Below, one piece after another: positions 1 to 64,000 of a stretch of 64,000 nt of DNA. The stretch spans positions 1,488,001 to 1,552,000 of the forward strand of contig CM102283.1 in assembly GCA_046563655.1 (NCBI GenBank). The letters are read 5' to 3'. The notes below the pieces were generated by a model. It did not search any database. It had not been told where the DNA came from and saw nothing but the letters and a program-made list of their open reading frames with translations. Numbering within the stretch: position 1 is the stretch's first letter; every line of letters begins with the position of its first letter. The stretch comes from Yuukianura sp. NJ FZ-2021. Taxonomy: Eukaryota. The translations under genes were made by a program, and so were the position numbers.

Positions 1-3000
1 ACAGAACTTCAGAATCCTTGAGAATGCAATTATGAAAGATTTATAGCTTTCGGGTCGGTTGCCGGGAAATCGAATGTCACTGTCCAGGATGAAAATGTTA
101 CTGAAGCTCTACCATTGGTTCATACTGTCCGTAACATCGATTTAAACATATATTTTACTTAAACTCGATTAACACCACATATAAATCATTTAAAAAGTGC
201 TCTGGTATAAATTTATTCACTCTTGGAAAACTGAAGTCACAACCTTTTGAATGCAGAGAAAACGTCAAATCTTGTTGAATAATTTTATAATTTGGAATTT
301 TCTTGATTTGTAAGAATGAGCAAGAAAAAACTACTTCTTGTTCAATTTATTTTTGTCTGTTTTCTGAGAATTCTAAAATTCTGAAGGTTTTCACAAAATA
401 AATTTCGCACCTTTTGAATTTTGCAAAAATTTGCAACGTGATTTGCACCCCGAATGAGCCGATATTTGATTGAGAAAAGGCGCCAGAGTGTGAAGTTAAA
501 AGAAGCTTCGATGGGCGAACTGCTCTTCTTCCTTCCTGCTCCACCGTGATCAGAATTCTTCTTACCGTACGTGTACGATATCGCGTACGTGATAGCACGT
601 ACACGTAACTTTCTTACTTTCTCTATCCTGAGCTTCATATTTGACGTTTCCCGCCAAAAGAAGAAGTTGCTAAGCGAAACTGTTCTGCTCAACTGTTTCA
701 CGTTTCTTCCAGAAATCCTGGAAAAACGGAAGGCGGAAGTTTAGTTCTTTTCAAGAAACCAATTGTTACACGCTTCGCTTATTCGCACTACCACCGGACG
801 CTTCCTTACGCTTCCGTTTCCTTTAACCCACTTTTCGAAAGACGAAGAACTTTTTGAAAAAGTATTTCAACAACTTACCATTTTTGAAACAAGTTTGCAA
901 CTAAAAATTTTAGGTTTATAGCTTGAGGAAAACGGGTAATTGGCTTCTTGTTTGTGATATCTAAAAGAACGAAGTCTTTTATTTAATTTTATCATTTTTC
1001 AAAAAAAAAAGACTCAGATTTTTGAAATAAAAAAGTTCATATTTAATAAGCAAGAACGGGGGATGCCGTTTCATAAAAGTTTCACAATGTCATAATTATT
1101 TTGCATGTAGTTCTTGTACATCTAGAAACAAAAATGCTAGGTTTAGTCGTTTTTTAACAAACTCATTAGTTTCAAATCAGGAATTTAAAAAAGTCTTTGT
1201 TTTTAACGCAAGTGTAGAATTAAGAAAGCGGAAATTGTTTGTCCTGAGAAACTGAAAACCCAGAATTATCCACTTTTGGGTTCCAGAGTGTCACCACCCA
1301 CTAAAGTAGAAACCTCTCAGCAATTGAACATGTCATGAACCAAAGGTCACGATAGGTCACGCACTCTGCAAATCTTTTTTTGAAATGCTAAGCATGAAAC
1401 TTATTTTCCTCACAATTCCGTTGGCCGTTCAAACTAATTAAAACGTCAGTTTTTCGACATTCTTCAGCTCAACAACTCGATAATGTCCCGTTTTTAATCT
1501 TTTGCACGCAAAAAACGCGTTAAGATTTTCATGAGTTGTGAATTTCCAAAACGAAAACATTTCACGCTTTTCCGAACTCAAATCAAAACGTTAGCACAAT
1601 TCAGCCAAACTTCTAAAAAAACGTCAGAGAAATTTTTGAGTAAACCTGAATAAGAAAAAAAATTCGGAAAAAAAAGCTCTATTGTTTGATTTGAGTTGAG
1701 CCGATTTTGTTTTATACTGTAAAAATCATTTTAGCTTGTTAGAAGTTTGCATGCAATTTGGAAGGATTTTCGCAATTTTGAAAAAAAAAATTGAAAACAA
1801 ACACACTTTTCCAAAAACGTGCAAAAAGAGTGCAAAAGAGTAAAGGTAAGAAGGATTTTGAAAAATGTAGGATCACAGGTGATCGCTATTAGGATAAGCT
1901 TGAATCCTGAATACATAAGGATATTGGAGTCCCAAAGTTCTTGGAAAATGGAAAAAGTTGAAAATCAAATTTACTCGCGTTTGCACGTTTCGTTGACCAA
2001 TTTTAAAAGATGTCCACTCAAGGACAGTAACGAAGTGGTCAAATGGCCCTCTAAAAGTTGAAGACTCAATTTGACAATTTTTGAAAACCAAATGGCCCAT
2101 GTTCACAATTTCACAAAATTACTGCGATGGAGTTATCCGCAATTCCGACCAAACGACAGCGCTCAATTTCTTTTTCCTTGGATCCCTACTTATCCACGGA
2201 GTAAACGGAAAGTTTTTTTCTGTGTAATAAATTATATTTTCTTAGTTTTAAAAAAAGTTTCACTGCTTCCTAAAGTTCGCCTTTTAGTGAAGATATTAAA
2301 ATGCTAAAATCTTAGTTATTATGCCTAAAAAGGTCATGAATACTTAAGTAAGCAGAAGCGGGAAAATTTGAATCGACCCACCATGGTGGTACACACCCAC
2401 CACGCACCCCACCATTAACCTTTATTTTTAAGTTAGGTTCGATATACATTTAAACATATTTGAAAAGCAGTTTTAAAACCGCCGCCGTGAAGTCCAAACC
2501 ACCACAAATCCAATTCGGTCACATTTTCACATTGCCAAAATTTTCCGCAATTTCACATTTTGACTGCAGTTCTCTCTAGGGTTTAAAAAACGCATTTAAA
2601 TGTTAGGCTATTTTCAAATTTAAGGATTCAAAAACCATCTCTTTGATAAGAAATTATTTTTATCAAAATTTAATATCAAAGTTTTTAAATTCAGCTTAGG
2701 TTTATTACAATTCCTAATAAGCAGGGATGTCAAAAATATGTGCTAAAAACCCCCGAAATATGGACAAAGCAAATACGTTTTTTAAAAATCGCCCAAATAT
2801 TTACTTATATTTAACATTAAGTGCATGGGGAAATAAATAAATATTTAGAAACAAAAAACCCCCAAATATTTTCTTTGTTAACATTACAGGCATGGAGAGA
2901 GTGTATCATTTTAAACAATTTAAAAGTATTTTAAACTAGTTGAAACCTGATGACGATGAGAGTAACTCCGTCCACTGATTCTCTGCTAATTAATACTTTT

Positions 3001-6000
3001 GAAAAGTTACACAAACAAGTTGAAAGTGAAAACCACTCAATTAGCAGACTATTCAAAAGGCTCAATTTTACTAATTTTCTGAAACTAATAGATTCAAAGA
3101 AAAAAGGAAGCTGGAAAGTAGCATATGTGTGCAAATAATTTTTTCTGAAAATAAAATTTTAATTCTCGCCTTTACAAATTCAAGATTTTTCATTTCTTCC
3201 TTCATTTCATTTCTATGTTTCCAATTCTTTGAAAAATTATTTAGGAAACTCTAATTATTTTTTGGTAGAATAAAACTGCAGCATTTAAACCAATCTCGAG
3301 GAAAAACTTATAGATCTCAAACAAATTCTGAAAAAAAAATTATAAAAAAAAATATTAGAAAAAACTTTAGTTCCCTTTTAAAAATTCAAATGCGTTGGAG
3401 TGGAGCTTTGAAGAGTTGGAAGAAGAAAACTGCATCAAAAAATACTATTCTTTCTTCACATGGGTTTATGATTCAAACCGAGCTCGTTTTTTGCTAATCA
3501 AAGTGTTTTTGGAAATGTAAGCTAGAACCTTTTTGGAGTTTGCCAGTTAATTGATTTGTATTGATCCATTGGCAGGCATTATGAATGGCCTAAGTACTTA
3601 TGTTTTATGCATTGTTTGCTTAAGTGCCATGTTCTCTCTCTACTTTTGGTGACTAAAGAACACAAAAGGATTTTTGGGGAAAGCATTTCCACAAAAGTTT
3701 GTTGACATGAAGCCCTGTTTATGTTTCGCAGCCACACTGCTCCAGCACACAAATGGAATTCTGGCGTTCACAATTTTTTGCTATGTACGATTTTATTTGC
3801 GGCGTTTGCGATTTTTGCAATTTACGATTCTATTTCTGATGTTCCCGATTTTTCCAATTTTTGGGAAAAAAAAACTTGGTCTTCTTCTGTGTCATTTATG
3901 CATTACGTCGTTGCTCCACAGAGACGAAGGAATAAGGGATACAAGATGAGCAGCGTAAGCGGAATTGCAAATTGGAGCAGGCGTATGCCAACTACACTAC
4001 TATTTTTTTTATTCTCCGAACTGTTGGGTGGATTTGAACCCACGGAAAAAACCAAACAATTCTATGCGACCTGCTTTTTCTGTTGCTGTTGAAGTCGAAG
4101 AAAGTAGGAATTTCTCAGGAGAATTAAGTTTGTATCTTTGTGCTTCCTTGGACTGGAGAGTGTGAACTGAATTTGATGACAGTGACGAGGGAGCTGTATT
4201 CACTCCACTTCAAACACATGCAGACATGAACTACGTCTGCACCTACAAAATACCCGGGTAACAAGTCCCTAGAAAACTCCCGCCTTTTTTGAATTTGACC
4301 TCCAGGACGAAAGATCCCATTTCAATTGGACTCCAGAAATGACGGAAGCCTGGAGCGGAGGGGACGGGAGCAGAAGAAGGTGAACTCCATTGTCATCCAG
4401 GGACCAAATTACTTTTACTGTTGTCAAAGGTTAGGCTAGTCTAACATAACCTAGAACAAAGCGGAAGTTCATTCATTTCCTTTTACACAGGACAAAGGTC
4501 ACCAGAGGTCACGCTCATTTTGAACAATTCGATATCTCACACGAGTTTCCGAATAGCCGAAAGTTAACAAATGACCGGAATTCCGTTTTTGGCACCCCAA
4601 CGAAAACGGTAGTACAAAAAATGAGCATTTTCCTTTCATTTTTCATTTGAAGTGACGATGACAGAATGTCGCTGTCCAGAAGAAAATATATGATCGCTTG
4701 TGTTACTTAACTTTCGTTTAGCGTCTTATCTTCTGACGAAGTGAATTAAGCTAACCCGAATAACCTGAAATGAGTTAACCTAACTAGCCTAATCTTCTCT
4801 TTCTCACATCTTGTACAAGAAGTTACAGAAGCTCTTCACATGATTATGGTCTTGATGAAAGCAAAAAGAGAAAGTGGCCATCGCTTTTCGTTCCAGTTGA
4901 CGCGAGAAAGAGGGAAGTTTGAAATGAATAGAAAGAGACAGCCCATCACTTAACTTGTTCTCATCGTCTTTAAGTGGAGGGCGAGTGAAGAAAGCGCGGG
5001 AAATTTTGAACGTCAACGTATTAAGGCATAAGGGTGGCTATCGTCCCCTGTCATAACTTTTCCGTTTTTGCTCCAAGCAAAACCTCCCGCCCGAGTTGAC
5101 TTTCACTTTTATTTGGCCCGACTTACTTTCTGTCCCTTTTGACCCTCCTCTCTCCACTTTCTCCTTCAAGGAAAAGGCAGCTATTTTGAGAATTTGTAGG
5201 GATTAAGGGCGGGAGGAAGATTAGAAAGTTATGAAGAACTTTGTTCCATCCAGTTAAGAGGAAGTGACACTCCGTCTTACACATTTCACTTGGATGTTAT
5301 TTCTAAGCATTACTCCCTACCCTACCCTAATCCTGCTAACTTCTTCAAAACACTAGTTGGAGGGAGTAACTAAAGCACAGAAGTCAGTATGACCTGTAGT
5401 AGCTTTAACATAGGCTCTAAAGTATTTGCTAGAAAAGGAATTCATATAATATAGAGCTGGAAGAAGCTAGAAAAGGAATTTATAAATATAGAGATGGAGG
5501 GAGTAACTATAACATAGGAGGCAGTTCGAGTTGGAGCTGGAGGGAATAACTATCAGGTCAATGGTTTAAACAAAAGTGGATACGACAATTCAAGCTGTAC
5601 ATTTTTAAGAATTTTTTTTGTATACATATTCCAGTTTTTAAGAAAACATTCTCAATTCAGTTTTTATTTTGCTACTGAAGGAAATGTTAGGTTTTTCAGC
5701 ATAAATTGTTATAAAGTTCACCAAAAGTTGTTTCTGAATTTGTTTTTCCTTTTGATTTTTTGAAGCAAGAAATATGGTTGTTGGTAGAATTTGTTCTAAA
5801 AGTCAAATTGAGGAGATAGGAAAAGTGAAAGGTCGACGCAAAAGAGAAAGTTATGTCTTGGGAATGTCTTTTGAAAAATCAGTATAGTTTCAGATGGAGG
5901 ATCAGTTTATGCACTTAGACAGCAGGAGGGAGAGGTTCCTTTGAAAGAAGGAAGCAATAACAGTTTTGAAGCTGGGGGAGGGAGTAACTACTGAGCATCG

Positions 6001-7405
6001 TATATTTCGGTGTATTCGGATTTCCGCTTAAAATTCTGCGGATGTTGCACACTTTTTGGTCTTTGTCGTTTTCCTCTGCTCAACGGATCAGTAGCAGTTA
6101 TGCAAATAAAAGAAAAAAGGGTTTGGCTATTCGTCGGAATAAATTGGAGATCTGTCGTTAGAATGCTGCAGAGGAATAGTGAGGTCTCTCTAGATCCGGG
6201 TTGTGGGTAGGATACAATACAATTAAGGGAGACTAAGAATAGTAGATTTAGTTAAATTATCCTAACGAACAAGGACTTGATTTGAAGAGTTTAGCAGAAC
6301 CTTCCTAACTCACTAATTCAGAAAATCACAAACTCCTGCTACTGAAGACTTTGAGTTTCTGATGCTAATCTGCAGTCCAAACTCTCCCGCCGTTTTTTGT
6401 TGTTGTTGACAAAGGAGTGACTGGTGTGCACATCAGTGACCTTCTCAGGCTACCCGCTACACTTTGAAATTGAACCGAAAATGCGGGACTTACGAATGTA
6501 ATTTTATACGGCTATATATAATACGGCTATGGAGATTTTGAAAGAAAAAATTCAGAGCTATATTACTTTATGTGCGTTTTTGTAGATTTCGAAACGGATT
6601 TTTGGCGGTTTTGGAGTGGATTTGAAATTTTCAATTTGGCTTATTCTGAAGCTGCGGTGGTTTCGGAAGTGGATTGTGGGCTAGGACGGGCTGGGCAGTT
6701 GAGCGGGAATTTGGATTTGGCGGTAAATTTAAAGCGATAAGAAAAGTGAAAGCCGGGGCGTCATATTTTTTCCGATCCGAAGTGGTTTGCAAATCTTTTC
6801 AAAGTGGATTCATTTCCATACGGATCTTGATACAGTAAAAAACAGATTTTGACGTTGGTGCAAGCTTCAAAATTTTTTGGATATGGCAGCTGTACGCATG
6901 CGGCTGCGTAGTTATGCAGGCCTAGCCTATGAAACTTTCTTGAAAATTACATTTTTCAAAAAATATTTGAAAGTTGCATGGAAAGTTTTTTCGTGGAGAG
7001 ATGAGAGATCAGCACAAATCTGGACCAGAATCACTTAAGTGCCTTAGTCACTTAAAATCTCTCCCGAATGTGCTTTTGAAAGACTTTTGAGGTCATGAAC
7101 TCTTTCAATTTACTAAGAAAAAATCCCGCAAAAAATTACAGTTTCAAAAATTCGAGGAAATGTTTCTGACGTTGTCATTCGTTAAAACATAAAATCTGAA
7201 ACCAAAAATTTTAATTCAACTTTTTTCGCCGAATCTAGCTGTGTTGTTGCCCTAACAAATTTTCAAAATTCAGAACTAAAACTGAAACAACAACTAAGCA
7301 TAAATATGCTACTATAATTAGAACAGCGTTCTGCTTGAGTTTTACATTTGAGTGCGTACATACTTTTTTCGAAATTCAAAATTTTTTGTGATTTTTTTTT
7401 CAAAA

Positions 7406-8335
7406 ATGGTTGGACAATGGATCAGCGACGGTTCACCGGAAATCCACATCAGTTCGGATGGCACTGAAGTCGAAAGTGTCATGACCGACGAATCTTCTTG
7501 GGGGAACGTTTTCAATGCCATTTGGAAAGAAGCTGAAGAGGGCGCCACTACTGGAACACACTACTGGAAAATCCACATCACAAATTTGGCACCCAACTCA
7601 TCCGTTTTTGTTGGATTCACAGATTTGGAGAAATTCAAAAAAGGCTGGGCCATGAAGGGGCTCTTCTACGGTGGAAATCTTTCAAACGGCTCAGCTCTCG
7701 TTCTCGGTGACTTTGGACCTAGTATTAAATCTGGCAACACTGTCGGAATGTTGGCAGTATTCGACAAGGAGAAGCTCAAAATGTGGTTTGACCTTGACGG
7801 AGAGCCTTTGGGTCAAGCCTTTGACCTTCCAGAGTCAACACTCAGTGGAATATTTCCGTGTGTCCATTTCAGTGGACCAGGCAAGGCAACTATTGCCAAG
7901 AGTGACGAAGTTCCGACGGAGTTGAATCGACGAGAGCCAGTTTACGAAGGAATTGAAGGAAACTGGAAATGCTTGGAATTCAAAGGAGCAACGCCCACTA
8001 CGGAAGTCACCTTGGGAATTTTTAAAAAAGAAGGTGGCGCTGCAGGGTTCGATGTCAGCTTGCATGTACAGAATCATATTCATTATGGAATTCGTCATGA
8101 TGCTTGTATTGGAAAATGGGTGGCTTATGGTGGAATCAGTACACGGATGGGTGGCCCACCGGAACTTATGAAATTGGAACATGACATGAAAGACTTGTTT
8201 GCAAATCCGGGCAAGGTTAAACTTGAAGAAGGACTTCTGGTGGCGACCAGTACTTCCGCTGCTACTTCCAAATGGCAACGATACTCTATTGCTAAAGGCC
8301 CAGTTACCGAAAGTCCTTTTGCTGAAGAAAACTAA
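7406..8335 (+). CDS. SPRY/B30.2-domain protein with C-terminal META (HslJ-like) domain; intronless
   Basis: ATG 7406. SPRY-like motifs TGTHYWKI, VFVGF, GNTVGML, LDGEPLGQAF, IFPCVHF. C-terminal GNWK...ISTRMGGPPELMKLE...EGLL resembles META domains. Confidence 0.7.
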   Translation: MVGQWISDGSPEIHISSDGTEVESVMTDESSWGNVFNAIWKEAEEGATTGTHYWKIHITNLAPNSSVFVGFTDLEKFKKGWAMKGLFYGGNLSNGSALVLGDFGPSIKSGNTVGMLAVFDKEKLKMWFDLDGEPLGQAFDLPESTLSGIFPCVHFSGPGKATIAKSDEVPTELNRREPVYEGIEGNWKCLEFKGATPTTEVTLGIFKKEGGAAGFDVSLHVQNHIHYGIRHDACIGKWVAYGGISTRMGGPPELMKLEHDMKDLFANPGKVKLEEGLLVATSTSAATSKWQRYSIAKGPVTESPFAEEN

Positions 8336-10763
8336 CTACTTCGAGATAAACGATGGTCAACATTGGCAGCATATATTTTTAACTTTAAAAAGAACGCAAA
8401 CAAGATTTTTCGTAGTTTTCCAAATTTTGGTAGTTAAAAAATAATTTAAAAGTTGGTTGACAATAAATAACTTCTGAAATGGGGCATCCCAAGTACAATG
8501 GATGCTCCAAATCCTAAAGGAAACTTTGGTAATACTTTCAGAATGCAAAACTATCCAAAGATTTATTAAATTAAAACTTTAGTTCTAGTTAAAAAGAATA
8601 AAAATCAAAAATCCCCTTCACAGGTTTGTCTGAAACCTAAAAGATTGCAATTAGAATGAAAATGATTTCAAAATGACGAAAAGAAAAAGGTTTCACGAAA
8701 ATTTTCTCTGCGCTTTCAACTTTCACTTTCAACTTTTTTCAAAAAAAATTCTCATGAAATATTTTTGCGGCTCAGACTGCTCGTTACGTCCAATTAATTT
8801 GGATTCTGATAGAGTTACTTTCACCGCAGTTTTTTTTTTCGCAGACTGAAATGAAAGTCGGAATTGCTTTTGATCACGAAAAAAGTGGCAGAAAACGACT
8901 TCCCAAAAAACGGTTAGTTATCATTAGTGTGCCGTTTGGTGGTTTTGGATTCAATCACTTTCACTTTCCTCTTCTGGTAGTTCAATAAAAAAGGTTGGGC
9001 GGTAATTTGAAACGTTCCTCTGATTCTGTGAATTAGAGTGCCAAAAAAAAAATGTTCGGATTCTGTGGATTAGTCTGCTTCGTCCGCAGTATGTGATGAA
9101 GCTGCTGTAGCGATAAAACGAAGCTTTTTCTTTTCCTCTGACCCGGTTTTTTTTCTTTTCGATTTGAGCTCCATCATAATTCATCAGTCTCACCTCATCT
9201 ATCAAACTTTCTCCACTTTTTTTTGCGGAAAAAACTTCAACATTAGGGAGAAAGTTATTTCAAAACATCCGCCACAAGGAACTTCCTGTTTCACTACGTT
9301 CCAGTTTAGGTTAACCTTACGGTTAGGCTGGAGTCGATTAAGGTTAGGGTAGACTTTGAACCTAATTTAGGTTAGGATATACTCGTCAGAGTCTATTTAC
9401 TAGGTGAGCTCATGCACCTAAACAACTATTTTCTTTTCTTTTCTTTAAATTTCATGGAAAAGCAAAACACGGAGGTCTTGGAAAATCACGTACGAAAGAA
9501 AGCGGGAGAAAGTTGGAGTAAATTGAAACCGGAACAGGCGTCCTTGGGGAGGAGCAAATAACAATTGTATACCCTAACCCATACTTTAGTAATAAACAAA
9601 CAACCTACGCAGAAACAACAGTTGGCTGAATGGCCTTTACACTTTACAATTTCACAAACGTTAAATTGCCAAATTCACACAAATAGCCACGTGTAAAAGT
9701 AACCACAACTTAAGGTTTTGTGGACATTCAGACATCGCTTCAAAATTTTTGAAAAATGTCAAATTTGAAACAACTTTCCTCGTGCAGAGTGGCTTGAATA
9801 TTATTAAAAATTGACTTTTTAGAATTTTGGCTAGAATTTTTATATAGCCGTTATGACAGGAGTTGAAGGTTTTTGAAAATGAAAAAACTAGGAAATTTTA
9901 ATTTTGTGGAACAAAAGAGTCGGAACATGACTGCGGCTTGTTCTACGCAGGAATTAATTGAATTTGGGGAATAAATTAAGCTTTTTCCTTCTGTAAGCGT
10001 CAACTTAACAGGCTGCGTTCCAGGAATACAAAATAGTTTTGACGACAATTCTGTTTTGGAATATTAACCCACCATTCTCCATGCTCTTGAAATGGTAATT
10101 GAAAAAAATGAAAATTTTTTGAATTTCAACATACGTGTACAAATGAAGTAATTATCTTCAAAAGCGGAATACTTAAAAACTTTATGTCAAGGTTATTAGA
10201 ATAAAAATTGAAATAAAATGGCGGCACGCTTTAATTAACTAAAGAAATATCTTAAATATCTTCTGTGTATAAAGTACGAAGCGGGAAATATTTTAAGGAC
10301 AATTTTGAAGTTGAAATTAATTAGCTGAGTTAGTAGAAATTAATTATAAGTTGAGAATAGGCTTAGGGGCGGACACCCCAAGTGGTGAAAGTAAGTTAGG
10401 ATTTATGTTCGTACTTTCTTGTTCTGAAGCCACTGCAGCGATGCTCAGCATGCGGGCATATTTGTATGTTGTAGTTTATGTGTTTCGGACAACCCAGGGT
10501 ACAAAGGCGCGGCAAAATTTGAACAGACATGGCACACTCATAAATTTTCCGCTTTGTTTTCCTTACTGAATTGTTCATGTCTTTTGTCAAACAAAGTCAG
10601 GCGGAAGAGGTTCTAACTTATTATTGCGCAAGGAATACGACTAAAGAATTATATCTCACTATCTGAATATGCACCAGACATTGGCGACATATTGACAGGT
10701 TTGAGTTTAGTAAAATACTACAACTAAAGTCAATTTAGCAATATGTGTTTGTTTTTTGATTTT

Positions 10764-11487
10764 TTACATTAAAAATTTTGGTTCCTCTTTGTTCCTAGCC
10801 GCACGAACGTTTTCCTCCCACTGTTTCTGGCAACTCCTTTGCCTAAATATGGAAGACAAGTCGTTTACTGCATTGGACAAAGCTGATCCAAAAATTGGCA
10901 GTAAACTTGGCCCCACCAAATTGGTCCCCACCTTACGAGCCGTTTTATCTTGATCACTAAACGCCACGCCGAATTTGAGAAATGTAACGAAATGTTCGCA
11001 GTTGAAGTCACTCAAGTTGTAGTAAAGTTTGGACCGTGGATTGTTCAATAACAAATTAACCGTGTCACTGATCTCCGTAAAAGAATTGGGATTTGAATTG
11101 GACTTGTTATTGATTCTGGTTCTCGAGTTTCCTACATAAAGACATAGTAAGCAATTTAATTTCGGAATAGTATTATTTTTTACATTATTTTTAGTATTAT
11201 ATTTAGATTTTTTTACAATGTAACAACTACTAACCTGCAACTTCCTTCAAATTATCAATTGTAATTTTTCCAGGTACGAATTTGAGGGCATTGTTTTTGT
11301 CAAATTCACCAGACTCTGGATTAAAATGAACAATGGTGTCTTGGCTCATACTAAGAGCCCAGTGGCGATAACCGGATCGTTCAAATTCAATTAAGTCGCC
11401 TTGTATTGGGGATATTTTGTCCACGCTGGACCAATCCGGAGTTTTCAGTTCGTTAATGATTTCGGGTAACAGATTTGTAGGAAGCAT
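10764..11487 (-). CDS. LRAT/HRASLS (PLAAT) family NlpC/P60 acyltransferase/phospholipase, 2 exons
   Basis: GDLIEFER.GYRHWAL...VHF in exon 1 (11487-11235) and YNL..FNCEHFV catalytic motif in exon 2 (11131-10764). GT-AG intron 11132-11234 joins the frames. Confidence 0.85.
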
Positions 11488-12070
11488 GATTGTAAGTGTT
11501 CTGTCTTAGAATATCTGCAAGACACTGACTTGCTAGTTGCTATGCCTCACTTCACAGTGTACGCAATGGGTTGATACGGGTGACCTTGGAATCATGACGC
11601 TGCAAACAGAATTCGTCTGAAGCCACTTCACATCCCTCATGATATAAGTGCAGAGAAGTTAAGTTCGCGAGTTTATTTTAGCGACAGTCAGATGACCTTG
11701 AATCTCTAAGGAAAGTCAAAACAGTGAGTTCCAACTTAACCAAAGTTGAGACGGTGCAGAAAGTAAATTCTGGTTGGTTTCACGTTCTCGTTTCTGAACG
11801 TGTTGCAACTTTTAATTAATCTCAGTTAATTAATTGTGCTCCTATTAGGTTTAAAAATTTTCCGTAAACTAACTATAGTGAGTCTCCAGATCATGTCAAA
11901 AGTCCTGTAAATTAACATAGTTTAATTCTGTGCAGCAGATACTGCAGTTACAATTATTGAGAGACGCAAACCAACACTTTACCTTGGTTTGTTGCTTGAA
12001 AAATATTTCAACTGGAATGTTCAAAAATTGCAGCGAAAAGTCCGTGCACGGTATTAAGATTATCGAAGCA

Positions 12071-12408
12071 GACCAATTCCTAAACACAGTCAATTCGTAA
12101 GCACGGTCAATTCGTAAGCAAATCTTTCCGCATGGTTATGTTTCCGTTCTGTAAGGTTAGGTTTTTAAGCTTTTAATTGAATCTAGATTATACTGTGTTA
12201 GGTTAGGCTAGGTTAGGCTTTTTAGGATATTTTTTCTTCAAAATTTTGAAATAGAAATAGGTTTTGCGAGGCTTACGAAAGCACTGCTTACGAATTGGGC
12301 TGCTTACGAATTGACCATGCTTATGAATTGACCGTGCTTACGAATTGTCGGCTTACGAAATTGAGCTTACGAATTGACTGTTTACGAATTTGAGCTTAGG
12401 AATTGACC
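12071..12408. repeat. Foldback/MITE-like element whose inverted arms are built of GCTTACGAATTGAC subrepeats
   Basis: GTCAATTCGTAAGC copies at about 12089-12119 face about 9 reverse-complement-like copies at about 12270-12408. The centre has GGTTAGG motifs. Confidence 0.6.
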
Positions 12409-12665
12409 TGGAACCAAGATTATATCGTTTTTTTTTAAGCAAGATTAGTAAATTTTAAAATAAACCAATAGAATCACTATTTTTCGAATCTGAGTTTCTA
12501 CCAATACTGAAACACTAGACTCAGTACAAGATTACTGTAAAGTTTTAATCCTAACACTGTTGTACCCATGGTGTATGTTGTTTTTTAATTTTTCTGTGCA
12601 TATTATATCCAAGGAAGTAGGGTAGTTTCTTGATACGTTCTTTTTACCCTTTAACTTGGTTTCAA

Positions 12666-15600
12666 TTACAGTAACTTCAGCTGTAAATTTGCCTTTTGGA
12701 TGTGTGTAATGATACTCTTGGGAAGAAGGCCAGAGTTGATAAATGTTGATGTTCCAAAGTAAAGTTCAAGTTGAGGTACAAAGGTATTGTACAGCCACAT
12801 AAAATAGTTTTTGTCTTCATTTGCAACAATTCCATCAACGTCCCAATATTTAGGTGGCATTACGGGTGATTGTGGTGAAGGTCGGTCCAAAAGTGTCGTG
12901 TAGCGATCACGCCAATGTGGAAGATTCGTTTCACGTCCAGCAATATATTCTTCCCAGGTCGGTGGTTGCATTGTGACAAACTGAATACCTGTACTTCCAT
13001 ATGATTTTTGCACTTTTTGTACTTGAATTGTGTGGCCTCCGATAGACTGGATTGATTCATCATGATCATCTTTAAAAGATTTGATCAAATCATCCCATTT
13101 CAGTTTGTCCATCAGTGGCATTTTTGTGAACAGATCAGTATCGTTTATCTGTTCATAAGTTCTGCGGAGTGCCAAAACATCAATGAATGGATCTTTTAGG
13201 CCAAGTCCACCCATTTCAAGCGGCCAGTAAATCCATGCGTCGAGTAAATCCGCTTCTTTTAAGGCTGCAAATTTACTTGTCAAAGCTCGTATAGGAGAAG
13301 TTTCCAGTGATCCAAATACTCCAGCATAAATTGAACGAAGTGAAGAAACAATTTGATCCAAATGGGCACGTCCAAAAATAAGAGCAGCTTTACCAAAATT
13401 ACGTACAAAAAATGTCATGTACTTGTTAAATATTTGAATCCATTCGAGCGTACATTCCGCCTTGGCAAGGAGACTTTTCATTTCGGCAAGAAATTTTTCA
13501 GTCGAGTTTTGATCAATTCGAAGCGTTCCTGTTGAATCTAGTACCAAATATCCCCAATGAATATTTCGTTGTGGTAAAGGAGATGGGCCTGGTACACTTG
13601 CATGTTGTTTTGGTTTTTTCGTTTTTTTTCCATGTTTCTTTGGAATTTCTGGAACTTCTGACCAAATTTTGACTGATCCACTTCGTTTCACATTGACCTT
13701 CAGCCCAACCATACTTCCAAATTCATTAAGTGTTTCCCATGTTTTGGTAACATGCGATTCCTCTTTACTCCAAAACCAAAATTCATCTGAAATTCGGTAA
13801 ATTTTCAACCCTTCACACTTTCGATTCACGATGGATTCAAGTACAAATAGCAAAGTTTCTCCAAAAAGTTTTGAAAGCGCGTGTGATGTAGGAACTCCGC
13901 GTAAGACTTCTTGCCCTGTTTCAGAATTTGTAAATTTCAAACTATGATGTAGGAAATTTTTGAAGAAATCAAGCCACTGAGTTGACACACCAAATTTTTC
14001 CATTGCTATAAGAATAGCTTCGTGTGTTAGTGAGTGACCGAATGTTTCCAATTGTGTTTGAACAAGAATCAAAGGTTTTTCTGGATACAATACTTGGTGA
14101 AGTCGAATTTCTGTGCTCAAAACATGCAAAAATGACTGCTTTGGGTCAATGTCTGGTTTTGGGCGAGGTGGAGCAGGTCGATAAGCTTTTGCTTTAAATG
14201 ATTTTGTTCGAAACTGTAAATTTTCTGTTTCATCAAAAGAAGCTGACGCCATCATTTGATAAGTTTGTCCAAAATCGTTAGTTTCTTCAGATTCAATTTG
14301 AACGAATTCGTCTGTTATTGGATTTTCTTGAGATTGCAGAGAATCAGGAAGAGCTGTTAGGAACATACTTCTGTGGTAACGATTTCGTTCGGATTCGATA
14401 GACGATTGGTTGTACGGTACACGAGTCCACATTTTAGAAGAATAAATTCGGAGAAAACGAGATTTAAAAAATGCGGCCCAACTTACTCCGATATACTGCA
14501 GAAAAAGAGCAGATAAGATATCTTCGTTTAAATATGCTCTGTATTCCCCGGCTAGCCCACGCCGCACATCAGCTGGATGAAATGTTGTTGCGTTTGGCCA
14601 ATCCCAACGATCCAAATTTATCATCCGACTTGTCAGAAGTGATGCAACTTCGGTTACCGTTTCATCATTTTGAGATAGTTCCCGAAGTGAAGATTTTTTA
14701 GTCTCAGGAAATAAATCTTCAGATAGTAGGCCTGCGATCAAATCAAGGTTCGTAAAGAAAAAAAAAACTTTTTCTACCTCAGACTGTCCAATAACTGGGG
14801 TTTTTCAGTTTTTTGCCAAAATTTTCAATAATGAAACCGGCTGAACTTCCGTTTCTATCACAATTTTTAACTTTTTTTAAACTTTTTTTTTACTCCTATG
14901 TGATTTGAAGTGTTCAAAGTTTGGGGAAAAAAATTGTTAAAATTTTTTTTGAAGCACGATTTTTGAAAACCCTGAGTTACTGGACAACCCATTGTAGGAA
15001 ATACACTTTGATTGTCAAGGAACCTTGCCTGTGATGCAGAGCTGGACATCATAGCTTGAGATACTATGGGATTCGACCTTTAAAAATTCCGATGATTCTT
15101 TGCGTATAGTTTTAACCAAGTTATCCACGTCAGTACTTTCACCAGCCGCAAAAAATTCTTTATCCAAGAATTTTTTAAATTCCGTAGGATTAAATTCATT
15201 TGAAGTCGGAGCAGTAAAAATAAGCTTTGAAATTTTAGCAATTGCTTCTTTTTTGGCTTTTGTTGTATCTTCCAATTCTGCATTACTGCGATCCAATTCT
15301 TCTTTTTCTTTTCTTCTTTCATCAACTTCAAGCCATTCTCCAATCATCGACGCAAAGTAAAATGAATATTGACATTTGCGTAGAGCGCGTTGAATTTCGA
15401 GTCGTATTTTAGTTATCCAGACAGTGAGAACATCAGATGTGAGAGAAGGATCATCATTTGAAAATTCAAGGACATCTTTTAAATTTTCAATTAAATTGGC
15501 ATCAATCGTTTCCTTGACGGGTGATGTTTTGACCGCATGGTAAAGACTTTCCAAGGTTTCACGCGCATGTTCAGAAGATGTGCCATTTGATTGCTTAAGA

Positions 15601-15709
15601 ACATCCCTGAAGTGAGCTGTCATCAAATCCTTCTGAATCCGAAGTTGCTCAAGCTTCTCCTCAGTAACTTGTTGAAGAATTGTTTTAAACGAAGCGCCAA
15701 TGCCCAGCT
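12666..15709 (-). CDS. rvt: rvt-type cellular reverse transcriptase-like protein with degenerate catalytic motifs; at least 2 exons, start codon unresolved
   Basis: Exon about 15709-15029 encodes the N-terminal coiled coil (ILQQVTEEKLEQLR). Exon 14731-12666 has RRGLAGEYRAYLNEDILSALFLQYIG, FGHSLTH, RGVPTSHALSKLFGETLLF, YRISDEFWFW, WGYLVLD and YWPLEMGGLGLKDPF, matching rvt-family signature blocks as I recall them. No adjacent gag, endonuclease or LTR. Confidence 0.8.
14744..15027. mobile_element. Non-autonomous hAT-like MITE with CAAGGTTC...GAACCTTG termini, occupying the rvt intron
   Basis: 8-bp TIR, inner TGTCCAATAAC/GTTACTGGACA inverted repeat, near-identical 8-bp flanks CCTGCGAT/CCTGTGAT, and a related copy at 48396-48619. 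Confidence 0.65.
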
Positions 15710-15750
15710 CTATAAGGAAAACAAGTTGAGATGAGCCTAAATTTCCTCTG

Positions 15751-15828
15751 TAGTTAGTTACTTGAAGTAACTAACTATGTATGGAAGACAACATGAAGTA
15801 ACTTACTTCATGTTGTCTTCCATACATA
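15751..15828. repeat. Two abutting perfect palindromes (13-bp and 26-bp arms)
   Basis: TAGTTAGTTACTT-g-AAGTAACTAACTA (15751-15777) and TATGTATGGAAGACAACATGAAGTAA-c-TTACTTCATGTTGTCTTCCATACATA (15776-15828). Confidence 0.9.
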
Positions 15829-18560
15829 ACCTTAGCAATGTTTATAACAGTGTACGTGTAGCCCGACGTTTCTGCTACAAAGATATGTGATAGAAAAAAT
15901 GTCTCACCTAGGAGCGACAGGCAGGAAAAATAAGGCAAAAATGACGAAATTTAGTCATTTTTAGAATGCGCGGACTTCCCTTTTAGATTCAGTTGTGTAG
16001 TCGCTGAAGTACACCAGCAACTGACATTAATTTGTAAGAATTTACCAACTTTAATGCGCTAGGCGTATACTTCAAACATTTAATCGATTATTGTTCAAAG
16101 CGGTATGCAAATGTCTTCCTTGCGATTCTACAGTGTCCTATTGTTTGCAGACCTTGATTTAGATGTAAATATTTTACTGTCTAAATCCTTGCCCTTGACG
16201 TGCTTGGTAATTACCACGCCAAAGGTTTCAGAAAACCTTGAATTTAAAAAATTACTTCCACCCTTGCTGGAATTTAAATTTAAAAAACACGCTAGTTGAA
16301 TTATCTTATTTTAAAAAAATTAGTTTAACAAAGTAATTAGTTTAAATATAAAAGAATTAATAAAATGTTCAAAACGTTTTATTGTATTCCAAGTAAAGCG
16401 TTAACACTAACAGCCTGATTCAATACAAACCGAAACGAAATTAATTTTGTTTGTTGCTGGAATACGAAAAATATTCCAACCCGAATAAACGTAAATGTAA
16501 AAATATTTTCACATGTTAAATGTAACTGCACCAATTAAGTGCAGCTACTATTATGAAGGGAATCGCTTACTTACAACTTCGGCCATACATAACCCCCGTC
16601 TGCGATTGGGCGTGGCGTATGATACAGTGCAAGGGACCTAAAAACGTTACGGACGGACGGACGGACAAAGTCGTGTCAATAGTCTTCTTCAGCATGTAGG
16701 AACTCGTAATTTACGAGTCGTAAACTTGCGTTTCCCTAAAGTAAAAGGCTAACGAGGCAATCCGTGGCGCCGCTTAGCGGCGGCGTTCGCACTTACAGTA
16801 TGGCAATGGCAACTCTTGTATCCGATGTACCCACGGAGTGTAACCATTGCTCTCTGTATTTTTCATGTCAACTGATGGTATATTCGTAGTGGGTGGTTAC
16901 AAACACATGATAATGCAGATTTTTTAATTTTGTAACCGTAGGATTGTATTGTAACGATTAAGTGTGGTCATGGAAAGTAGCTGGACTATCGGGTTACAAT
17001 AGATTGACGTTTAGTTCACTCCTTCACTCACGCAGAGTGTAACTGTACAAGTCAGCAAGGTTTTTTTTGTGAATGATGATCATAACAACAAATATTGACT
17101 AAAAAATTGCATCCTGTTTCGTTTTCCTTCATCTGGCGCTTCTACTAGTCAATCGTTCTTGACATTTTGACGTCTAATCGTCGTCCGTCCATCTGAACTA
17201 TCTGTAAGGTAAATACCTGTCTTGAACTGGATTAAAGGCGCCTGACTCGCTGACTCAGAAAGAAGGTGTTCCTCATTCGTCTATGAATCGAATGTGTCTG
17301 GAAGAGATTTTGACTTCCATTTTCCTTTATTTTCAGTTGCATTAGCGGAGGATATTGCATACCTGACGAACCATGAACCCACAACCGGCGAACGTCAAGG
17401 AACTGAAGGTTGGGAGATTCTACAAATGTCAAGTCGGACAAGTAACGAGAGCTGGACAGCTGTTCATGCTTCTACATACTTCGGCAACTGAGGACATTGT
17501 AAGTTTACACCTATGATATGTTTATCCAAGATAAACTTTATAAACGTAATGAACGTGTTCGGGTTATCCCGTGATGATGTTGTAATGAACTTTGCTCATC
17601 GTTTTCAACTCCCTAGGATATGGAAATTCGAACCTGGACTCGCTTCTACTTGAATGAACCGAATATGAGTCGGAAGTTCAACCTTGATTGTTCACTTCGG
17701 CGCATGGTTGTGGTTGTTATTCGAGCTTCCTCAACCGTCTACCGGGGGCTACTGGTTAGCTTAGACATTGAATCACGAAAGGCTGTTCTGGATTGTGTCG
17801 ATTTGGGTGAAATAAGACAAGTTTCAATTGATCACTTGTATGAAGCAACGCCCGAAGTTGTAGCAACCAAGTGGAAGGTAATCTACGTTATTATTTTTAA
17901 GTCTGTCAACTGATGTATAGCTTATTGGATATGTTAAGTCAAACTAGGCTGGCTACCTTAGAAAGATGTAAGATGTAACTAAACCATTTTCTATTTTCAG
18001 ACGGTTCCCTGTGTGCTGGATGGATTGGCAATGTTTTTAGGAACCCACTTCATGGAGAAAGGACTTCAGCACTGCAGCTTTATTCAAACTTCTAAACAAC
18101 TTCGAATGACAGTGAAAGGAAAACTGGACTCTCATTTCGTCATTGTTTTGGAGTGCTTCTCGAATCCAAAGTCAGTTAAGAACGTTAACACTATGATCAA
18201 CGAGTTCCTCCAAGGTCCTCTTTTGGAAGGACTTAAGAACAACGAGGTTAGTTTCCGTAGTCAATTCTCAGTTTTTAGCTGCTACTCATAGTACTAACTT
18301 AAGCTTCATAACTATTTAGTTGCCATCGTAAAGTGAACTTACTTGTGTGTTTGAATTTAGAACTCCAGCGTCATGGTTTCTGAAGTTCGCGGAGATGGAA
18401 TGATATATTACTCTCAAGTTGCTGGCGTTCAAGATGACACGGCCATTACACTTATGGAGTCGTTTCTCAGTCGAGTCAGTTATCGCGTAATGCGACGTCA
18501 ACTGCCAGCAGTAACCCCTGCAACAGTGGACCTAAATGAAGTGTACTTGGCTCCATATGA

Positions 18561-18809
18561 TGCGGCAGACCGGGGATTCCGCTGTTGCTGAACTGACCTC
18601 TGACCTCGTTGGAGTGATGCACTACTCAATAAATTGACCTCAACTACTTGCTGGACTTGGTGTCCAGTGGTAATCTGCTTAGGAGATGTTCTTTATTTAA
18701 CATCCAGAGAAAGACTGACAAGCATCTACCTAATCTACCTTACGTTAGATTGTGTGTTACACCTGTTGTCCAGTGGGGGTGGGTGTGGGTGGTGTACCGT
18801 CCCGCTACA
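18561..18809 (-). repeat. 3' LTR
   Basis: Identical by inspection to 27526-27774; TG...CA termini; AATAAA on the element strand. Confidence 0.97.
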
Positions 18810-20900
18810 CATTCCACCCGCAAGAAGGGGCCTCCCGGGGGGTGGGGTGGGGGTCTTCTCCTGGAGTGGGGGGAGGGGTCCTTGGATTGGTCCTCGGTCA
18901 TCCTTCCGCTGCCTGGGAGTGGTGACGTGTCTGCACTGCTGGCGCTTGTATGGATGATGATGTGGTGCTTGAGTGGTATTGTGGTGCTTGTTATCTGGTT
19001 TTTCTTTGTCGTTTTTGTGACGTTTTTGCCGATACTCTTTGACTTTGTTGGCAATCTTTTGTTTTTTCCAATTGATGAAGTATGGATCGGTCGCCATAAT
19101 TTTGATTTTTCTTTCTTCGCATTCTTTGCGAAATTGAGTGTCCTTTCTGTCGTGAAATGGACAATTTGACTTTTGGTGACCTTTCAACCAACATCCGAAG
19201 CAAACGTTGGTTGGTTGATTTGGGTTTTGAACGATTTCTTGTAAATCGTTTTGGATGGTGACGAGAATATTTTCTCGCTGAACCGGAATTTCTGGGATTT
19301 TTGTCGGAACTGTAATTTCTACAGTTCTTTCTGAATTTGATGTGATCTCTGGAACTGGTTCTGGACCGGTTGAAGTTTCAGCATCAATTTGAATGTTGTT
19401 TGTAGAATTTGGAGTAATTGAAATTGGTTCATCAACTTCCATTGGTTGAATTTGTTGAGTCAAATTTGTTTCTGTGGTGGATGGAGCATTTTGTTGAAGT
19501 AAATCATTCGAAAATGATTCGATGTCTCCGTCCGCTGTGATTTCAATTTCTGGATTTTCTGGACGCGTAGTTATTGTCACGTTTCCGTTGCAGAATTCAA
19601 CGAGTGAATCAGTTGATTCTTCCGAGGAATGTCTCGTTCGATTCGATTGGCGGTTAGGAACGACGACTACAACGGATTTGATTTTTGGTGACGGAGGTTC
19701 TGGTATTTCCCATGGATTTGAATTTGCGTCATTTTGTCTTTTTTGTTGTTCTGTGAAGATTTGTAGGGTCTTCTGTGACATCCGCCTGGCAAATACACTA
19801 CCATCCAAGGATTTTGGTGGTAATTCAATTAGATCTTCTTTGGTTTTGTAATTGTTTGGAGCTTCGACCATCGCTATGAGTTTCTCTTTTGGACAGACAC
19901 ACTGTCCAGGAAGATCATGAAATCTTGCGATGTCTTCTCTCAGTATGAAAATTTCTTTGAGGATGTGATTTTGAATTCCATCCAAGTTGGCGGTTTTTGC
20001 GATGTCATCGAGTTTTTGAAATTTTGGTTGACCAATATTTGGAGTATGTTTTGGGTAACGAAAAGTGACTGATGTCCATTCATTTTCATATAACTTGAAA
20101 CATTTTCCTCCATGATCCATCTTGATTTTGTTCCATGCTCGGATGAGCAAATGGGAGTCAGATCTTGCGTATTGGATCAAATCTGCATGGAGTGGTCTGT
20201 TTCGAAAGTCAGCGGCTCTTAGATCTTTGTTGGTTGGTTCAACATTTGGAATGAGAGTGGAAATTACTTTCCAGTAATTTTCTTGTCGTTGACGTTCTGG
20301 TTCGTCTGGAGGTTGTGGGAACTTGTAATAGGCTCGCTGTAGGTCAATGATTCCGACGGGGAATATTTTGTAAAACAAGTTCAGTTTTTTGACATCTTCT
20401 TTAGGGTCGAATCCGATTTTGATAATGTTAGGATTTTCAAAGATTGTTTTCAGTTCTTGTATTTTTTCGGAAAATTGAAAAGGGCAGATCACGTAATCTT
20501 TTTCTTGTGTGGAGATTTGAATAAGTGTCGGGTAAGTATGACCAAAGTAAGCTCGATCTGTTCCGTCAGAAAATTCAATGTCGAATCCAATTTCTTCTTG
20601 AATTTTGAGGTCATCCAGCATCTTTTTGAATTCGGAATATTTTCCAGGGATGATAACTGGAGTCGTAGCTCTGTCATCCTTGATGCTTTGACCAGTTTTG
20701 TATGTGGACATTGATTCTGTTATGTGAAATTTGGTCATTTCGGCAAGTTTCGGATTTTGCTGTATGTCGTAGCCGTCCTTGTTTCTTTGGATACAGTAAT
20801 TTCGGAATCCTTGGAATTTCGGATTGTAGAATGGTCTGGTTTTGGCTTTTCCATATTTCTTTTCCATTTCCGCTTTCAGTTTTAGCCATGGAGTTGCCAT
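18735..20900 (-). CDS. Retrotransposon ORF3: Rrp6/EXOSC10/RNase D-like DEDDy 3'-5' exonuclease + HRDC + disordered linker + CCHC zinc knuckle (721 aa)
   Basis: ExoI IGFDIEF, LIQISTQEKDY, IFENPNIIKI, ExoII FDPKEDV, DFRNRPL, ExoIII YARSDSHLL. HRDC-like ILREDIARFHDLPGQCVCP. Knuckle CFGCWLKGHQKSNC. The stop lies inside the 3' LTR. Confidence 0.88.
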   Translation of the reverse strand: MATPWLKLKAEMEKKYGKAKTRPFYNPKFQGFRNYCIQRNKDGYDIQQNPKLAEMTKFHITESMSTYKTGQSIKDDRATTPVIIPGKYSEFKKMLDDLKIQEEIGFDIEFSDGTDRAYFGHTYPTLIQISTQEKDYVICPFQFSEKIQELKTIFENPNIIKIGFDPKEDVKKLNLFYKIFPVGIIDLQRAYYKFPQPPDEPERQRQENYWKVISTLIPNVEPTNKDLRAADFRNRPLHADLIQYARSDSHLLIRAWNKIKMDHGGKCFKLYENEWTSVTFRYPKHTPNIGQPKFQKLDDIAKTANLDGIQNHILKEIFILREDIARFHDLPGQCVCPKEKLIAMVEAPNNYKTKEDLIELPPKSLDGSVFARRMSQKTLQIFTEQQKRQNDANSNPWEIPEPPSPKIKSVVVVVPNRQSNRTRHSSEESTDSLVEFCNGNVTITTRPENPEIEITADGDIESFSNDLLQQNAPSTTETNLTQQIQPMEVDEPISITPNSTNNIQIDAETSTGPEPVPEITSNSERTVEITVPTKIPEIPVQRENILVTIQNDLQEIVQNPNQPTNVCFGCWLKGHQKSNCPFHDRKDTQFRKECEERKIKIMATDPYFINWKKQKIANKVKEYRQKRHKNDKEKPDNKHHNTTQAPHHHPYKRQQCRHVTTPRQRKDDRGPIQGPLPPLQEKTPTPPPGRPLLAGGMCSGTVHHPHPPPLDNRCNTQSNVR

Positions 20901-21005
20901 CTGAAATTGAGGAATTTAAAATTAATTAATCCTGGATTGTGATTTCTCACATTGATATGGTATTTGGAATTTAGAAATTTTGTGTTTTTGTTTCCGGCTT
21001 CGCGC

Positions 21006-24000
21006 TTAGCGGTGATAACCTGCGAGCGTGCGATAATTGACTCTTTGTTTTTGTCTAAGTCTTGGTAAGTTTTCAGATTCATCGTTCGACGGAACTGAAT
21101 CATTTTTCTTTTGATTAAATTTTTGTTTTATTTTTCGGACAAAATATTGTTTAATTTGGGAAACATGCCGTCTCCCTACATGAGAATTGTCATCAATTCT
21201 TACTATTTCGTAAGTAATTGGAGTGGCTTTACTGCCAATTTTGTATGGACCTTCCCATTTATGGGATAATTTTTGTGCAATCCCTTCATCCTTACTGGAT
21301 AGGATATGCGTTTTAATGAGGACGAAGTCTCCTTCATTAAATGTCACATCACGGTGACTTTTGTTATAATACATTCGGTTTTTCTCATGGGCTATTTCCA
21401 TGTTTGCTCTCACGTACTCAATTAATTCTTTAAGTTCATTTGGAACTTTTTGAGCGTGGTTTAAGTCAACCTGAGTTGGACTTTGTTGTAAATTTCTGTC
21501 AAATGGCAATGGAATTTGCCTTCCCAGATTCAATAATGCTGGTGTGACTTTTGTTGTTTCATTTACGACTGTGCGTAATGCTAGAGCGAATTTTTGAATG
21601 TTTTGGTCCCATTTGTGATGACTTTCTTCGATGTATGCTTGAATCATTGTTTTGATGCTTCTATTGGTTCTCTCAGATTGATTGGCTTGAGGATGGTACT
21701 CAGCAATCATTTTATGTTTGATTTTCCATTTTTCACATAAATCTGCGATTATGTTGGAAGTAAATTGAGGTCCATGGTCTGAGATTATTGTGTGTGGAGA
21801 TCCGAATCTGCAGAAGATTTGATCTTCCAGTATTTCTTCAGTTTTCTTTGCAGTTGCCGCTGTCATGGGAAAAAGTTCAACCCATTTTGACAGTTCGTCT
21901 AGAACGACGAGTAAATATTTGCTTTGTTTTCCGCCCGCACTTGTTGGAAATGGACCTTGATAATCAACATGTATTGTTCCGAATACTTCGGATGGCGGTT
22001 TTGCAAATCCTAATTCTCCATAGGGTTTCCTATTTGAGATTTTTACTTTTTGGCATTTGTCACAAGTTTTGACATATTCTGCAATTTCTCTGTTCATATT
22101 GTTCCAATAGCATCTTTGTTTGATTCTTTCTTGAGTTTTTGTTCTCCCGAAGTGTCCGGCTTCTGGGGAGTCATGGAATATTTCCATTATTTTTGTTTTC
22201 ATAGTTTCTGGAATTACTGGTACCATGGTTTTTTCTTGATTTTTGTTAGGATCCTTGTCATTTTTGGGTAATTTTGAGTTGACTGGCTGTGTCTGAGGTT
22301 CATGACTCCTCTCTTCAGTTGTCTTCTCTTGATTTTGATTTGGTTTTTGTGCCGTAATAACGGTCTTTGGATGGCTGCAATCTGGTTTGAAACAAATTGT
22401 TTCATGACAAATTTTTGATTTGACTTGAGTCAATTTTGGTGAAGTTGCAGTCCTTCCTTTGAATGGTTTGATTTTTCGGAACAAAACGTTTCTGTCGAAG
22501 ACATAATTACTCGTAATGCTTGGCCGAACATTCTTCGTAACTTTGAGTTCGTTTATGATTTTTTGAGTTTGTGGATCTTTTCGTTGTTCCGTTGAAATAT
22601 CTTGTAATGATGGAGTACAGTAGACAAGTAGAAATGTTGGTAATAAAATGTTGTCTCTGTCTTGGAGCATGTCTGGATCGTTTTGTGTTTCTGGAAGACT
22701 GGCTCTTGAGAGTGCGTCTGCAACTACGTTTTCGGATCCTTTTCTGAATCTGATGGTTGCGTTCCAGGATGTGATCTCGATTGCCCATTTTGTAAGTTTG
22801 GCTTTTTTGTTTTTCATGGAATTTAAGTAACTGACTGCCTTGTTGTCAGTTTCGATTATGAAGGGGTGTCCTTCAATAAATTCTCTGAATTTGTCGTATG
22901 CAAAGATTATGGCATAAAGCTCTTTCTCATGAATATGAGCGCTTCGTTCTGACTTTTTGAGTGATTTGCTTGCAAACATGATTGGTCTTTCTTTGCCGTC
23001 AATTTCTTGGACAAGAACTGCTCCGAGTCCATTTTCTGAGGCATCACATTGCATGATTATTGGTTTTGAGTAATCGATTGTTTTTAGAATGACATCTTCT
23101 GCCATTGCTCTTTTGATTTCTTGAAATGCATTTTCTTGTTCTTGACCCCATCGCCATTTTACGTTCTTTCTGAGAAGATGATGTAATGGTTCGGCTTTTG
23201 AACTAAAGTTTTTGATGAAGGTGGCGTACCATGCGCACATTCCATGGAATCGTAAAATGTCTTGTTTGCATTGTGGAGTTGGAAATTCCATTATGGCCTT
23301 GACTTTTGAAGGTTGTTTGGTAATTCCATCTTGGCCAACAACATGACCAATGTAATGGACTTCAGTTTGTGCCCAAACTGATTTGATTCTATTAATTGTT
23401 AATTTCGCTTCTTTGAGTCTTTCAAGTGCTTTTTCAAGGTCAATGTAATGTTGTTCCAAGGTTGGTGAGTAAATCAGGATGTCATCAACGAAAATTTTGA
23501 TGAAAACGTCAATGTAATCTTGGAAAACGATTCTCATCAATGAAGTAAATGTTTTTGGTGAATTTTTCAATCCCATCGGCATCACTAGGAATTCGTAATG
23601 GCCGTCTTGTGTGATAAATGCGGTTTTCTCAATGCTGTTCTCGTGCATTGGAATTTGCCAAAATCCTGAGTTCATGTCGAGGACAGTGTACCAGTAGTTT
23701 GGCGGGATTGTTCGCAGGATGGAGTTGCAATTGTCCATTGGAGCTGCGTTTTTCTTCATACTTGCGTTAAGTTTGATGTAATTGATGCAGAGCCTGTACT
23801 TGTCTGAGTTTTTCTTTTTCTCTAACACCACTGGTGCTGAGTAAGGGGATCTGGACTGTCTCACCATTCCTTTTTGAATTAATTGCTCGATTTCTTGGTT
23901 GAGAACGTTTCTTAAGTTTGGAGCATATTTGTAAGGTCGGAGTTGAATTGGTCCGCCTTCTGTTTCTATTTCATGTCTGGTAAGATCTGTTCTGCCATTC

Positions 24001-24566
24001 AGATTGTCGTCTCTGGCGACTTCTGGGAATTTTTGAATTATTTCTAGAATTCTAGCTTCTTTTTTGTCTAATGGAGTTTTTCCATTTGGTTGTTCGTAAG
24101 TAAGGCTGAACAGAATAGCATTCTGTCGATTTTTGAATGAGAATATTGTTGGAAGTTTGTCTTCTGGTTTTGACTTAAACCAAAACTTTTCTCCTGAGAC
24201 ATCGAGAATGATTTCATGTTTCTTCATGACGTCTTTGCCAATGATAAGCGGAAATGGAAGGGTTTCCATTACGTATGCATTGGTGATTATGAGTTTGTCC
24301 AGGATCTTGAATTGGAGTCGAACTGATCCAATTGGTTGAATTTTTTGATTGTTTGCAATAATTAAAGTGAGATTATTGCTAGAGTTGAAATTCTTTTGAA
24401 TTTTCTTGGCTACTCTTTTGTGGATTAGAGTATAATCGCTTCCAGTGTCGAAAATGGCTTCGATTTCTGGTGTTTTTGATAAGATCAATGATGTTGCACC
24501 TTGGGATTTTTGAAATTTGAGGATTGGGAGAAGATAAGATGGTGCTGGGAGCTTATCTTCCCTCAA
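21006..24566 (-). CDS. pol: Pol polyprotein (aspartic protease, RT, RNase H, integrase)
   Basis: Protease FDTGS; RT VLDMNSGFWQI, MPMGLKNSP, FVDD; RNase H CDAS, EKELYA, TDNKA; integrase HDSPEAGH..CDKC, HVDY, SDHG, SERTN. No in-frame stops. Confidence 0.97.
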   Translation of the reverse strand: MREDKLPAPSYLLPILKFQKSQGATSLILSKTPEIEAIFDTGSDYTLIHKRVAKKIQKNFNSSNNLTLIIANNQKIQPIGSVRLQFKILDKLIITNAYVMETLPFPLIIGKDVMKKHEIILDVSGEKFWFKSKPEDKLPTIFSFKNRQNAILFSLTYEQPNGKTPLDKKEARILEIIQKFPEVARDDNLNGRTDLTRHEIETEGGPIQLRPYKYAPNLRNVLNQEIEQLIQKGMVRQSRSPYSAPVVLEKKKNSDKYRLCINYIKLNASMKKNAAPMDNCNSILRTIPPNYWYTVLDMNSGFWQIPMHENSIEKTAFITQDGHYEFLVMPMGLKNSPKTFTSLMRIVFQDYIDVFIKIFVDDILIYSPTLEQHYIDLEKALERLKEAKLTINRIKSVWAQTEVHYIGHVVGQDGITKQPSKVKAIMEFPTPQCKQDILRFHGMCAWYATFIKNFSSKAEPLHHLLRKNVKWRWGQEQENAFQEIKRAMAEDVILKTIDYSKPIIMQCDASENGLGAVLVQEIDGKERPIMFASKSLKKSERSAHIHEKELYAIIFAYDKFREFIEGHPFIIETDNKAVSYLNSMKNKKAKLTKWAIEITSWNATIRFRKGSENVVADALSRASLPETQNDPDMLQDRDNILLPTFLLVYCTPSLQDISTEQRKDPQTQKIINELKVTKNVRPSITSNYVFDRNVLFRKIKPFKGRTATSPKLTQVKSKICHETICFKPDCSHPKTVITAQKPNQNQEKTTEERSHEPQTQPVNSKLPKNDKDPNKNQEKTMVPVIPETMKTKIMEIFHDSPEAGHFGRTKTQERIKQRCYWNNMNREIAEYVKTCDKCQKVKISNRKPYGELGFAKPPSEVFGTIHVDYQGPFPTSAGGKQSKYLLVVLDELSKWVELFPMTAATAKKTEEILEDQIFCRFGSPHTIISDHGPQFTSNIIADLCEKWKIKHKMIAEYHPQANQSERTNRSIKTMIQAYIEESHHKWDQNIQKFALALRTVVNETTKVTPALLNLGRQIPLPFDRNLQQSPTQVDLNHAQKVPNELKELIEYVRANMEIAHEKNRMYYNKSHRDVTFNEGDFVLIKTHILSSKDEGIAQKLSHKWEGPYKIGSKATPITYEIVRIDDNSHVGRRHVSQIKQYFVRKIKQKFNQKKNDSVPSNDESENLPRLRQKQRVNYRTLAGYHR

Positions 24567-26203
24567 CAGTTTAACTGTTGGTTTGAGCTTTGAGTTTGTT
24601 GATTTTGACTCATGTTGGAGTCGTAAGTGTCGTACTCTTCATAGTACTCTTCCTGAGTAACTAGAGCTGTGCCTTGTTTGTTGGGACATTGATTTGTCGA
24701 GTGTCCGCGGCCTCTGCATTTTCTGCATTGAATGTTGTCAGAATTGCTGGCTGTGGCTTGATTATTTGAATTGTTTTGATTTTCTGAGGTTCCACGATAA
24801 TTGCTGTGGTAATTTGGGTCGAAATTTTTTCCTCTGTAATTGGAACGACGTCCACGGTAATTTCCTCTTTCGCCTCGTGTTGATCCTCGGTTGCCCCGAT
24901 TGGATCGACCTCTGTCATTTCCTCTTTGGGAATTTTCATTTTGAGGATTTTCCGTTTCTTTTTGTTCTTGGGTTTCAGCATTTTCATTGCGAGTGTTGTA
25001 GTAAGTTCGACCTCTTCCTCTGTATCGTCCCTTGTAGCTACCTCTTCCACGGGAATTGGTTTTTCGGGAATTGGAATTTGAATTTGAATCGTCTACTTGG
25101 TCTTTGTTTGAATTATTTTGACCTTTTTGGAATTTTCGTTCTTCGACGTTGCTCACTGCTGGAGCGACAATTGGTGGTAGACGATCTTTGCTCTTGGTTG
25201 CTTTGTCTTGTGCTGTCAAGTTGTCATGGACTGTGCGACAGTCATCAAATAAGGCTTGTGGAGAGTCGTACTCCTTGGTTCCCAGCATGGTTCTGATTCT
25301 TGGATACAGTGAGTTTTGAACTCTTAAGAGTGACTGAGCAGTGGTTTCATTTGGGAAACACAATTTTGAGAGTCTGAGCATTTCGTAAATATGAACTTCT
25401 GTGGGTTCATGAAGCAATTGAATTTTGTTTGTAAGGTATTTGACTCTGTTTCTGTGTTCGACTGGATTGTCGAATCTTCTGAGAAATTCAATTTTGAATC
25501 CGTTCCAAGTGTCGGTTTCATTATGGATGTGTTCCCACCATGCATGTGTTTCTTGGGGTAAAATGGATTTTACCATGTACAGCCATTGTTGGGGTGGAAA
25601 GCCTTGACTTGTAAAATATCGTTCTGCGTCCTTGAGAAACGATTCTGCTGTTGATTTTTTTGGATTAAATTTCGGAGCTGGAATTTGTGAATTGACTGAA
25701 GTCAATCTCACTGTTTGAAGTGCCTCCGTCAGCGTTTCAAGTGTGACGAGTTGACTGGGTCCAGCAATAGACGTATTAGAGCGTCTGTCAATTTGATTGG
25801 TTGCTGGGGCTCCTCGAACTAATGACGGTTGTCTAGATTCGTCTTGTGCTTTTGTTGCTCGGGCTCTGGCTTCTTTTGCTTGGTCCGCAGCATTAATTAC
25901 AACATGGAACATTTGTGTTAATTGGGCCATTTGTTCGTCTGAAAAGACTTGACCTTGGATTGGGTTGCTGCTTGGTCCTGGATTTGGATTTGGACGTGCC
26001 GGATTTAGGTTGGGAGCTGGCAAACCGACATCAAATAAACGTTGAAGGTCTTCTTCGAATTCTGTTTCTTGTTGATCAATTTGCTGTTGATCTAATTGTT
26101 GTTGATTTTGGTCTGTCGCCATTCTTCTTTGTCTTCCGCTTCGAGTGGTATCGGCAATTTCTGGATCGAGCGGTAGCAGATTTCTAAGCTCACGTTTACT
26201 CAT
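24563..26203 (-). CDS. gag: Gag (capsid-like region, RG-rich linker, CCHC knuckle)
   Basis: 546-aa ORF upstream of pol with CRKCRGRGHSTNQC. Pol is in the -1 frame at G-TTA-AAC just before the gag stop. Confidence 0.9.
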   Translation of the reverse strand: MSKRELRNLLPLDPEIADTTRSGRQRRMATDQNQQQLDQQQIDQQETEFEEDLQRLFDVGLPAPNLNPARPNPNPGPSSNPIQGQVFSDEQMAQLTQMFHVVINAADQAKEARARATKAQDESRQPSLVRGAPATNQIDRRSNTSIAGPSQLVTLETLTEALQTVRLTSVNSQIPAPKFNPKKSTAESFLKDAERYFTSQGFPPQQWLYMVKSILPQETHAWWEHIHNETDTWNGFKIEFLRRFDNPVEHRNRVKYLTNKIQLLHEPTEVHIYEMLRLSKLCFPNETTAQSLLRVQNSLYPRIRTMLGTKEYDSPQALFDDCRTVHDNLTAQDKATKSKDRLPPIVAPAVSNVEERKFQKGQNNSNKDQVDDSNSNSNSRKTNSRGRGSYKGRYRGRGRTYYNTRNENAETQEQKETENPQNENSQRGNDRGRSNRGNRGSTRGERGNYRGRRSNYRGKNFDPNYHSNYRGTSENQNNSNNQATASNSDNIQCRKCRGRGHSTNQCPNKQGTALVTQEEYYEEYDTYDSNMSQNQQTQSSNQQLNC

Positions 26204-26222
26204 TCAGCTTAGTTCTGCTGTA

Positions 26223-26808
26223 GGTTACTCTACTGAGTTACCTTAGGTTACCCTACTGGGTTACCTTTCGTTGGTTACCCTACTGGGTTACCATTCGTTG
26301 GTTACTCTACTGAGTTACCATGGAGGTTACCCTACTGGGTTACCTTAGTTTAGGTTACTCTACTAAGTTACCTTGAGGTTACCCTACTGGGTTACCTTTG
26401 AGGTTACCCTACTGGGTTACCTTAGTTAGGTTACTCTACTGAGTTACCTTGGAGGTTACACTACTGTGTTACCTTTGAGGTTACACTACTGTGTTACCTT
26501 GAGGTTACCCTACTGGGTTACCTATTTGTTAGGTTACTCTACTGAGTTACCTTGAGGTTACCCTACTGGGTTACCTTGGTTAGGTTACTCTACTGAGTTA
26601 CCTTGTAGGTTACACTACTGTGTTACCTTTGAGGTTACACTACTGCGTTACCTTGAGGTTACACTACTGTGTTACCTTTGAGGTTACACTACTGCGTTAC
26701 CTTGAGGTTACCCTACTGGGTTACCTTTTGTTAGGTTACTCTACTGAGTTACCTTAGAGGTTACACTACTGTGTTACCTTGATTCTTAGGTTGCCCTACT
26801 GGGCTACC
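26223..26808 (-). repeat. Tandem array of 23 covarying 20-nt hairpins in the element 5' leader
   Basis: Unit on + strand is GGTTAC(CC/TC/AC)TACT(GG/GA/GT)GTTACC with about 3-10 nt spacers. A 24th unit sits at 27178-27197. Confidence 0.95.
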
Positions 26809-27500
26809 TTTTAACGTAATACTTTGATTTTACGTTGTTTTTTAATAATTTTTTGTAAAAGGACTTTAATTTTTTTCTTTAATAGAGCGTAGGATTACGT
26901 TTTTGCGTTATTCCGTTTTGAATTTTATTTTTAATTTGTGTAATTTGTTTAATTTTTTCCAAATTTACTTTTTAAATTTGTTTGTAAAAGGAATTGTGCA
27001 ATTGAAAGTGAACGAAGAGACGCAGGATGTCTACTTCTACGTCCGCACTGGCTGCGTGTGTTTATGTTTACTTGTGCTTTGCTTTCGCTTTTTTTTTTTT
27101 GCACTGCAATTCCAGTGGAATTGCAAAAAAAGTTAATCTGAACTGTCCGTTATGTTTTTGTTGTCTCGTCTTCTGTCGGTTACTCTACTGAGTTACCGTT
27201 ATGAAAGGAGATAATGAGATATGCAAATCGACTGTCTTTAACGGGCCGTTGACTGTGAAGGACTCTATTTTTTTCTCTTCTTTTCCGGACTTTTTCACAA
27301 AATGGCGGCTGCCACGCTAACGGTGATTTTGCCGCTTCTGACCTTTGAGGTCGCGATTTCAATTCGATTTCCGGTTCATGTCGGTCATTGGTTATGCTGC
27401 CTTTGAATGTTTTTTGAATTTGGTATGTGTACCTTTGTTTTTTGCCTTTTGAAGTGATGATTTGTGGCTGCTTCTGACTGCGATTCCTTTGGAAACGATG

Positions 27501-27515
27501 TTCGGCTGGCTACCA
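27501..27515 (-). promoter_or_regulatory. Candidate primer-binding site
   Basis: TGGTAGCCAGCCGAA begins 10 nt inside the 5' LTR boundary. The cognate tRNA is not identified. Confidence 0.4.
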
Positions 27516-27525
27516 AGTCGTCACG

Positions 27526-27774
27526 TGCGGCAGACCGGGGATTCCGCTGTTGCTGAACTGACCTCTGACCTCGTTGGAGTGATGCACTACTCAATAAATT
27601 GACCTCAACTACTTGCTGGACTTGGTGTCCAGTGGTAATCTGCTTAGGAGATGTTCTTTATTTAACATCCAGAGAAAGACTGACAAGCATCTACCTAATC
27701 TACCTTACGTTAGATTGTGTGTTACACCTGTTGTCCAGTGGGGGTGGGTGTGGGTGGTGTACCGTCCCGCTACA
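27526..27774 (-). repeat. 5' LTR
   Basis: Identical to 18561-18809. Confidence 0.97.
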
Positions 27775-29537
27775 ATGAGGACGGTGTACTTTACCGTGCA
27801 AAAATTCTTGAGAAGGACGAAAAACGCGTCGAGGTAGAATACATTGACTACGGGAACCGGGAAGTTCTTCCATACACGGCTGTGTTTCAGGCTTCACTTG
27901 TGGACGTTACAATGGCATCATTCCCACCATTGGTACGTGGAATCCCTTATTATTCAATTCTCATAGTCATAACTTTTTTCTTTAAAAAAGTGAACTTGTT
28001 TTGTTTCAGGCTAAAAAAGCGTATCTCCGCTGGATCCAGGAGTTCAATGACCTGGAGAAGGCCCAGGACATTCTTACTTCCAAAACATGGAAAGTTGAGG
28101 TACGCAAATCGTTCAGAAACGGTTGTCCAATGGTTTGTCTCTTTGATCCGGCTGACTCAAGCGTCGTCAACAAGAAGTTGATTCTGGACGGCTTTGCCAA
28201 AAAGTCAGTTACTTCAAACTGAACCACCAATTTTTGAAAACATTGAACCATGTAGCTGCACAAGTTTTTGTTTTTTTTTTTTCTCAGTTGTTTCTTTGTT
28301 TATCTTTTTCGTTGTTGATAGATTACTCACTTGTGCACTACAGGCTATTTTTCAACTTCTTACCCAATTTTAACAAATTGGTTGTAATGTTTACATAAAA
28401 CATATAATAAAATATGTATTTAAAACTACAATAATTGTGTGAAGTAATTACTTAAGTTTGATTTAGGAACTTCGTCCGATGAAGAAGTTTAGTACTTTCA
28501 CCGTTTCACCTCCAACATTGAATTATTTCTCGCCATTTTTTAGTGGAGTAGGGAATGTCATAGGAGAAAGTGGCGGGAAAGTTAATTTAATTTTGGCTAC
28601 TCACTTTCCCAACCTCGAACTCCTTTCTGTCCTAAACTTGTCTCTGTCACTCCCAAGTCCCTGCTGAACTAATCTAAAAGTTAAGAGTTCATCTTCCTCA
28701 TTACTTCAACTTAACTTTAGGTAGCATAACCTACGAAATTTTGAACAAACCTAACCCTTGAAGTTTAAAATTTCAACCTTACTGGCCTCAAATATAAGCT
28801 GAAGTTGCACAATTTACGTTAGGTTAACGTAACCGAAAGATTTCGTAGATTGAGTAGATTTCATAATGAATTTCTCATACCTAGTAGAAAAGGAAAGTTA
28901 GGCAATAATGTTGAAAATAGAAAATTGAATTTCTTTTGTTTCTACTTTCTCCTTCTGGGCCGCACAACCAATAAAACTTTGCCCAATAATCTCTTCATCC
29001 CTTGCCCTTGCACAACTTTTGCACAACTTTGAACTTATACTGCCACTGCTCCAAATTAAATCTCCGCAGGCACTTCTGCCATGAAAAGTCTAACTTTTTT
29101 ATTTCCTTCCTCCGAAGTATTTCAATTAAAATTTCAAATTTAAATTTGTTTTTGTTTTTTAACACTCCACTAACCCCTGCCCTCCTCACTGACTCTTGAG
29201 CATTGACATTTTTCTTAAATAGAGCAGAAAGAAAGGAAAAACTTAAAAAAGTTGTTCCTTTTCGAAACACAATAGCTGCCTATGATACCGGCCTGTTCAA
29301 CTTTTTAATTAAATTTTCCTCCGAAGTTTTTTTTTTCGAGAACAACGAAACTAACCTGATGTCTAGCAAAGAAGTTTAGTCCGGAAGACTGTTTCAAAAT
29401 TCCGATTTTTTTTAGGAATAATAATAATTCAAAACGTGTGGATGGTATTTACAATTAACTTTCTAACAACTTTACATAAATTGTTATTATTATTTTTTAC
29501 AATTATTATTGATCTCTGATATAGTGAACTATAGGGC

Positions 29538-30122
29538 TTATTCCGGATTCCATCCACCTCCTCCTCCGCCATGATGCGACCCTCCTCCTCCTCCTCCAGG
29601 GTGGCTAGGGCGATGATTGCCACCTTCCCATCCTCCGCCTGGATGGTTGCCACCTCCTCCGCCTGGATGATGGTTGCCACCTTCCCAGCCTCCGCCTGGA
29701 TGATGGTTGCCACCTTCCCATCCTCCGCCGGGATGATGGTTGCCACCTTCCCATCCTCCGCCGGGATGATGGTTGCCACCTTCCCATCCTCCGCCTGGAT
29801 AATGGTTGCCACCTTCACCGCCAGGTTTGTGGTTGCCACCATCCCATCCTCCTCCCCCAGGATGATGGTTGCCACCCTCCCATCCTCTACCGCGAACTAG
29901 ACCCCAGTACTCGCGCGTGAGTCCTTGCTGTTCTTCGGTTTCCCCAATTTGGAGGATTTTCTTGGTATCATGTCCAGCGTCAATTTCAAATTCCAACCCA
30001 ACAACGTTTCCGTCCTTAACGTTGAAGGTAATTCCGTCCAAGTTCCCTACTTCCTCTTCCACTGGTACTCCATGACACACCAATATCAAAGTAGCAAACG
30101 TCAATAACGCAAAAAGCTTCAT
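29538..30122 (-). CDS. Secreted Gly/His/Trp-rich repeat protein
   Basis: Signal peptide MKLFALLTFATLILVCHG, acidic pro-like region, then about 8 GGWEGGNHHPGG-type repeats. Single exon. Confidence 0.75.
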   Translation of the reverse strand: MKLFALLTFATLILVCHGVPVEEEVGNLDGITFNVKDGNVVGLEFEIDAGHDTKKILQIGETEEQQGLTREYWGLVRGRGWEGGNHHPGGGGWDGGNHKPGGEGGNHYPGGGWEGGNHHPGGGWEGGNHHPGGGWEGGNHHPGGGWEGGNHHPGGGGGNHPGGGWEGGNHRPSHPGGGGGGSHHGGGGGGWNPE

Positions 30123-30450
30123 CGTGAATTCTAAAACTGAAGAGCATGGATTGTCATTGTCGTTTTATTTAAAATAAAATCAGCAAAAACATTGCATAAT
30201 TTCGAGGTTGTAAAACTCTCATTAGCTTTCATGCAATTTGGAAATTATGGGAATGATTTTGGTCCTCTTTTGTAAGCAATCATTAGAAAATATTTATAAA
30301 TATTAAAAAATATTTCCCAAGAATACAAGTTTAAATATTTCAGGCTTCCAAACCAGAATGAAACTATTCCCAAATAGTACTAAAAGCATCAAAATACTGC
30401 TAGGAATCGATGAAACTGAAACGTATGAACATCGTAGCTCATAGTGACAT

Positions 30451-32467
30451 TTAATAGTAGGGAGCGAAATTGACATTTTTGTGCCACCTACAATTTTCGA
30501 ACAGTAGCCTCTCGTCTCCGATCTGTCGAAAATTAAAAGAAAACGTTTTCTGTTAGCTAATTCATTAATGCTAATCAATTTAATAATTAGTCTACCAAAA
30601 AATTTACCTCCCCGTTGAACGATAAAGTGTCGAATGAAGGAACTCTCCTAGAAGCAGTCAATTTTGCCATTCCGATAATGAGTTCCCGAATATGTGTAGC
30701 AGAGTCACTGTAAATTTCTAAATGTTCGAGTGCTGAAATAAAAAATAAACGATTGGCCATAAAATTGGATTCCGAAATCAAATTGATACTGAAAACGATT
30801 ACTAGTTTTTATTACCTTTGAGATTCCAGAGTGGCCAGTTATAGTTTGGAAACAGTTTCTCGGATTTCCCGGGTTGTGATACAACAGCATCATCTACATG
30901 GTCAACAGCAGTGAACAACCAACTGATCGTTTCAACATTTCTTCTGTCTTCTGAGCTAAAAGCGAAATAGAGCGACAGGTTTAGTGTCGTAATTTTAGAA
31001 AAGTGCTGCCGGATGTATCGAATGTGTCCGCTATTCAAAATTCCTCCAAGTCCGAAACCTGTAACATTTGTAAATATTTCGTGGAAAGGCACTACGGGAT
31101 TTCCAGCGGAATCAAATGCACCGTTTCCATTTACTTGTTATTCAGTCACGGTATTGAATTCGATGGGTTGAAACTTCCGTCGATTTTCTAAAAATACATT
31201 TTCAAAATCAAGCACGACCCTATCGAGTGCAGGAAAACATGCCGGGGGATTTCGTTGCCAAAAGTTGAGCAATCTCTGCTTAGTTAGTCTTTCAATTCTT
31301 AATTCTCTGAGGTTTGGTTGATCCGACAGTTGGAAATGTCCTTTAGTAGTATACAGAAATCTAAGGGAACAGACGTGACAAACTTGAGCAAGGTTAGAGA
31401 CCAGATTGGAAAGAAACGGTTCTTGGTCATCGTTCATATCCAAATCCAGTTCCAAATTGGGCCTTATAGAAACAGAATAGGCACTTAAATCTTCCTTATT
31501 GAGCAGATCTGGAATACGGAAATCAACCTTAATTGCAAGTGCAGTCAACTTGTTACAACGGGATAAAAGGCTGAAGAGAAGAGGTTGACATTCGAAGACA
31601 AGGCGGTATTGACACTGGAGATCTTTCAGTGCTGCCAGATTGTCGACCCAGCCCAACAGAACCCCAACTTTAAGGAATGGTTCTTTTCCATATTCGTTAT
31701 GGAAGGCAAGTGTATGCAATTTTGGAAGAACGTTGACATTGGACGGAAACTGTTCCACGAAGGGCAGCGCCACGCGTTTCTTATTTGCTATGTCTTCGAT
31801 GTACAGTATCTCCAAGTTTGGCATTGTCTCAACCAGTGTCAGCAGATTAATTTCGAGTGGTTTGGATGATTTCAAGTCGAAGATGGCGTTGGTTATGGAA
31901 GGACCAATAGCATCCAGAAACGATTTGACGTATTCTTCCGTCCCATTTTCAAGGGTGAATTTGTATGCGGCAAATGGAATGTCGTCTTGAATTCGTGAAT
32001 CCAGTAATTTACGAAGTTTGTCCAAGTAGGCTTCTTGGCCTGAATCGAACCTAATGATCGGCAGATCTGACTGACGCAAGTGAGAGCATACAAGGATGTT
32101 CCAGGATCCGTTGACAAGCCGTAGCGACAGTAACGTACTCAGATCCAAGAACTCCAAAACCATCCTCATAAACTGCAAGCATCAAGACCAAGCGAATCAG
32201 AAAACAGCTAATCATAATACGACAAAGCACGGCTTACTTTCACCTTAACTTTTAACATCACCCTGGTTTTACCTCCAGTGGAAGCGGCCATTCGTATTCC
32301 AAAAACGATGAAGTATTGGTCGATGCGGATGCCATTGGTGTCGAAGTTTTCCTCTTCTTTCGTTTTTCCATTCGTCTTTCTCGTACGACCTCTACCTTCA
32401 TGTCCATCGCCTTCAATAGAACATTCTCTGGGATATGGTCGTGAAGGTCCACGCTTTCGGACTTCAT
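30451..32467 (-). CDS. F-box/LRR-like protein, multi-exon
   Basis: F-box PLPLE|FMRMVLEFLDLSTLLSLRLVNGSW spans an intron; downstream MPNLEILYI, LPKLHTL, PNLRELRI and FPALDRV leucine-rich repeats. Confidence 0.7.
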
Positions 32468-33159
32468 GCCTGAACCGCTACTTATCCAAAACACAATTCA
32501 TCCTTAAAAAATATTTAATTACTATTTTCAAAAAAATAAATTGATTAAACTCAGCAGAGTTCGTTCTTCATTTTGTTCCTGAAACGACAGCTGACGGTTG
32601 AGGAAAATAATATTGTAAACATTGTAACCACAAAGTGTGGCTGGCTACCAGTGACAAATTTTTTTTACTGATACCTTACCCGAATTGCTGTGCTTGCATA
32701 GTCTGCCGTTTATTGTTTCGCATCTGGTCATTGGCTTAGAATAAAAAGCCTAATCAAAAATGGCACGCTGCCACAAAATGTAAGTTACGACGATGGTATG
32801 TATCCCAGGGATATTTGGATGCGTTACTTCAACCGAAGTGACAGATACCTGTTGTTGCTTTGTTTTGGTTTGCAGTTTTGATGAATCCCGTCTCCCGCGT
32901 TAACCTGTGGTAGTCGCAGGTAACGGTGTTAATCTACTTCCGGTTCAAGTATTTTTAAAACAACATAACATGAGTTACCAGCAGTGGCTTACCGGTATGC
33001 TGCTCACCATTACTGGGGCTTCGCCCAACACCCGTTTGGCAATCAAACTTTGATCGTACTAACTAGTAATAGTACTTTTAGTTATAGTTACGCTGACTAA
33101 TAAGCATACATAAAGACTCGCAAATATATTTTGAAAAGGTTCATTAATTTAATTTAATT

Positions 33160-33311
33160 TCACCTCCGAGCAGTATTTCCAGCACAATCCAATTATCCGA
33201 TTCTTCCTATATCCAGTGGATCCTGAATTTCTATTAAGACGACTTGTACAGCGACAACCAACCAGTGTAAAATGCAACAAACAACCACACTACTGTAGCT
33301 CTAGTTGACAT
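33160..33311 (-). pseudogene. Frameshifted relic of C-type lectin exon 1
   Basis: MSTRATVVWLFVAFY... then, in another frame, SGSTGYRKNRIIGLCWKYCS, paralogous to GGSTGCSKRRVVGLCWRYCS in the lectin exon starting at 36818. No downstream lectin exons seen. Confidence 0.6.
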
Positions 33312-33536
33312 TTTTAATTTAATTTAGCCGCAAAACGAAAAGTCAAATCGAACTCCAATTTTGAGGTTATCTAAAGGCTGGGTTAAACCATGCCGCAAAG
33401 ATTTCTTATTAGAGTCTTTATGTAATTATAGGGCTATCCAGAAGTTCTAAATTTCCAAGGAGTTTTCTTACTGTCGTGACTAATTTTTATAATTTAAAAA
33501 CATCAGTTTTTTTTTTCATTTTATTTCAATAAGTCT

Positions 33537-34584
33537 TTAGCTGTTGCCGGTGGAGACAAGATTTTCCTCACAAATGACAGGAGACTGAAACGTACAAGGA
33601 CAATTGTTCCACTTTAAGTTTCCCAGAGTGAGTTCGAGGCAGATCTCAGATTCAAGGTTAGGTTCCCCTTCGTTCCAATTGGTATATCCAAACTTCCTTC
33701 CATCGGGCATCCAGTACCAGTCAGTGGCTCCACCACGGATCCACATTCCACCAATCCAGAACGCTCTCCTTGGTTGTGGCACAGTCGAAGGGTCAGCCAG
33801 TTTTTCTGGAGTTAGGGAGGAATGGAGTGCTTGCTGTTCTGCCGCGGACTCGATCGTTGCCATCCGCAGGCCATTGGAGTGACAAAAGTTCAAAGATTCA
33901 GCCCAGGTCAACTAAAAAAAACTTGTGAACTTTTTTTTATTCAACAAAATTCGCGATGTTGACCTTATTCGACTCAAACATTTTACCCTCAGTCCCAGAC
34001 TTCTGTAGTAAACTTTGGACCCAATTGTTCCTAGCAACAACAGATGAGGATCCTGTAAAGAAAGTCTAATTCAGTTACAATTAATTAGCAAGTTGGTACA
34101 AGTACTTTTAGTTTAGTACTTGAGTTTGGTTCTTGCACAGTAAAATGCTCGAATCTTGCGCATTCTGAGGGACATTTCTGTAAGGGGGAATAATCGTGTC
34201 CAGTTCAGCTTCCTTGAACTCAATATCAATGTTGCCGGTGCCCACCAATACCTGCAACTCGACTGAATTAATTAAAACTGAATCATTTAGTTTGAAATTA
34301 TAGCAATTAAAAGTGGTAGATCGTAAAAACCTTGGGCTTATTCTCTCTTTTCCCGCGTGACGATGAGTGCTCATCATTTTCGAAACCTATAAAATTAAGA
34401 ACCATTTAGTTCTTTTTTTTAAAGAATTGCTGAAAAATATTAACTTTATTGCTTATCGCTTATCCGAGTTGTATTACTTACAGGAATTTCCACATTCAGT
34501 GGAACGCTCTGCATTTATACTGCAGCTGTTGTGTCCTACAACCAGAATCATGAACACAACAACTAGTACATCGACGGTGGCCAT
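33537..34584 (-). CDS. Secreted C-type lectin 1 (EPN motif)
   Basis: Signal-peptide exon from ATG 34584; CTLD with TW.E...FC, FWIGG, YTNWNEGEPN, WNNCPC..VICE. Confidence 0.85.
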
Positions 34585-35531
34585 TTTCAGAAGGAAAAAT
34601 AAAACCGAAAAAATATGTGTGAAATTTACTTCGAATCCCAATCGCGAGTTTCTGAGAGTATCGGTTCCACAATGAGCCGAAATCTTAAATACCTTTTGTA
34701 TGGCCTAAATATTTTTTAAAAATCATATATTAATTTAAACTATTTATTTAAATTAGGTCAACTTCTCACCAATTAAATTAGAAACTGCGGTGTGCAGGTT
34801 TTTGTGCTCACTTATATTAAAATGACGCCGTGTAGCGGGAGGAATTGCATCAACATTCTAGTAACATTTAAGTTGATTTCGAAGGATGGCTCCTATTAGC
34901 CAAATATGTAAGACTTTAGCCAATACCTTGTATTGGCCCTTTTTAATTAAAAATACTAATGTTCTGGCTGAGTTATGTAAATTTTTAAATTCCATTTTAA
35001 TTTGTAGCAATACTCTTAAGGCAAGGTTTGTTGAATGTTTAATTTTTTTACGCATTGCGCCTAGCATTATTTGTGCAGTTACCAATCCGTAGACCATACA
35101 AATTGAAAATGTTTTAAACACCCCAAAAAGTTGAAAAACAGCAGAAAAATTGACAATTAGTAACTAAATTAGGAATTAAATTCGAAAGTTAAAATTCCTT
35201 TTTTCTAGACAGAAAAGCAGATGACCTCGAAGGAAAATTAATCCTGGGACAAGTTTTCCACGAAGGCAAACAAAACACTTTTTTAAAATTACATTTCCTG
35301 CTGCGGTAAATTCCCAATTGCGTTGCGTGTCAAGTTTGTTCGTTTGACGGAGGATTTTAGATGTGCTCAACTTTTTGTCTTTTACCGTTTCACGTTTAAA
35401 GCAGCAACATTGCCGACCTAGTATATTGTTACAGTGTTACAGAGACTACCACAGTGTAACCACATGGTGGTTACGAATATGTCAGATATACATATTGGTT
35501 ACACTGGACCTTAACTTTAAATCAAAATTCA

Positions 35532-36818
35532 CTAAATGCCGATAGCCAGCAAGTCTTTTTCGCAGATGACTGGGAACTGATTTGTACATGGAAGATTGTT
35601 CCATTTCTGACTGTCCTTCCATGCTACGACACAAAACTGTGTGTCTGGATTGTTCGGTTGACCTTGGTCCCAGTTGGTGTATCCAAATATTCGTCCGCTG
35701 TTCATCCAGTAAAAGTCATTGGATCCACCAGGCATCCGCATTCCACCAATCCAGAAATGCCGATATTGTGGATCGGTCGATGGATCATTCAGTTTTGCTA
35801 GAGTCATGAACGACTGGAGTGCTTGCTGTTCTACAGCGGAATCAATGGTAGCCATTTCCAGAGCGTTCGAGTGACAAAAATTCAAACCCTCCACCCATGT
35901 CAACTGAAACCAAAGTATTATGTTGTGTTAATTATATGTATAAGTTATAGCTTTCAATAAATGTGGTAATAAGCTGTGCATGGATTGCGAAAGGTCATTG
36001 ACCTTTGTAACCTCGTACAAACCACGTACCTTCAGTCCAAGACTTCTGTAGTAAACTTTTGTTCCAATTCGCCCCAACAATTTTAAATGTGGTATCTGAA
36101 ACAAAATTTCAAGTGAAAAATCTTTGTTTTCTTAATATTTAGTTAGCTAAAGTAAGTTTAAATCAATTTATGGCACTTGCGTTCCGTTCCTGGACATTGG
36201 ACATGCTCCCTGCTAGCTTATCTTGAACGTCGTTAAGTTGAGCTGCAATGGTATCCAGTGCATCCTTGAAACTGAGGTCACTCAACCCTACCTATAACTC
36301 AGAAATGCAATAAATAAATTAATTTAATTCAATCTTTACTGAAAATAAAATAAATAAACTAATTTTAGTGTTTGTTACATTCGGCGTCTCCTGTCTTCTG
36401 TCACGCATTACTCCAAAGTCTGAGTCCACTTCATTCTCATCACCTTCACGAGCAAAATTCATTTTAAAATCACTGAATTTCTGAATTTTTGATTTTTTCT
36501 GAATTACTTCGACAAAATATATCATGAATTACTTCTAGTAATTACTTTGACCGACTTACATGAATTTACACATCCAGCCGCTGAATTACTTGCACATTGA
36601 ACAGTGCACTCCTCTCGCGTTGCACAAAATTCTTCGTCAGTTGTGCAATTCATGGCAGTATAGCACCAGTTCCCAGCACTTCCGGAGCAGTATCTCCAGC
36701 ATAATCCAACTACTCGTCTCTTACTACATCCAGTGGATCCTCCTGGATTTACACTTGAAGCAATGTGTACAACAAAAGTCAAATACAATAAACCCACCAA
36801 TAAAGATCTGGCTGTCAT
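35532..36818 (-). CDS. Secreted C-type lectin 2 (QPN) with extra N-terminal Cys-rich module
   Basis: Exon 1 has a signal peptide plus CSKRRVVGLCWRYCSGSAGNWCYTAMNCTTDEEFCATREECTVQC; CTLD at 35532-35903. Confidence 0.8.
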
Positions 36819-37128
36819 TTTTTGTTCAATTGGAACAAAATTTTAAAGTTTTTGAATCTTTTAAGCAAAAAAAAAATGCAAACTACGCCGTTCAAAGTTT
36901 TTAGTTTCTTGATATCTGGAAAGGTCTAAAGAAATTGGCAACTTGATTTCCAAGAAATGTTATTTTTAGTATCTGACAGTTACTCAAAAGTCGTGATAAC
37001 CTTTGACCCCGCAGTTTCTTATGTGTGCAAAAACTTATAGTTGCTTTGCAAACTAAACTCACTGGAGCATAAAAAGATAAGCACATGGGCACTAAAATAT
37101 TCACAAGACAAGTGTGTCAGAGCATTTC

Positions 37129-38109
37129 TTAAACCTTGGCGGTTTGAAACTTAGACAAGAAATTTCCGGTAGTCGGCAGATTTTTTTGGCAGATGACTGG
37201 ACACTGGAACGCGCAGGTCCGATCGTTCCACTTGTAGTCCTCCCCGTAGAATTGTAAACACTGATCAGTTTCAGGAGAGTTCGGTTGACCTGGTCGCCAA
37301 TGCGTGTAGCCAATCTTCCTTCCATAGTGAATCCAATAGAAGCCATTCCCTACTGCCCGAGTCCACATTCCACCAATCCAGAACTCCCTTCCTGGAAGTG
37401 GCATTGTTGAGGAGTCACTGAGTGTTGCCGGAGTTAGGAACGTCTGGAGTGCTTGTTGTTCTGCATCAGACTCAATGCTTGCCATCTCAAGACCATTTGA
37501 GGTACAAAAGTGCAGCGAGTCAATCCAGGTCAACTAAAAAAATGCTGAAAATGAATTTTCTAAGGAATGCCGTTCACACAAGCGCAGCAGTAGAGTGCTG
37601 TAGTAAACTTTACCTCCAATTTGTTCTAGACACAACATTTCTAAACAAGCACAGTAGCCTAACCTAACATAAATCTAACATTTTTGTTAACTTTTCACAG
37701 AGATACCTTTAATCCCAGACTTCTGTAGTAAATTTTAGTTCCAATTCTTCCCAAAAACAGCAAATGCGGAACCTGACACAAGAATTCAATTTAAATCAAA
37801 GTTAATTTGAATTAGCCCAATTCAAAAGAAATTTGTCGCTTGCGTTTGCTTCTTGGGCATTTGAAATGCTATGTCTGACATCCGGCATATCTTGGACATA
37901 TCGAATATTTATGAGAAAAAAAAATTATTTCAGTTAATCACTTGTGTTTACTTTGTGAATTACTTTCCTGAAATAATTTTCTTACACGAATTCACACATT
38001 GCGTAGTACTTTGCGTATCTTCACTCCAAACACTATGTACAACCAAACCCAAATATAAAACTCCAACAGCAGTGAATTTAATTTTTGAATGAAAAAAATG
38101 GGTGGCCAT
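37129..38109 (-). CDS. Secreted C-type lectin 3 (QPN, WND)
   Basis: Signal exon from ATG 38109; CTLD FWIGG, WRPGQPN, WNDRTC. Confidence 0.85.
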
Positions 38110-38513
38110 TTTTTTAAAAGTTTGAAACAAAATAATAGAAAGCTTTTGAATCCTTGCAACAAAAAATAAAAACTATGCCAGACGGTTTTTAGTTTTCTTC
38201 TGATATCAGGAAAGTTGTAAGTAAGAAATTGCCAACTTGATTTCCAAAAAATGTTTTTTTCTGTCTCATGCATGCTTGGAAGTCGCGATAACCTCTGATC
38301 CGGCACTTTTTAATGTGTGCAAAAGTTTTTACGAAACACAAAGTTTACATTACTTAGCAATTAAAGCATTTTTTGAAATAGGGTATGTTTTAAACGTTGC
38401 CCATTCGGGTGAACATGAAGATGATTTTTTTTTGTTACTGCCAGTCTACAGCGGATGTTCTTCCAGCAGTGGGAATTTACTTTGTTGTAGCCCTCATACT
38501 ACGACCATTTTTA

Positions 38514-39242
38514 CTATTTGCATATACCTGAAACCACATTTTTTTGACAAATAAGCGGCCACTGGAACATACATTCAGAATTGTTCCACTTCCAATTGTG
38601 CCGGAGGTGGATACAGTGCTCGGGTTCTGCAAAGTCAGGTTGAAATTCGTCCCAGTTGGTGTAGTCAAATTTCCTTCCGTCGTTCATCCAGTAGAAGTCA
38701 GTAAGGTTACCCCTGATCCACATTCCACCAATCCAGAATCGCCGTGGTGCTGTGTCGGACAAGTCATTAAGTTTATCCGGAGTCATGAACGACTGTAGTG
38801 CTTGCTGTTCTGCATCAGACTCAATGGTAGCCATCTGTAGACCATTGGAGTGACAAAAGTTGAAGGAGTCAACCCAGGTCAACTAATAAAAAACGTATTT
38901 TGAAAAAACAACAACATTTTTTTAAGTTCGTTGACTTTTGACACACACAAGTTACCCTCAATCCAAGACTTCTGTAGTAAACTTTGGTTCCGATTCTTCC
39001 TAAAAACAGCAAATGAGGAACCTCGCGCGACTTACTATCTTCATTTTTGCTGCAACCTAAATTCAAAAATCATATACTTAATTTATCAAATACAAAAAAT
39101 TATGAATTACTCATCATGCGAATTACTTACACGAATTACAGTCGGCGTAACTTTTGTTATGTCTTTGTCCACTGCAAACGCTTATTATAAGCAAACTTAA
39201 ATATAAGAGACCAAAACCAACAACTAGTGTTGTCGTTGTCAT
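38514..39242 (-). CDS. Secreted C-type lectin 4 (QPD motif)
   Basis: Signal exon from ATG 39242; shared exon VPHLLFLGRIGTKVYYRSLGLR; CTLD WDEFQPD, WNNSEC. Confidence 0.85.
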
Positions 39243-39586
39243 TTTTGGAAAGTTAAAAAAGGTTTTTCTCTTTTCACAAAAAAAATGTATCGTTTTTGAC
39301 TTTTGACTAAAATCAGCCATTTAAATACCACCACTCCATGGATGACCTAAATATTTTTTTGTTTTCATTTCTTTTACTAATCTAAATAAATCCAGGTCAA
39401 TTTTTGATTAGATTATAAAGAAAATCTGATTTAATTTGAAAACAGCTTCAAATCAATGCAAACCCACACTGCACCATGTTTCAGTGAACATTTAGAAATA
39501 AAAAGTACGTCTAGAGCCTTAGCTTTCTAAGGTAACAATTTACTATACTACGGTCTGTCCGCTTCTACTGGTTGACTACGGGTTTT

Positions 39587-42500
39587 CTACTTAATCGAAA
39601 TAAGTCTGTTGGCAATATCAAATGAGTTTCCGTCCGGTTGAACAGAAAACGTATTTCCCGTTTCCACTTCACATACTCTCATGAATCCAAATTCATCAAT
39701 TGACACGATTCTGCAAGTGGCCCAGTTTCCTTTGCCCACTTCAACGCTCACTTCCTCATCTGCACTATGAATCCAATTTGAGGTGTAGAGCGATATGATG
39801 TCCTCCAATCCCCCTTCCGTGTCCACAGAATCCAGGAGACGCTCGAGTTCCGACAACGTCCGAGCAATGTACCGCTCTGTTGAAAATGGCGAAAAATCCA
39901 GTCCGGCACTTTCCGTCGCTTTCTTGAGGGCCTGGTTGAGTGATGTCGTGGGATACAAATTGGAGACGTTGAACCCCACTCCAATGTTGACCACAAACCG
40001 CTGCCCCTCCATCAAAGATTCCACCAAAATCCCGCCAACTTTTTCTCCGCCCAAATACACATCGTTTGGCCACTTAACGCGGAGGTCAATTTCCTAAAAA
40101 AAACGAGATGCACTCGGTTACATTGAAAAACATGAAAAAAAATCTTTTTGTGAGAACTTACACGATGTGGTGGCACGGCAAGAATCATAGCAAGTGCTGT
40201 TAAATGCTGGATGAGAGAAAGACGTCGTGCAATACCACTAGTGTTGTTAACGTGAATTTGAAAGGCAAATAGTGCAGAACCTTCAGGACTCAGCCAAACA
40301 TTCTTGCCTCGCCCTGTAACAAACGAAAAATCAAAACTTGAGTGTCAAATTCAAAAATCAAAATCTAAGTTTCAACATTTTTGAATTCCTTTCCTTCTTT
40401 ATCAACCTACCTCTTCCAGCAGTTTGTTGCTTGGCAATTACAACGAGGCCCTGTTGAAGAGGGCGACCATTGAGAACGTTCATCACAGAGCTGATGACAT
40501 CGGTGTAAATCACAAGGCGACCTAGCTCGCGTGTCGTCAAATTCTAAATCAGATCAGAAACAATTTAAATTCCAATGCTAATTTGGTGACTTCACGACTT
40601 CAGTGACATAAATTAATCGTTTTCAGCGTCTTACTTCAAAGTACTGAACAGTAGAAAAGTTCTTTGGACACTCAAAGTAATTAACAGGGAGGAGTTCATG
40701 CGTTGGAGTCGGGCCCTTGTCGTCACGAGTTAAAAATTCAACTTTTAACTGAGGTTGCTCCAGTCGAGGCGGAGTTTTTGAGAGAAAGTTGAGGATTATC
40801 TGAAAATTAAAATTCACTTTTAACATGTTTTCTTAGTTCCTAGTTGCTTAACATTTTAGATTTTTTTTTAGTGTTGACAAACCTTATGATCTCCCAAAAG
40901 AAAACCGGGAGTGTGTTCGAGTGGCTTAAATTTTGTACTACTGTCCAGCCCGAGACTTCCGCTCAGGAGATAACTGAAAAGTCCATCGTCCGAGCGTTCT
41001 TCGAAATGAATCTAAAAACAAAAATCTAATTTTTGAAAAATTTGAACATTACAATTCAAACTTTGCAAGTTTTTCAAATGCTTACCTGAGACAGTATTGC
41101 TTTTCCTCCAAGAGTTCCACCGTCTAACTGCAAGACTACAGCTTGACCTTTGTCTTTCGATTTTGCAACAACAGAGGTCGTGAGAGGACGAGATGTTCCT
41201 TCCGAATCCACTGATTCAAGAATCCGTGGAAAGTTTGCCGGCGGACCTTGAACTCCCGGCGGACCCCACCCACTTTCCAAAAACAGTTCCTTCGTCTGTG
41301 CCTGCGCAGGACCATAAACGACAATGTCTTTTATCCGTCCTGTTGTAGGTGACGGAGCAATTCCGAATGGCGGCGTTTCTGAACACCAAGCAAAAAGTCG
41401 GCCACCGTCTCCAAGAAACTGGAGAAGAATAGGAACGTTCACAGTTGGCTCTGGGATTCGACCAGAAAGAACCAAAAGTGCAGTTTGATCCGCCCAACCT
41501 CCAACACTCACTTGATCCCACCGAATCTCGTAAATTACATATCTGTAAATTAGTTGGCGGGAGTTTGAAATTTCAAAAATTTGAAAAACGAAATTGGTTT
41601 TATGGTGGTACCTATCGGCTGGAAGCATGGATTTGAGTAGTGTATGGATGCTTTGGCGTAGAGAGTCATCTGGACACAGAATGAGAATATTTGGTGGTTT
41701 TCCTCTTCTCGCATGACTGATCGGCTTGGAAGGCGTCACTGGAGGTATCCTATTTGCACTGGCACTGAACTTTCGTTTTTGTACACAATTTGGATCACCG
41801 TCACCTTGACTAGTAGGAGAGTTACTACGGTCCATGGCAGACGTTGACGATGAGATTCTCCTTTTGGCTAGGTTTGGAAGTAGAGCAGAAGCAGTGTCCT
41901 CTAGGAGTTCTCTGCTGTGCGGTCGTTCTGGTTCGATTGGTGCTGGAGGACCGTCGACAGTTTCCTCAAAGTCCTCTTCAGCTTCGTCAACAGAAATGGA
42001 TCTTGATGGAGATTTGGAACAGAACAAGGAGGCCAGGCTAATAGACTTTTCTGACAAAGATGAACTTCTCTTTGCCTTTCTCCTTGGCAAGGTAAAGCTT
42101 GTTCGCTGCAAAAATCAGAAAAAAAACGAAAATCAGAAACAAATGTTGAGACAAAGATTCATTCGAGAGAAAAAGAAAAGAAAAATTAACATAGAAAGTC
42201 TGACATCTTTGTGATGAAAGATGTTGGGAGTTGATTGTTTCCTAAGCGGAGACCGTTCGTGCCAGTTGAGTAGTGGAGCGACTGTGTTTGCCGCTTGTTC
42301 TTCTTCGGATGCCTCAGCGTCTAAACTGTCTTCACTGATTAATGGTATTTTGTACTTAGAGGTTGCCTTGGACAAACCGTTCTTCGGAGTTCCACCAGCG
42401 GGCGAATCAGTACATTCATAAATCCCTGTAAGGCGGACAGAAGTAACGCCAGTTATGTTTTAGAAAAGTCGCTGTGAATCCAGTACCTGCGCTCAGTCGC

Positions 42501-43525
42501 CTCAATCCTGCGGGCGTGATTGTAGAACCAGTTGAATAAGAATCTTTGAATGAGATCAATGTTCCAGCGACTCCTTTGACACTAACGGCTACTCAAAAAA
42601 AAAAGTAAAGAAAAAAACAAATTCACATTGAACTCAATTTTTTTTTTAAAATTCGAATAGACTTACTCGTGACCCTGTAGACTCTCCAGCTGCCTTCCAG
42701 TGTAATTCCAGCCAAACGATAAACATGCATTAATTCAATTACTTGCTCAACTGTTGACCGCAGAATGATAGTAAATTCATTATCGCACTTCCATGCAACT
42801 AAGGAACCGAACTTGGTAAACTGAAATTGAACAATAAAGGTTATTCGTTAAATGGATTGACGGTAGTGTACCACAAAGTAATTGATTGTTGAACATATTA
42901 CCTTTCTGTTTAGGCTTTTGTCCAGGACTAGTCCTGGTTCCGCCTCAATTAACAAATTGAGTGTGGTTTTGTTTTGTTGCGGTTCTTGCGCAGTCGTTTC
43001 CGGTTTATGGAGCCAAGATGTCCAATCGTGCAACTCTACAGTTTGCTACAACAAATCAAAGTAAATGTTAGTGAACTCGTGATTAACTTTACTATCCTAA
43101 CAAGTAAACAAAAACAGCTGACTTACATGTGGAGTGATGACGAGAGCCTGAGCCTGTGGGCTTTCCCAAAGAAGACGAATTGACCTTGGTTCTTGATTGA
43201 GGCACAACGGCGATATCTGTACCTGCGGAGCCAGGGACAAATTGGCCAGTGACTGCGTGGATGACATGCTCATACGGCCAGAGGTCATGGGCCATAGGTC
43301 GTGCGTCGATGTAGACACCAGCGACGAAGTACTGGACACCAAACATCTATTTTGTGAAAGCGAAGAGGAGTGACCTGGTGACCTATCTTCCTCTGTCCGA
43401 TCCCGATTAATCAGTAGTAACGAATAGCCTTGTTTGATACAAGTCTCTTGGATCCAGGAACCAATTTGTGCTCTTTTTCGACCCTGGATCCATGTCAACA
43501 ACGAATAACAAATTGTTATCAACAT
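39587..43525 (-). CDS. Hcs: Biotin--protein ligase (holocarboxylase synthetase), multi-exon
   Basis: QQTAGRGRGKNVWLSPEG across an intron, KWPNDVY, KVGGILVES, IGVGFNV, IDEFGFM, QPDGNSFD; GKPPNILI N-terminal region. Confidence 0.92.
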
Positions 43526-44646
43526 TTGACCTGCTCCAGCGATACACCACGATCCGAACACAGTCCGATGTCCACCCACCCGATTCGGATCTCAGTTCCT
43601 ATCTGGTGAGACTCCATCCGTAAATTATTGAACAAGTAACACATGATAGATGGACCAGGAACACGCAAGGTTAGCTTTGGGGAGATCCACCATTTGATAC
43701 ACAGTGGAGAAATGCAATGGGAAGTTTCGCAATGGAGAAAGTCAGGGAGAAAGTTGACATTTTTAGACACAAACGACTTCCTCGAGGGACAATTGAGGTT
43801 GAGCAGGAACCAATTCCGAAATGTCACCTTTTCCTCTTGGGGACATTTCATTTTCATTAGTCTGTCTAGTCCGTTTTTTATTCAAAATTTCGGAAGAAAC
43901 TAAAATAAACTCCGGTCTAAACCCCACACAAAATCTGAAGAATTACACAAAAGTTACATTTTTAACTTCAAGGACGCGTCTCAAGTTCTGTATTTGGCAC
44001 ACTTGTTTTGGAACATTCGAAAAAAAAAACATTCAAAAAATATTTAGAATTATTTGTTCGAAAATTTAATAAATTGCTACGCGCTTCGCGCTAAGCCTGT
44101 TAGCTAATTAATGTACACGAAAACAAGACTTTATTTGTTTTAAGAAAACATTTATTACCACTAGCTAAATTCAGATTTCAAGATTTTAAAATGTATTTTC
44201 ACAATTCAAAATATCAACATGGTTAGGTGTAGCAATTTCAAAAAAGCTGCATTTTAAAAAGCGTAAAAAGTTTAAAAATTGGAAAAACTTTTTCACAAAT
44301 AATATTTTGGGACAAACATTTCAAACATTGCCCACTCGAAATTTATTTATTATAAGTTTATTTATGCATGTAAACTAGTTGTAATTATAGTTGTAAAAAC
44401 AAAAACTTAGATTTAAACACCTGTTTATTATTTCATTACTAAAAGTATTTGAAATAAATTGAACTACATTTTAAGAAATTCAACAAATTATACATAGTTT
44501 ACCGGTAACAAAATTTGGCAGTTTGAAGCATGGCAGTCAAGAACAACACATAAATTGAATTGGTTAATGAATAACATAACAAGGAAATAATAAAATGTGT
44601 ATAGTTATGTTGTTAAACGTAATTAAGTAAATTGTTGCTTGTGACC

Positions 44647-47600
44647 TTATGGATTACACCTTCCATGGTACTCTTCAAGTTCTCGAATGACGTTGAGGTG
44701 CTCATCCATCTGAGCAGTGAGGCGCTCAACTTCAAGCCCAAGGTCAATTGCCCTCCGCTCATGCTCCAGAAACTCCGCCTCCATTTCTACTCAAAATTAA
44801 TAAAATATAATAACTAATTAGTTAAAGTAATTAAAATTATTTAACTCAAATGTACCTTGCAACTCTACTAGTTTCTGCTTGACGTTGTTCGCTAATCGAT
44901 TAGCCCGATTTTGCATCTCATCTTTCCCTCTCGCTCCCTCGAATCGTTTCAGTTTTTCGTCCAAAGCTTTGGATGCCGTATCGTAGTCGGCACTCAGCCT
45001 AAATAGTTGTATAAAATATGTTAATATATTATTATTTAAATATTATTTTAATATATTTATACACATCTTTATGTATAATTGTGACGTATTTTACTTGGCG
45101 GCCTTATCTTGTACTACACTGGCGTTTCTAAAGGCAGAATCTGATTCCTCTTTGGCTTGATTTCTGCGTCGGTCGTTTTGCAAATTTTTTTTCTGCAATT
45201 CCTCCAATCTTCCCTTCAATTTACTCACGTCTCTCAGGCCTTCATTGGCTTTCTTCTCTGCATCTTCCGTCTCACTTCCAATCTTAAACACATTTTCAAA
45301 AAAAAAAATCAAATTTTTAAAATTTGTGTTGTAATTTTTTTTGTGAAAGTTTGAATTTTTACCTGTTTGAGATATTCGTCCGCCTGAGCAATGTCCTCTC
45401 GTGCTTTTTCAATCGCCTCTTCTGCATTTTTCTGAGCCTCCTCTGCCATTTCGAGTTCACTTCTGACTTGAACGGCATCTTGCAGAACCTTGTTTGCTTC
45501 GGCACTAAAATTTTTAAAAATGAGTGTTAAAACTGAAATTCAAATTTTGGTTTTCTAAATCTCAGAATTTTAAAACATACGCAGCAGCAGTGGCGTGACG
45601 TTTTAACCCTTCAGCAGTTTGCAGATCCCCATAGGCTTCGTGATTGATTTGGTCAATGTTACTCAACTTCGTGATGCTCTCACGAATTCCTTCCGCCAAT
45701 TGGTCAATCTGAGCTGGTTGCAGAGTTATGTTTTGGCGTAACACCTAACATTAAGTTAAGTTAATTAACACTAAAATTAAGTTAATTAATTAGTTTAATT
45801 AGTGAGATTCATTAATACCTCTTCAGCCAGAGTTCGAATGTCAACGGGCGTCGCGTTGCTCTGATTCAAAAATTCTTGAATTTCATTTTCAAGTCCCTCG
45901 AGAGTCTTCTTCGTTTCTTCCGTAGCGTTGCTCACTTTCTCTGTGGTGTTAAACACGCTCTGAGCCAAGTCTTTGGCTTCATCCACCTCTTTCTTGGTTT
46001 GAATAACCTAAAATCACAGATTCGGAAAGTATTTTCAAAATTTTGAAACATTTTTTGAAAACTTACTGCTCGTAATAGCTCCTCTGCTTTGGCATCTTTG
46101 TTTTTGAGTTCAGCCAGAGCGTCTTCAGCATACTTCAGAGCCTGTTCTGCATTGGTTACTGCCCCTTCGCAAGAGATTCCACCACATTTGCCGCATCCAG
46201 CGCCGCCGCAGTGTGCGTCACAAGGATCTCCGCCTTTGTCACAAACAAGAGTGTTCAGTTCGGGGAAGTTGGCACTGATATTGGCCAGTCCAGCATCAAG
46301 TTTTCCTAGCGTAGCACTCAGTTCGTCTTGAGTCTTGTTTCGTTTGGGAGCAATTGAGCTCAGGAGTGCGTCGACGCGATTGCGTTGTGTTTCCGAGGCG
46401 CGAATTATTTTTTGAACGTCGTCAACCCGCCGAATGGCGTCGTCTGATTTTCGTTTTGCGTCTTTAGTGAGATTCAAAGCTCCTGTAAGGAAAAGGAAGA
46501 AAAAATATTAGAAAAAAAATTGGTATTTTGAAAGAAAATTTTTTTTTTTGAGATTTTAGAATTTTGGAAATACCTTCGACATTTGCTTCCTGGAGGTTGA
46601 TTGATCTTCCTTTGAGCGAATCTGCAGAAGCTTTGAGTGCTTCTGCCTTCTTCTCGAGTTCCGTCAGAGATACGTTTGTAAGCAAAACTTTTTGAGAGAC
46701 GGTTGCAAGTACGTCGCCAACGGAATCCAGAGAAGTTGTCAAGTTGGCAAATTCTTTCCTGAATTAAATAAGTTATTTTATTATTAATATATTTATTTAA
46801 TAATTAATTTTAATTAGTGTTTGGTTACTTTTTGGCGTCAATCAAGTCCTGAAGTTCTAAAAGATCGAAGCTGCTGAGATTTGAAGCCTGGATGAGACCT
46901 TTGACCTCGTCGATTCTGTTTTGCAAAACTTCAAATTGTCCGGAATATGCGCCAGTCGTTCCTTGTCGCTTAATTTCTGACGCTGCTGCTACCACAGCCA
47001 TCGTATCGCCTGAATAAAGTAAAAATAGATTTTAAAAAAGCTTTTGAAAATTTTTAAAAAGATTTCTGAAAAAGATTTTGAACTTTACGTTTGAGATCTC
47101 CGATGATACGATCCCAGTTGTCAAAACACTCTCCGCAGGCAGTACATTCTGGTGCAACACCAATGTTTCCGCGAGCACATTCTCCGCAACGATGACCTCC
47201 AATTCCACGGTTACAAATGCAACTTCCATTACTCCGGTCACATTGCATTGTCGCAGAGCCAATCGGATTACAGTCACAGGCTAAACAGTCAACAACAAAC
47301 TGATCAACACAAAATCTTCAACAATTTATATCGTTCAACGCTCTTTTCAAAAAGAAAGTGCTTTTTGAAGCCAGGATTTCTTAAATTTCTGAAAGTCGTA
47401 CCGTAACATTCCAATGAAGGGTCTCCCCAGAAATTGGTTTCGCATTCATCACATCTTGTTCCTCCAAAGCCTGGTTTACACTCACATTGTCCATCGTACT
47501 AAAGGAAAGTTATGAGGATGAAAATTCACTTAAAATCGAAATTTTGAAATCCATTTTCAAATTTTTACCAAATTGCATTGTGTGCTGGTTGAACCGACAG

Positions 47601-50600
47601 GGTCACAAGCACAAGGTTCACAGCCTTTTCCACTGGCAATTTTCCAGTGATTTTCTTTACAAGAGTTGCACTGCACTCCTTCCACGTTGGGCAAACAGAA
47701 GCACTGACCTGTCACCCTGTCACAAGTCGTTTTGTTTGGATCCGTGCCCAACATGTTACAAATGCATCCTAAAAATTACAAAATTTTCAAAATTTATGAA
47801 TTCACACTTTTCAAAATTCGACAATAACTGACGAGGAGAGGCTTTTTTGCAAAATAAATTATGTGACTAGTCACAAAAATTTCTTATAATTAAAGAAAAA
47901 TTTTGACACTAGTTTTGTTTCAAAGTGCGGAAAAAACGTTGTTATAGCCGTGGTTCGAATCCACATCGTGTTAACTTTTTTTCGCACTTCGAAACAAAAC
48001 TGGTGTCGAATTTTTTTTTAATTATAGGAAATTTTGGTGACTAGTCGAAAAATTTATTTTGAAAAATGTTTGAAAACCTCTCCTCGTGAGTTTTAAAAAA
48101 TTCTTACGTTGACATGTTTGTAAAACTGCGTCACCAAAGTAGCCGTCACGACATCTCTCACAGTTGAATCCATCAGTTTGAAATAAACACTGCAAACATT
48201 GACCTGACTTGCTGTCACAGTTGCCAGGTCGTGACATGTCAACATTGTTGTTACATGCACACAACGAACAGGCGCCGCCAGGAACCTCCGGATTCCCAAA
48301 GTAGTTTTCAGCACAGAGGTCACAACGTGCTCCTAGAAAATTTGGAAAAATAAAAATATTCAATATGTTTTCAAAAGCTGAGACAAAAGTTTTTCCAAGG
48401 TTCGTAGACAAGAAAAAACTTTTTCTACACGAGGTTGTCCAATAACGCGTAGTTTTAAAATTTGTTTGAAAGTAGGAAATCTACTTTTCAATGATAATTT
48501 TTTTGCGTGTATTGTGAATGGGATTGGTGTTAGAAGTTGTTTGAAGCAGTAATTTTGAAAACTCTGAATTATTGGACAACCTGTTGTAGGAAATACAATT
48601 CGGTTGTCAAAGAACCTTGTTTTTTTTATAAGCTTACCGCCATAACCTTCATTGCAATTACAAATGACGTCATTCGTGTGACGGTCCAATCCGCATCGAG
48701 ATGCAAACGAATGCTTTGGCACTGTGTCGTTTGTGCCTGGACATGGACAAGCTCTGCACGGAATGTCTACACCAATACGCGGATCTCCGTAAAATCCTTC
48801 CCCGCATCTAAAAATTCACTTTTCGAAATGTACATCCAAAATTCAAAATTTGAAAATTCAAAAATGTTTTGTATAAACCTATCACAGTAGGTTCCAGTGG
48901 CGTTGTTTTTGCAGCCAATGCATGTTCCAGTGTGATCGTCGCAGATATCAGCATGTCCGTTGCAAGAACACGGTTTGCAGTTCGGGAATCCCCAGAACCC
49001 TGGTTGGCACTTGTCACACTGCGGACCAAAAATATTGGCAACACACCGACATTGTCCTGATTCTTGACAAAAGTTATCCAGCGATCCAATTGGGTTACAC
49101 TCACAAGCTAAAACAAAAAATTTCAAGAAAAATTCAACTTTTCAAGAAAATTTTCTTAAGATTTTTTTTTTGAATTTTTGAAAAATAACTTACGTTTGCA
49201 CCCCTCCGGGCCAAATCCAGAAGTGCCAGGAGCACACCGACTGCAATCTCTTCCAACTACATTGGGTTTGCACTGACACTGACCTCCCAGAGTGTCACAA
49301 ATGGCACTTGTTGACCCCGTGGGACTACACCCACATTCCCTTGCTCCGTTGTACACAAAGTATCCAGAAGAAGTCAAAGTGGGTTTGCACTGTGGTGATT
49401 CATGCTTGATCACACTGAGCGCAGACTCTGCACAGCGGTAGTGGTCAAATTCACGCTTTCGATAGTCTGCCACTGGATCGCCGTGGAAAAATGGAAGATC
49501 ACCGGTTCTTGGTATAAGAGCAATCTGTTTCAAAAAGTAAAAGATTTTCAAAATTAAAAAAAAAATTTGTTCAAAAAATTTATGAGTTTCTTTTTAAAGT
49601 TTGAACTTACAGAGTCAATTAAAATTGGATTTGATGGACCGGGGTCTGACTCTTTCACGTCCAGTCGGACAGTGTACTTGGTTGAATTGTCAAGACAAAG
49701 TGGTGGGTGCATGATAGCGTGTCTCTCTTCTGTTATGAAAAGTTTCAAAAAAAAAAGAATCTTTTTTAGATTTTGAGAAGTCTAAAAAACTTTTTTTTTG
49801 AAAAAGTTTGCAATTACCGCTGCGTAGAAGCAATCTCGTGGCAGAGCTGGGAGGAATCGTGTTGGCGCATGGGCCGTTTGGATCCGGCGGATTGTCTTGC
49901 GTCACCAAAACTTCAATTTGGTGCCATCCTGGTTGCTATACACAAATTTCATATTAAAAACTAAAAATTTGAAACTTTTCGGTTCATGTTTTTGAAAATT
50001 TAGGTCTCACTTGTGGTTCATATCTGATTTCCAAATCGTATTCCATTGTTGTTGTAACATCGTCAATGACAAATTCCAAGTAGGAGTCGTCAAAGGCCCT
50101 TACAAATCCTGGACCGCTCCATGGTGACCCTCTTCCACCGCCATACGGTTCTCGAATTGCAACTTGACAATTCTGAAATTAAAAATTTCAAATTTTAGAA
50201 AAGTTTACTTTTATAAATTTTTGTAAAAAAGCAAACTTACAGGACTCGTCTTTGCAGCTTCTGCTTCAAACGTGTAAAAGTCCAGGGATGGAGCAAAAAA
50301 TGCTTGTTCAGGCGTACTGCAATTTCGACCGGTTACATGTGGACGACATCTGAAAAAATGAAAATAATTTGTACAAAATGTTCCACAATTTCATAAAAAG
50401 TTGCGTTCTTTTCTTTTCTCTGACTTTGATCATTTAAGAAAAAAACATACCTGCACTTCCCACTAAAAACGTCGCAATTGTTATCCAATGCACCTCCGAC
50501 GTCACAGTCACATTTTTTACATCCCTCTGGATCTTCTGATAAACCTGAAACAACAAAGCTAAGTTGAAAAGTGAAAGGTCACGTGGAATATAAAGGTCAA

Positions 50601-53600
50601 AGGTCAAGGTCACCAAAACTAAAAAGGTCAAGGTCACCAAGGTTACGAAAAATTTCACCTTACCCCAGTATCCAGGTAAGCACTGATTGCAATCGCGGCC
50701 TCCCACGAATGCTTTGCAAGTACAAGAGCCGGTCTGTATGTCACACCCCCGATTTCCCTCGGTGCCAAGAGTATTGCAAGTACAAGCTGAAATGTACAAA
50801 GCAATTTTTTGAAAAAACTTTTAAACAAGAAATGCTGCGAAATCAAAAGTTCGCATTCTACAAAACTTGTTTGTGTAACTTACGTCGACATCCTTCTGGA
50901 TTGTCTTCCTGAAGATCCCAGTATCCCGCAACACATGAGTCACATCTCTGTCCAGCTGCGTACAATTTGCAGTGACACGCCCCTGCAGCCGTGTTTTTCT
51001 CTAGATCAGCTTGCGGTTCACAAATTCCTTCGTCAAGCGATCCGCGTCCATCACAGTCACATCCTAAAAAGGTTAAAATTTTGAAAAAGTGGTAAAATTT
51101 TCATTCTTTTAGTAAATTAAGAAATGTTACAAAAAATTCCAAACTAATTTACGTTCACAAGCGTCTTCATCGGAAATTTCACGGTCTGGTCGAAGGTAAA
51201 AGAACTTTTGGCACTGCGAACATTTTGGGCCCATTGTATTGTGCATGCAATTTTCACAAAAACCGCCACTGACGTTGCCCGAGGCAGCGTACAACTGCTG
51301 GTCAAATTTGCACGAAGTTGCATGGTTGTTACAGTTGCATCCTGAATTTGTTAAGATTGAAAAAAATATAAAATTTTAGAAATTGTTGAATTTGTGAAAA
51401 TTACTTTTGCAAGCGTTGCTCTGTTTTCCAATTGCGGGTTTCCAGGGAACGTCAAAGTAGAAATCTTCGCACTCTCCGCAGTTGAGTCCTTTAGTGTGAT
51501 GCGTGCATTCACATTGACCATGGATCATGTTAGGGTCAACTTGGCCATAATGGGCGTACGGTCCAGGAAGACATCTTGACGCATGTCCATGACACGAACA
51601 TGATCCACGCACAACCATTTCGTAGATGGCGTAGTAATATTTTTCCTGAATTTCTTGCCGACGATCTAACAAATCGTCGCCTAATGTATGCAACTTGGTG
51701 AAATTTATTCTCAAGTTGGTCATTTTTAGTAAATCTTGAACTTCCTCGGCATAGGGATCTGGAATCAGCACATTCTGAGGTAGCACTCGAAAAATGACCT
51801 AAAATTAAATAAAAAGTTTTCAAAATTTTGAATTTCGTTTTTTTTAAAACCAAATTTTGAATTTTAGCACAAGTTACCTCTCCCTCTGAGGATGGCGAAA
51901 CGGCTGAATAGCGGGTTTCGCAAATTATGTCGTTGATAGAATTGTACTGTCCCTCGGAAACGTGCGGAAACGACTCTCGACAGTTGTAGGCAAAGTAGCG
52001 GTAGACCTTAGTTATAAATGACATATTTTAATATATGTAAATTAATATATTAATATATTAGTTTATTACAATATGTGTTACTTTACTTTCCAAGTTTTTC
52101 CAAAATCTGTAGATCTTTCTATCAACATCGCCGCCGGCCGGAAAGTTTTGAACGTGATGATCATGTGCGTAAAGTGAAATTGAGCTTCCAGATCTAACCG
52201 AATTGTGACATTCTCCACTCCGTTTTCGGACTGCCACCATGACCTCCGTTCTACCGGTGAACTACAAATTACATTTAAGATTTTGAAAAAAAAAGTTAAA
52301 ATTTCAGTTTTTTAAAAATGTTCTTTTGTCTATAAATGTTAGTTCATTTCAGTTTCCGACTGGTGGTGAGTTGTCACTTTGTAATAAAGAATGAATGGAG
52401 TTTAGTGATATTTGTTGAAATAAGAAAGGGCGTCTGTTCGATAACCCCTTCCGAAGTGTGTGTCAATGAAAGGATGAAACATTAAAGCTAGAAGTGTTGC
52501 TTTTGGATTCTAATTTAAAAGCTTAACTATAATATAGTTTGTGTGTCTTTTACCCTGGGTGATAGCGATGCAGAATATTTTCAATTCTGTGACTGAGTCC
52601 TGGGTTGTCTCGATGTCTTTCCCGAGAGTCACACCGGAAGCACTTCTTCTTGTCCTCCAAATGGGATATCACGCAGTAACGTTCCTTACCACAAAGAAAA
52701 TATAAAAATTTACGACTTTCAACATTTTTTTTTGTCTAAAAAAATTTTTTGAAATGAAAATTTTCAGTTTCTGTAATTCTGAAATCATTTTGTTTTGAAT
52801 TTACCTCTCCTCGTAAGCCGCAAGTGGAGGAAGTTGTAAGATTTGCTTCTCTGCCGATGAGTAGGTTTCCTGTCTGGGGGTAGCATGACCTCTGGTCGCA
52901 TGGGTGGGGTCTCGTGGGAAAACCGCCTATGATCCAAAAATTCAAAAATTTTATACATTTTTTCATGGTTTGAATTTTATGAAAAAGAGTTTGGGAAAGA
53001 CGAAAACAAAAAACTCAAATACTAAAAAACATTAAATGATGAATAACCCTGTTTTAATATATAAAAAATGGAATATATTGAAAACAATTTTTTGAAGTTG
53101 TCGGATTTTGATGAAAAATTGAGTGGTGTAAAAGACCTCTACGTGTGACATCGTTTTCATGAACAGGCGGGGAGAGAGGGTGATCTTCTTTGAAGTTTTC
53201 GAATTTGGTGACATTTTTGGAAGCGACTGGTGTCAGCTGAACCGAAGTTTTCATTGCATTTTGACGTAGGTTCGGTGACTTTTGAGTTCGATTTTGCTGC
53301 AGAACTTTTTCGGAGTAAATCCGAGAGTAGTTTCCGATTCCAAATTTTAGAGAAGCTGAACGTTGACCTTTGAGCTGGCGGTTTAGAAATCTGTCTCTGC
53401 GCCGAACGGCGGTAAAATCTGAACAGAAAACGTATTGGTTGATGACCTCAGTTTTAAACTTCACATGTTTGGTTTTAGTAAGGTCACCATCACCTCGCAT
53501 CAGTTGTAAAAAGTTAAAAGATCACCCGAAATTGTTAACATCTTCGCAGTAAATTAGAATTCTAACGAAGTTTGTTACTACAATGGTGATTTTAATATTA

Positions 53601-54229
53601 ATGATTAATAAGTTATTGTTTTTAAATAAAATTAGCACATATTATTTAAACTAAACTTCATAAATTAAATTGAGCTTAGAGTTACATTAAATTAAATTAG
53701 ACAGAAAGTTAGATGTGCGGCCAAATATTACAATTTATAGAATTTAAATTAGCTTCACGGCGAATTAGTTCTACTTGATAAGTAATGTTAAGCTTAGATT
53801 GAATTTAAGTATGATTACAAAAGTTTGTTAAGAGTTAGAGTTAAAATTTAAGCTAAAATTAAAAAAAATAATGCATTTACCTCTGGGTTTATTTCGGGGG
53901 TCATCGCCTTGTAATTCATCTTCTTCAGTATTCGCTAAACTACTGGAAACCACCAAAACTATAAAAATTCCTGCAAAAAATATTATCAATCCGTTATTTT
54001 ATGTTTTGCTTTAGTACAAATTTTCGGAGATAGGAAACTTTGAAATTTCAAAAATGAAATTGTCGTGCAGTTTTAGAAGGACTGCTCTCTTTTTTTTTGT
54101 AAAACCAAAAGCGATAGTGACTTGACCTGACGAATTGTTTTCACTTGTCAAACGGCTTCGAGAAAAAAAGAGTAAATAACTAGAAAAATATTCACCTGTG
54201 ACAACAATAGGAGTCCACCTGATCTCCAT
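44647..54229 (-). CDS. LanB1: Laminin subunit beta-1, many exons
   Basis: Signal peptide; LN domain ([35 protein letters not shown]); tandem LE repeats; domain IV; coiled coil with the beta-specific [11 protein letters not shown] knob. Confidence 0.95.
47831..48087. mobile_element. Palindromic MITE-like insertion in a LanB1 intron
   Basis: ACGAGGAGAGG...CCTCTCCTCGT termini, with imperfect inverted symmetry along most of the length. Confidence 0.65.
48396..48619. mobile_element. Second copy of the CAAGGTTC...GAACCTTG MITE, in a LanB1 intron
   Basis: Shares both ends with 14744-15027 (caaggttcgta..ctttttctac..tgtccaataac and tggacaacc..ttgtaggaaataca..ttgtcaa.gaaccttg). Confidence 0.65.
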
Positions 54230-55844
54230 GATTTACAGACTTCACGTAAATTCCGTAAATAACTCGTAAATCCGTAAATCCTAATGTGGTAACACCATGT
54301 TCCTAAAAATCTAGGTTGACTTGTCAAGGGGATGTTACATAGCCACTGCTGGAGTCCAAAGGAAGTTGAAATATTCTGGACGAGATCTCTGTGTTCTTAG
54401 CAAACACTGGATTAATCTTAAGAGGGGGGTTCACACTTTCAGTTTCTTTTGGACCACTTCCATTCTCAGCCTCTTCAACATCTTCAACCGCATATTCTTA
54501 AGATTCCCTTGCATCTTCTGCTTCATCTTCTCAAGATGCCTTGAGAGTTTTAAGATTTTCTTTAGTTTTTTCAACCACTTTGGTCTAATCTCACCCTCCA
54601 TTCAAAGTATAAGTTTCTGAGGATCCCTGCACTTGTAGCAACAAACACAATATCTTGAGGTCATTCTTCAAAAACAAATTCCATTTTTCCATTCCACCCC
54701 CACATGCCTTTTAACCTCCAGTTAAAATTTGTTCAACTTCAGTTAAAACTTTAAACCCACCCCCATGCACCCATATTTTCAAAAAAAAAATGCTGTAAAT
54801 TCTAAAGGGAGATTTTTTGTCAGAGAAATAACCTTCTGAATTAATCTGTTAAAACTTTAATTTTTCAGTCCACTATTCGGGTAATAAAACGATTTTATCA
54901 CCAAACTAAAAAGTTAAAACTTAAAAGTCACACTTCACCCCACTCCTCAACTTTCAGTTAAAACTTCAAACACACACACCCCAAATCGCTTTAACATCAG
55001 TTAAAACGCGGAACTCATCAGGAGATCACTTGACCTGCTAATAGCAGAACCTCAGTTAAAAGTTAAAAATGTATGTAACCAATTGCAATTTAGTAATTAA
55101 TAGTTTCACATTTAAGTATGGTTGTTGTTTTTCCCTTAACTCATAGTTATGTATAAGAGGGTGAGGGTAGTGACGCTAAGCTTGTGCGATGAGGTTGGAT
55201 TGTTGTTTATGTTTATGGCAATAGCAAATTTATGTCTGGCCTAAATCCATACTTTCCAGACGGATCCAGCTTTTACTACATGTGTTTTATGCAGTTTATT
55301 CGACATGTTCTGGACAAATGACGGACAACGACCTCAATTATTCAGTGGAACAAGTTGGAGGACGTGCTAATCGATACATCCAAGGTACACGGTTTTACAT
55401 TTTCCTTCTAAATTCTAGTAAAAACGTCAACGTCACGCCATCATCATCGTATTCGTAATTGTTGAATAATTTACGTTTTGCTTTGTTAAACAGGTTATTA
55501 AATTCTCAGGATCCATAACACGCAACATGGTACTAAACAAAATAACTATCAGCCAGTTCCTGGAATGGATACGGATACGGTAAAAGATAAGCTAATCACC
55601 GCAAAATCCTAAATAACTACTAGTAAGTACATGGCTTGGGATTTACAAAGAATTGGTTACTAACACATTAATCATAGATTGTTAAAAAGTGACGTTATTT
55701 CTATTCGAAAGTTCATTTGTTCACTCACTCAGGAAGGTGTAGGACGAGACACCCTGGAAGAAACTCAAGTCAACAGGTTACAGAACAATTAATTTGGCAT
55801 TTGGGAACGGATTTACCGATTAACCACGGATAAATCAAGTCATC

Positions 55845-57370
55845 ATGCCTTTCCGGTGTTTCAAGAAGAAAAGTGTTAGCCTAGTCGAGGAGGATCATAC
55901 GCCGGCAGAGGATCCTTTGAAGTACTTTTTCGTCATCACGACGATTTTTAATCCAGTGGGTTACAATTCTCGGTATGAACTGTACCATGACTTTGTTCAA
56001 CATATGACTGACACTGGAGCACAACTGATCACAATCGAGTGTATATTTCCAGAATTGGGTCAAACAGAGTTCAGGGTGACGTCACCTGACAATCCCAACC
56101 ATATTCAGCTGAAATCAAGATCAGTTTACTGGATGAAGGAAAACTTAATCAACATTGCGGTGTCGCGATTACCAGCACATGCGAAGTGGGTCTGCTGGCT
56201 GGATGCTGATATTCACTTCGAAGACAAGAATTGGATTCAGTTAGCAGTGGATGAATTGGCAAAATATACCGTCGTGCAGGTAATTCGACATAGTTGATAA
56301 CTAGTTTAGTTCACTATTTAACAGTTTTGACAGTTTTATTTATGCATCTTTGTTAATAGATTTTCAAGAAATGCAAGTTCTTGGGACCAAAGCCGGAAGC
56401 AAAGGTGCTACGGACAGATTATTCCTTTGGCTACTCCGTCGTGCGAGGAAAACCAATTGATCAGCAGCGTTACGACGAGTGGTATCCACATCCTGGATAT
56501 GGTTGGGCCATGCCACTACAAGCCTTTCACCTCATGAATGGACTGCCGGAGTATGACATCCTTGGATCAGCAGATCTGCATTTTGCATTTTCGCTCATCA
56601 ACAAAGTTTCAAATGCTGTGGAGAACAATCTCAATCCCAGATTCACCAATCTAATTCTTGGTCAATCTGCTGAGACCTACCGGATCCTATCCGAATTTGA
56701 CCGTCCCGGAGCTACCCAGTCAAATCGAGTCGGATTCGTTCCAGTCACGATTCGTCACAACTGGCACGGATCAAGGCAAGATCGTCAGTACGTCGATCGA
56801 TGGAAGATTCTGATTGCTCATCAGTTTGATTTTGAGAGGGACATGGAACGAACCTCAGATGGACTCCTGGCATTTGTACCAGGCAAAGAGGCACTTCAGA
56901 AGGACATTCTGGATCACTTTCGTTTACGTGACGAAGATGGGACTGAAATCGAGCCCAAGAGGAAACAAAGACTACGAGGAGACGAAGGCGACCACTACTG
57001 GCGGACACAGCAACAGCAGTTTGGCAGTTTGTCTCCGAGTCGTCGCCCTTTCCGCCGCTCCGGTGACGAATTGATTGTTGTTGCTGTTGCTACTGAGCCT
57101 TACCCACCTGATGAGCCCCCTCCGGATTATGACGATGATGGAAGGCCTTGTCCCTGTCCAGGAAATGGTGACGGACAACCGTGTCCATGTCCAGAAAACG
57201 ATGACAGAAAACCATGCTCCCAGCCAGAAACTGGAGACGGTGGTCCATATCCCGATGACTCGCCAGGCTATTACGAAACGACGTCAGCAGTGGCTGTTGC
57301 TGCAGCAGTCATTGGAGCAGGATATGTCGATGATTATCTTGGATCAGTTACTACGACGTCGTACTACTAA
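55845..57370 (+). CDS. Putative GT-A-fold glycosyltransferase-like protein with Pro/Asp/Cys-rich tail, 2 exons
   Basis: FNPVGYNSR, WMKENLIN, WLDADIHF (DxD), HPGYGWA, ILGSAD, HNWHG. Intron 56280-56359 joins VVQ|IFKKCKF. Confidence 0.6.
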
Positions 57371-57862
57371 TTCACAAATGCATCAGTTAATCTAAACTTA
57401 ATCAGTCACCAATTTATGGCTTTTATGGATCAAAAGAGGTCAAGAGGTCACAGAAGCTGTGTTCGCAAATTCAACATTTTTAGAATTTGGACGGAAGCGT
57501 CTACTTTTTTGCCAAAGCCGGATTGGGTCAGTTTTAATTTTATTCAGCACCTACCTATAGATTAACTTTGTTGCTGGGTTAATTAGGTTTAGGTTTAGGT
57601 TTGGCTGGGATTGCCATGTAGAAAGTACTATGTTTAGCTTATGTTTTGATTTCGCACTTGCGTGGTAGTACTAATTTGCAAAAATTGTGATTGGTTAACT
57701 TTTAAGAAATTATTTTAAACTGAAAGACTTAACTTATGTGATTTAAATTGCCTGAGATGGAATAAAGATTCGGAGAAACAAAAAAATATGTTTTCAGGAG
57801 ATTTCAAAAATATTTATTTTGAAATTTTTTAAACTTGAATTTTCACTTCTTCGTATGCTCGC

Positions 57863-58628
57863 CTAGGTGGCTTTCTCAACTACTGGCACGGCGTTTGGGC
57901 CTCCAGCGAGTATGATTTTGCCAACCTTCATTGAGTTCGACATGGTACAATCGGCAGCTTGTTTGACAGCGGCAAGCATCTTCATTGGATTCTGGAAGCA
58001 AGACGTTCAAAATATAATATATTTTTATAATTATTTTAATTGTATTTTAATTACAATTAATTCATTCTATGAATTAATTACCATAAGGTCAGAAAGTCCT
58101 CCACCTCCAAAAACGGGGACTCGGAGACATTCGCATTCGTACTGGGGACCATCATAGTCGCAGCATCCTGGAGCGCCTCCTTGAAGTCCACAAGCTTTAA
58201 AGCAGCCAAGGGGTCCTGTGAACCACCCTCTTTCACACGTAACCTGTACAAAGGTCAAAGGTCATTGACCTTTCGCTCAAGGGTCATAGACCCTCCGCTC
58301 AAGGATCATTGGCTTTTCGCTCAAAGGTCATTGACCTTTCGCTCAAGGGTTAATTACCTTTCGCTCAAGGCTCTTTCACTTTTCGCTCAAAGGTTAAGTA
58401 CCTTTCGCTCATGGATCATTGACCTTTCGCTTATGGGTCATTGACCTTTTGCTAGAAATTAAAACTTGACGTTGGTCAAGGACATACCGGTTGCAAAGGT
58501 GGCAGCTCTTCTGCTGCTGCTGGCTCTTCTTCGTCATCTTCGTATTCGTCGTCATCTGCTGCATCTTCGGCAAAAACGACTGCACAAACGCCGAAGAGAA
58601 ACATCAGCAAAACAAGATTTCGTTTCAT
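57863..58628 (-). CDS. Secreted defensin-like (CS-alpha/beta) peptide precursor, 3 exons
   Basis: Signal peptide, acidic propeptide, C..CFKAC..GCC..CEC core, and a third exon NPMKMLAAVKQAADCTMSNSMKVGKIILAGGPNAVPVVEKAT*. Eight Cys in the mature part. Confidence 0.65.
58255..58450. repeat. Intronic minisatellite, about 21-22 bp unit AAGGTCATTGACCTTTCGCTC
   Basis: About 8-9 degenerate copies visible. Confidence 0.85.
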
Positions 58629-59334
58629 CTTTTTTGGTTCAAAATTCGTTTTCGAAAAAAAAATTTCGTCTAAAATTTTAAAACAAAATTTAAATAATTG
58701 GAGATGAAGGTAGTTGTTCACATGCAACTCTACGTTTGAACGCAGTTGGAAATTTTGGATCCGTGTTAGATGCAATTGTGGAATCATCCTTAATTAAACC
58801 AAATCATAACTTTAACCACGGTTAATTAGCCAATCCAATCTATTTTTTAAATATATTTGTTTGTGGGTTGCCGCAATTTTTGAAACTAACCGCTTCTTAC
58901 CAGGAAATACTCCATGAAATCAATCATTTTTTTCCTCCTTTGACTGCAAAAAATGAAATTTTACGAGGCTGTTCAATTTGGTGTGCATAGCAAATCAAAA
59001 TGAAAATACAAATTTTCTTTTGAAGTGAAGCTGAAGTGGGCGATGCTTTTTAACAGAATTCTAACGTTCCGTCCAATTATTCTTAACGATTTCTTTGAAC
59101 ACTACTTCAGTGTCCATTGTTAAATCAAAATCAATACGAGAACTTTTTTTAGAAACAAAATTTTGGAAATTGGAGGTAAGCATTACAGATTCAAAACTTG
59201 AGCTGAAAAGGTCATCACAGCCAGAATCTGAAAGGGGAAGTTGTAGGAAAATCAAGGTCACAGTGTCAGAAGAGTCAGAGGTCAAGTGACTGTAGAGGTC
59301 GTAAGGTCACGAGGTTCTAGAGGTCACGAGGGCA

Positions 59335-61864
59335 ATGACCTTGCTAGTTGTTCCAAAGTTGTTAGTGTTGTCTATTGGACTCGTTCAACAATCAAGTTAC
59401 CCAAAAGATTCGTTCGATGTTATGAAAAACAGCTTTGAATTGTCTCTGTTCGGAAACATTGAAATTGCAAAACAATTACGTACGAAACCATTTTTCATTT
59501 ATTTCATTGAAGTATTTAAAATTTAAAGATTTTAGCAATTTTTGTAATTTTGTAAAGAAGTTTTTGAAATTTATGTTGTAGTAGCTTTTGAAGCTCCACA
59601 ACTTTCAATATCTGCCGTTCAAAGTGGCAATGAAAGCAAAACTCAAAAAGCAAACTTTGGAATGAATTTGATTGAAGTTATTCTGGAAAATACACTCGAT
59701 TCTTTGAACCAAACAATTTCAAAGGTATTGCCAATCAGCAATGTTTTCAACACAGAAAATGAGATTTCAAAATTTTAATTTTGAAACAAAAGTTATTTTT
59801 GTACAGATAATTGAAAATGAGAATTCTGGATCTTCGAAATTGTCGTTTGTCCTTTGGCCCGAACCTTGTTCAAACAAGGCAGACGTTTCTCAAATATTTT
59901 TCAAATTCGCTCAGCAGTATTTCACCAAACTCAATCTTCACACGAACATCTATGTTATGTTTCGTGTTCAAAACAACTGTTCAGCGGAACAAAAATTTTC
60001 AAAATCGGACTCAAATTTTGAAACAGTAGTTTTTGAAGGATACACAGTTGGCGACAAATTCATTTACAATCAAGTCGAAATTGAAAATGGAAACACACTA
60101 AACTGGATGACTTTGAGCAACAAAATTTCTAGAAGAAAAATTACACAAAAGGCAATTCTGCGGGCAATCAGCGTCGTAAGTAAAAAAAAAATTCACAATT
60201 TTTTTAACTTTTCAAAACTTTTTTGAAATCTGTTGCTAGAATGATTCTGAGTGGGAAAACGAAACGAAGTATAGCGTTCCACAAGCTAACGACACTGAAA
60301 TTGAATTTGAAAGCGGTTATGCAGTCGACATGCTATGGGTCATCCGGGATATGTTCAATTTCAGGTAATTTTTAAAAAAAAGTTATATTATATTCATTAT
60401 CATTTTTTATATTTTTGTTATATATTATAATTTATGTTTTTGTTAGAATAAAAGCCATGGTAGGAAACTGGACAGGCATTATGGAAGATGAAAGCGGGAA
60501 ATGCGATAGTAAATTTGTGGGAACCGCTGGAATCGTTAGAGCAGGAGACGCAGACATCAGCATTTCTCAGCAATCGCAAAGTTTGGCCTACATGCAGAAT
60601 GGCTTGCATTGGCTTCATCCGACAAATGCTGCTGGGTATACATGGCCGCCAATAATTTCGAAATTTAAAAAAAAAATTTGTTTCAAAATGTAATTTTTCT
60701 TATGCGTTTTAGCTTGAGGCTTTATTTTATCCAACCTGAAATGAGTCAGTACCGCGACATCTTCGTAACTCCGTTTACGAAAGAGTTGTGGATGACTGTT
60801 ATCGGAATTTTCGGTGTCATTCTTGTTACTATAAAAATTTTGGGTTGGATTCTACCATATTTTGCAGAAGATGAAGATGAAAACGACTCGGAAGTTGTTG
60901 GGAGTGTCATCCTCTGGACTGTGGCTGTCGTTAGTCAGCAAGGTTTAAAAAAAAAGTACTTTTTAAATTGCAAGTTTTTCAACTTTTTGAATTTTCAAAA
61001 TTTGAATTTGACAGGATTTCACGTTGAACCTTCTTCTTTGTCAATTCGAATTGTGTTTCTGTTTGGATATGTTACGGGGCTCCTGTGTTTTATTGCCTAC
61101 TCTGCCCAAATCGTTTCCACGTTAAGTGTGAAATCAGTTCCTATCCATACGGCAGATGATGTGCTAAACGGTCGGTTTCATCTGTATGCTAACCCCAACA
61201 ATACACCAAAACCCGTCATCGATCACGTAATTACATTAGAATTACCGTATTTCCTAACATATACGACGCACTTTCATAATTACAGATTTTGAAAGAACAA
61301 AAACGAAACTCGGCGTCTGTTTTTATGGATGAGAAAGATGCAATAAAGCTGATTTTGAAATCAAGGTACGAAATGCAAGCACTCGTCGCAGAACCTGACG
61401 AATTCTACACAGAAGCTGCTAATCTCAACTGCACAAACAAAGAAGTTTGTGACACTTTTTCGTCTCTTCGTTTGCACAGAGTTCCAATCAAAGGCGGAAT
61501 GTTTGTCGGTAGGAACTCACCTTACAAGGAGTGGTTCAATTATGCGTAAGGTTAAACAAAAATTTTTTTCTAATATGATTTTGAATTGGAATTCAAATTT
61601 TGAAATTTGATTTTTAGGATTATTCTGATGTTGGAACGTGGTTTGAACCATCGGTTTGTTTCCAGTTACATTCGAAAAAGCTGGGTGGTTTGCTTGGATG
61701 AAAAAAGCGCGCACGTTCGACCAGTGAAAATCGTCGACATTTTGTCGGCATTTAAAATTCTTGGATTCGGTCATGCGTTGAGCCTCGTGCTGCTCGGGAT
61801 TGAACTACTTTTGAAATTTCGCACCAAGAACAAAATGGCCCAAGCTGGACAATTTATGATGTAA
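59335..61864 (+). CDS. Divergent ionotropic receptor (IR, iGluR-related chemoreceptor), copy 1
   Basis: GDADISIS, YFIQP...IFVTPFTKELWM, VVSQQG, PSSLSIRIV, AYSAQIVSTLS, RNSPYKEWFN, MLERGL, and a final TM helix. Confidence 0.85.
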
Positions 61865-62459
61865 AGCTTTAAATCAATTTATTTCAAAGTTAAGCTATTG
61901 TTTGCTATTTTTATTTCTTGAAATTTCTTTATTACATTCTCTCGTGCTAGAATCAGATACAGTAAACTCACTTTCTAGCGTTACTTTTCAAAAAAAATCA
62001 TTATTAGGCTAAAAAAAATTCCTAAAGTAATAACTTTTTCATTTAGAAGAAACTAAAATTTTCGAAAAGTAAGCTTTCGTTTTTGATACTATAATGTCTT
62101 CTTACCATAGGGACTTTCCTAAAAAATATTGAAGATTTTTTTTTGTGCAAACCAAATCAATATGAAAGTGGCAATTCTCTATTGAAAGGACATTGAAGTG
62201 AGTGATGCTTTTTGACAGAATTCAAACATTCACTACAATTATTCCTAACGAATTCTTTGAACACTACTTCATTTTCCCGTTTTGAATAAAAATCAATACA
62301 CTTGAAGACTTTTTTTAGAGTTGGAATTTTCGGATTTGGAGCATTTCTGCTTCAAAATTTTAACCAAAAAGAATACCGCAGTTAGAATCTGGAGGAAAAC
62401 AAATACGGAGGTTCTAAAAACGCGGAGAAAAGTTTAAAGGTTACAAAGGTCACGGGGCA

Positions 62460-64000
62460 ATGACTTTGTTAGTGGTGCCAAAGTTGTTAGTTTTGTCAAT
62501 GGGAGTTGTTCAGCAATTCAATTATTCAAACGATTCTTTCAGCGTTTTGAAAAACGGTGCGGAAATGTCTCTGTACGGAAACGTTGAAATTGGAAAACAA
62601 TTATGTATGAAACTATTGTTGAAAAATAGCACTAACTTATGTTATAGATTCAAATTTAAACATTTAGTAATACGTTCAAAGTTTAAAAATTATGTTATAG
62701 TAGCTTCAGAGGCTCCGCAACTCACAATTTCTGCCGTTCAAAGTATCAAAGAAAGCAAAACTCAAAAGGAAAATTTTGGAATGAATTTGGTTGAAGTTAT
62801 TGTGGAAAACACACTCGATTTGTTGAACCAATCTATTTCGAAGGTAGCGTTAATCAGCAATATTTATAAAAACAGAACAAAATGTCAAAATTTTGGTTTT
62901 TGAAACACTTATTTTTACACAGATAATTGACAATGAGAATTCTGGATCTTCGAAATTGTCGTTTTTTCTTTGGCCCGAACCTTGTTCAAACAAAGCAGAA
63001 GTTTCTCAAATATTTTCCAAAATCGCCCAGCAGTATTTCACAAAACTAAATCTTCAAACAAACATCTATGTTATGTTTCGTGTTCAAAACAACTGTTCAG
63101 CGGAACCAAAATTTTCAATATCGGACTCAAATTTTGAAGCAGTAGTTTTCGAAGGATACACAGTTGGCGACAAATTAATTTGCAATCAAGTCGAAATTGA
63201 AGATGGAAACACTCTCAACTGGATGACTTTGAGCAACAAAATTTCTAGAAGAAAAAATACACAAAAGGCAATCCTCCGTGCAATCAGCGTCGTAAGCAAA
63301 AAAAAATCACAATTTTTTAAACTTTTCAAAAAAAGTTTTGAAACCTGTCACTAGAATGATTCTGAGTGGGAAAACGAAACGAAGTATCGCATTCCAAAAT
63401 CTGACGACACTGAAATCGAATTTGAAAGCGGTTATGCAGTCGACATGTTATGGGTCATCCGGGATATGTTCAATTTCAGGTAAATCTTTTTTAAAAAAAG
63501 TTATATTATATTATCATTTTTATATATTTTTGTTATATACATTTAAGTTTCCTTTTTGTTAGAATAAAAGCTATGGTGGGAAACTGGACGAGCATTATGG
63601 AAGACGAAAGCAGGCTATCCGAAAGCAAATTGGTGGGAGCCGGACGCATCGTTAAAGCGGGAGACGCAGACATCAGCATTTCTCAACAATCGCAAAACTT
63701 GGGTTACATGCAACATGGCCTTCATTTACTTCATCCGACGAATGCTGCTGGGTACTCATACCTGAAAAAAGTCTTTAGAAAAATTTTTTAATTCCTTTTT
63801 CAAAATGGTTTTTATGGGTTTTAGTTTGAGACTTTATTTTATCCAACCTGAGATGAGTCAGTACCGCGACATCTTCGTAACTCCGTTTGCAAACGTTTTG
63901 TGGATTACCGTCATCGGGATTTTCGGGGTCATTGTTGTCACGATAAAATTTTTCGGTTGGATTCTTATTCACGCTGCAAAAGACGAAGATGAAAACGACT
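62460..64000 (+). CDS. Divergent ionotropic receptor, tandem copy 2 (runs off the window)
   Basis: Exon-by-exon similarity to 59335-60890. Confidence 0.85.

Follow-up and report, generated by a model that had tools for sequence, protein, structure and literature searches.

The window, a stretch of 64,000 nt from a Yuukianura sp. contig, carries on its minus strand two long open frames, listed at 15015..15770 (251 aa) and 12666..14804 (712 aa), which we read as the two main exons of one gene related to reverse transcriptases (RTs; Table 1). Joined as predicted, from the end of exon 1 at 15029 to the start of exon 2 at 14731, they remain open over 914 codons counted from the acceptor at 15709, in line with the frame of about 920 aa proposed in the initial annotation. 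The joined protein aligned without gaps to every relative that spans the exon joint, and when the coding sequence so joined was shuffled 2000 times, it never stayed open. The positions first given for the two main exons proved exact, with a probable extra mini-exon now placed 5' of them.

Table 1 Features of the rvt-class gene and its introns (positions in the window)
Feature	Position	Strand	Basis or remark
Candidate 5' leader mini-exon: ATG at 15958, 51 nt, then GTGAGA	15908..15958	-	comparison with L004
Probable 5' intron, GT..AG	15710..15907	-	alignment: acceptor region conserved with L004
Perfect palindrome, arms of 26+26 nt, 1 nt between them, 100% complementary	15776..15828	-	inside the probable 5' intron
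Exon of the all-helical N-terminal domain	15029..15709	-	ORF, alignment, model, profile
Predicted GC-AG intron, 297 nt	14732..15028	-	removal gives ungapped alignment to relatives
MITE forming the intron body, 284 bp, termini CAAGGTTC...GAACCTTG	14744..15027	-	second copy at 48396-48619
Exon of the RT-like core and C-terminal domain (687 aa)	12669..14731	-	ORF, profile, alignment, model
Variable insert ('loop 2a') before motif A	14163..14327	-	alignment; disordered in the model
Motif A position, CAA (Gln)	14052..14054	-	family alignment: Asp elsewhere
Motif C, GAT GAA (Asp-Glu)	13782..13787	-	fungal relatives: Asp-Asp
Stop codon	12666-12668	-	sequence

The gene sits among ordinary animal genes, as had been claimed: the window also encodes laminin N-terminal, EGF and IV-B domains, four C-type lectin exons, and Tudor, LRAT, biotin ligase and ligand-gated channel sequences. 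The neighbouring genes have short introns. The arthropod host named initially is suggested by the nearest named relatives of the gene, which are hexapods. An exonuclease ORF nearby measures 726 aa, and a word-indexed search with it returned nothing at E ≤ 1e-10; an Atlas look-up of the biotin-ligase exon led only to bacterial clusters, and PDB sequence searches with two of the neighbours were uninformative as to taxon. An Rfam scan of the window found nothing. Contig depth over the gene is similar to that over the flanking genes and compatible with a single copy, and the gene is apparently single-copy. No LTRs, TIRs or other direct or inverted repeats were found in its flanks as terminal repeats; one candidate pair, 11979-12018 and 16441-16486, was rejected, being only ~40 nt long at 82-86% identity, with nothing added by BLAST.

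A chromosomal gene of the rvt class in an animal genome

The class of the gene was assigned with RT profiles. PADLOC's RT_UG37 matched the RT exon at E = 1.1e-52 (177 bits), the next RT class being RT_UG4 at E = 8e-6, and the same profile recovered the N-terminal exon over profile positions 7-191 (E = 2.3e-7). As a control, the Ty3/gypsy pol of the window gave no UG37 match. UG37 is equated with rvt in the relevant passage of PMC9226505, and a passage of PMC5718144 places a large loop, 2a, between motif 2 and motif 3. The large insert before motif A reported initially is indeed present: 62 variable residues lie between the alignment anchors (family median 28, range 12-132), and the insert is disordered in the exon 2 model (residues 146-184, pLDDT under 50). 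That model has a confidently predicted RT fold (pLDDT 86.1, pTM 0.87), and the AlphaFold2 model of the N-terminal exon is all-helical (pLDDT 87.3), with long helices at 3-40 and 91-164, where the initial annotation had put a coiled coil that is here taken as putative, and no Foldseek match at E ≤ 0.001. With its UG37 profile match, helical N-terminus, loop before motif A, long C-terminal part, metazoan neighbours and no signs of mobility, the gene belongs to the rvt (RVT/UG37) class of RT-related genes and is chromosomal, in an animal genome, as the initial annotation had read it; the features of the Neurospora and Herpetosiphon RVTs used for comparison come from published descriptions.

Could the frame instead belong to a LINE or another retroelement? 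A Ty3/gypsy element does lie 5 kb away, and the best structural matches of the exon 2 model are R2 and LINE-1 RTs (VIA-align Z of 19.4 for the R2 RT, 16.2 for a group II intron RT, 15.8 for DRT9 and 12.9 for Prp8). Identity in these matches, however, amounts to only 10-17%, and what they show is the fold common to RTs, whereas the close sequence relatives are all proteins of about 900 aa with a like build, the best of them uncharacterized LOC genes of Bradysia and Folsomia and fungal hypothetical proteins rather than LINE or other mobile RTs. Moreover, the sole Pfam match of the gene is RVT_1 at 20.4 bits, below the cut-off of 29.6, and no endonuclease, RNase H or integrase domain was found in it with Pfam. 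Given also the RT_UG37 score and the bare flanks, we regard a retroelement origin of this copy as scarcely credible.

We also weighed the possibilities that the locus is a fungal contaminant or that the assembly is chimeric here. The nearest named relatives outside the clade described below are fungi, and, owing to flanking repeats, there is no short-read contig that links the gene to its neighbours, so that a small doubt stays. However, the transposable element inside the gene has a second copy in an intron of the laminin gene in the window, which argues against a contaminant, and dozens of contigs from three sequencing runs, a second organism included, end in that same element. Contigs of another run cover the gene at ~95% identity, as they do its neighbours, and its GC content equals that of the window. 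An origin outside this animal genome is thus very improbable.

Predicted introns and the 5' end

Exons 1 and 2 are separated by a predicted intron with the donor G|GCAAGG and a T-rich tract ahead of the acceptor ..CGCAG|G; the GC donor is close to consensus and the tract is strong. Read through unspliced, the frame stops at 15015. The intron has no counterpart in any of the four related loci that cover the site, including the nearest relative, a metagenome locus (L004) with 63% identity. Its body is a MITE, a multi-copy element of TIR type, and excising this element together with a few flanking bases restores the frame exactly. Contigs that match the window up to 15027 and then diverge number 64 in run X2, 96 in X3 and 42 in X5. 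We infer from the sequence that the only internal intron arose when the MITE landed in coding sequence; a possible 8-bp target duplication (7 of 8 positions alike) lies 5 nt off the end of the element and is doubtful. The spliceosomal intron of the initial annotation therefore holds as far as its sequence goes, with an ungapped joint and GC-AG ends, while no splice junction was seen. One contig of run X1, which carries 22 other letters, stops matching the window at 15028, a base before the point at which a match of a spliced read would be expected to end. An alternative GT donor at 15024|15023, paired with an acceptor inside the MITE, is in frame and was rejected, as it adds ~19 residues absent from the relatives.

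The 5' end is less settled. At the position of the relatives' conserved start Met the window reads ATT (15701-15699); a CTG is present at 15707-15705, and ATG first occurs in frame at 15623-15621. This need not be a loss, because L004 also lacks a Met there and uses an upstream exon, namely a 55-nt ATG mini-exon that encodes a hydrophobic, signal-like peptide and is spliced in frame to the homologous acceptor. The candidate leader mini-exon of the window, as assembled, closes with TAG, and its frame is shifted by one base relative to the exon that follows. However, contigs of each of X1, X2 and X3 carry one extra letter at an unlocated place within 15776-16099, so the frameshift may be an assembly error. 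The 5' intron and its splicing are rated as no more than probable, because a contig of X1 continues unspliced up to 15735, past the acceptor at 15709; the X1 contigs break on either side of the palindrome. A second mini-exon candidate inside this palindrome, ATGAAG|GTAAGT, was rejected on the grounds of that unspliced contig and of L004, which indicates another exon.

Active site, constraint and ancestry

Proteins of about 900 aa from Bradysia, Pseudolycoriella and Folsomia align to the window copy without gaps at 45-51% identity (46-50% over 99% of the RT exon), and early-diverging fungi align, likewise ungapped, at ~35%. The family comprises 1659 representatives at E ≤ 1e-3, most of them fungal-looking. 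A second word-indexed alignment search gave 22 proteins, none of them new, and a pattern scan of prokaryote genomes gave 102 matching stretches with no relatives among them. In a tree of 172 rows drawn from this family, one branch (99) sets 18 hexapod-like rows apart from all the others, and a tree of 41 rows from the family shows the same split with 17 such rows. The clade consists of sciarid flies, a springtail and environmental sequences; its named outside neighbours are Umbelopsis, Apophysomyces, Sorochytrium, Basidiobolus and Calcarisporiella. Within it, the window copy branches with L004, apart from the fly and springtail proteins, on the longest end branch of the clade (0.46 compared with 0.21 for its sister). 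No synteny was found between the L004 locus and the window.

The active site departs from the standard RT pattern, in which motif A carries an Asp and motif C carries Asp-Asp and which 114 of the 172 family rows show. Motif C is Asp-Glu across the hexapod-like clade and Asp-Asp in the fungal relatives, the first Asp being kept in the window copy. In other RTs, catalysis depends on the Asp of motif A. This Asp occurs in 134 of the 172 rows and, among the 17 hexapod-like rows in which the column is represented, in 16; L004 keeps it, and the window copy alone in this clade has lost it. Two places further on, the window copy retains an acidic residue; the 34 other rows that lack the Asp do so too, and they make up a maintained fungal subfamily. 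The family thus offers a series, from Asp with Asp-Asp in the outgroups, through Asp with Asp-Glu in the clade, to Gln with Asp-Glu in the window copy, and with it a natural test of whether selection keeps polymerisation in rvt genes.

We next considered whether the gene is maintained. Outside the insert, 10 of 11 variants are synonymous (22% expected, p = 2e-6), whereas inside it only 3 of 14 are and the remaining 11 change a residue; these counts refer to the 25 listed variants in the gene, the 568 differences over a 10-kb stretch being unlisted. As the variants outside the insert are mostly synonymous, the gene still looks constrained. Run X1 contains spliced forms of both flanking genes and covers the gene itself at 12267-14132 and 15028-15735, at about a tenth of the depth of the neighbours; its record type is given as 'DNA?'.

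The missing start Met and the out-of-frame leader weigh against a maintained gene, and they would suit a young pseudogene that ceased to work not long ago and in which stops have yet to accumulate, with the inserted MITE, the missing start and the altered motif A as its marks. The in-frame stop of the unspliced reading, the lack of a seen junction and the long end branch, which also fits relaxed constraint, point the same way. The 914 codons are nevertheless open, with the conserved parts showing ten synonymous variants to one, the intron retains a near-consensus GC donor and a strong T-rich tract, and both 5' defects have the possible explanations given above, so that we hold a pseudogene to be distinctly unlikely. 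Somewhat less unlikely, if still doubtful, is the opposite possibility of a fully active RVT enzyme making protein-primed, largely untemplated nucleotide polymers of the kind reported for studied RVT proteins, with a Gln and Asp-Glu site that still binds metal. The constraint on the conserved parts, the retained acidic residue after motif A and first Asp of motif C, and the confident structure model would all accommodate such an enzyme; the absence of an Asp that L004 and nearly all of the clade keep speaks against it.

On balance, we consider it probable that the locus holds a non-mobile, constrained animal gene of the rvt class that stems from one acquisition and has since received an altered active site and a MITE-made intron. 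We infer that this one acquisition founded the hexapod-like clade, whose nearest outside relatives are early-diverging fungi. Bacterial RVT shows protein-primed polymerisation and forms multimers in vitro, according to a passage of PMC9226505. By analogy, the protein would assemble into multimers through its helical N-terminal domain, and its RT palm together with the C-terminal domain would bind nucleotides and use the protein itself as primer. The active site would then have drifted in two steps, first to the clade-wide Asp-Glu motif C and later, in the window lineage, from Asp to Gln in motif A. The protein would still be made and constrained, its role being that of a weak or altered polymerase, or of a multimer that binds nucleotides or nucleic acids, rather than that of a standard RT, and the MITE intron would have to be removed through the GC donor formed at the insertion joint.

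A bolder version can be offered only tentatively, namely that a clade of rvt genes in hexapod-like soil animals, derived from one early-fungal or similar donor and long on Asp-Glu, was remodelled here into a non-polymerase RT fold by a loss of Asp convergent with that in the fungal subfamily, a leader exon and the MITE intron. If so, the gained hydrophobic leader exon may send the protein to a new compartment.

The gene class itself was already known; new are the clade-wide Asp-Glu motif C, the Gln in motif A, the MITE intron and the missing start Met. The passages on rvt in two reviews (PMC5718144, PMC9226505) make no mention of arthropods, and in the literature searched no title or abstract was found to link rvt to them; the primary 2011 PNAS and 2018 Curr Genet papers may already do so. 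An animal clade with an active-site series would help in working out what rvt genes do.

Comparison with known systems

The closest named counterparts are LOC119078878 of Bradysia coprophila, Bhyg_03898 of Pseudolycoriella hygida and LOC110852291 of Folsomia candida, which share length, domain order and the Asp-Glu motif C with the window copy and, unlike it, have a conserved Met-Ser-Ala-Ser-Phe start and an Asp in motif A. All three are entered in databases as 'uncharacterized' or 'hypothetical'. With the rvt genes of fungi, of certain protists and invertebrates, and of a few bacteria (group UG37), the gene has in common a profile match spanning N-terminus and RT core, the helical N-terminus, the large loop and the long C-terminal part, as well as a depth compatible with a single copy and no mark of a mobile element. 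It differs from them in the Asp-Glu of motif C, a trait of the whole hexapod-like clade, and in the Gln of motif A, a trait of the window copy; moreover, the window copy and L004 seem to have added a 5' mini-exon.

Prp8 and other RT-derived proteins without catalysis are comparable in their RT fold, a changed catalytic residue and their status as conserved cellular genes. Beyond the fold, however, Prp8 shows no sequence kinship with the window gene, whose loss of activity is putative.

Transposon-born introns (introners) and intron gain after gene transfer are treated in PMC9860276, PMC12130899, PMC11282704 and PMC13591195. The likeness lies in a multi-copy TIR element that forms the intron body and is absent at the site in the relatives; the differences are that the present case is a single one with no genome-wide burst, that its donor is GC and that its splicing is predicted from sequence. 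The locus would be a clear isolated example of an intron that a transposon made in a gene acquired from elsewhere.

The rvt gene: model, class and fold

The RT-like gene is assembled from two minus-strand open frames (see table), exon 1 ending at 15029 and exon 2 starting at 14731. The donor of the predicted intron between them, GCAAGG, comes close to the usual GC-AG donor consensus, and the joined product aligns ungapped across the joint with all relatives. All of its 914 codons between 15707 and 12669 are open, which held for 0 of 2000 same-letter shuffles. The ORF of about 920 residues and the intron proposed in the initial annotation are thus both recovered, the latter as a sequence-based prediction. 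A GT donor 5 bases further on was rejected, as it needs an acceptor within the intron and adds about 19 residues found in no relative.

Screening 5.8 billion proteins with a word-indexed search, which scored 8000 candidates, gave 23 matches at E ≤ 1e-3. The best were proteins of about 850–980 residues, the N-terminal 250 of which match the upstream frame: an unnamed protein (51% identity over 98% of the query), Bradysia coprophila LOC119078878 (50%), Pseudolycoriella hygida Bhyg_03898 (49%), Folsomia candida LOC110852291 (46%), Umbelopsis vinacea (35%) and Truncatella angustata (31%). Of these genera, Bradysia and Folsomia fall within the hexapods and Umbelopsis within the Mucoromycota. Exon 2 stayed below threshold for Pfam RVT_1 (E 4.5e-4, 20.4 bits versus a cut-off of 29.6, residues 217–373). 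The PADLOC RT_UG37 profile matched the RT exon at E 1.1e-52 and exon 1 at E 2.3e-7 (profile positions 7–191), the next-best RT class for the RT exon being UG4 at 8e-6. The relatives scored likewise (Bradysia 8e-71, Folsomia 1e-69, Umbelopsis 1e-68, family protein P0083 1e-62, Truncatella 1e-58), and the Ty3/gypsy pol of the window, used as a control, matched only the generic RT model and not UG37. UG37 corresponds to rvt elements according to PMC9226505, which also describes these as spread across eukaryotes and a few bacteria, distinct from retrotransposon or virus parts and using protein-primed synthesis; PMC5718144 adds that their branch is very long in trees of RTs and that a large loop, 2a, separates motifs 2 and 3. 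The earlier reading as an rvt-class gene in an animal thus holds, the likeness to Neurospora and Herpetosiphon RVT being drawn through the profile and these descriptions.

An AlphaFold2 model of exon 2 (687 residues, 105-row alignment) reached pLDDT 86.1 and pTM 0.87, falling below 50 only at residues 146–184 and the last three. Foldseek matched it to 86 PDB chains at E ≤ 0.001, and among the matches listed all were reverse transcriptases or telomerases, at 9–17% identity. VIA-align gave Z 19.4 for R2 RT (419 residues aligned, rmsd 4.5), 16.2 for a group II intron RT, 15.9 for LINE-1 ORF2p, 15.8 for DRT9 and 12.9 for Prp8. Judging from the model, these matches reflect the RT fold and give no indication that the gene came from a LINE. 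Disorder is confined to the insert preceding motif A, apart from those last three residues; the insert had been described as large and indeed spans 62 residues between anchors (family median 28, range 12–132). Exon 1 (73-row alignment) was modelled as all-helical, with pLDDT 87.3 and helices at 3–40 and 91–164, and Foldseek found no significant PDB match for it.

Features of the window and their coordinates
Feature	Position	Strand	Remarks
Foldback, 3' flank	12074–12410		inverted arrays of a 17-nt unit; high depth
Open frame 2	12666–14804	−	712 aa
Internal intron	15028–14732	−	297 nt; starts GCAAGG, ends T-rich tract and CGCAG
Intron body (element)	15027–14744	−
Open frame 1	15015–15770	−	251 aa
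Palindrome	15776–15828		perfect, 26+26 nt, one base between arms; just upstream of exon 1
Candidate 5' mini-exon	15958–15908	−	ATG, then GTGAGA; as assembled ends TAG, one base out of frame
High-depth element, 5' side	16514–16847		highest summed depth in the stretch
Neighbouring gene	17335–18560	+	head to head with rvt gene
Exonuclease frame	18735–20915	−	uninterrupted, 726 aa; 3'-5' exonuclease domain (Pfam E 1.5e-20; RRP6-like in PDB, E 8e-17)
Ty3/gypsy-type retroelement	21006–26203	−	1210-aa pol frame (protease, RT, RNase H, integrase); 546-aa gag-like frame with zinc knuckle
Tudor domain exon	27714–28181	+	9 kb beyond the neighbouring gene
Four tandem lectin exons	33537–38882	−	a C-type lectin domain each (E 1e-12 to 1e-15)
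Laminin gene	48022–52027	−	N-terminal domain VI, laminin EGF repeats, domain IV type B
Second copy of intron body	48396–48619		among exons of the laminin gene

Genomic setting, 5' end and transcription

Alongside a laminin gene and four C-type lectin exons, the window has Tudor, LRAT, biotin-ligase and channel domains and a Ty3/gypsy element. The host is thus a metazoan, which bears out the description of the surroundings as ordinary animal genes. We found no direct or inverted repeats bracketing the rvt gene, whose two flanks share only about 40 nt; the high-depth element on the 5' side is unrelated to the 3' foldback. The palindrome, at which short-read contigs break, is not elevated in depth and so is not a common repeat. 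Contig depth, which is not copy number, was similar over the rvt gene and over the LRAT and Tudor-like genes (26–33 versus 24–26 in run X2, 200–212 versus 100–221 in run X3), in line with the non-mobile character first proposed. Coding GC (37–38%) equals that of the window (38%), and third-position GC is 28–30% versus 36–54% in the neighbours. The locus is a cellular gene, and almost certainly neither mobile nor a contaminant.

Several neighbours deserve mention in their own right. The lectin exons probably form a small tandem gene family. The exonuclease frame adjoins the gypsy element, within or beside the Tudor-like gene, and had no relatives at E ≤ 1e-10 in a word-indexed search; if the neighbouring plus-strand gene and the Tudor exon are one gene, the retroelement and this frame lie within its intron. 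Between 18 and 28 kb the AT skew is strong (−0.23 to −0.31).

Relatives begin Met-Ser-Ala-Ser-Phe, and the window has Ile-Gly-Ala-Ser-Phe (ATT at 15701–15699), with no in-frame ATG in exon 1 upstream of 15623–15621. The nearest relative, L004, a metagenome locus 63% identical over 602 aligned residues, likewise has no conserved start Met; a 55-nt ATG mini-exon (2127–2181), predicted to encode a hydrophobic signal-like peptide, is followed there by a GTAAGT...TTACAG intron and an in-frame join just before the conserved N-terminus. Such a putative leader is unexpected on an RT-like protein. The acceptor at 15710 is clearly homologous to that of L004. Contigs of three sequencing runs, X1 (record 5), X2 (record 13) and X3 (record 18), each carry one extra letter somewhere in 15776–16099, so the out-of-frame mini-exon reflects either a broken leader or a base missing from the assembly.

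We aligned contigs of four runs, three from one sample (organism A) and one from organism B, to 9500–19500. In run X1, recorded as 'DNA?', one contig lacks three short stretches bounded by GT..AG within the neighbouring plus-strand gene (17499–17616, 17876–17998 and 18245–18358), and another lacks 11131–11233 in the LRAT gene; none of these joints was seen in the other runs, and X1 thus behaves like cDNA. It covers 12267–14132, 15028–15735 and 15776–16669 of the rvt region at contig depth 8–18, versus 115–119 at the two neighbour genes, with no contigs at 9500–10167 or 18852–19500. Its exon 1 contig departs from the window sequence at 15028 and runs on for another 22 letters; this edge, one base short of the expected spliced-read limit, lies at most one base from both the donor and the edge of the element in the intron, and so gives no proof on splicing.

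Active site and relatives

When 1.84 billion representatives were searched exhaustively with an HMM, 1659 proteins passed E ≤ 1e-3, of which 1257 also passed 1e-10 and 734 passed 1e-30. Among 20 looked up, the named entries outside the hexapod-like ones were fungi (Umbelopsis, Calcarisporiella, Apophysomyces, Sorochytrium, Basidiobolus, Sclerophora) and one marine protist transcript. The family alignment comprised the window and 171 of 176 proteins (172 rows; P0017, of 387 aa, and the cluster mates P0173–P0176 were dropped). FastTree separated the 18 hexapod-like rows from all others by a branch with support 99, and a quick IQ-TREE run on 41 chosen rows did so for 17 (SH-aLRT 99); these are quick searches without bootstraps, over rows of which a minority carry organism names. 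In the 41-row tree the window copy splits from the remaining 16 clade rows as their sister, and no end branch in the clade is longer than its own (0.72); outward of the clade come P0091 and P0083, then a group with Umbelopsis, Apophysomyces, Sorochytrium and the protist. With L004 included (23 rows), it and the window are sisters (100; end branches 0.46 for the window versus 0.21), placed weakly beside Folsomia (90). Public database entries of this rvt clade are only 'uncharacterized' hexapod proteins, and the literature searched, whose reach did not extend to the primary rvt papers, gave no report of rvt genes in arthropods.

Across the 172 rows, motif A has Asp in 134 (other in 35, gap in 3), the first position of motif C Asp in 159 (other 9, gap 4) and the second Asp in 143 (Glu 20, other 4, gap 5), Asp and Asp-Asp occurring together in 114. 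Asp-Asp is found in 0 of the 16 hexapod-like rows having the motif C column, most of which have Asp-Glu (Asn-Glu in 2, Glu-Glu in 1, Asp-Gln in 1); the two nearest outgroups have Asp-Asp. The motif A Asp is kept in L004 and in 16 of the 17 clade rows having the column. Only the window has Gln there (CAA, 14054–14052), and reaching any Asp codon from it takes two base changes. The Asp is also missing from 34 of the 171 other rows, seemingly one fungal subfamily that keeps Asp-Asp in motif C, and these 34 rows and the window retain an acidic residue two places after the motif A position. The family thus tolerates loss of the canonical Asp.

Among the coding differences listed (25, from the best-supported rows, with 568 more over the stretch), 10 were synonymous and 1 nonsynonymous outside the insert, and 3 synonymous and 11 nonsynonymous within it (long-frame residues 366–418). 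As a random single change is synonymous 22% of the time, 10 of 11 corresponds to p = 2e-6.

A probable MITE-made intron

A second copy of the intron body lies elsewhere in the window, with 83% identity across the end regions, and the element has matching inverted termini, CAAGGTTC...GAACCTTG. Contigs that match up to 15027 and then continue into other sequence number 64 in X2, 96 in X3 and 42 in X5, so the element is multi-copy in both organisms. Only 1 intron base before it and 12 after lie outside the element, and the C of the GC donor is its first base. All four related loci covering the site (L001, L002, L004 and L006) read straight through without the intron, including L004, which is genomic DNA because it carries the 5' intron. 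This argues that the internal intron is a gain in the window lineage, made by MITE insertion. The flanks ATCACAGG and ATCGCAGG, the second 5 nt from the element end, resemble an 8-bp target duplication and possibly are one; 4 of the 8 letters are what any splice junction has.

The Asp-Glu motif across the clade, the lost motif A Asp of the window copy and this intron go beyond the initial annotation. Transposon-born introns are the subject of PMC9860276, PMC12130899, PMC11282704 and PMC13591195, one of which concerns a horizontally acquired plant gene.

Follow-up and report, generated by a model that had tools for sequence, protein, structure and literature searches.

The rvt genes have reportedly been described, by Gladyshev and Arkhipova in 2011, as reverse-transcriptase (RT)-related cellular genes, and the rvt papers of 2011 and 2018 are said to deal with multimerization and protein-primed, Mn-dependent polymerization. 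To our knowledge, rvt is the only RT class besides telomerase that acts as an ordinary host gene, and we know of no function assigned to it. Right-hand polymerases generally use the motif A Asp to bind metal; we know of no experiment in which an acid at position +2 replaces it. In the UG/Abi classification, rvt corresponds to UG37, and other rvt members are described there as multimerizing via an N-terminal coiled coil and as carrying out protein-primed, Mn-dependent polymerization (PMC9226505). A second source gives rvt proteins a variable loop of large size, termed 2a, which separates RT motifs 2 and 3, and treats the RT-like domain of Prp8 as a non-catalytic, RT-derived core (PMC5718144). 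Transposon-derived introns, or introner elements, are also a known system, as reviewed elsewhere (PMC11282704).

We analyzed a 64-kb stretch of DNA (‘the window’) that carries an rvt gene on the minus strand of a springtail-like arthropod genome, with the region from RT motif A to motif C lying within 14066–13770 (Table 1). This is a single locus: no rvt paralogue was found within the 64-kb window. The joined coding sequence is 2739 nt long and is divided between two exons; its 912 codons contain one stop, which is terminal, and no frameshift, in DNA of 37% GC. Exon 1 was placed by tblastn, with residues 1 to ~230 of P0003, P0006 and P0012 aligning onto 15701–15027 at 42–50% identity; exon 2 supplies the variable linker, the RT core and the C-terminal extension. 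The initial annotation had described an intact ORF, and the 691 codons of 14741–12666 are indeed open, but they represent exon 2 only: the gene is interrupted by 297 nt, and codon 1 of exon 1 is an ATT at a conserved Met, where relatives have their start ATG (MSASF...). The 26 codons that precede the first ATG are identical to those of relatives at 16–18 of 26 positions, and translation probably begins at or upstream of the ATT. A start codon could be provided by a candidate mini-exon, if it is spliced to the AG at 15709–15708; this was the sole candidate in a scan of 15707–17200 for an ATG with a phase-compatible donor that matches at least 7/9 consensus positions. An LRAT-like gene lies next to the rvt gene; the closest retroelement starts 3 kb off and is a separate Ty3/gypsy element. 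A search with Rfam for a partner RNA returned 0 matches across the 64-kb window.

Table 1. Features of the rvt locus and of the associated MITE family (window coordinates).
Feature	Position	Strand	Details
Exon 1, rvt	15029..15701	-	Codons 1–224 and first base of codon 225; conserved N-terminal domain
Exon 2, rvt	12666..14731	-	Rest of codon 225 to stop
Candidate upstream mini-exon	15807..15827	-	ATG TAT GGA AGA CAA CAT GAA, then GTAAGT
Intervening segment, 297 nt	14732..15028	-	GC..AG ends: CAG/GCAAGG ... GATCGCAG/GC
MITE copy, 284 bp	14744..15027	-	Imperfect terminal inverted repeats (TIRs) of ~60 nt; 284/297 nt of the intervening segment
Second MITE-family copy	48396..48619	-	Inside GT..AG intron of laminin-EGF-like gene
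RT motif A region, LVQTQLETFGHSL	14028..14066	-	Codons 447–459; translates L-V-Q-T-Q-L-E-T-F-G-H-S-L
Gln451	14054-14052	-	Codon CAA
Glu453	14048-14046	-	
His457	14036-14034	-	Pro>His in FGPS
RT motif C, YRISDEFWFW	13770..13799	-	Codons 536–545
Asp540	13787-13785	-	
Glu541	13784-13782	-	

The protein is by far closer to other rvt proteins than to retroelement RTs. We identified 51 homologues, the best of which are ~50% identical over 97–99% of the query (E 1e-196 to 1e-223), and 790 representatives match at E<=1e-3. The Pfam RVT_1 model aligns with P0001 residues 196–352 (E 4.2e-4) at 20.5 bits, below its gathering score of 29.6, and the protein’s neighbours in the atlas are RT-domain clusters from Ascomycota and Chloroflexota. 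Both terminal regions are present: exon 1 corresponds to relatives’ residues 1 to ~230, and the C-terminal 300 residues align throughout. So is the variable loop, as a low-complexity, length-variable stretch directly before motif A (alignment columns 500–700); residues 142–196 of P0001 have a pLDDT below 50. The AF2 model (pLDDT 72.5, pTM 0.74) confirms the RT fold and the strand and hairpin positions of motifs A and C, with the motif C β-hairpin at P0001 residues 315–317 and 320–325, and it matches the RTs of R2, LINE-1, group II introns, DRT2/DRT9 and telomerase. The animal rvt clade comprises springtails and fungus gnats, and is nested next to Mucoromycota-like sequences; no description of arthropod rvt genes turned up in the literature searched.

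We mapped the catalytic positions with a profile of 26 rvt proteins aligned to solved RTs. The profile segment ‘sdlesfgpslpH’ aligns with motif A ‘DIDLEKFFDTVNH’ of group II intron RTs (5hhj/5hhl), and ‘RisDdfWfW’ aligns with the ‘RYADD’ of DRT9 (9ioa), 6me0 and 5hhj; by this alignment, the canonical motif A Asp corresponds to Gln451 and the motif C Asp-Asp to Asp540-Glu541, such that neither canonical motif is fully present. Two observations in the initial annotation, namely the motif A Asp>Gln and the YRISDEFWFW form of motif C (D>E, with Glu541 at the second Asp), are thereby borne out. The canonical motif A Asp is kept in all 16 of the closest relatives that cover this column; Asp>Gln is unique to the window rvt, and the agreement among these relatives argues that it is not noise. 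Nor is it a single fresh mutation, since it takes two base changes. Position +2 is Asp or Glu in 16/16 close relatives, and is Glu453 in the window rvt. Among contigs at least 80% alike, which we treat as haplotypes, no change at codon 451 is listed, and its neighbours, the Thr450 and His457 codons, both carry synonymous variants; coverage by X5, a ~95%-identical relative, lies outside 13904–14137.

The motif C change has a different history. Among 12 animal-clade relatives, motif C is DE in ten, EE in one and DQ in one, and it is DD in the two nearest outgroups of this clade; on the sequences compared, DE is the ancestral state of animal rvt. Because DE is inherited clade-wide, by members that otherwise keep the motif A Asp, this conservative D>E change is no mark of the window gene. 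The step in the initial annotation from two altered Asp residues out of three to a non-catalytic protein is therefore unsupported, the more so as Glu453 is available at +2.

Variation at motif A is widespread in the family. Among 145 representatives (50% clustering), the motif A Asp is found in 116 and is absent from 29, so it is not family-defining in practice; 19 of these 29 have Asp or Glu at +2, and 23 have one at +2 or +3. In an enlarged set of 297 members, 162 have no canonical Asp. The initial annotation had conceded that other acidic residues in the catalytic positions would speak against a pseudo-enzyme, and this is partly what we see: 136 of the 162 have an acid at +2. Gln at position 0 occurs in 13 fungal proteins, 12 of them with Asp or Glu at +2, and Glu-at-0 intermediates also occur, e.g., RSEFESFGPS in Botrytis. 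In ten members, positions 0, +2 and +3 all lack an acid, and hence the family may tolerate real loss of catalysis. No Neurospora protein, from which motif A of the biochemically characterized Neurospora RVT might have been read, is among the best 120 of 597 matches to P0046 of Sordariales. That many fungal relatives have similar motif A changes means that a dead enzyme is not established.

The nearest proteins are only ~50% identical, and synonymous sites would be saturated at this distance; variants from DNA runs were therefore used in place of dN/dS. The 40 best-supported of 178 variants in related haplotypes comprise 27 synonymous and 13 non-synonymous changes, versus a random expectation of 22% synonymous (binomial p about 1e-9 for these 40), an excess which indicates that the window rvt is under purifying selection, as judged from its DNA variants. 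Over codons 423–592 the listed variants are 17 synonymous and 4 non-synonymous, and those listed for X5 are 10 and 3, respectively; in haplotypes and X5, the listed variation is mostly synonymous in both exons, and the sole coding indel among the listed variants is in frame. The window protein retains 50/50 columns that are invariant in the alignment of relatives, differs at 1/43 of the columns that are at least 90% conserved, and differs at 13/94 of those at least 80% conserved (relatives, 11–13/94). Within the 162 columns of the RT core, it has 10–13 unique changes, versus 10–18 in comparators: by this alignment, conserved residues of the RT core have not been lost in excess, nor has the core evolved faster. 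The whole protein, measured against outgroup P0054, does show some acceleration (62–76 window-unique changes versus 31–47). The proposal that the gene has been kept by selection despite its changed catalytic residue is supported by the synonymous excess among the listed variants, the lack of any frameshifting indel among them, and the retention of family-invariant columns.

Excising the 297 nt between the exons restores the frame and yields an ungapped alignment to relatives (…DVQLCIT-G-LLSEDLF…), whereas the unspliced reading stops after ...CITGKVP, four codons in. This MITE-derived segment is predicted from its sequence to be spliced out. Its donor context, CAG/GCAAGG, matches 7/9 consensus positions and a pyrimidine tract lies ahead of the acceptor; an alternative donor, GCAAG/GTTCCT, was ruled out, since with it the conserved frame cannot be recovered by any acceptor. 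Summed contig depth is ~130–6800 over 14723–14839 and 14957–15073, versus ~8–47 over the exons, and contig breaks are numerous at 15027 and at 14743/14744. The second copy in the window has the same orientation relative to transcription, its host intron is ordinary, and pairwise and TIR alignments of both copies confirm a repeated TIR element family. Immediate target-site duplications of 2–4 bp were sought at the MITE ends and found in neither copy; ATCACAGG (15035–15028) and ATCGCAGG (14738–14731) match at 7/8 positions, and the second lies 5 nt past the aligned element end.

Our best reading, in which our confidence is about evenly balanced, is that this rvt still works and that its metal site has been remodelled. 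The motif C DE goes back to the ancestor of animal rvt proteins. The motif A Asp was replaced by Gln in the lineage of the window rvt, likely by the path GAY > GAA > CAA, i.e., via Glu, and Glu453, which all close relatives carry, was kept. The metal site would be made up of Asp540, Glu541 and Glu453, the last of which may have taken over metal binding. The protein would most likely still act as an RVT, polymerizing nucleotides as a multimer with protein priming and Mn dependence, as reported for other members. Such a history would repeat the ‘non-Asp-x-Asp/Glu’ motif A long used by a large fungal rvt subclade, and would do so independently, since the window rvt sits inside an Asp-bearing animal clade. 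The fuller combination, in which the motif A ligand moved to +2 through a Glu intermediate, independently of fungi, and a MITE became a GC-AG spliceosomal intron, we put forward only tentatively, as somewhat doubtful in its entirety.

We consider it rather unlikely, yet deserving of weight, that Asp>Gln abolishes metal binding and that the protein is a true pseudo-enzyme kept for a non-catalytic role; this would be nucleic-acid or nucleotide binding, or that of a scaffold or a multimer subunit, possibly beside an active paralogue elsewhere. Gln451 does occupy the canonical metal-ligand position, and none of 16 close relatives shares it; on the other side, the protein still has Glu453 and Asp540, and many fungal proteins have long combined a non-Asp residue with an acid at +2. 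Lost catalysis would also be in keeping with the further Pro>His change in the motif A loop and with a Glu instead of Asp as the second motif C acid, as it would with the ten family members devoid of an acid at 0, +2 or +3. Purifying selection on the gene nevertheless would agree with a non-catalytic role; however, nucleotide-binding residues are expected to relax after long catalytic loss, and the RT core is conserved like that of Asp-keeping relatives, with all 50 invariant columns intact and no increase in RT-core rate. Multimerization by the N-terminal coiled coil, as described for rvt proteins (PMC9226505), implies that a dead subunit could act in a complex, but no paralogue that might partner it lies within the 64-kb window.

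Early decay is a more remote prospect, and we judge it improbable: here, the MITE in a coding exon, the ATG>ATT change and the lost Asp would all be damage so recent that the ORFs are still open. A MITE does account for 284 of the 297 nt between the ORFs, which unspliced reading cannot cross, and the donor is GC instead of GT; against this, that donor otherwise fits 7/9 of the consensus, and the acceptor has its pyrimidine tract. The relatives’ full-length proteins, on short contigs, are single uninterrupted ORFs, a hint that the interruption is lineage-specific, but in X5 one contig continues from exon 2 past the acceptor to take in 11 nt of the MITE end, which hints weakly at an insertion before the split of the two lineages. 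The ATT falls at a conserved Met, and yet the 26 codons ahead of the first ATG have kept their resemblance to relatives (16–18/26). Further arguments against decay are the mostly synonymous variants of haplotypes and X5 in both exons, the 912 codons free of stops and frameshifts at 37% GC, and the two base changes that Asp>Gln takes.

If the remodelled enzyme is active, then the window protein, together with the fungal Q/V-x-D/E forms, would make the rvt family a case in which the ‘invariant’ motif A Asp of right-hand polymerases can be replaced, and the way in which catalytic competence is read off RT sequences would change; a true ligand relocation would be a form of active-site plasticity undescribed for other reverse transcriptases. 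An inactive but conserved protein would instead be a natural separation-of-function allele and an aid to finding the non-catalytic role of RVT. The animal rvt clade and the MITE-built intron, the splicing of which is predicted, also offer leads on gene transfer and on intron gain in soil arthropods.

Compared with described rvt proteins, that of the window has the expected size (~900 aa) and order of parts (N-terminal domain, variable loop before motif A (3), RT core, long C-terminal extension), as well as the signatures RGVPxSHxLSxLFGE, R-x-x-D-[DE]-FWFW, PLPQ..I.WG and WPLE.GGLGL. Its gene appears to stand alone among ordinary host genes, outside any retroelement. It differs in having Gln for the motif A Asp, in its motif C DE (shared with the animal clade), in the MITE-derived interruption of its coding sequence, and in coming from a springtail-like arthropod; among named organisms, fungus gnats and Folsomia have the closest relatives. 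With the fungal (Pezizomycotina) subclade it shares a non-Asp residue at position 0, an acid (Asp or Glu) at +2 and a first motif C Asp; examples are RSQVDSLYPS in Caloplaca (P0037) and HSSFEDWNPL in Apodospora (P0046). This parallel is only partial, because the loop changes differ: the fungal Q-x-D/E proteins have LY or WN in place of FG, and mostly DD in motif C, whereas in the window rvt FG is unchanged, Pro is replaced by His, and motif C is DE.

The intervening segment resembles introners in being a short, TIR-bearing DNA element within a coding exon, of which the first base completes the GC donor; the target is nearly repeated beside the element (ATCACAGG/ATCGCAGG), the acceptor would lie within this repeat, and the frame is restored once the element and one copy of the repeat are removed. 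It differs in that it is one such case only, the other copy in the window being in a normal intron, and in that its putative 8-bp duplication is mismatched once and lies 5 nt from the element end, with splicing being predicted. Were the window protein non-catalytic, the model case would be Prp8, in which an RT fold without catalysis has been kept for other purposes. The RT-like domain of Prp8 is, however, highly diverged, whereas the window protein still has almost all of the RT-core residues conserved in its active-looking relatives.

The residues that the initial annotation had reported in the reverse-transcriptase-related (rvt) gene, Gln for the Asp of motif A and Glu for the second Asp of motif C, were confirmed by translation and by profile alignment to PDB sequences. 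In the latter, a 26-protein rvt profile pairs 'sdlesfgpslpH' one-to-one with 'DIDLEKFFDTVNH', the motif A of group II intron RT fragments (5hhj, 5hhl), and 'RisDdfWfW' with the 'RYADD' found in DRT9 (9ioa), in the group II maturase 6me0 and in 5hhj. By this alignment, Gln451, Asp540 and Glu541 (full-length numbering, codon 1 being 15701-15699) are assigned to the RT catalytic columns. An AlphaFold2 model of the ORF (input: the ORF plus 26 aligned sequences; mean pLDDT 72.5, pTM 0.74) has a β-strand (residues 224-231 of P0001, the ORF's protein) that motif A terminates, and folds motif C as the usual hairpin (residues 315-317 and 320-325); its Foldseek matches are R2, LINE-1 ORF2p, group II intron, DRT2, DRT9 and telomerase RTs (E 6e-9 to 1e-5). 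Pfam matches RVT_1 only weakly (residues 196-352, E 4.2e-4; 20.5 bits, short of the gathering score of 29.6). The homology searches make the assignment to rvt unambiguous: one recovered 51 homologous proteins at E≤1e-3 (top hits at E 1e-196 to 1e-223, 45-51% identical across 97-99% of the query), and a wider one recovered 790 cluster representatives at E≤1e-3, including 269 at E≤1e-30. The homologues are about 850-1000 aa and have the rvt-gene layout. Papers of 2011 and 2018 reportedly deal with multimers, Mn2+, NTP preference and protein priming of RVT proteins. Section 27 of PMC9226505 describes the same biochemistry; it treats rvt genes as free-standing host genes related to RTs and lists them as UG37 in the UG/Abi scheme.

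Features of the window, with window-based coordinates
Feature	Position	Strand	Remarks
rvt ORF	14741-12666	minus	691 codons; contains both motif regions
Motif A region	14066-14028	minus	LVQTQLETFGHSL (translated)
Gln451	14054-14052	minus	CAA; canonical motif A Asp column
Motif C region	13799-13770	minus	YRISDEFWFW (translated)
Asp540-Glu541	13787-13782	minus	motif C Asp-Asp columns
MITE copy	15027-14744	minus	284 of the 297 nt intervening segment
Second MITE copy	48396-48619	minus	inside normal GT..AG intron of laminin-EGF-like gene
LRAT/H-rev107-like gene	10764-11487	minus	two ORFs, PF04970 in both parts; NCEHF motif; directly downstream of rvt
Ty3/gypsy-type retrotransposon	18735-26203	minus	gag (zinc knuckle), pol (protease, RT, RNase H, integrase)
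Gly/His-rich ORF	29429-30164	minus	signal-like start; tandem GGGWEGGNHHP repeats
Paralogous ORF pair	59708-60226, 62854-63354	plus	~165-170 codons; …ENENSGSSKLSF.LWPEPCSNKA.VSQIF…; 3 kb apart

The two substitutions differ in history. The twelve relatives that make up a clade with the window (99% support; Bradysia, Pseudolycoriella and Folsomia are among its members) read DE (10), EE (1) or DQ (1) in motif C, and the two nearest outgroups (P0054 and P0057) and the Umbelopsis group read DD, so Asp>Glu is a conservative change and ancestral to the animal rvt clade, in which the motif A Asp is otherwise retained. Of the two 'lost' Asp, the one in motif C is thus a conservative, clade-wide change and no mark of this gene. 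Family-wide, the first Asp of motif C is nearly invariant, and Asn or Glu frequently takes the place of the second (DD in 238, DN in 32 and DE in 16 of 297 members); DN is found in a Fusarium-rich group. In motif A, every one of the 16 close relatives whose sequence spans the canonical column (position 0) has Asp (QADLES and similar), and Asp>Gln is therefore specific to the window lineage, as is Pro>His in FGPS. The same 16 have Asp or Glu at +2, which the window keeps as Glu453. Since CAA is one step from GAA, Asp>Glu>Gln would be the shortest path, and Glu at both 0 and +2 occurs in Botrytis (RSEFESFGPS).

The canonical motif A Asp is far from invariant in the rvt family. It is present in 116 of the 145 representatives from the wider search that cover the columns; among the 29 others, Asp or Glu stands at +2 in 19, and at +2 or +3 in 23. 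In an enlarged set (297 of 305 members with all columns filled), which a second search enriched for one fungal subclade, position 0 lacks Asp in 162, with an acid at +2 in 136 of these, and ten members are without an acid at any of 0, +2 and +3. Gln itself occupies position 0 in 13 fungal proteins of this enriched set, 12 of them with Asp or Glu at +2. The Asp-less condition, mostly with Asp or Glu two residues on, is family-wide and reaches beyond the window, touching about one-fifth of cluster representatives.

The annotation had called the ORF intact; its 691 codons are open, but the whole gene carries a 297-nt MITE-bearing interruption, a stop if unspliced, and ATT where relatives have the start Met. 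Relatives extend about 220 residues further N-terminally, and tblastn maps these to 15701-15027. The ORFs join only without 15028-14732 (297 nt; CAG|GCAAGG ... GATCGCAG|GC), giving a 2739-nt CDS whose only stop is the terminal one and which matches relatives without gaps across the junction (DVQLCIT-G-LLSEDLF versus their DVQCCIK-G-LSSEELL); unspliced reading ends after CITGKVP. We infer that the segment is spliced out from a favourable donor context, from the selective constraint on exon 2 and from a contig of X5, a public DNA run, that crosses from exon 2 into the MITE end by 11 nt; that contig also hints weakly that the insertion predates the X5 split. The MITE family (~225-285 bp, with imperfect terminal inverted repeats of ~60 nt, CAAGGTTC...GAACCTTG) occurs in very many copies in the source reads: summed contig depth is 130 to 6800 over the MITE and 8-47 over the exons, and contigs break by the dozen at 15027 and 14743/14744. 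Both window copies are oriented alike relative to transcription. The flanking near-repeat (ATCACAGG / ATCGCAGG, offset 5 nt on one side) may be an 8-bp target duplication, and taking out the element together with one copy of the repeat would account for the restored frame; a passage of PMC11282704 describes such removal for transposon-derived introns. This reckoning does not depend on splicing of the segment. The ATT (GGC ATT G) lies 26 codons before the next ATG (codon 27), and 16-18 of those 26 are identical to relatives. The sole candidate mini-exon with an upstream ATG, itself putative, lies in a near-perfect palindrome (15775-15830, minus strand; arms ~24 nt, …TATGTATGGAAGACAACATGAAGTAA/GTTACTTCATGTTGTCTTCCATACATA…) 75-130 nt upstream of the coding start; a second small palindrome follows.

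The neighbouring genes are intron-bearing animal genes (LRAT-like, biotin-protein ligase, laminin-like), with a Ty3/gypsy element also near. The host appears springtail-like, because the biotin ligase fragment has its nearest match in Orchesella cincta (53%), followed by Folsomia candida (47%) and then by insects. The rvt tree places the animal clade beside Umbelopsis (Mucoromycota) and Mucoromycota-like sequences, and within that clade (P0006, P0008, P0012 and relatives) Folsomia rvt is intermixed at short distances with that of fungus gnats (Bradysia, Pseudolycoriella); this topology suggests possible horizontal transfer of rvt into and among soil arthropods. The Ty3/gypsy region has a strong AT skew (-0.23 to -0.31) and a 726-codon ORF with a 3'-5' exonuclease domain (PF01612, E 1.5e-20), an unusual accessory for such an element. 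The Gly/His-rich ORF may encode a secreted repeat protein, and the one paralogous ORF tested had no Pfam match.

General conservation speaks against decay of the gene: the window protein has all 50 invariant columns of A1, the alignment with relatives, and departs at 1 of 43 columns conserved at ≥90% and at 13 of 94 at ≥80% (Asp-bearing relatives, 11-13). Tajima relative-rate counts with outgroup P0054 give some excess of window-specific changes (62-76 versus 31-47; p 2e-5 to 0.11), those with Umbelopsis little or none (47-63 versus 41-53), and over 162 RT-core columns there is no excess (10-13 versus 10-18); the window's end branch is 0.71, sister-clade paths being 0.30-0.64. The stretch is present in five public runs, all DNA, three of which we compared: X1 and X2, from one sample, and X5, under another organism label at ~95% identity. 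Among the 40 best-supported of 178 differences, all coding, 27 are synonymous and 13 non-synonymous, where random change would be synonymous in 22% (binomial p ~1e-9, or ~1e-6 at a generous 30%). The RT core (codons 423-592) holds 17 synonymous and 4 non-synonymous of these 40, and a divergent variable-linker block holds nine, seven of them non-synonymous, beside an in-frame 3-base insertion. None of the 10 indels listed shifts the coding frame, the sole coding one being in frame. These counts indicate that selection maintains the gene.

Among the variants listed, the codons of Thr450 and His457 carry synonymous changes and Gln451 none in X1 and X2; motif A lies outside the coverage of X5. A very recent inactivation we consider improbable. 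A genuine pseudo-enzyme, as the annotation proposed, draws on the selective maintenance of the gene, but is only partly supported: one Asp change is clade-wide and conservative and the other leaves Glu beside Gln451 in an arrangement the family uses; we regard it as possible though doubtful. A working rvt enzyme with a remodelled metal site has, in our estimate, about an even chance of being correct. For this remodelled enzyme, the alignments indicate that the motif A change leaves a conserved neighbouring Glu, as in a fifth of rvt clusters. The parallel with the Asp-less fungal forms is partial: in those, the FG after motif A is changed too, whereas in the window FG is retained and the Pro replaced.

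Follow-up and report, generated by a model that had tools for sequence, protein, structure and literature searches.

The maize Ds element, a member of the hAT family, is spliced from exons through splice sites at the ends of the element, and this removal is usually imprecise and results in altered proteins. Introners are MITE-like DNA transposons that create introns, and they have been described in Micromonas, Aureococcus and dinoflagellates (PMC9860276, PMC12130899, PMC11282704). In introners the element provides one splice site and the other arises inside the target duplicate, and GC–AG borders are reported as prevalent in the introner-derived introns of Polarella and Symbiodinium (PMC11282704). 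Introners arise from many transposon types and are very rare in animals (PMC9860276, PMC12130899), a 2022 survey having placed them in only two animal groups (PMC9860276); the main texts of PMC9860276 and PMC12130899 do not contain the word hAT. A single transposon-made intron is also on record in an animal, namely the insertion of Doc1053 in a gene of Drosophila sechellia (PMC3296678).

The locus presented here lies in a window of 64 kb, which is the whole stretch of DNA that was analysed, and consists of a MITE situated in the coding sequence of an rvt-like gene (Table 1). The reading proposed, to which a probability of roughly 0.7 is given, is that the MITE and its target-site duplication have made a GC–AG intron. 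The mechanism is one already described for introners, and the locus is a clean new example of it rather than a new kind. This MITE resembles introners in its terminal inverted repeats and its target-site duplication, and at the level of the sequence one predicted splice site falls in the element and the other in the duplicated target. Unlike introner families, which comprise many copies, each of them an intron, only one such copy is found here, its sister being a passenger in an ordinary intron. Its duplication is of 8 bp and hAT-like, unlike the 3 bp of the Micromonas introners, and its host is an animal; besides, nothing shows this MITE to be specialised for intron creation, its splice sites depending on a CAG/G target. 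The resemblance to Ds is that a non-autonomous hAT-type element in an exon is predicted to be removed through terminal splice sites, and the difference is that the junction predicted here is exact. As with Doc1053, one transposon insertion in coding sequence would account for a whole new intron, with the duplicates at or near the exon–intron borders; Doc1053, in contrast, is a retrotransposon and adds residues, whereas the element described here is a DNA-transposon MITE with a GC donor and a predicted exact restoration of the mRNA.

Table 1. Features of the locus and of the sister copy, in positions of the window; a slash marks an exon–intron border.
Feature	Positions	Strand	Length (nt)	Description
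Upstream coding exon, rvt-like gene	15029..15770	minus		open frame to ...SSYDVQLCIT(G)
Downstream coding exon, rvt-like gene	12666..14731	minus		(G)LLSEDL... through stop codon
Predicted GC–AG intron	14732..15028	minus	297 (3 x 99)	phase 1; CAG/GCAAGG...GATCGCAG/G
First octamer	15028..15035	minus		ATCACAGG; 7 nt of exon (Ile-Thr-G..), last G is +1 of the predicted intron
Second octamer	14731..14738	minus		ATCGCAGG; 1 mismatch; holds the predicted AG acceptor, last G is the first exon base
Tandem duplication	14737..14746	minus		TTGAT-TTGAT; MITE end TTG plus AT of the octamer
MITE copy 1	14744-15027		284	termini CAAGGTTC at one end and GAACCTTG at the other; delimited by alignment to copy 2, terminal motif and contig divergence points
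Pyrimidine run	14754..14767	minus	14	T10 C T3; within the MITE, 22-35 nt upstream of the AG
MITE copy 2	48396-48619		224	same orientation as copy 1; diverged from copy 1
Intron around copy 2	48333-48637	minus	305	G/GTAAGC...TTTCTAG/GA

On the minus strand the junction reads ...TGC ATC ACA G/GCAAGGTTCC...CGAACCTTG-ATTTG-ATCGCAG/GCC TAC..., or, over a longer distance, ...GAT GTC CAG CTC TGC ATC ACA G/GCAAGGTTCCTTGACAA... at the donor and ...TTTTTTTTTTCTTTACGAACCTTG ATTTG ATCGCAG/GC CTA CTA TCT GAA GAT... at the acceptor. Splicing from 15029 to 14731 would join ...TGCATCACAG to GCCTACTATC..., and the empty, MITE-free site would read ...ATCACAGGCCTAC... The predicted intron contains, besides the MITE, 1 nt at the donor end and 12 nt at the acceptor end, so that only 13 of its 297 nt do not belong to the element. 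Its GC donor is provided by the last G of the first octamer together with the CAAGG terminus of the MITE, and its AG acceptor, CAG/G, sits within the second octamer; within the repeated octamer, 15028..14732 is the sole cut that starts with GY and ends with AG. The sequence-only reading had proposed a frame-preserving intron at these positions, almost co-terminal with the MITE, whose donor combines the last G of the octamer with the terminal inverted repeat and whose acceptor lies in the second duplicate, and it is borne out by the sequence on each of these points, including the agreement of the flanking frames.

The donor consensus is CAG/GTAAGT, and CAG/GCAAGG coincides with it at 7 of 9 positions, the mismatches being located at +2 and +6 (G, not T, at +6). 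This is the mismatch pattern typical of GC donors, which are found in a small minority of introns. The pyrimidine run would serve as the polypyrimidine tract of the acceptor, and it is followed by TTTAC, a branch-point-like motif whose role, like that of the tract and the splicing of the segment 14732-15028 itself, is a prediction from the DNA. In the predicted RNA fold the inverted termini pair with each other, which would bring the splice sites together (-71.1 kcal/mol, z = -2.3). The segment therefore displays, as far as its sequence goes, the features of a U2-type GC–AG intron, with GC at +1/+2, an AG end, a strong donor context and a pyrimidine tract.

The two octamers, ATCACAGG and ATCGCAGG, are identical at 7 of 8 positions. 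An equally good octamer match beyond a gap of 284 nt is encountered at 1.1% of random window positions when any offset from 0 to 10 is allowed, and at 0.13% when the offset is 0. The earlier claim of an 8-bp duplication with one mismatch thus holds, and it can be refined in one respect, namely the five nucleotides (atttg) that separate the MITE from the second octamer. From 14746 to 14731 the minus strand reads TTGAT-TTGAT-CGCAGG, an exact repeat preceded by GAACC; such 5+5 repeats, counting those whose unit has three or more different letters, occur at 0.17% of window positions. The spacer is, on this reading of the letters, explained by a tandem duplication of TTGAT, and consequently the second octamer would originally have abutted the end of the MITE, as in the 8-bp duplications of hAT type. 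The insert would have measured 284 + 8 = 292 nt before the TTGAT duplication. Because the first octamer codes for protein (Ile-Thr-Gly, in alignment with a conserved Ile-Lys-Gly), the element must have entered an exon and not an older intron.

The limits of the MITE are indicated by several lines of evidence. Copies 1 and 2 align over their full length, from CAAGGTTC to GAACCTTG, and the similarity stops exactly there. The motif CAAGGTTCNNNNACAA matches exactly the four MITE termini in the 64 kb window, where 0.79 matches would be expected by chance. Copy 1 is non-coding, with 31% G+C, and a sensitive blastn search of the 64 kb window revealed no third copy, so that two is the total. Five public runs that contain the locus were found, all of them of DNA, and contigs of four public DNA runs were placed on positions 12000-16500, three of the runs coming from one sample of organism A (X1, X2 and X3) and one from organism B (X5). 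The summed contig depth, which does not equal copy number, amounts to 4246 (X2), 27068 (X3) and 858 (X5) in the bin 14869-15019, compared with about 30-45, 200-430 and 0-10, respectively, in exon bins. In all four runs there are contigs that part from the window sequence at precisely position 15027 (3 in X1, 33 in X2, 59 in X3 and 26 in X5); on the other boundary the break falls at 14743/14744, and the continuations past the MITE ends are mutually unrelated (agreement 0.4-0.5). Depth and divergence points show that this is a MITE family with many insertion sites in organisms A and B, and they confirm the boundaries. A search for further copies gave 0 matches with two patterns in genome and viral contigs, and with the first pattern only in metagenome contigs. 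The terminal consensus of hAT elements is YARNG, and CAAGG, found at both ends of both copies, fits it; together with the 8-bp duplication, these termini point to a non-autonomous, hAT-like DNA transposon. No autonomous partner element was found within the 64 kb window.

The open frames at both sides of the insertion, 15030-15770 (247 codons) and 12669-14732 (688 codons), are in the same genomic frame. When the two window frames were aligned with 10 full-length homologues, cutting 15028..14732 joined ...DVQLCIT to GLLSEDL... with no gap or overlap relative to 10 of 10, all of which are continuous across the site and read ...DVQCCIKGLSSEELL... (CIT/GLLSEDL in the window versus CIKGLSSEEL). This gap-free colinearity implies that, when exactly 297 nt are taken out, the ancestral protein is recovered without an added or missing residue. 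Homologues of the downstream frame number 19 (E <= 1e-5), the best with about 50-51% identity; they include proteins of Bradysia coprophila (LOC119078878), Pseudolycoriella hygida (Bhyg_03898) and Folsomia candida (LOC110852291), and several bear the label 'Reverse transcriptase domain-containing'. For a 327-residue ORF the best match with a name, at 39% identity, likewise came from Folsomia candida. The search of the protein collection with its 688 residues returned nothing above 51% identity, hence no near-identical protein, and its 224 N-terminal residues, used to look for fragments of relatives spanning the junction, gave 1 distant match (43% identity) among 216 candidates. The Pfam RVT_1 match is weak (E = 4.2e-4; 20.5 bits, under the cut-off of 29.6 bits), as is the best match in the PDB, an RNA-dependent DNA polymerase (E = 0.0025), and for this reason the gene is called rvt-like. 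As characterized in PMC5718144, rvt genes have a reverse transcriptase core and a large loop between motifs 2 and 3, and are single-copy host genes outside mobile elements; a literature search found nothing specific on rvt in arthropods. Homologous DNA is present in two metagenome contigs (L001 and L002), and the coding sequence is continuous in both. Their ends are UTR-like, with AATAAA at 15-20 nt from the end of L001, so that they are probably cDNA and uninformative on introns.

The alternative with the most weight, although it is unlikely, is that the insertion is disruptive, the transcript remaining unspliced and translation stopping at a TGA four codons into the MITE (...CITGKVP-stop), so that the gene would be a recent pseudogene or null allele. 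Colinearity after removal does not speak against it, since it follows from the geometry of the duplication by construction, spliced or not, and exonic insertions are to be expected from an abundant family with many different flanks. A second point in its favour is the start of the gene, as the window has ATT GGC GCT TCG TTT (IGASF) where the homologues begin MSASF..., the ancestral ATG thus being ATT, and there is no in-frame ATG upstream within the same ORF. This could be a sign of decay of the gene, unless a mini-exon further upstream is in use. The residues that follow IGASF are well conserved and hence probably translated, and a possible mini-exon is ATG(15823)...AA/GTAAGT, with a 59-nt intron, joined to CTAACTACAG/A(15747); the candidate stretch consists of two perfect hairpins (z = -9.3). 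The start codon therefore leaves some room for a pseudogene. On the other hand, the insertion is not brand new, because the duplicate already has a substitution and the 5-nt duplication, and yet 935 codons (247 + 688) are still open. A stop would result from about 5.2% of single-base changes, and at 2.5% neutral divergence some 3.7 new stops are expected, with only about 2.6% of neutral sequences calculated to stay open. The donor context CAG/GCAAGG is, moreover, far above chance. In X3, one contig (record 20) with 22 differences from the window in 442 nt extends across the second octamer and the spacer as far as 14742, and another (record 22) has its start at 15020, which is 8 nt within the MITE; each has a depth of about 200, which is the local single-copy depth. 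A haplotype diverged by about 5% thus also carries the insertion, which appears to take the full depth of X3; this leaves scarcely any room in the sample for an allele without it, although contigs cannot prove absence. Among the joints listed there is no contig that connects 14731 to 15029, as an empty site would, contigs being prone to drop rare variants; the depth of organism B at the locus is about 3. The 30 exon variants examined, which are the best-supported subset (there are 193 further differences), are pooled over haplotypes and include some whose carriage of the MITE is not shown, comprise 16 synonymous and 14 non-synonymous changes, compared with 22% synonymous expected (binomial P = 1.7e-4, or P = 0.006 with an expectation of 30%). 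Of the 14 non-synonymous changes, 11 fall in 14221-14371, the part that aligns worst among the homologues, and the sole coding indel among the listed variants is of 3 nt and in frame. The differences listed for the one contig shown to bear the MITE are 5 synonymous and 4 not, too few to test. The open frames, the diverged haplotype with the insertion, the synonymous excess and the in-frame indel provide indirect support for an rvt-like gene kept functional with the MITE in place.

Two other explanations were considered. Partial removal, or removal at other sites, would give a leaky or alternatively spliced allele, and one candidate is a GT located 5 nt inside the MITE, at 15023 (AAG/GTTCCT), used with the same AG; hAT elements such as maize Ds are indeed known for imprecise splicing from exons. 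Such an intron, however, would extend over 15023..14732, which is 292 nt and leaves 5 extra nt in the message, and its donor has T, C and C at +3 to +5. The GT at 15023 was rejected for this 5-nt frame shift. There is no other GY..AG pair 297 nt apart within the repeat, and leaky splicing or splicing at other sites is very improbable. The other possibility is that the site already had an intron into which the MITE moved afterwards, like the sister copy in the laminin gene, which is evidence that members of the family do insert in introns. Against this, subtraction of the 8-bp duplicate from the 13 nt that are not MITE leaves about 5 nt, an impossible intron; the element lies directly against position +1 of the donor; and the duplicated target is coding sequence at conserved residues. 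This model was rejected on account of those 13 nt, and it is scarcely credible.

The sequence of events proposed for a MITE-made GC–AG intron would begin with a hAT-like MITE inserting at ATCACAGG, in the coding exon of the rvt-like gene, and duplicating the 8 bp of this target. The end of the target, CAG/G, and the start of the element, CAAGG, would then form CAG/GCAAGG, a near-consensus 5' splice site of the GC type, and the downstream duplicate would contribute CAG/G as the 3' splice site. The T-rich inner end of the MITE could supply the pyrimidine tract and the branch-point-like TTTAC, allowing the U2-type spliceosome to remove the MITE plus one duplicate and to restore the ancestral mRNA exactly. 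A later tandem duplication of TTGAT within the intron would have lengthened it from 292 to 297 nt, leaving the mRNA unchanged.

Intron births in animals are seldom legible in the element of origin, the target duplicate and the ancestral coding sequence alike, and this locus provides a case in which all three are, with a duplication that is of 8 bp and hAT-like, a GC donor and a predicted exact restoration of the mRNA. It shows base by base how an unspecialised transposon may be tolerable in an exon, through a proto-splice target CAG/G and a CAAGG terminus that completes a GC donor. If splicing takes place as predicted, the locus would be a natural substrate for studying the recognition of GC donors and of hairpin-forming introns. 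Sister events could be screened for as MITE copies in coding exons with an 8-bp duplicate ending in AGG.

The introner-type mechanism put forward by the sequence-only reading is supported in its structural part by the insertion in an exon, by the origin of one predicted splice site in the element and of the other in the duplicate, and by the exact colinearity with homologues; as to the family, one of the two copies in the window corresponds to a whole predicted intron, and the other sits inside one. It is quite doubtful that the MITE family, numerous in organism A and found in B as well, functions as an introner family in the genome of an animal. Were it so, exonic insertions into targets of the CAG/G type would be routinely rescued as GC–AG introns, a measurable share of GC–AG introns would be recent MITE insertions, and an introner with an 8-bp duplication would exist in a lineage of animals, a group with very few introners. 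The sister copy had been assigned to an ordinary LanB1 intron, and this is confirmed by the 305-nt intron and by the domains of the host, a laminin beta-type gene (EGF_laminin, Laminin_N and LAMININ_IV_B). The base that precedes copy 2 is A, not G, hence there is no GC donor, and its flanks, AGTTTTTC and TTTTTTTT, are identical at 5 of 8 positions, a figure that is uninformative on duplication as the intron is T-rich. About 73 of the 305 nt of the laminin intron are neither MITE nor duplicate, and copy 2 is, by its sequence context, an ordinary passenger within it.

The rvt-like gene, which is reverse-transcriptase-like, lacks the ancestral start codon, reading ATT GGC GCT TCG at the place where its homologues have MSAS. 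Directly upstream of this start region lie two perfect hairpins, with stems of 24 bp and 11 bp (z = -9.3), the first of which carries GTAAGT in its loop, and a possible intron of 59 nt, whose 3' terminus is CTAACTACAG, is found at this same end of the gene. Full-length coding sequences homologous to it (925 and ~919 residues) are present on two metagenome contigs, L001 and L002, of 3.1-3.3 kb and with UTR-like ends, which are probably transcripts from small soil or water animals within metagenome or metatranscriptome data.

An inverted-repeat element, with arms composed of CAATTCGTAAGCA-like units, is located ~320 nt past the rvt-like stop codon. The summed depth of aligned contigs from public DNA runs of organism A (X2 and X3) and organism B (X5) is many-fold higher over this element than over its flanks, and it is therefore another repeat family.

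Elsewhere in the window, two identical direct repeats of 249 nt (18561-18809 and 27526-27774; 100% identity) flank three ORFs, all of them on the minus strand, and the exonuclease ORF occupies the place expected for env. The whole, 18561-27774, looks like a young LTR element with an exonuclease gene aboard. The array of 25-nt units adjoins its gag-like ORF.

The four tandem paralogues share 67-78% identity over blocks, and their ORFs look, as judged by eye, like putative C-type lectin domains. The ORF with a signal-peptide-like start contains ~9 tandem 33-nt repeats, which encode Gly/His-rich units of the GGGWEGGNHHP type.

Features of the window and their coordinates
Feature	Position	Strand
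Inverted-repeat element, 47-nt arms, 89% complementary	12074-12347	
rvt-like 5' region with hairpins and candidate intron	15690-15830	minus
Third ORF, 726 residues, 3'-5' exonuclease domain (PF01612)	18735-20915	minus
Intact Gypsy-type pol (protease, RT, RNase H, integrase)	21006-24638	minus
gag-like ORF	24563-26203	minus
Tandem array, ~24 copies, 25-nt unit (GGTTACyCTACTGrGTTACC...)	26216-26811	
ORF with signal-peptide-like start	29538-30164	minus
Tandem paralogous gene copies (n=4)	33500-39100	minus
Tandem array, 8 copies, 22-nt unit	58233-58475

What the first reader, a model, noticed from the sequence alone, without database searches (positions are those of the whole stretch)
18735..20900. 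Gypsy retrotransposon carries an Rrp6-like exonuclease-HRDC-zinc-knuckle ORF3 instead of env
Seen: an intact 721-aa intronless ORF between pol and the 3' LTR. All DEDDy residues are present (D-I-E, ExoII D, Y-x3-D), along with Rrp6/RNase D-type blocks (LIQIST, DFRNRPL, YARSD), an HRDC-like region and a gag-type CCHC knuckle. It has no signal peptide or TM helix. Known: Rrp6/EXOSC10 is the nuclear exosome 3'-5' RNase, and DEDDy ORF3s have been reported in bdelloid rotifer retroelements. I do not know of this EXO+HRDC+CCHC architecture in an arthropod gypsy element. Inference: a captured host RNA-surveillance enzyme used to trim or destroy small RNAs, compete with the exosome, process primer or element RNA, or proofread for RT.
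Basis: partly seen in the sequence, partly recalled or inferred. Interest (0 to 1): 0.92.

Follow-up and report, generated by a model that had tools for sequence, protein, structure and literature searches.

The report
Retrotransposon carrying an Rrp6-derived RNA exonuclease
A young, intact gypsy-type jumping gene carries, in the place where relatives carry an envelope gene, a conserved gene for the catalytic core of the cell's nuclear RNA-trimming enzyme Rrp6 joined to an RNA-binding zinc knuckle, and the same gene sits behind the polymerase gene of related elements in springtails.

Summary
An intact 721-codon ORF lies at 18735-20900 on the minus strand. It is the third ORF of a 9,214-bp Ty3/gypsy element (18561-27774) with identical 249-bp LTRs and a 4-bp target duplication.

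Residues 1-400 are an Rrp6/EXOSC10 catalytic core: pre-EXO segment, DEDDy exonuclease with all five catalytic residues, and HRDC. A disordered linker follows, then a C-x2-C-x4-H-x4-C knuckle with basic helices. The exosome-docking PMC2NT domain is absent, and there is no signal peptide or membrane helix.

This is not a one-off capture. At least 52 of the 150 best database relatives form one clade, set apart from cellular Rrp6. Of its members, 46 of 52 keep the catalytic pentad. Six lie directly behind a gypsy integrase. The five that carry a species name are all springtails.

Variant copies in two differently labelled organisms differ mostly at third codon positions.

Function is inferred: a free 3'-5' exoribonuclease, tethered to RNA, that serves the element. 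Its target is unknown. The only printed precedent I found is the DEDDy ORF3 of bdelloid rotifer retroelements. I rate this a new variant of a known kind.

The parts
27526..27774 (-). 5' LTR (249 bp, TG...CA)
   Evidence: 100% identical to the 3' LTR over 249 nt. Ends read directly.
27775..27778 (-). Target-site duplication TCAT (upstream copy)
   Evidence: Read directly. It matches 18557-18560.
26221..26782 (-). Tandem array in the 5' leader: about 22 copies of a ~25-nt unit, between the LTR and gag
   Evidence: Tandem Repeats Finder. Also seen in the repeat finder family D1 and the self-BLAST.
24563..26203 (-). gag (546 aa) with its own CCHC knuckle at residues 493-506
   Evidence: Sub-threshold Pfam zf-CCHC_3 and Arc capsid hits. 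29% identical over 430 columns to the gag of L003, which passes Retrotrans_gag.
21006..24566 (-). pol (1186 aa): protease, RT, RNase H, integrase, Tf2-type SH3
   Evidence: Pfam domains in that order. 43% identical over its full length to the pol of L003.
20901..21005 (-). pol-ORF3 spacer. ORF3 is in frame with pol but separated from it by three stop codons. The spacer ends in ttcctcaatttcag directly before the ATG, a candidate splice acceptor (inferred).
   Evidence: Sequence read. Frame arithmetic is mine. Upstream regions of ORF3 in L001-L003 are shown. No RNA data.
20643..20900 (-). ORF3 residues 1-86: pre-EXO segment, homologous to the part of EXOSC10 just before its EXO domain (RPQ motif region)
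   Evidence: Family profile position 24 onward aligns to EXOSC10 from residue 219. pLDDT 84-98.
20115..20642 (-). ORF3 residues 87-262: DEDDy 3'-5' exonuclease domain with D107, E109, D169, Y244 and D248 intact
   Evidence: Pfam PF01612 E 1.6e-20. Alignment to Rrp6. Pentad counts.
19719..20012 (-). ORF3 residues 297-394: HRDC-like helical domain
   Evidence: Pfam HRDC E 4.1e-4, below cut-off. 18 of 28 relatives match HRDC. Profile hits to the EXOSC10, WRN and RecQ HRDC structures. Helices at pLDDT 83-95. Rrp6 fold matches cover 350-376 columns.
19218..19691 (-). ORF3 residues 404-561: disordered, poorly conserved polar/acidic linker
   Evidence: pLDDT below 50. Gappy and variable in length in the family alignment.
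19161..19202 (-). ORF3 residues 567-580: C-x2-C-x4-H-x4-C zinc knuckle
   Evidence: Pattern match. The four ligand columns are kept in 20 of 28 aligned relatives. pLDDT 72-90. The A2 profile hits a retroviral Gag at this part, E 7.4e-4.
19005..19139 (-). ORF3 residues 588-632: two basic helices after the knuckle, conserved in the family
   Evidence: Helices H588-604 and H606-632 at pLDDT 88-94. Aligned basic tails.
18735..18992 (-). ORF3 residues 637-721 plus stop: Pro/His-rich tail special to this element, running through the polypurine region into the 3' LTR
   Evidence: pLDDT below 50. Relatives end earlier. Overlap with the LTR.
18561..18809 (-). 3' LTR (249 bp), holding the ORF3 stop codon and an AATAAA
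18557..18560 (-). Target-site duplication TCAT (downstream copy)
   Evidence: Read directly.

Best explanation
ORF3 is an accessory gene of a Ty3/gypsy lineage, inherited together with pol. It is descended from the catalytic core of the nuclear exosome nuclease Rrp6/EXOSC10.

Shown:
- The protein keeps the pre-EXO segment, a DEDDy exonuclease domain with an intact active site, and the HRDC domain.
- It has lost the PMC2NT domain, which in cellular Rrp6 binds Rrp47 (role recalled from the literature).
- After a disordered linker, it carries a retroviral-type CCHC knuckle and basic helices in place of the Rrp6 C-terminal region.

Inferred:
- It is made from its own message, probably spliced, because three in-frame stops separate it from pol.
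- It works as a free-standing 3'-to-5' exoribonuclease, brought to single-stranded RNA by its own knuckle and tail rather than by the exosome.
- It trims or destroys RNA 3' ends to the element's advantage.

Among possible targets I rank them as follows, conditional on the above:
- First, RNAs of host surveillance or silencing, such as small-RNA precursors, unprotected small RNAs or antisense transcripts: about 0.35-0.4.
- Second, 3'-end processing of the element's own RNA or of its primer: about 0.3.
For: Element:
- Identical 249-bp LTRs, TG..CA ends and a TCAT duplication.
- gag, then pol in PR-RT-RH-IN order.

Identity of ORF3:
- Pfam exonuclease E 1.6e-20.
- 13 of 13 PDB sequence hits are Rrp6/EXOSC10.
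- A profile of 22 element-type relatives gives EXOSC10 2.9e-74, yeast Rrp6 6.2e-70 and T. brucei Rrp6 2.2e-66. RNase D scores 2.4e-27 and the Mut-7 homologue 2.4e-23.
- The first 14 ranks shown in the fold search are Rrp6/EXOSC10 chains (10 different entries), at E about 1e-17 to 7e-12.
- The model is confident for residues 1-400 and 565-635.

Family:
- In a 136-row tree, 52 rows hold all 20 knuckle-bearing rows and none of the 46 PMC2NT-bearing rows. They sit on one side of a branch with support 99.
- In a 65-row mixture-model tree rooted on RNase D-like rows, the 35 element-type rows form one clade (99). It is sister to the 27 cellular Rrp6 rows (96).

Constraint:
- The catalytic pentad is intact in 22 of 25 and 24 of 27 rows of the two element-type subclades.
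- Of the 15 ORF3 differences shown among variant contigs, 10 are at third positions (binomial p 0.0085). Of 13 changed codons, 10 are synonymous.

Linkage to pol:
- L003 has gag-pol-ORF3 in the same order. L002 and L001 have the integrase end directly upstream on the same strand.
- Three springtail gene models fuse the integrase C-terminus to the ORF3 homologue.
- Window pol against L003 pol is 43% identical over its full length. ORF3 against the ORF3s of L001-L003 is 25-28%.

Not env: no membrane helix or signal peptide.
Against: Nuclease activity, the substrate and the way ORF3 is expressed are all untested.

In this copy HRDC is below Pfam's cut-off, and the knuckle is not recognised by Pfam at all.

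Three of 25 rows in the query's subclade have lost catalytic residues, so activity is not indispensable everywhere.

The evidence from variants is thin. Only 40 of 459 differences were printed, chosen by the tool for support, and only 15 of those lie in ORF3.

One low-depth contig of the second organism label covers 19165-19627 with 16 extra letters, which is not a multiple of three. Some copies may therefore carry a broken ORF3. At depth 4.45 it may also be an error.

Pol linkage was checked for only 6 relatives plus the query, all in the query's subclade. L001-L003 come from a single metagenome. The context of the second subclade (27 rows) is unknown.

The sister position to all cellular Rrp6 may be an effect of long branches, so the donor and the date of capture are open.

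ORF3 diverges faster than pol and has a long unconserved linker and tail. That fits weak constraint as well as an arms race.
Confidence: 0.75

Rival explanations
1. Replication helper. The nuclease acts on the element's own nucleic acids. It might trim the 3' end of the tRNA-type primer, of the genomic RNA, or of RNA remnants on cDNA ends. The knuckle and basic tail would bring it to the genomic RNA or into the particle, as nucleocapsid does.
For: The knuckle has the same spacing as the one in the element's own gag. The A2 profile touches a retroviral Gag at that part. Cellular Rrp6 and RNase D mature the 3' ends of structured RNAs (established knowledge). The rotifer authors propose 3'-end processing of element RNAs (PMC5408684, passages read; PMC6431247, passages read).
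Against: ORF3 is not part of the gag-pol polyprotein. Most gypsy elements replicate without such an enzyme. Similarity between the two knuckles is not significant (E 0.10). I could not define the primer-binding site: there is no tRNA gene in the window, and the candidate TGG lies 10 nt from the LTR.
Confidence: 0.3
2. DNA-directed use. ORF3 would be a 3'-5' DNA exonuclease that proofreads for, or tidies up after, reverse transcriptase, as ExoN does for nidovirus polymerases or as the WRN-type domain acts on DNA.
For: The DEDDy fold also serves DNA enzymes. Weaker matches to WRN exonuclease and to PolA proofreading domains do exist. HRDC also occurs in the RecQ and WRN helicases.
Against: The family profile prefers Rrp6/EXOSC10 by about 220 bits over WRN exonuclease. 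ORF3 is not fused to RT. At 9.2 kb the element is not unusually long.
Confidence: 0.08
3. A binder, not a nuclease. The domain would serve only as an RNA-binding adaptor, as in EXD1, Egalitarian or Maelstrom.
For: Three of 25 rows of the query's subclade have lost catalytic residues yet remain open reading frames with knuckles. The rotifer paper lists inactive DEDD derivatives in the piRNA pathway (PMC5408684).
Against: The query and 46 of 52 element-type rows keep all five catalytic residues. The known inactive adaptors have lost them (established knowledge).
Confidence: 0.07
4. A passenger. ORF3 would be a neutral piece of host gene carried along by one element family, with no function.
For: The linker and tail are unconserved. 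ORF3 diverges faster than pol. The rotifer study found no departure from neutrality within genomes (PMC5408684).
Against: Open frames with the same layout persist across elements whose pol is only 41-45% identical. The active site is kept in 46 of 52 rows. The differences shown are biased to third positions. Named members come from two springtail orders.
Confidence: 0.04

Closest known systems
Rrp6 / EXOSC10, catalytic core (EXO + HRDC) of the nuclear RNA exosome nuclease
   Same: The pre-EXO segment, the DEDDy exonuclease with the same catalytic residues, and the HRDC domain. It is by far the best sequence and fold match.
   Different: No PMC2NT domain. The C-terminal region is replaced by a disordered linker, a CCHC knuckle and basic helices. 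It is encoded by a retrotransposon. It falls outside the clade of PMC2NT-bearing cellular Rrp6.
DEDDy-type ORF3 of the bdelloid rotifer LTR elements Juno and Vesta, and of Athena/Terminon retroelements (Rodriguez et al. 2017, PMC5408684; passages read)
   Same: An exonuclease ORF of the DEDDy class downstream of pol in the place of env, without membrane or coiled-coil features. The paper notes a Cys-His-Cys motif in the Vesta2 and Vesta5 ORFs.
   Different: A different host phylum. The paper calls its ORFs RNase D-like, reports DEDD changed to DEED, and never uses the word HRDC (0 occurrences). Here the pentad is canonical, and HRDC and a CCHC knuckle are part of the conserved layout. I had no rotifer sequences, so I could not test whether the two groups share one origin. 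The paper's supplements were not seen.
Trypanosoma brucei RNase D (PDB 7c42-7c4c, deposited as 'CCHC-type domain-containing protein')
   Same: It combines a DEDDy exonuclease domain with a CCHC zinc finger on an RNA 3'-trimming enzyme (titles; Atlas cluster with zf-CCHC in 61% of members).
   Different: A much weaker match, and only over the exonuclease domain (E 9.8e-16 to 3.5e-13 against 2.9e-74). It is a cellular gene of a protist, so the shared layout is most likely convergent.
Nibbler / Mut-7, EXD1 and Egalitarian (DEDDy proteins of small-RNA and RNA-transport pathways)
   Same: The same fold. These are precedents for this fold acting on, or binding, small RNAs and localised RNAs.
   Different: Distant matches: E 2.4e-23 for the Mut-7 homologue, 3.4e-15 for Egalitarian and 2e-4 for EXD1. 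They lack HRDC plus a knuckle in this order. They are host genes.
env-type ORF3 of insect errantiviruses (gypsy and relatives)
   Same: The same position between pol and the 3' LTR. Expression from a spliced message is known for gypsy env (recalled) and is only inferred here.
   Different: No signal peptide, membrane anchor or any env-like feature. This ORF3 is an enzyme of a different fold.

Membership tests
Rrp6/EXOSC10 (cellular exosome-associated nuclease) | DEDDy exonuclease domain with all five catalytic residues | tested here: met
   PF01612 E 1.6e-20. D107, E109, D169, Y244 and D248 align to the Rrp6 motifs.
Rrp6/EXOSC10 (cellular exosome-associated nuclease) | HRDC domain directly after the exonuclease domain | tested here: met
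   This copy is below cut-off on its own (20.7 against 23.8 bits). However, 18 of 28 aligned relatives match, the profile hits the EXOSC10 HRDC structure 2cpr, and Rrp6 fold matches span 350-376 columns.
Rrp6/EXOSC10 (cellular exosome-associated nuclease) | N-terminal PMC2NT domain (Rrp47 binding) | tested here: not met
   No PF08066 hit in the query or in any of the 28 aligned relatives. An iterated search seeded with a Pfam-verified PMC2NT labelled 49 of 151 proteins, none of them on the element-type side of the tree.
Rrp6/EXOSC10 (cellular exosome-associated nuclease) | C-terminal region that docks on the exosome core | tested here: inconclusive
   After HRDC, the alignment to EXOSC10 is gap-rich and of low confidence. 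The query has a disordered linker there. I had no model of that region to test with.
Rrp6/EXOSC10 (cellular exosome-associated nuclease) | Placement inside the clade of cellular Rrp6 orthologues | tested here: not met
   The element-type rows form their own clade (99), sister to the cellular clade (96). The FastTree on 136 rows gives the same split.
Ty3/gypsy LTR retrotransposon (Metaviridae) | Direct LTRs with TG..CA ends and a short target-site duplication | tested here: met
   249-bp LTRs, 100% identical. TCAT on both sides.
Ty3/gypsy LTR retrotransposon (Metaviridae) | pol domain order protease-RT-RNase H-integrase | tested here: met
   Pfam hits in that order, plus a Tf2-type SH3.
Ty3/gypsy LTR retrotransposon (Metaviridae) | Primer-binding site and polypurine tract next to the LTRs | not tested
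   A purine-rich stretch precedes the 3' LTR, and a TGG lies 10 nt after the 5' LTR. No tRNA was available to compare.
Rotifer-type DEDDy ORF3 (Juno, Vesta, Athena) | DEDDy exonuclease ORF downstream of pol in a retroelement | tested here: met
   here. The feature is as described in PMC5408684.
Rotifer-type DEDDy ORF3 (Juno, Vesta, Athena) | Sequence kinship with the rotifer ORFs (closer to them than to cellular enzymes) | not testable with these tools
   Only 5 of the 30 relatives looked up carry a species name, and all five are springtails.
Rotifer-type DEDDy ORF3 (Juno, Vesta, Athena) | DEDD changed to DEED, as that paper reports | tested here: not met
   The query has D-E-D-D. Only 2 of the 52 element-type rows have E at the third place.
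Errantivirus env ORF3 | Signal peptide and membrane anchor | tested here: not met
   The maximum 19-residue hydropathy is 0.71, and the N-terminus is hydrophilic.

The most novel reading that the evidence does not exclude
A lineage of arthropod gypsy elements carries a stripped-down, self-targeting copy of the nuclear RNA-surveillance nuclease and uses it as a weapon against the host's RNA-based control. It would destroy or shorten small-RNA precursors, unmethylated small RNAs or antisense transcripts that would otherwise silence the element. That would make it a retrotransposon-encoded suppressor of RNA silencing built from the host's own Rrp6. The rotifer DEDDy ORFs may be part of the same old, shared pool of retroelement nucleases.
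Probability: 0.27. Interest if true: 0.88.

Novelty: new variant of a known kind. Interest (0 to 1): 0.68.

Why it matters
Accessory genes of LTR retrotransposons other than env are few, and almost none has a known function. Here the accessory gene is a recognisable enzyme with a well-studied cellular parent, so its activity can be tested directly.

The family is large and appears to be under constraint. It is tied to pol in at least two springtail orders and in several environmental contigs. It therefore offers natural replicates for asking what a retroelement gains from owning an RNA 3'-5' exonuclease.

Two outcomes would each matter. If the target is host silencing RNA, this would be a new class of counter-defence in transposons. 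If the target is the element's own RNA or primer, it would reveal a replication step that other elements must solve in another way.

It also extends the one reported case, in rotifers, to arthropods. That suggests exonuclease ORF3s are a recurrent solution rather than a rotifer oddity.

Tried and rejected
- The window's own genome is not held, so I could make no census of copies and no dN/dS. There is only one copy in the window.
- The word-index protein searches were of little use. P0001 alone gave nothing. The A2 profile gave 7 proteins at my cut-off of 1e-10, none of them a family member.
The narrower alignment worked. Of its 26 loci, I examined only L001-L003, L015 and L021. The rest match only residues 84-390 at 21-30%, or short pieces, and I did not study them.
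- The scan of viral contigs found no relative.
- No RNA holder was listed among sequencing runs. All three runs laid are DNA contigs. Expression, splicing and transcript ends therefore stay untested.
- I looked for a polypyrimidine tract plus AG upstream of ORF3. One lies within 0-25 nt of the ATG in the window and in L001-L003. Such strings are common in AT-rich DNA, so I do not count this as evidence.
- A gag origin for the ORF3 knuckle: the two knuckles align, but at E 0.10. Not shown.
- Pfam on the knuckle region alone gave no hit even at E 10.
- The viral structure library gave only generic giant-virus and phage exonucleases, at E 2.7e-8 or weaker.
- The ESM Atlas gave scores of 0.85 or lower, which are leads only.
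- Earlier findings of this scan: none.
- Contig lengths suggest that P0015 lies with pol P0162 (both 8283) and P0046 with pol P0166 (both 6662). I could not verify this, so I do not count it.
- Literature: eight searches found no report of an exonuclease ORF3 in LTR elements outside bdelloid rotifers. Repbase, Dfam, GyDB, subscription journals and paper supplements were not searchable.
- A host gene that merely lies between two LTRs: rejected. The LTRs are identical and flank gag-pol-ORF3, and the same order recurs in L003.
Full report
**1. The observation**

The ORF is real and sits at the stated coordinates, but on the minus strand: 18735..20900, ATG start, 721 aa. The plus-strand reading is full of stops.

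It is the third ORF of an LTR element on the minus strand:
- Two 249-bp direct repeats at 18561-18809 and 27526-27774 are 100% identical and 8,965 bp apart.
- They begin with TG and end with CA.
- They are flanked by the same four bases, TCAT.

Between the repeats lie four things:
- A 1.3-kb leader with a tandem array.
- gag at 24563-26203.
- pol at 21006-24566, with Pfam hits for protease, RT, RNase H, integrase zinc-binding and core domains, and a Tf2-type SH3, in that order.
- ORF3.

ORF3 is in frame with pol, but three stop codons separate them (my arithmetic). The 3' LTR starts at 18809, so the last 25 codons and the stop lie inside it. The identical LTRs mark a young insertion. The window holds only this copy.

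**2. What the protein is**

Sequence evidence:
- Pfam finds only the DEDDy exonuclease domain, residues 87-260, E 1.6e-20.
- Against all PDB sequences, the 13 matches at E<=0.01 are all Rrp6 or EXOSC10. The best alignment (yeast Rrp6, E 7.4e-17) runs from residue 88 to 346, past the exonuclease domain. The D-x-E, ExoII D and Y-x3-D stand in the same columns as Rrp6's.

Structure evidence:
- An AlphaFold model built on 28 relatives is confident for residues 1-400 and 565-635. It is disordered for 404-561 and 637-721.
- In the Foldseek search of the PDB, the first 14 ranks shown are Rrp6/EXOSC10 chains. Alignments at E about 1e-17 to 5e-16 cover 350-376 columns, and one at 7e-12 covers 248. E. 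coli RNase D follows at 5.9e-11.

HRDC and the knuckle:
- The HRDC part of this copy alone scores just below Pfam's cut-off (E 4.1e-4, 20.7 against 23.8 bits).
- The knuckle CFGCWLKGHQKSNC fits the retroviral spacing exactly but draws no Pfam hit.

There is no hydrophobic segment or signal peptide.

**3. A family, not a one-off**

A full HMMER pass over 1.84 billion representative proteins gave 978 hits at E<=1e-3. The best 150 were listed.

Many of the best hits share the query's short N-terminus. Nineteen of the 150 also have a C-terminal knuckle of the same spacing.

I aligned the query with 27 of these hits (A2). The results:
- 28 of 28 match the exonuclease model, 18 of 28 match HRDC (best 2.3e-11), and none matches PMC2NT.
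- One of these rows, P0029, later fell on the cellular side of the tree. I therefore repeated the profile test with 22 rows of the query's own subclade (A4).
- That profile gives human EXOSC10 2.9e-74, yeast Rrp6 6.2e-70 and T. brucei Rrp6 2.2e-66. The other families score far lower: E. coli RNase D 2.4e-27, the Mut-7 homologue 2.4e-23 and WRN exonuclease 4.5e-7.
- The alignment begins at the conserved RPQ motif of the N-terminal segment, opposite EXOSC10 residue 219. Even the first 86 residues are therefore Rrp6-derived.
- The profiles also hit the isolated EXOSC10 HRDC structure 2cpr. The A2 profile touches a retroviral Gag at the knuckle, E 7.4e-4.

**4. Trees**

I labelled cellular Rrp6 by an iterated search for the PMC2NT domain, seeded with a Pfam-verified example. 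This labelled 49 of 151 proteins.

*FastTree.* It used 136 of the 151 proteins. The 15 with incomplete domains were dropped.
- One branch (support 99) separates two sides. On one are 52 rows, including all 20 knuckle-bearing rows and no PMC2NT row. On the other are 84 rows, including all 46 PMC2NT rows.
- The query lies in a 25-row subclade (97) together with every relative whose context I could check.

*IQ-TREE.* It used 65 rows and a site-mixture model:
- 22 of the 25 subclade rows. I left out two very long rows and one near-duplicate.
- 13 of the 27 rows of the second subclade.
- 27 of the 46 PMC2NT rows.
- 3 RNase D-like proteins, as the root.

This tree gives the cellular Rrp6 rows as one clade (96). 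The 35 element-type rows form one clade (99, stem 0.82), sister to it.

Long branches may pull the element clade to the base, so the donor lineage and the date of capture stay open. One origin for the element-type genes is not contradicted.

**5. Link to retroelements and to hosts**

A metagenome scan returned the contigs of three relatives:
- L003 carries gag (504 aa), pol (1245 aa, all pol domains) and the ORF3 homologue P0010, in that order on one strand.
- L002 has the integrase core and SH3 ending 12 nt before the ORF that holds P0006.
- L001 has the last ~230 residues of pol upstream of P0009.

The window's pol is 43% identical to L003's over its whole length, down to the last residues. 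ORF3 is 25-28% identical to the three homologues. ORF3 has therefore travelled with pol while changing faster. All three contigs come from one metagenome.

Independently, three annotated proteins (P0008, P0089, P0148) join the integrase C-terminus to an ORF3 homologue with a knuckle.

Of the 30 relatives I looked up, five carry a species name. Four are from Orchesella dallaii and one is from Allacma fusca. These are springtails of two orders.

Its nearest named pol relatives are only 31-33% identical, from a pseudoscorpion. A probable glutamate-receptor exon in the window fits an animal.

**6. Constraint**

The catalytic pentad D-E-D-Y-D is intact in:
- 22 of 25 rows of the query's subclade;
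- 24 of 27 rows of the second subclade (two more have D-E-E-Y-D);
- 83 of 84 rows on the cellular side.

Three DNA runs hold the element: two of one sample, and one of another study under a second organism label. Their contigs are 85-100% alike and cover all of it, which shows many variant copies.

Of the 459 differences, the tool printed the 40 best supported:
- 15 fall in ORF3 codons 58-153. Ten of these are at third positions (p 0.0085), and 10 of the 13 changed codons are synonymous.
- 25 fall in pol, and 24 of these are at third positions.

This is a small sample selected by the tool. One low-depth contig of the second label has 16 extra letters in the linker region. That would break the frame if real.

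**7. How it most likely works**

*Shown.* The protein is an Rrp6 catalytic core with an intact active site. It lacks PMC2NT and carries a new C-terminal module of knuckle and basic helices. It is encoded separately from gag-pol.

*From established knowledge.* Rrp6 is a distributive 3'-5' exoribonuclease for single-stranded 3' ends. PMC2NT and the C-terminal region tie it to Rrp47/Mtr4 and to the exosome core. CCHC knuckles of nucleocapsid type bind single-stranded nucleic acid.

*Inferred.* ORF3 protein is a free nuclease guided by its own RNA-binding tail. It is made from a subgenomic, probably spliced, message, since a pyrimidine tract and CAG abut the ATG. It acts on RNA 3' ends for the element's benefit.

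I rank host surveillance or silencing RNAs as the most likely target, for three reasons:
- The gene evolves faster than pol.
- It has a variable disordered linker, as many host-directed accessory proteins do.
- According to the rotifer paper, mechanistically different retroelements (LTR elements and Penelope-like Athena) carry similar nucleases. That suggests a benefit not tied to one replication scheme (PMC5408684).

Processing of the element's RNA or primer is nearly as likely. DNA proofreading, a non-catalytic binder and a neutral passenger are less likely, for the reasons given under the rivals.

**8. Comparison with what is known, and novelty**

The closest printed case is the DEDDy ORF3 of the bdelloid rotifer Juno and Vesta elements and of Athena/Terminons (PMC5408684, passages read). 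Two reviews by the same group mention no other hosts (PMC6431247 and PMC5718144, passages read). A 2019 opinion paper lists a DnaQ-like exonuclease among known accessory domains, citing the same work (PMC6338049, passage read).

Eight full-text searches found nothing on such an ORF in arthropods, or on an HRDC-plus-knuckle layout in retroelements. I could not consult Repbase, Dfam, GyDB or paper supplements, so a catalogued consensus may exist.

I therefore rate it a new variant of a known kind. The kind is the same: an exonuclease ORF3 in an LTR element. What is new:
- the host group;
- clear descent from the Rrp6 core;
- a conserved HRDC and CCHC module;
- a large family that seems to be under constraint.

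**9. Verdict**

- The 'captured host enzyme' wording needs the qualification that the capture is old and partial.
- The functional proposals remain open.
- Interest is 0.68.

Noticed in passing
window 26221-26782 (minus-strand element leader): About 22 tandem copies of a ~25-nt unit lie between the 5' LTR and gag. This stretch has the highest contig depth in the laid runs, and several indel variants were reported there. It recalls the repeated binding-site arrays in the leaders of some insect gypsy-type elements (recalled). Its function is unknown.
   Followed up: partly
window 12666-14741 (minus strand): A 691-aa ORF with a weak reverse-transcriptase hit (RVT_1 E 4.2e-4, below cut-off) lies just beside the element. 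It is probably a second, different retroelement.
   Followed up: no
window 60678-61292 (plus strand): A 204-aa ORF with a ligand-gated ion channel hit (Lig_chan E 5.9e-7, just under cut-off). It is probably an exon of an ionotropic glutamate-type receptor gene, which fits an animal host.
   Followed up: no
L001 1-5035: The ORF3 homologue (704 aa, P0009) is intact. Upstream, however, only the last ~230 residues of pol are recognisable and the first 1.6 kb shows no pol similarity. This is either a truncated element with a whole ORF3 or a chimeric contig.
   Followed up: partly
runs X1-X3 laid on window 18561-27774: Contigs 85-100% alike cover all 30 bins of the element in both organism labels. 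The family is therefore multi-copy and is present under a second organism label from another study. One contig of X2 joins 23851 to 24483, an internally deleted copy lacking 631 bp around the gag-pol boundary.
   Followed up: partly
proteins P0208 and P0216 (relatives of the window's pol): Two pol relatives carry GDSL lipase domains (PF13472, PF00657) in the same protein. One is filed under a bacterial bin name. GDSL esterase is the other enzymatic ORF3 type that the rotifer paper describes, so it too may occur outside rotifers.
   Followed up: no
27-row second subclade of the element-type clade (for example P0017, P0018, P0020, P0033, P0042): These are Rrp6-core proteins with a short N-terminus and a basic tail, mostly without a CCHC knuckle (3 of 27 have one). 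Two have DEED in place of DEDD. Their genomic context is unknown.
   Followed up: partly
window 18648-19169 (plus strand): A 173-aa ORF lies antisense to the 3' part of ORF3 and reaches into the LTR. I take it to be a chance frame and did not examine it.
   Followed up: no

Follow-up and report, generated by a model that had tools for sequence, protein, structure and literature searches.

An array of small, near-identical hairpins, 23 in tandem and one apart, in a Ty3/gypsy retrotransposon leader and its possible role as an RNA platform for Gag

The element and its leader

Within the window, by which we mean the whole 64-kb stretch of DNA that was analysed, the minus strand carries at a single locus a Ty3/gypsy LTR retrotransposon that is intact and 9,214 bp long, and the leader of this element contains the array of hairpins with which the present analysis is concerned. 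Two LTRs and a target-site duplication enclose gag and then pol, the latter arranged as PR-RT-RNase H-IN, as in Ty3/gypsy (Metaviridae-type) elements. The features, listed from the 5' end of the element, are as follows.

27775-27778, minus strand: target-site duplication TCAT, upstream copy, flanking the LTR
27526-27774, minus strand: 5' LTR, 249 bp, with TG...CA ends, 100% identical to the 3' LTR
27198-27525, minus strand: proximal leader with presumed primer-binding region, the primer-binding site being placed from position only
27178-27197, minus strand: isolated 24th hairpin unit, U-A type, with a C-G flanking pair
26809-27177, minus strand: A-rich leader segment from the isolated unit to the array, with a short palindrome set between a T run and an A run at about 27089-27131
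26223-26808, minus strand: hairpin array, 23 tandem units of 20 nt
26204-26222, minus strand: linker of 19 nt from the last hairpin to the gag ATG
24563-26203, minus strand: gag, 546 aa, with an Arc-like capsid domain, an RG-rich tract and one CCHC knuckle
21006-24638, minus strand: pol (PR-RT-RNase H-IN), in the -1 frame with respect to gag and open from 24638
18735-20900, minus strand: ORF3, 721 aa, with a 3'-5' exonuclease domain and a C-terminal CCHC knuckle
18561-18809, minus strand: 3' LTR, 249 bp
18557-18560, minus strand: target-site duplication TCAT, downstream copy, flanking the LTR

A contig of run X2 preserves the empty site: it joins 18556 to 27775, with 4 letters shared at the junction, and the 9,218 nt that it skips are exactly the element together with one copy of the duplication. 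It follows that the insertion is recent and still polymorphic. A search of the 64-kb window for tRNA genes gave none.

The product of gag gives profile matches to zf-CCHC_3 (E 7.7e-4) and to Arc_capsid_dom (E 0.009), neither of which reaches its curated cut-off; residues 187-307 match Arc capsid-domain chains at the sequence level (E 8.9e-4), and the top-ranking fold matches are all Arc or dArc capsid domains, at E 0.011 and weaker and with a model of low confidence (pLDDT 61.5). The protein ends with the RG-rich tract, followed by the single knuckle. RVT_1, RT_RNaseH, Integrase_H2C2, rve and aspartyl protease domains were recognized in pol, and ORF3, the last 75 nt of which lie inside the 3' LTR, matches DNA_pol_A_exo1 over residues 87-260 (E 1.6e-20). 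The leader, 1,322 nt in length, is 40% A overall and 43% A upstream of the array; 4 upstream ATGs open reading frames of 4-9 codons, and the depletion of upstream ATGs is marginal, with 2 observed against 5.1 expected and 6.4% of shuffles as low.

The hairpin unit and its variation

A scan of the 64-kb window for the pattern GGTAAC-N-C-AGTA-G-N-GTAACC, with up to 3 mismatches allowed, returned 24 matches, all of them on the minus strand, where 0.00 were expected from 100 shuffles. The first-pass annotation of this DNA had described 23 tandem hairpins plus one, covarying and carrying an AGUA loop and an A.A mismatch, and had placed them in a retroelement leader, shortly before gag; the scan upheld the count, and the annotated LTRs, gag and pol upheld the setting. 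The gap to the gag ATG (26203), put at 20 nt in that annotation, proved to be 19 nt.

Each 20-nt unit consists of an 8-pair stem interrupted by an A.A mismatch at unit positions 4/17 and capped by the AGUA loop, and the flanking position (-1/+1), which also pairs, adds a ninth position. The mismatch and the loop are invariant in 24/24 units. Spacers of 3-10 nt separate the units, giving a unit period of 23-30 nt, and TRF reports a basic period of 25 with higher-order periods of 77, 154 and 179. Since all three frames of every unit contain a stop (at unit positions 3, 11 and 16), the array cannot be coding. The 5-nt word GTAAC occurs twice in direct orientation in each unit, the two copies lying about 12-13 bp apart.

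Across the 24 units, pair 7/14 is C-G in nine, U-A in eight, A-U in five and G.U in two, and in none is it unpaired; pair 5/16 is G-C in the unit at 26789-26808, where A-U is replaced; the flanking pair is A-U in 21 units, U-A in two and C-G in one; and pair 8/13 is U.G in a single unit (26353-26372). The three Watson-Crick versions of one stem pair, the A-T to G-C swap of a second pair in the unit at 26789 and the A-T, T-A and C-G forms of the flanking pair, all of which the first-pass annotation had picked out, are thus recovered in the counts, as are its three non-Watson-Crick units (26353, 26633 and 26682), which are G.U wobbles when read from the minus strand but A.C mismatches when read from the plus strand. 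All 96 pair cells in the 12 distinct rows form a standard pair, and two-sided compensatory changes affect three of the eight pairs (7/14, 5/16 and -1/+1).

The covariation score and percentage of paired cells of the array were matched by 0 of 500 shuffles, and when the 3' partner was slid by 1-3 columns, pairing fell from 100% in register to 17-43% and covariation was nearly absent. Every variable site of the unit lies in a paired column, and no change was found in the 144 loop and mismatch cells; only 6 distinct 20-mers are present among the 24 hairpins, as against 16 distinct sequences among 23 spacers, the last spacer being counted as the 12-nt stretch that enters the linker and the gag start. 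The hairpin part is frozen except at its compensated pairs, and sequence drift is confined to the spacers. A second array in the window (58255-58452, nine units of 22 nt with a palindromic core) served as a control: its cells are 81% paired, no better than its own shuffles, and it contains no double change. Palindromy in a repeat is thus no guarantee that pairing is maintained.

The number of units overstates the number of evolutionary events. The array holds duplicated 126-nt blocks at 96% identity, and the type of a hairpin unit is tied to the type of its spacer, so that the units are not independent; because they are related by duplication, compensatory events number about five rather than one per unit, with two independent double changes at pair 7/14, one at 5/16 and two at the flanking pair. 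Independent single changes number two, both of them to wobble pairs, and there are no disruptive changes. The two G.U units share one duplicated block, and the three wobble units consequently represent two events. Five differences distinguish the copies of the duplicated 126-nt block: two lie in spacers, one is an A/G difference at position 7, and a double change affects positions 7 and 14 of one and the same unit, which could be either a fresh compensation or a short conversion from another unit. Runs X1-X3, which represent two organisms, contain the element and cover the array; among their contigs, the indels listed inside the array (nine rows) fall at unit edges or in spacers, and as these contigs collapse repeats, array comparisons among them are to be taken as hints only. 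Loose contig ends at 26221 in X1 and X2 suggest, again as a hint only, that the array also adjoins different downstream sequence. Read depth is raised over the array bins; repeated words collapse in the contigs, so the depth carries no interpretation.

Folding of 1,376 nt, comprising the leader (27525-26204, 1,322 nt) and the first 54 nt of gag, placed 24/24 hairpins in the minimum-energy structure, with pair probabilities of 0.55-0.99; the isolated unit at 27178-27197 is among them, with a mean pair probability of 0.99, and the lowest values occur where adjacent units are of cross-compatible types. The notion that unit types alternate as a guard against misfolding was considered and dropped, as cross-compatible neighbour pairs number 6 of 22 where about 6.8 were expected. 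Single hairpins have predicted stabilities of -5.7 to -11.8 kcal/mol. The local folding energy of the array is -36 kcal/mol per 100 nt, compared to -15 for shuffles, the largest excess among 10 tandem arrays, of which 3 came from the window and 7 from distant relatives of the element.

Strand information comes from the three wobble units only: they form G.U on the minus (sense) strand and A.C on the plus strand, and their antisense versions lose 1.2-2.7 kcal/mol, whereas the array as a whole folds at -257.6 kcal/mol in the antisense and -235.3 kcal/mol in the sense orientation. As two independent events would agree in this way about one time in four by chance, the assignment of the minus strand as sense is weakly supported. 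We consider it quite probable that the hairpin is under constraint as a folded single strand. The first-pass annotation had gone further and read selection on RNA structure from the same features; the part of that reading concerned with a folded single strand is well supported, given the 0/500 shuffles and the 24/24 hairpins in the fold, and the part concerned with the sense strand is weak, given the two wobble events.

Relatives and comparable systems

No second array of this kind emerged from the collections that were searched. The unit pattern had no match in viral_contigs and a two-unit pattern none in genome_contigs; in metagenome_contigs, the two-unit pattern matched only L001 and L002, which are unrelated simple repeats of a shorter word, the former having no ORF of at least 150 aa. 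Relatives of Gag and ORF3 were not found in viral_contigs, and a word-indexed protein search with Gag and with ORF3 residues 60-420 gave no relative within the length ranges searched. A search with the pol protein gave 358 relatives, the best at 53-54% identity and on metagenome contigs; among the best 120 of the 358, named relatives are from arthropods and plants, the nearest of them from arthropods, and none is rotifer-named. The pol alignment comprised the window pol and 9 of the 120 listed matches, and a search with it retrieved 17 viral and 47 genome-contig loci. None of these distant loci (24-37% identity) has a comparable array, and several distant relatives, for example L031, L051, L058 and L060, carry tandem arrays in non-coding parts; that of L058 was set aside as degenerate and without a clear leader position. 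No Rfam 15 family, including the iron-responsive element, matched 26204-27525 at E values up to 1; the sole Rfam match, with E 0.058, is located within gag and scores far under the gathering threshold of its family. The loop of the iron-responsive element bears a superficial similarity to that of the hairpin.

A full-text literature search for a described covarying or stem-loop array in a retrotransposon leader yielded nothing pertinent. The Juno and Vesta families of bdelloid rotifers are LTR elements with a third ORF that encodes a DEDDy-type 3'-5' exonuclease, and they share with the present element the set of gag, pol and an exonuclease ORF3 (PMC5408684). Members of these families encode a dUTPase, of which we found no match in the proteins of this element, and leader repeats receive no mention in the main text on the families (PMC5408684). 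The exonuclease ORF3 had brought a bdelloid rotifer host to mind; with no dUTPase match and no rotifer name among the 120 listed pol relatives, such a host is not proposed here. Tandem arrays are common in the untranslated regions of LTR elements and are often viewed as hypervariable by-products of aberrant strand transfer; Ogre elements of the Tat/Ogre lineage bear such hypervariable arrays, from which satellite DNA is seeded, in their 3' untranslated regions (PMC7004042). Like them, the hairpin array is short, lies inside an LTR element and varies in monomer length and copy number; unlike it, they occupy the 3' untranslated region, and structural constraint goes unmentioned in the parts of that account that deal with them (PMC7004042). 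With regard to the properties of a satellite seed, the array is short, non-coding and variable between copies, but its monomers do not drift freely.

Next to the Ogre arrays, the closest described feature is the Drosophila gypsy insulator, which consists of 12 Su(Hw) sites within 340 bp of 5' untranslated region (PMC2374998). Both are rows of tandem short units with variable A/T-rich spacers and a period of about 25-28 bp, situated in a Ty3/gypsy element after the 5' LTR and ahead of gag (PMC2374998). In gypsy, however, the sites function as double-stranded DNA to which a zinc-finger protein binds, and they are not hairpins, whereas variation in the hairpin array is complementary between arms. 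Near-matches to the repeated 12-bp Su(Hw) consensus number 11 in the window, which is the chance number, and none of them falls in 26223-27197.

Among RNA elements, the Psi and dimerisation stem-loops of retroviral and retrotransposon leaders resemble the array in lying between the primer-binding region and gag and in exposing a G, a feature that in the present case belongs to a predicted fold only; they differ in that single copies of different stem-loops are present in place of one hairpin repeated 24 times. Iterated hairpins that recruit proteins are known from the MS2 coat-protein operator, including its engineered 24-copy arrays, and from the Xist A-repeat. The likeness of these to the array is one of principle only, in the combination of a fixed tetraloop with an unpaired stem adenine or in rows of hairpins on linkers; they have no sequence relationship to it, and their partners are a phage coat protein and mammalian silencing factors. 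We regard the hairpin array as a real and unusually clean feature, a variant of the tandem arrays found inside the untranslated regions of LTR elements.

Possible role of the array

We suggest that the array may be a cis-acting element of the genomic RNA, with the minus strand as sense, in which linkers rich in A and C and poor in G would space out 24 near-identical small hairpins. A single RNA-binding protein would probably make contact at the AGUA loop with the C-G pair that closes it, at the A.A mismatch, which lies four pairs beneath the loop, and at the GGU/ACC base, and at the variable stem pairs, pairing itself would be the sole requirement. Retroviral packaging signals lie between the LTR and gag, and a Gag zinc knuckle could bind the exposed G of a stem-loop. 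The first-pass annotation had named, as candidate roles, a packaging signal for Gag, a docking site for ORF3, a sponge and a source of small RNAs. The most likely partner would be the element's own Gag, by virtue of its Arc-like capsid domain, RG-rich tract and single CCHC knuckle, to which each AGUA loop would offer one exposed G. The array might then provide a high-avidity platform on which oligomerising Gag selects, and perhaps dimerises, its own RNA for packaging, and Gag bound 19 nt before the gag AUG could shut off gag translation, generating a switch from translation to packaging. A multivalent sense-RNA platform for the element's own Gag is our best single guess, with a probability of roughly 0.4, on account of where the array lies, how close it comes to the start of gag, its many sites and the G that each loop exposes; the active form would on this account be RNA and not DNA, and the sense strand, the Gag partner and the switch are likewise inferred. 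A bolder version by analogy, in which a 24-site cassette would nucleate capsid assembly on the element's own RNA in conjunction with the translation/packaging switch, as an iterated counterpart of a phage operator, we regard as doubtful.

A number of observations weigh against the Gag platform. The antisense strand folds as well as or better than the sense strand, and the strand bias reduces to two independent events; the compensated types have been spread by duplication and possibly by whole-unit conversion, with some five independent double changes behind them, and cross-species covariation has no second array to draw on in either the pattern scans or the pol relatives. Elsewhere in the element, hairpins of this kind number 0 where 0.43 would be expected, and the upstream-ATG depletion is weak. 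Known retroelement packaging signals are, to our knowledge, single and heterogeneous stem-loops, and we are aware of none that is iterated 24-fold.

The structural evidence that favours a Gag platform serves equally well for some other task at the RNA level, such as binding of a host RNA-binding protein with a bearing on nuclear export, stability, localisation or decoy activity against silencing, docking of ORF3, or regulation of scanning and reinitiation before gag; we judge such a task rather unlikely to be the explanation. ORF3 has both a CCHC knuckle and an exonuclease domain, and the stops in all frames of each unit, together with upstream frames of 4-9 codons, fit a scanned leader. Nothing points to a host factor, however, no Rfam family matches, and hairpins in this range of stability are individually too weak to block scanning. 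Stems of nine positions are too short for Dicer- or Drosha-type processing. A related proposal in the first-pass annotation, that the AGNN loop might be a recognition site for Rnt1p, is not supported: Rnt1p, the RNase III of budding yeasts, cuts 14-16 bp below the loop, and in this array the AGNN loop, present by sequence in 24/24 units, sits on a stem of nine positions, the mismatch included, that gives way to unpaired spacers. The nearest named pol relatives are, moreover, from arthropods and not from yeasts.

Two further explanations dispense with a function for the RNA. The array could be a by-product of repeat turnover, in which slippage or template switching in the course of reverse transcription multiplied a unit prone to form hairpins, compensated variants arose a few times, and duplication and whole-unit conversion then spread them. 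The higher-order periods of 77, 154 and 179, the tie between unit type and spacer type, the variation in array structure among contigs of runs X1-X3, the tandem arrays of the distant relatives L031, L051, L058 and L060 and the prevailing view of such arrays as products of aberrant strand transfer (PMC7004042) are all in keeping with this origin, and where duplicated blocks differ in the type of a unit, a short conversion tract could be the cause. We nevertheless consider it unlikely, because loop and mismatch changes and unpaired cells number zero although substitutions and indels are plentiful in the spacers of those same blocks, because chimeric mismatched arm combinations are found in 0/24 units and because the palindromic control array decays uncompensated. 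Correction of quasi-palindromes by template switching could produce compensated changes without selection, but it ought to have turned the A.A mismatch into a proper pair as well, and 24/24 units keep that mismatch. Homogenisation at the DNA level, named in the first-pass annotation as a process that might account for the covariation, retains some force, in that whole-unit conversion can move compensated pairs, and leaves the uncorrected mismatch unexplained. The remaining explanation is a row of double-stranded DNA sites for a host protein, acting as an enhancer, an insulator or a nucleation point for silencing in the manner of Su(Hw) in gypsy. The unit does read as two direct copies of GTAAC, and another array of the window, at 58255-58452, has the look of a series of palindromic sites for a protein; we nonetheless hold DNA sites to be very unlikely, as they would give pairs 7/14, 5/16 and -1/+1 no reason to stay complementary and the Su(Hw) consensus is missing from the array. 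We also know of no DNA motif that is recognizable in the hairpin unit.

The manner in which LTR retrotransposons select their own RNA through Gag is understood for very few elements. If the Gag platform is correct, the array would offer an unusually simple system, with loop and mismatch constant and one pair covarying freely, in which one 22-nt RNA and one protein domain would suffice for tests of binding, structure and packaging, and it could serve as a natural multivalent RNA tag. Should a DNA-level role or a by-product be the true explanation, the array would carry a caution instead: duplication spreads compensatory change, and events, not units, should be counted. Transcription of the array would probably proceed with the minus strand as sense, and the transcript may be subject to splicing. 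As a minor observation, the hairpin unit begins with a word that resembles a 5' splice site.

Polymorphism and age of the insertion

In sequencing run X2, one of the runs whose contigs hold the Ty3/gypsy element, a contig links both element flanks (18556/27775) with 9,218 nt skipped, and the insertion is therefore missing in some haplotype or individual. The LTRs of the element are 100% identical, which, together with this flank-joining contig, identifies the insertion as very recent.

ORF3 and relatives of the element proteins

The third open reading frame of the element, which follows gag and pol, extends 75 nt into the 3' LTR.

18735-20900, minus strand: ORF3, 3'-5' exonuclease domain and C-terminal CCHC knuckle

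The acidic and tyrosine motif residues of the exonuclease appear, by eye, to be intact. A word-indexed protein search detected no relative of either ORF3 or gag within the length ranges searched. Relatives of the Ty3/gypsy pol, at 24-37% identity, are encoded by 47 contigs (L020-L066) that were assigned to bacterial or archaeal genome bins, and these contigs most likely represent eukaryotic contamination of those bins.

Leader and gag-proximal edge of the hairpin array

At position 26221, the gag-proximal end of the hairpin array runs, in one contig each from X1 and X2, into a sequence that differs from the gag start of the window, which hints at a diverged subfamily or at a second context of the same array. 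Elsewhere in the leader, at ~27089-27131 (minus strand), lies a perfect 9-bp palindrome with a run of 7 Ts on one side and a run of 12 As on the other; judged from its sequence, the whole could form a long extended stem.

Other repeats in the window

Just outside the element, a 33-nt repeat of ~7-9 copies (29598-29915) lies within the adjoining overlapping ORFs at 29429-30122 and looks like a Gly/His/Pro-rich coding repeat on the minus strand. A 15-17-nt tandem repeat of ~8 copies (12284-12410) lies directly downstream, in the minus-strand sense, of a 652-aa ORF at 12666-14624, which matches reverse transcriptase only weakly (RVT_1, E 3.8e-4). This may be where another retroelement, distinct from the first, has its 3' end. 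At 58255-58452 (plus strand), a tandem array comprises nine 22-nt units, each built around a palindromic core that resembles two inverted nuclear-receptor half-sites with a 1-base gap. Pairing within these units is 81%, with no compensatory change, and the units are in decay.
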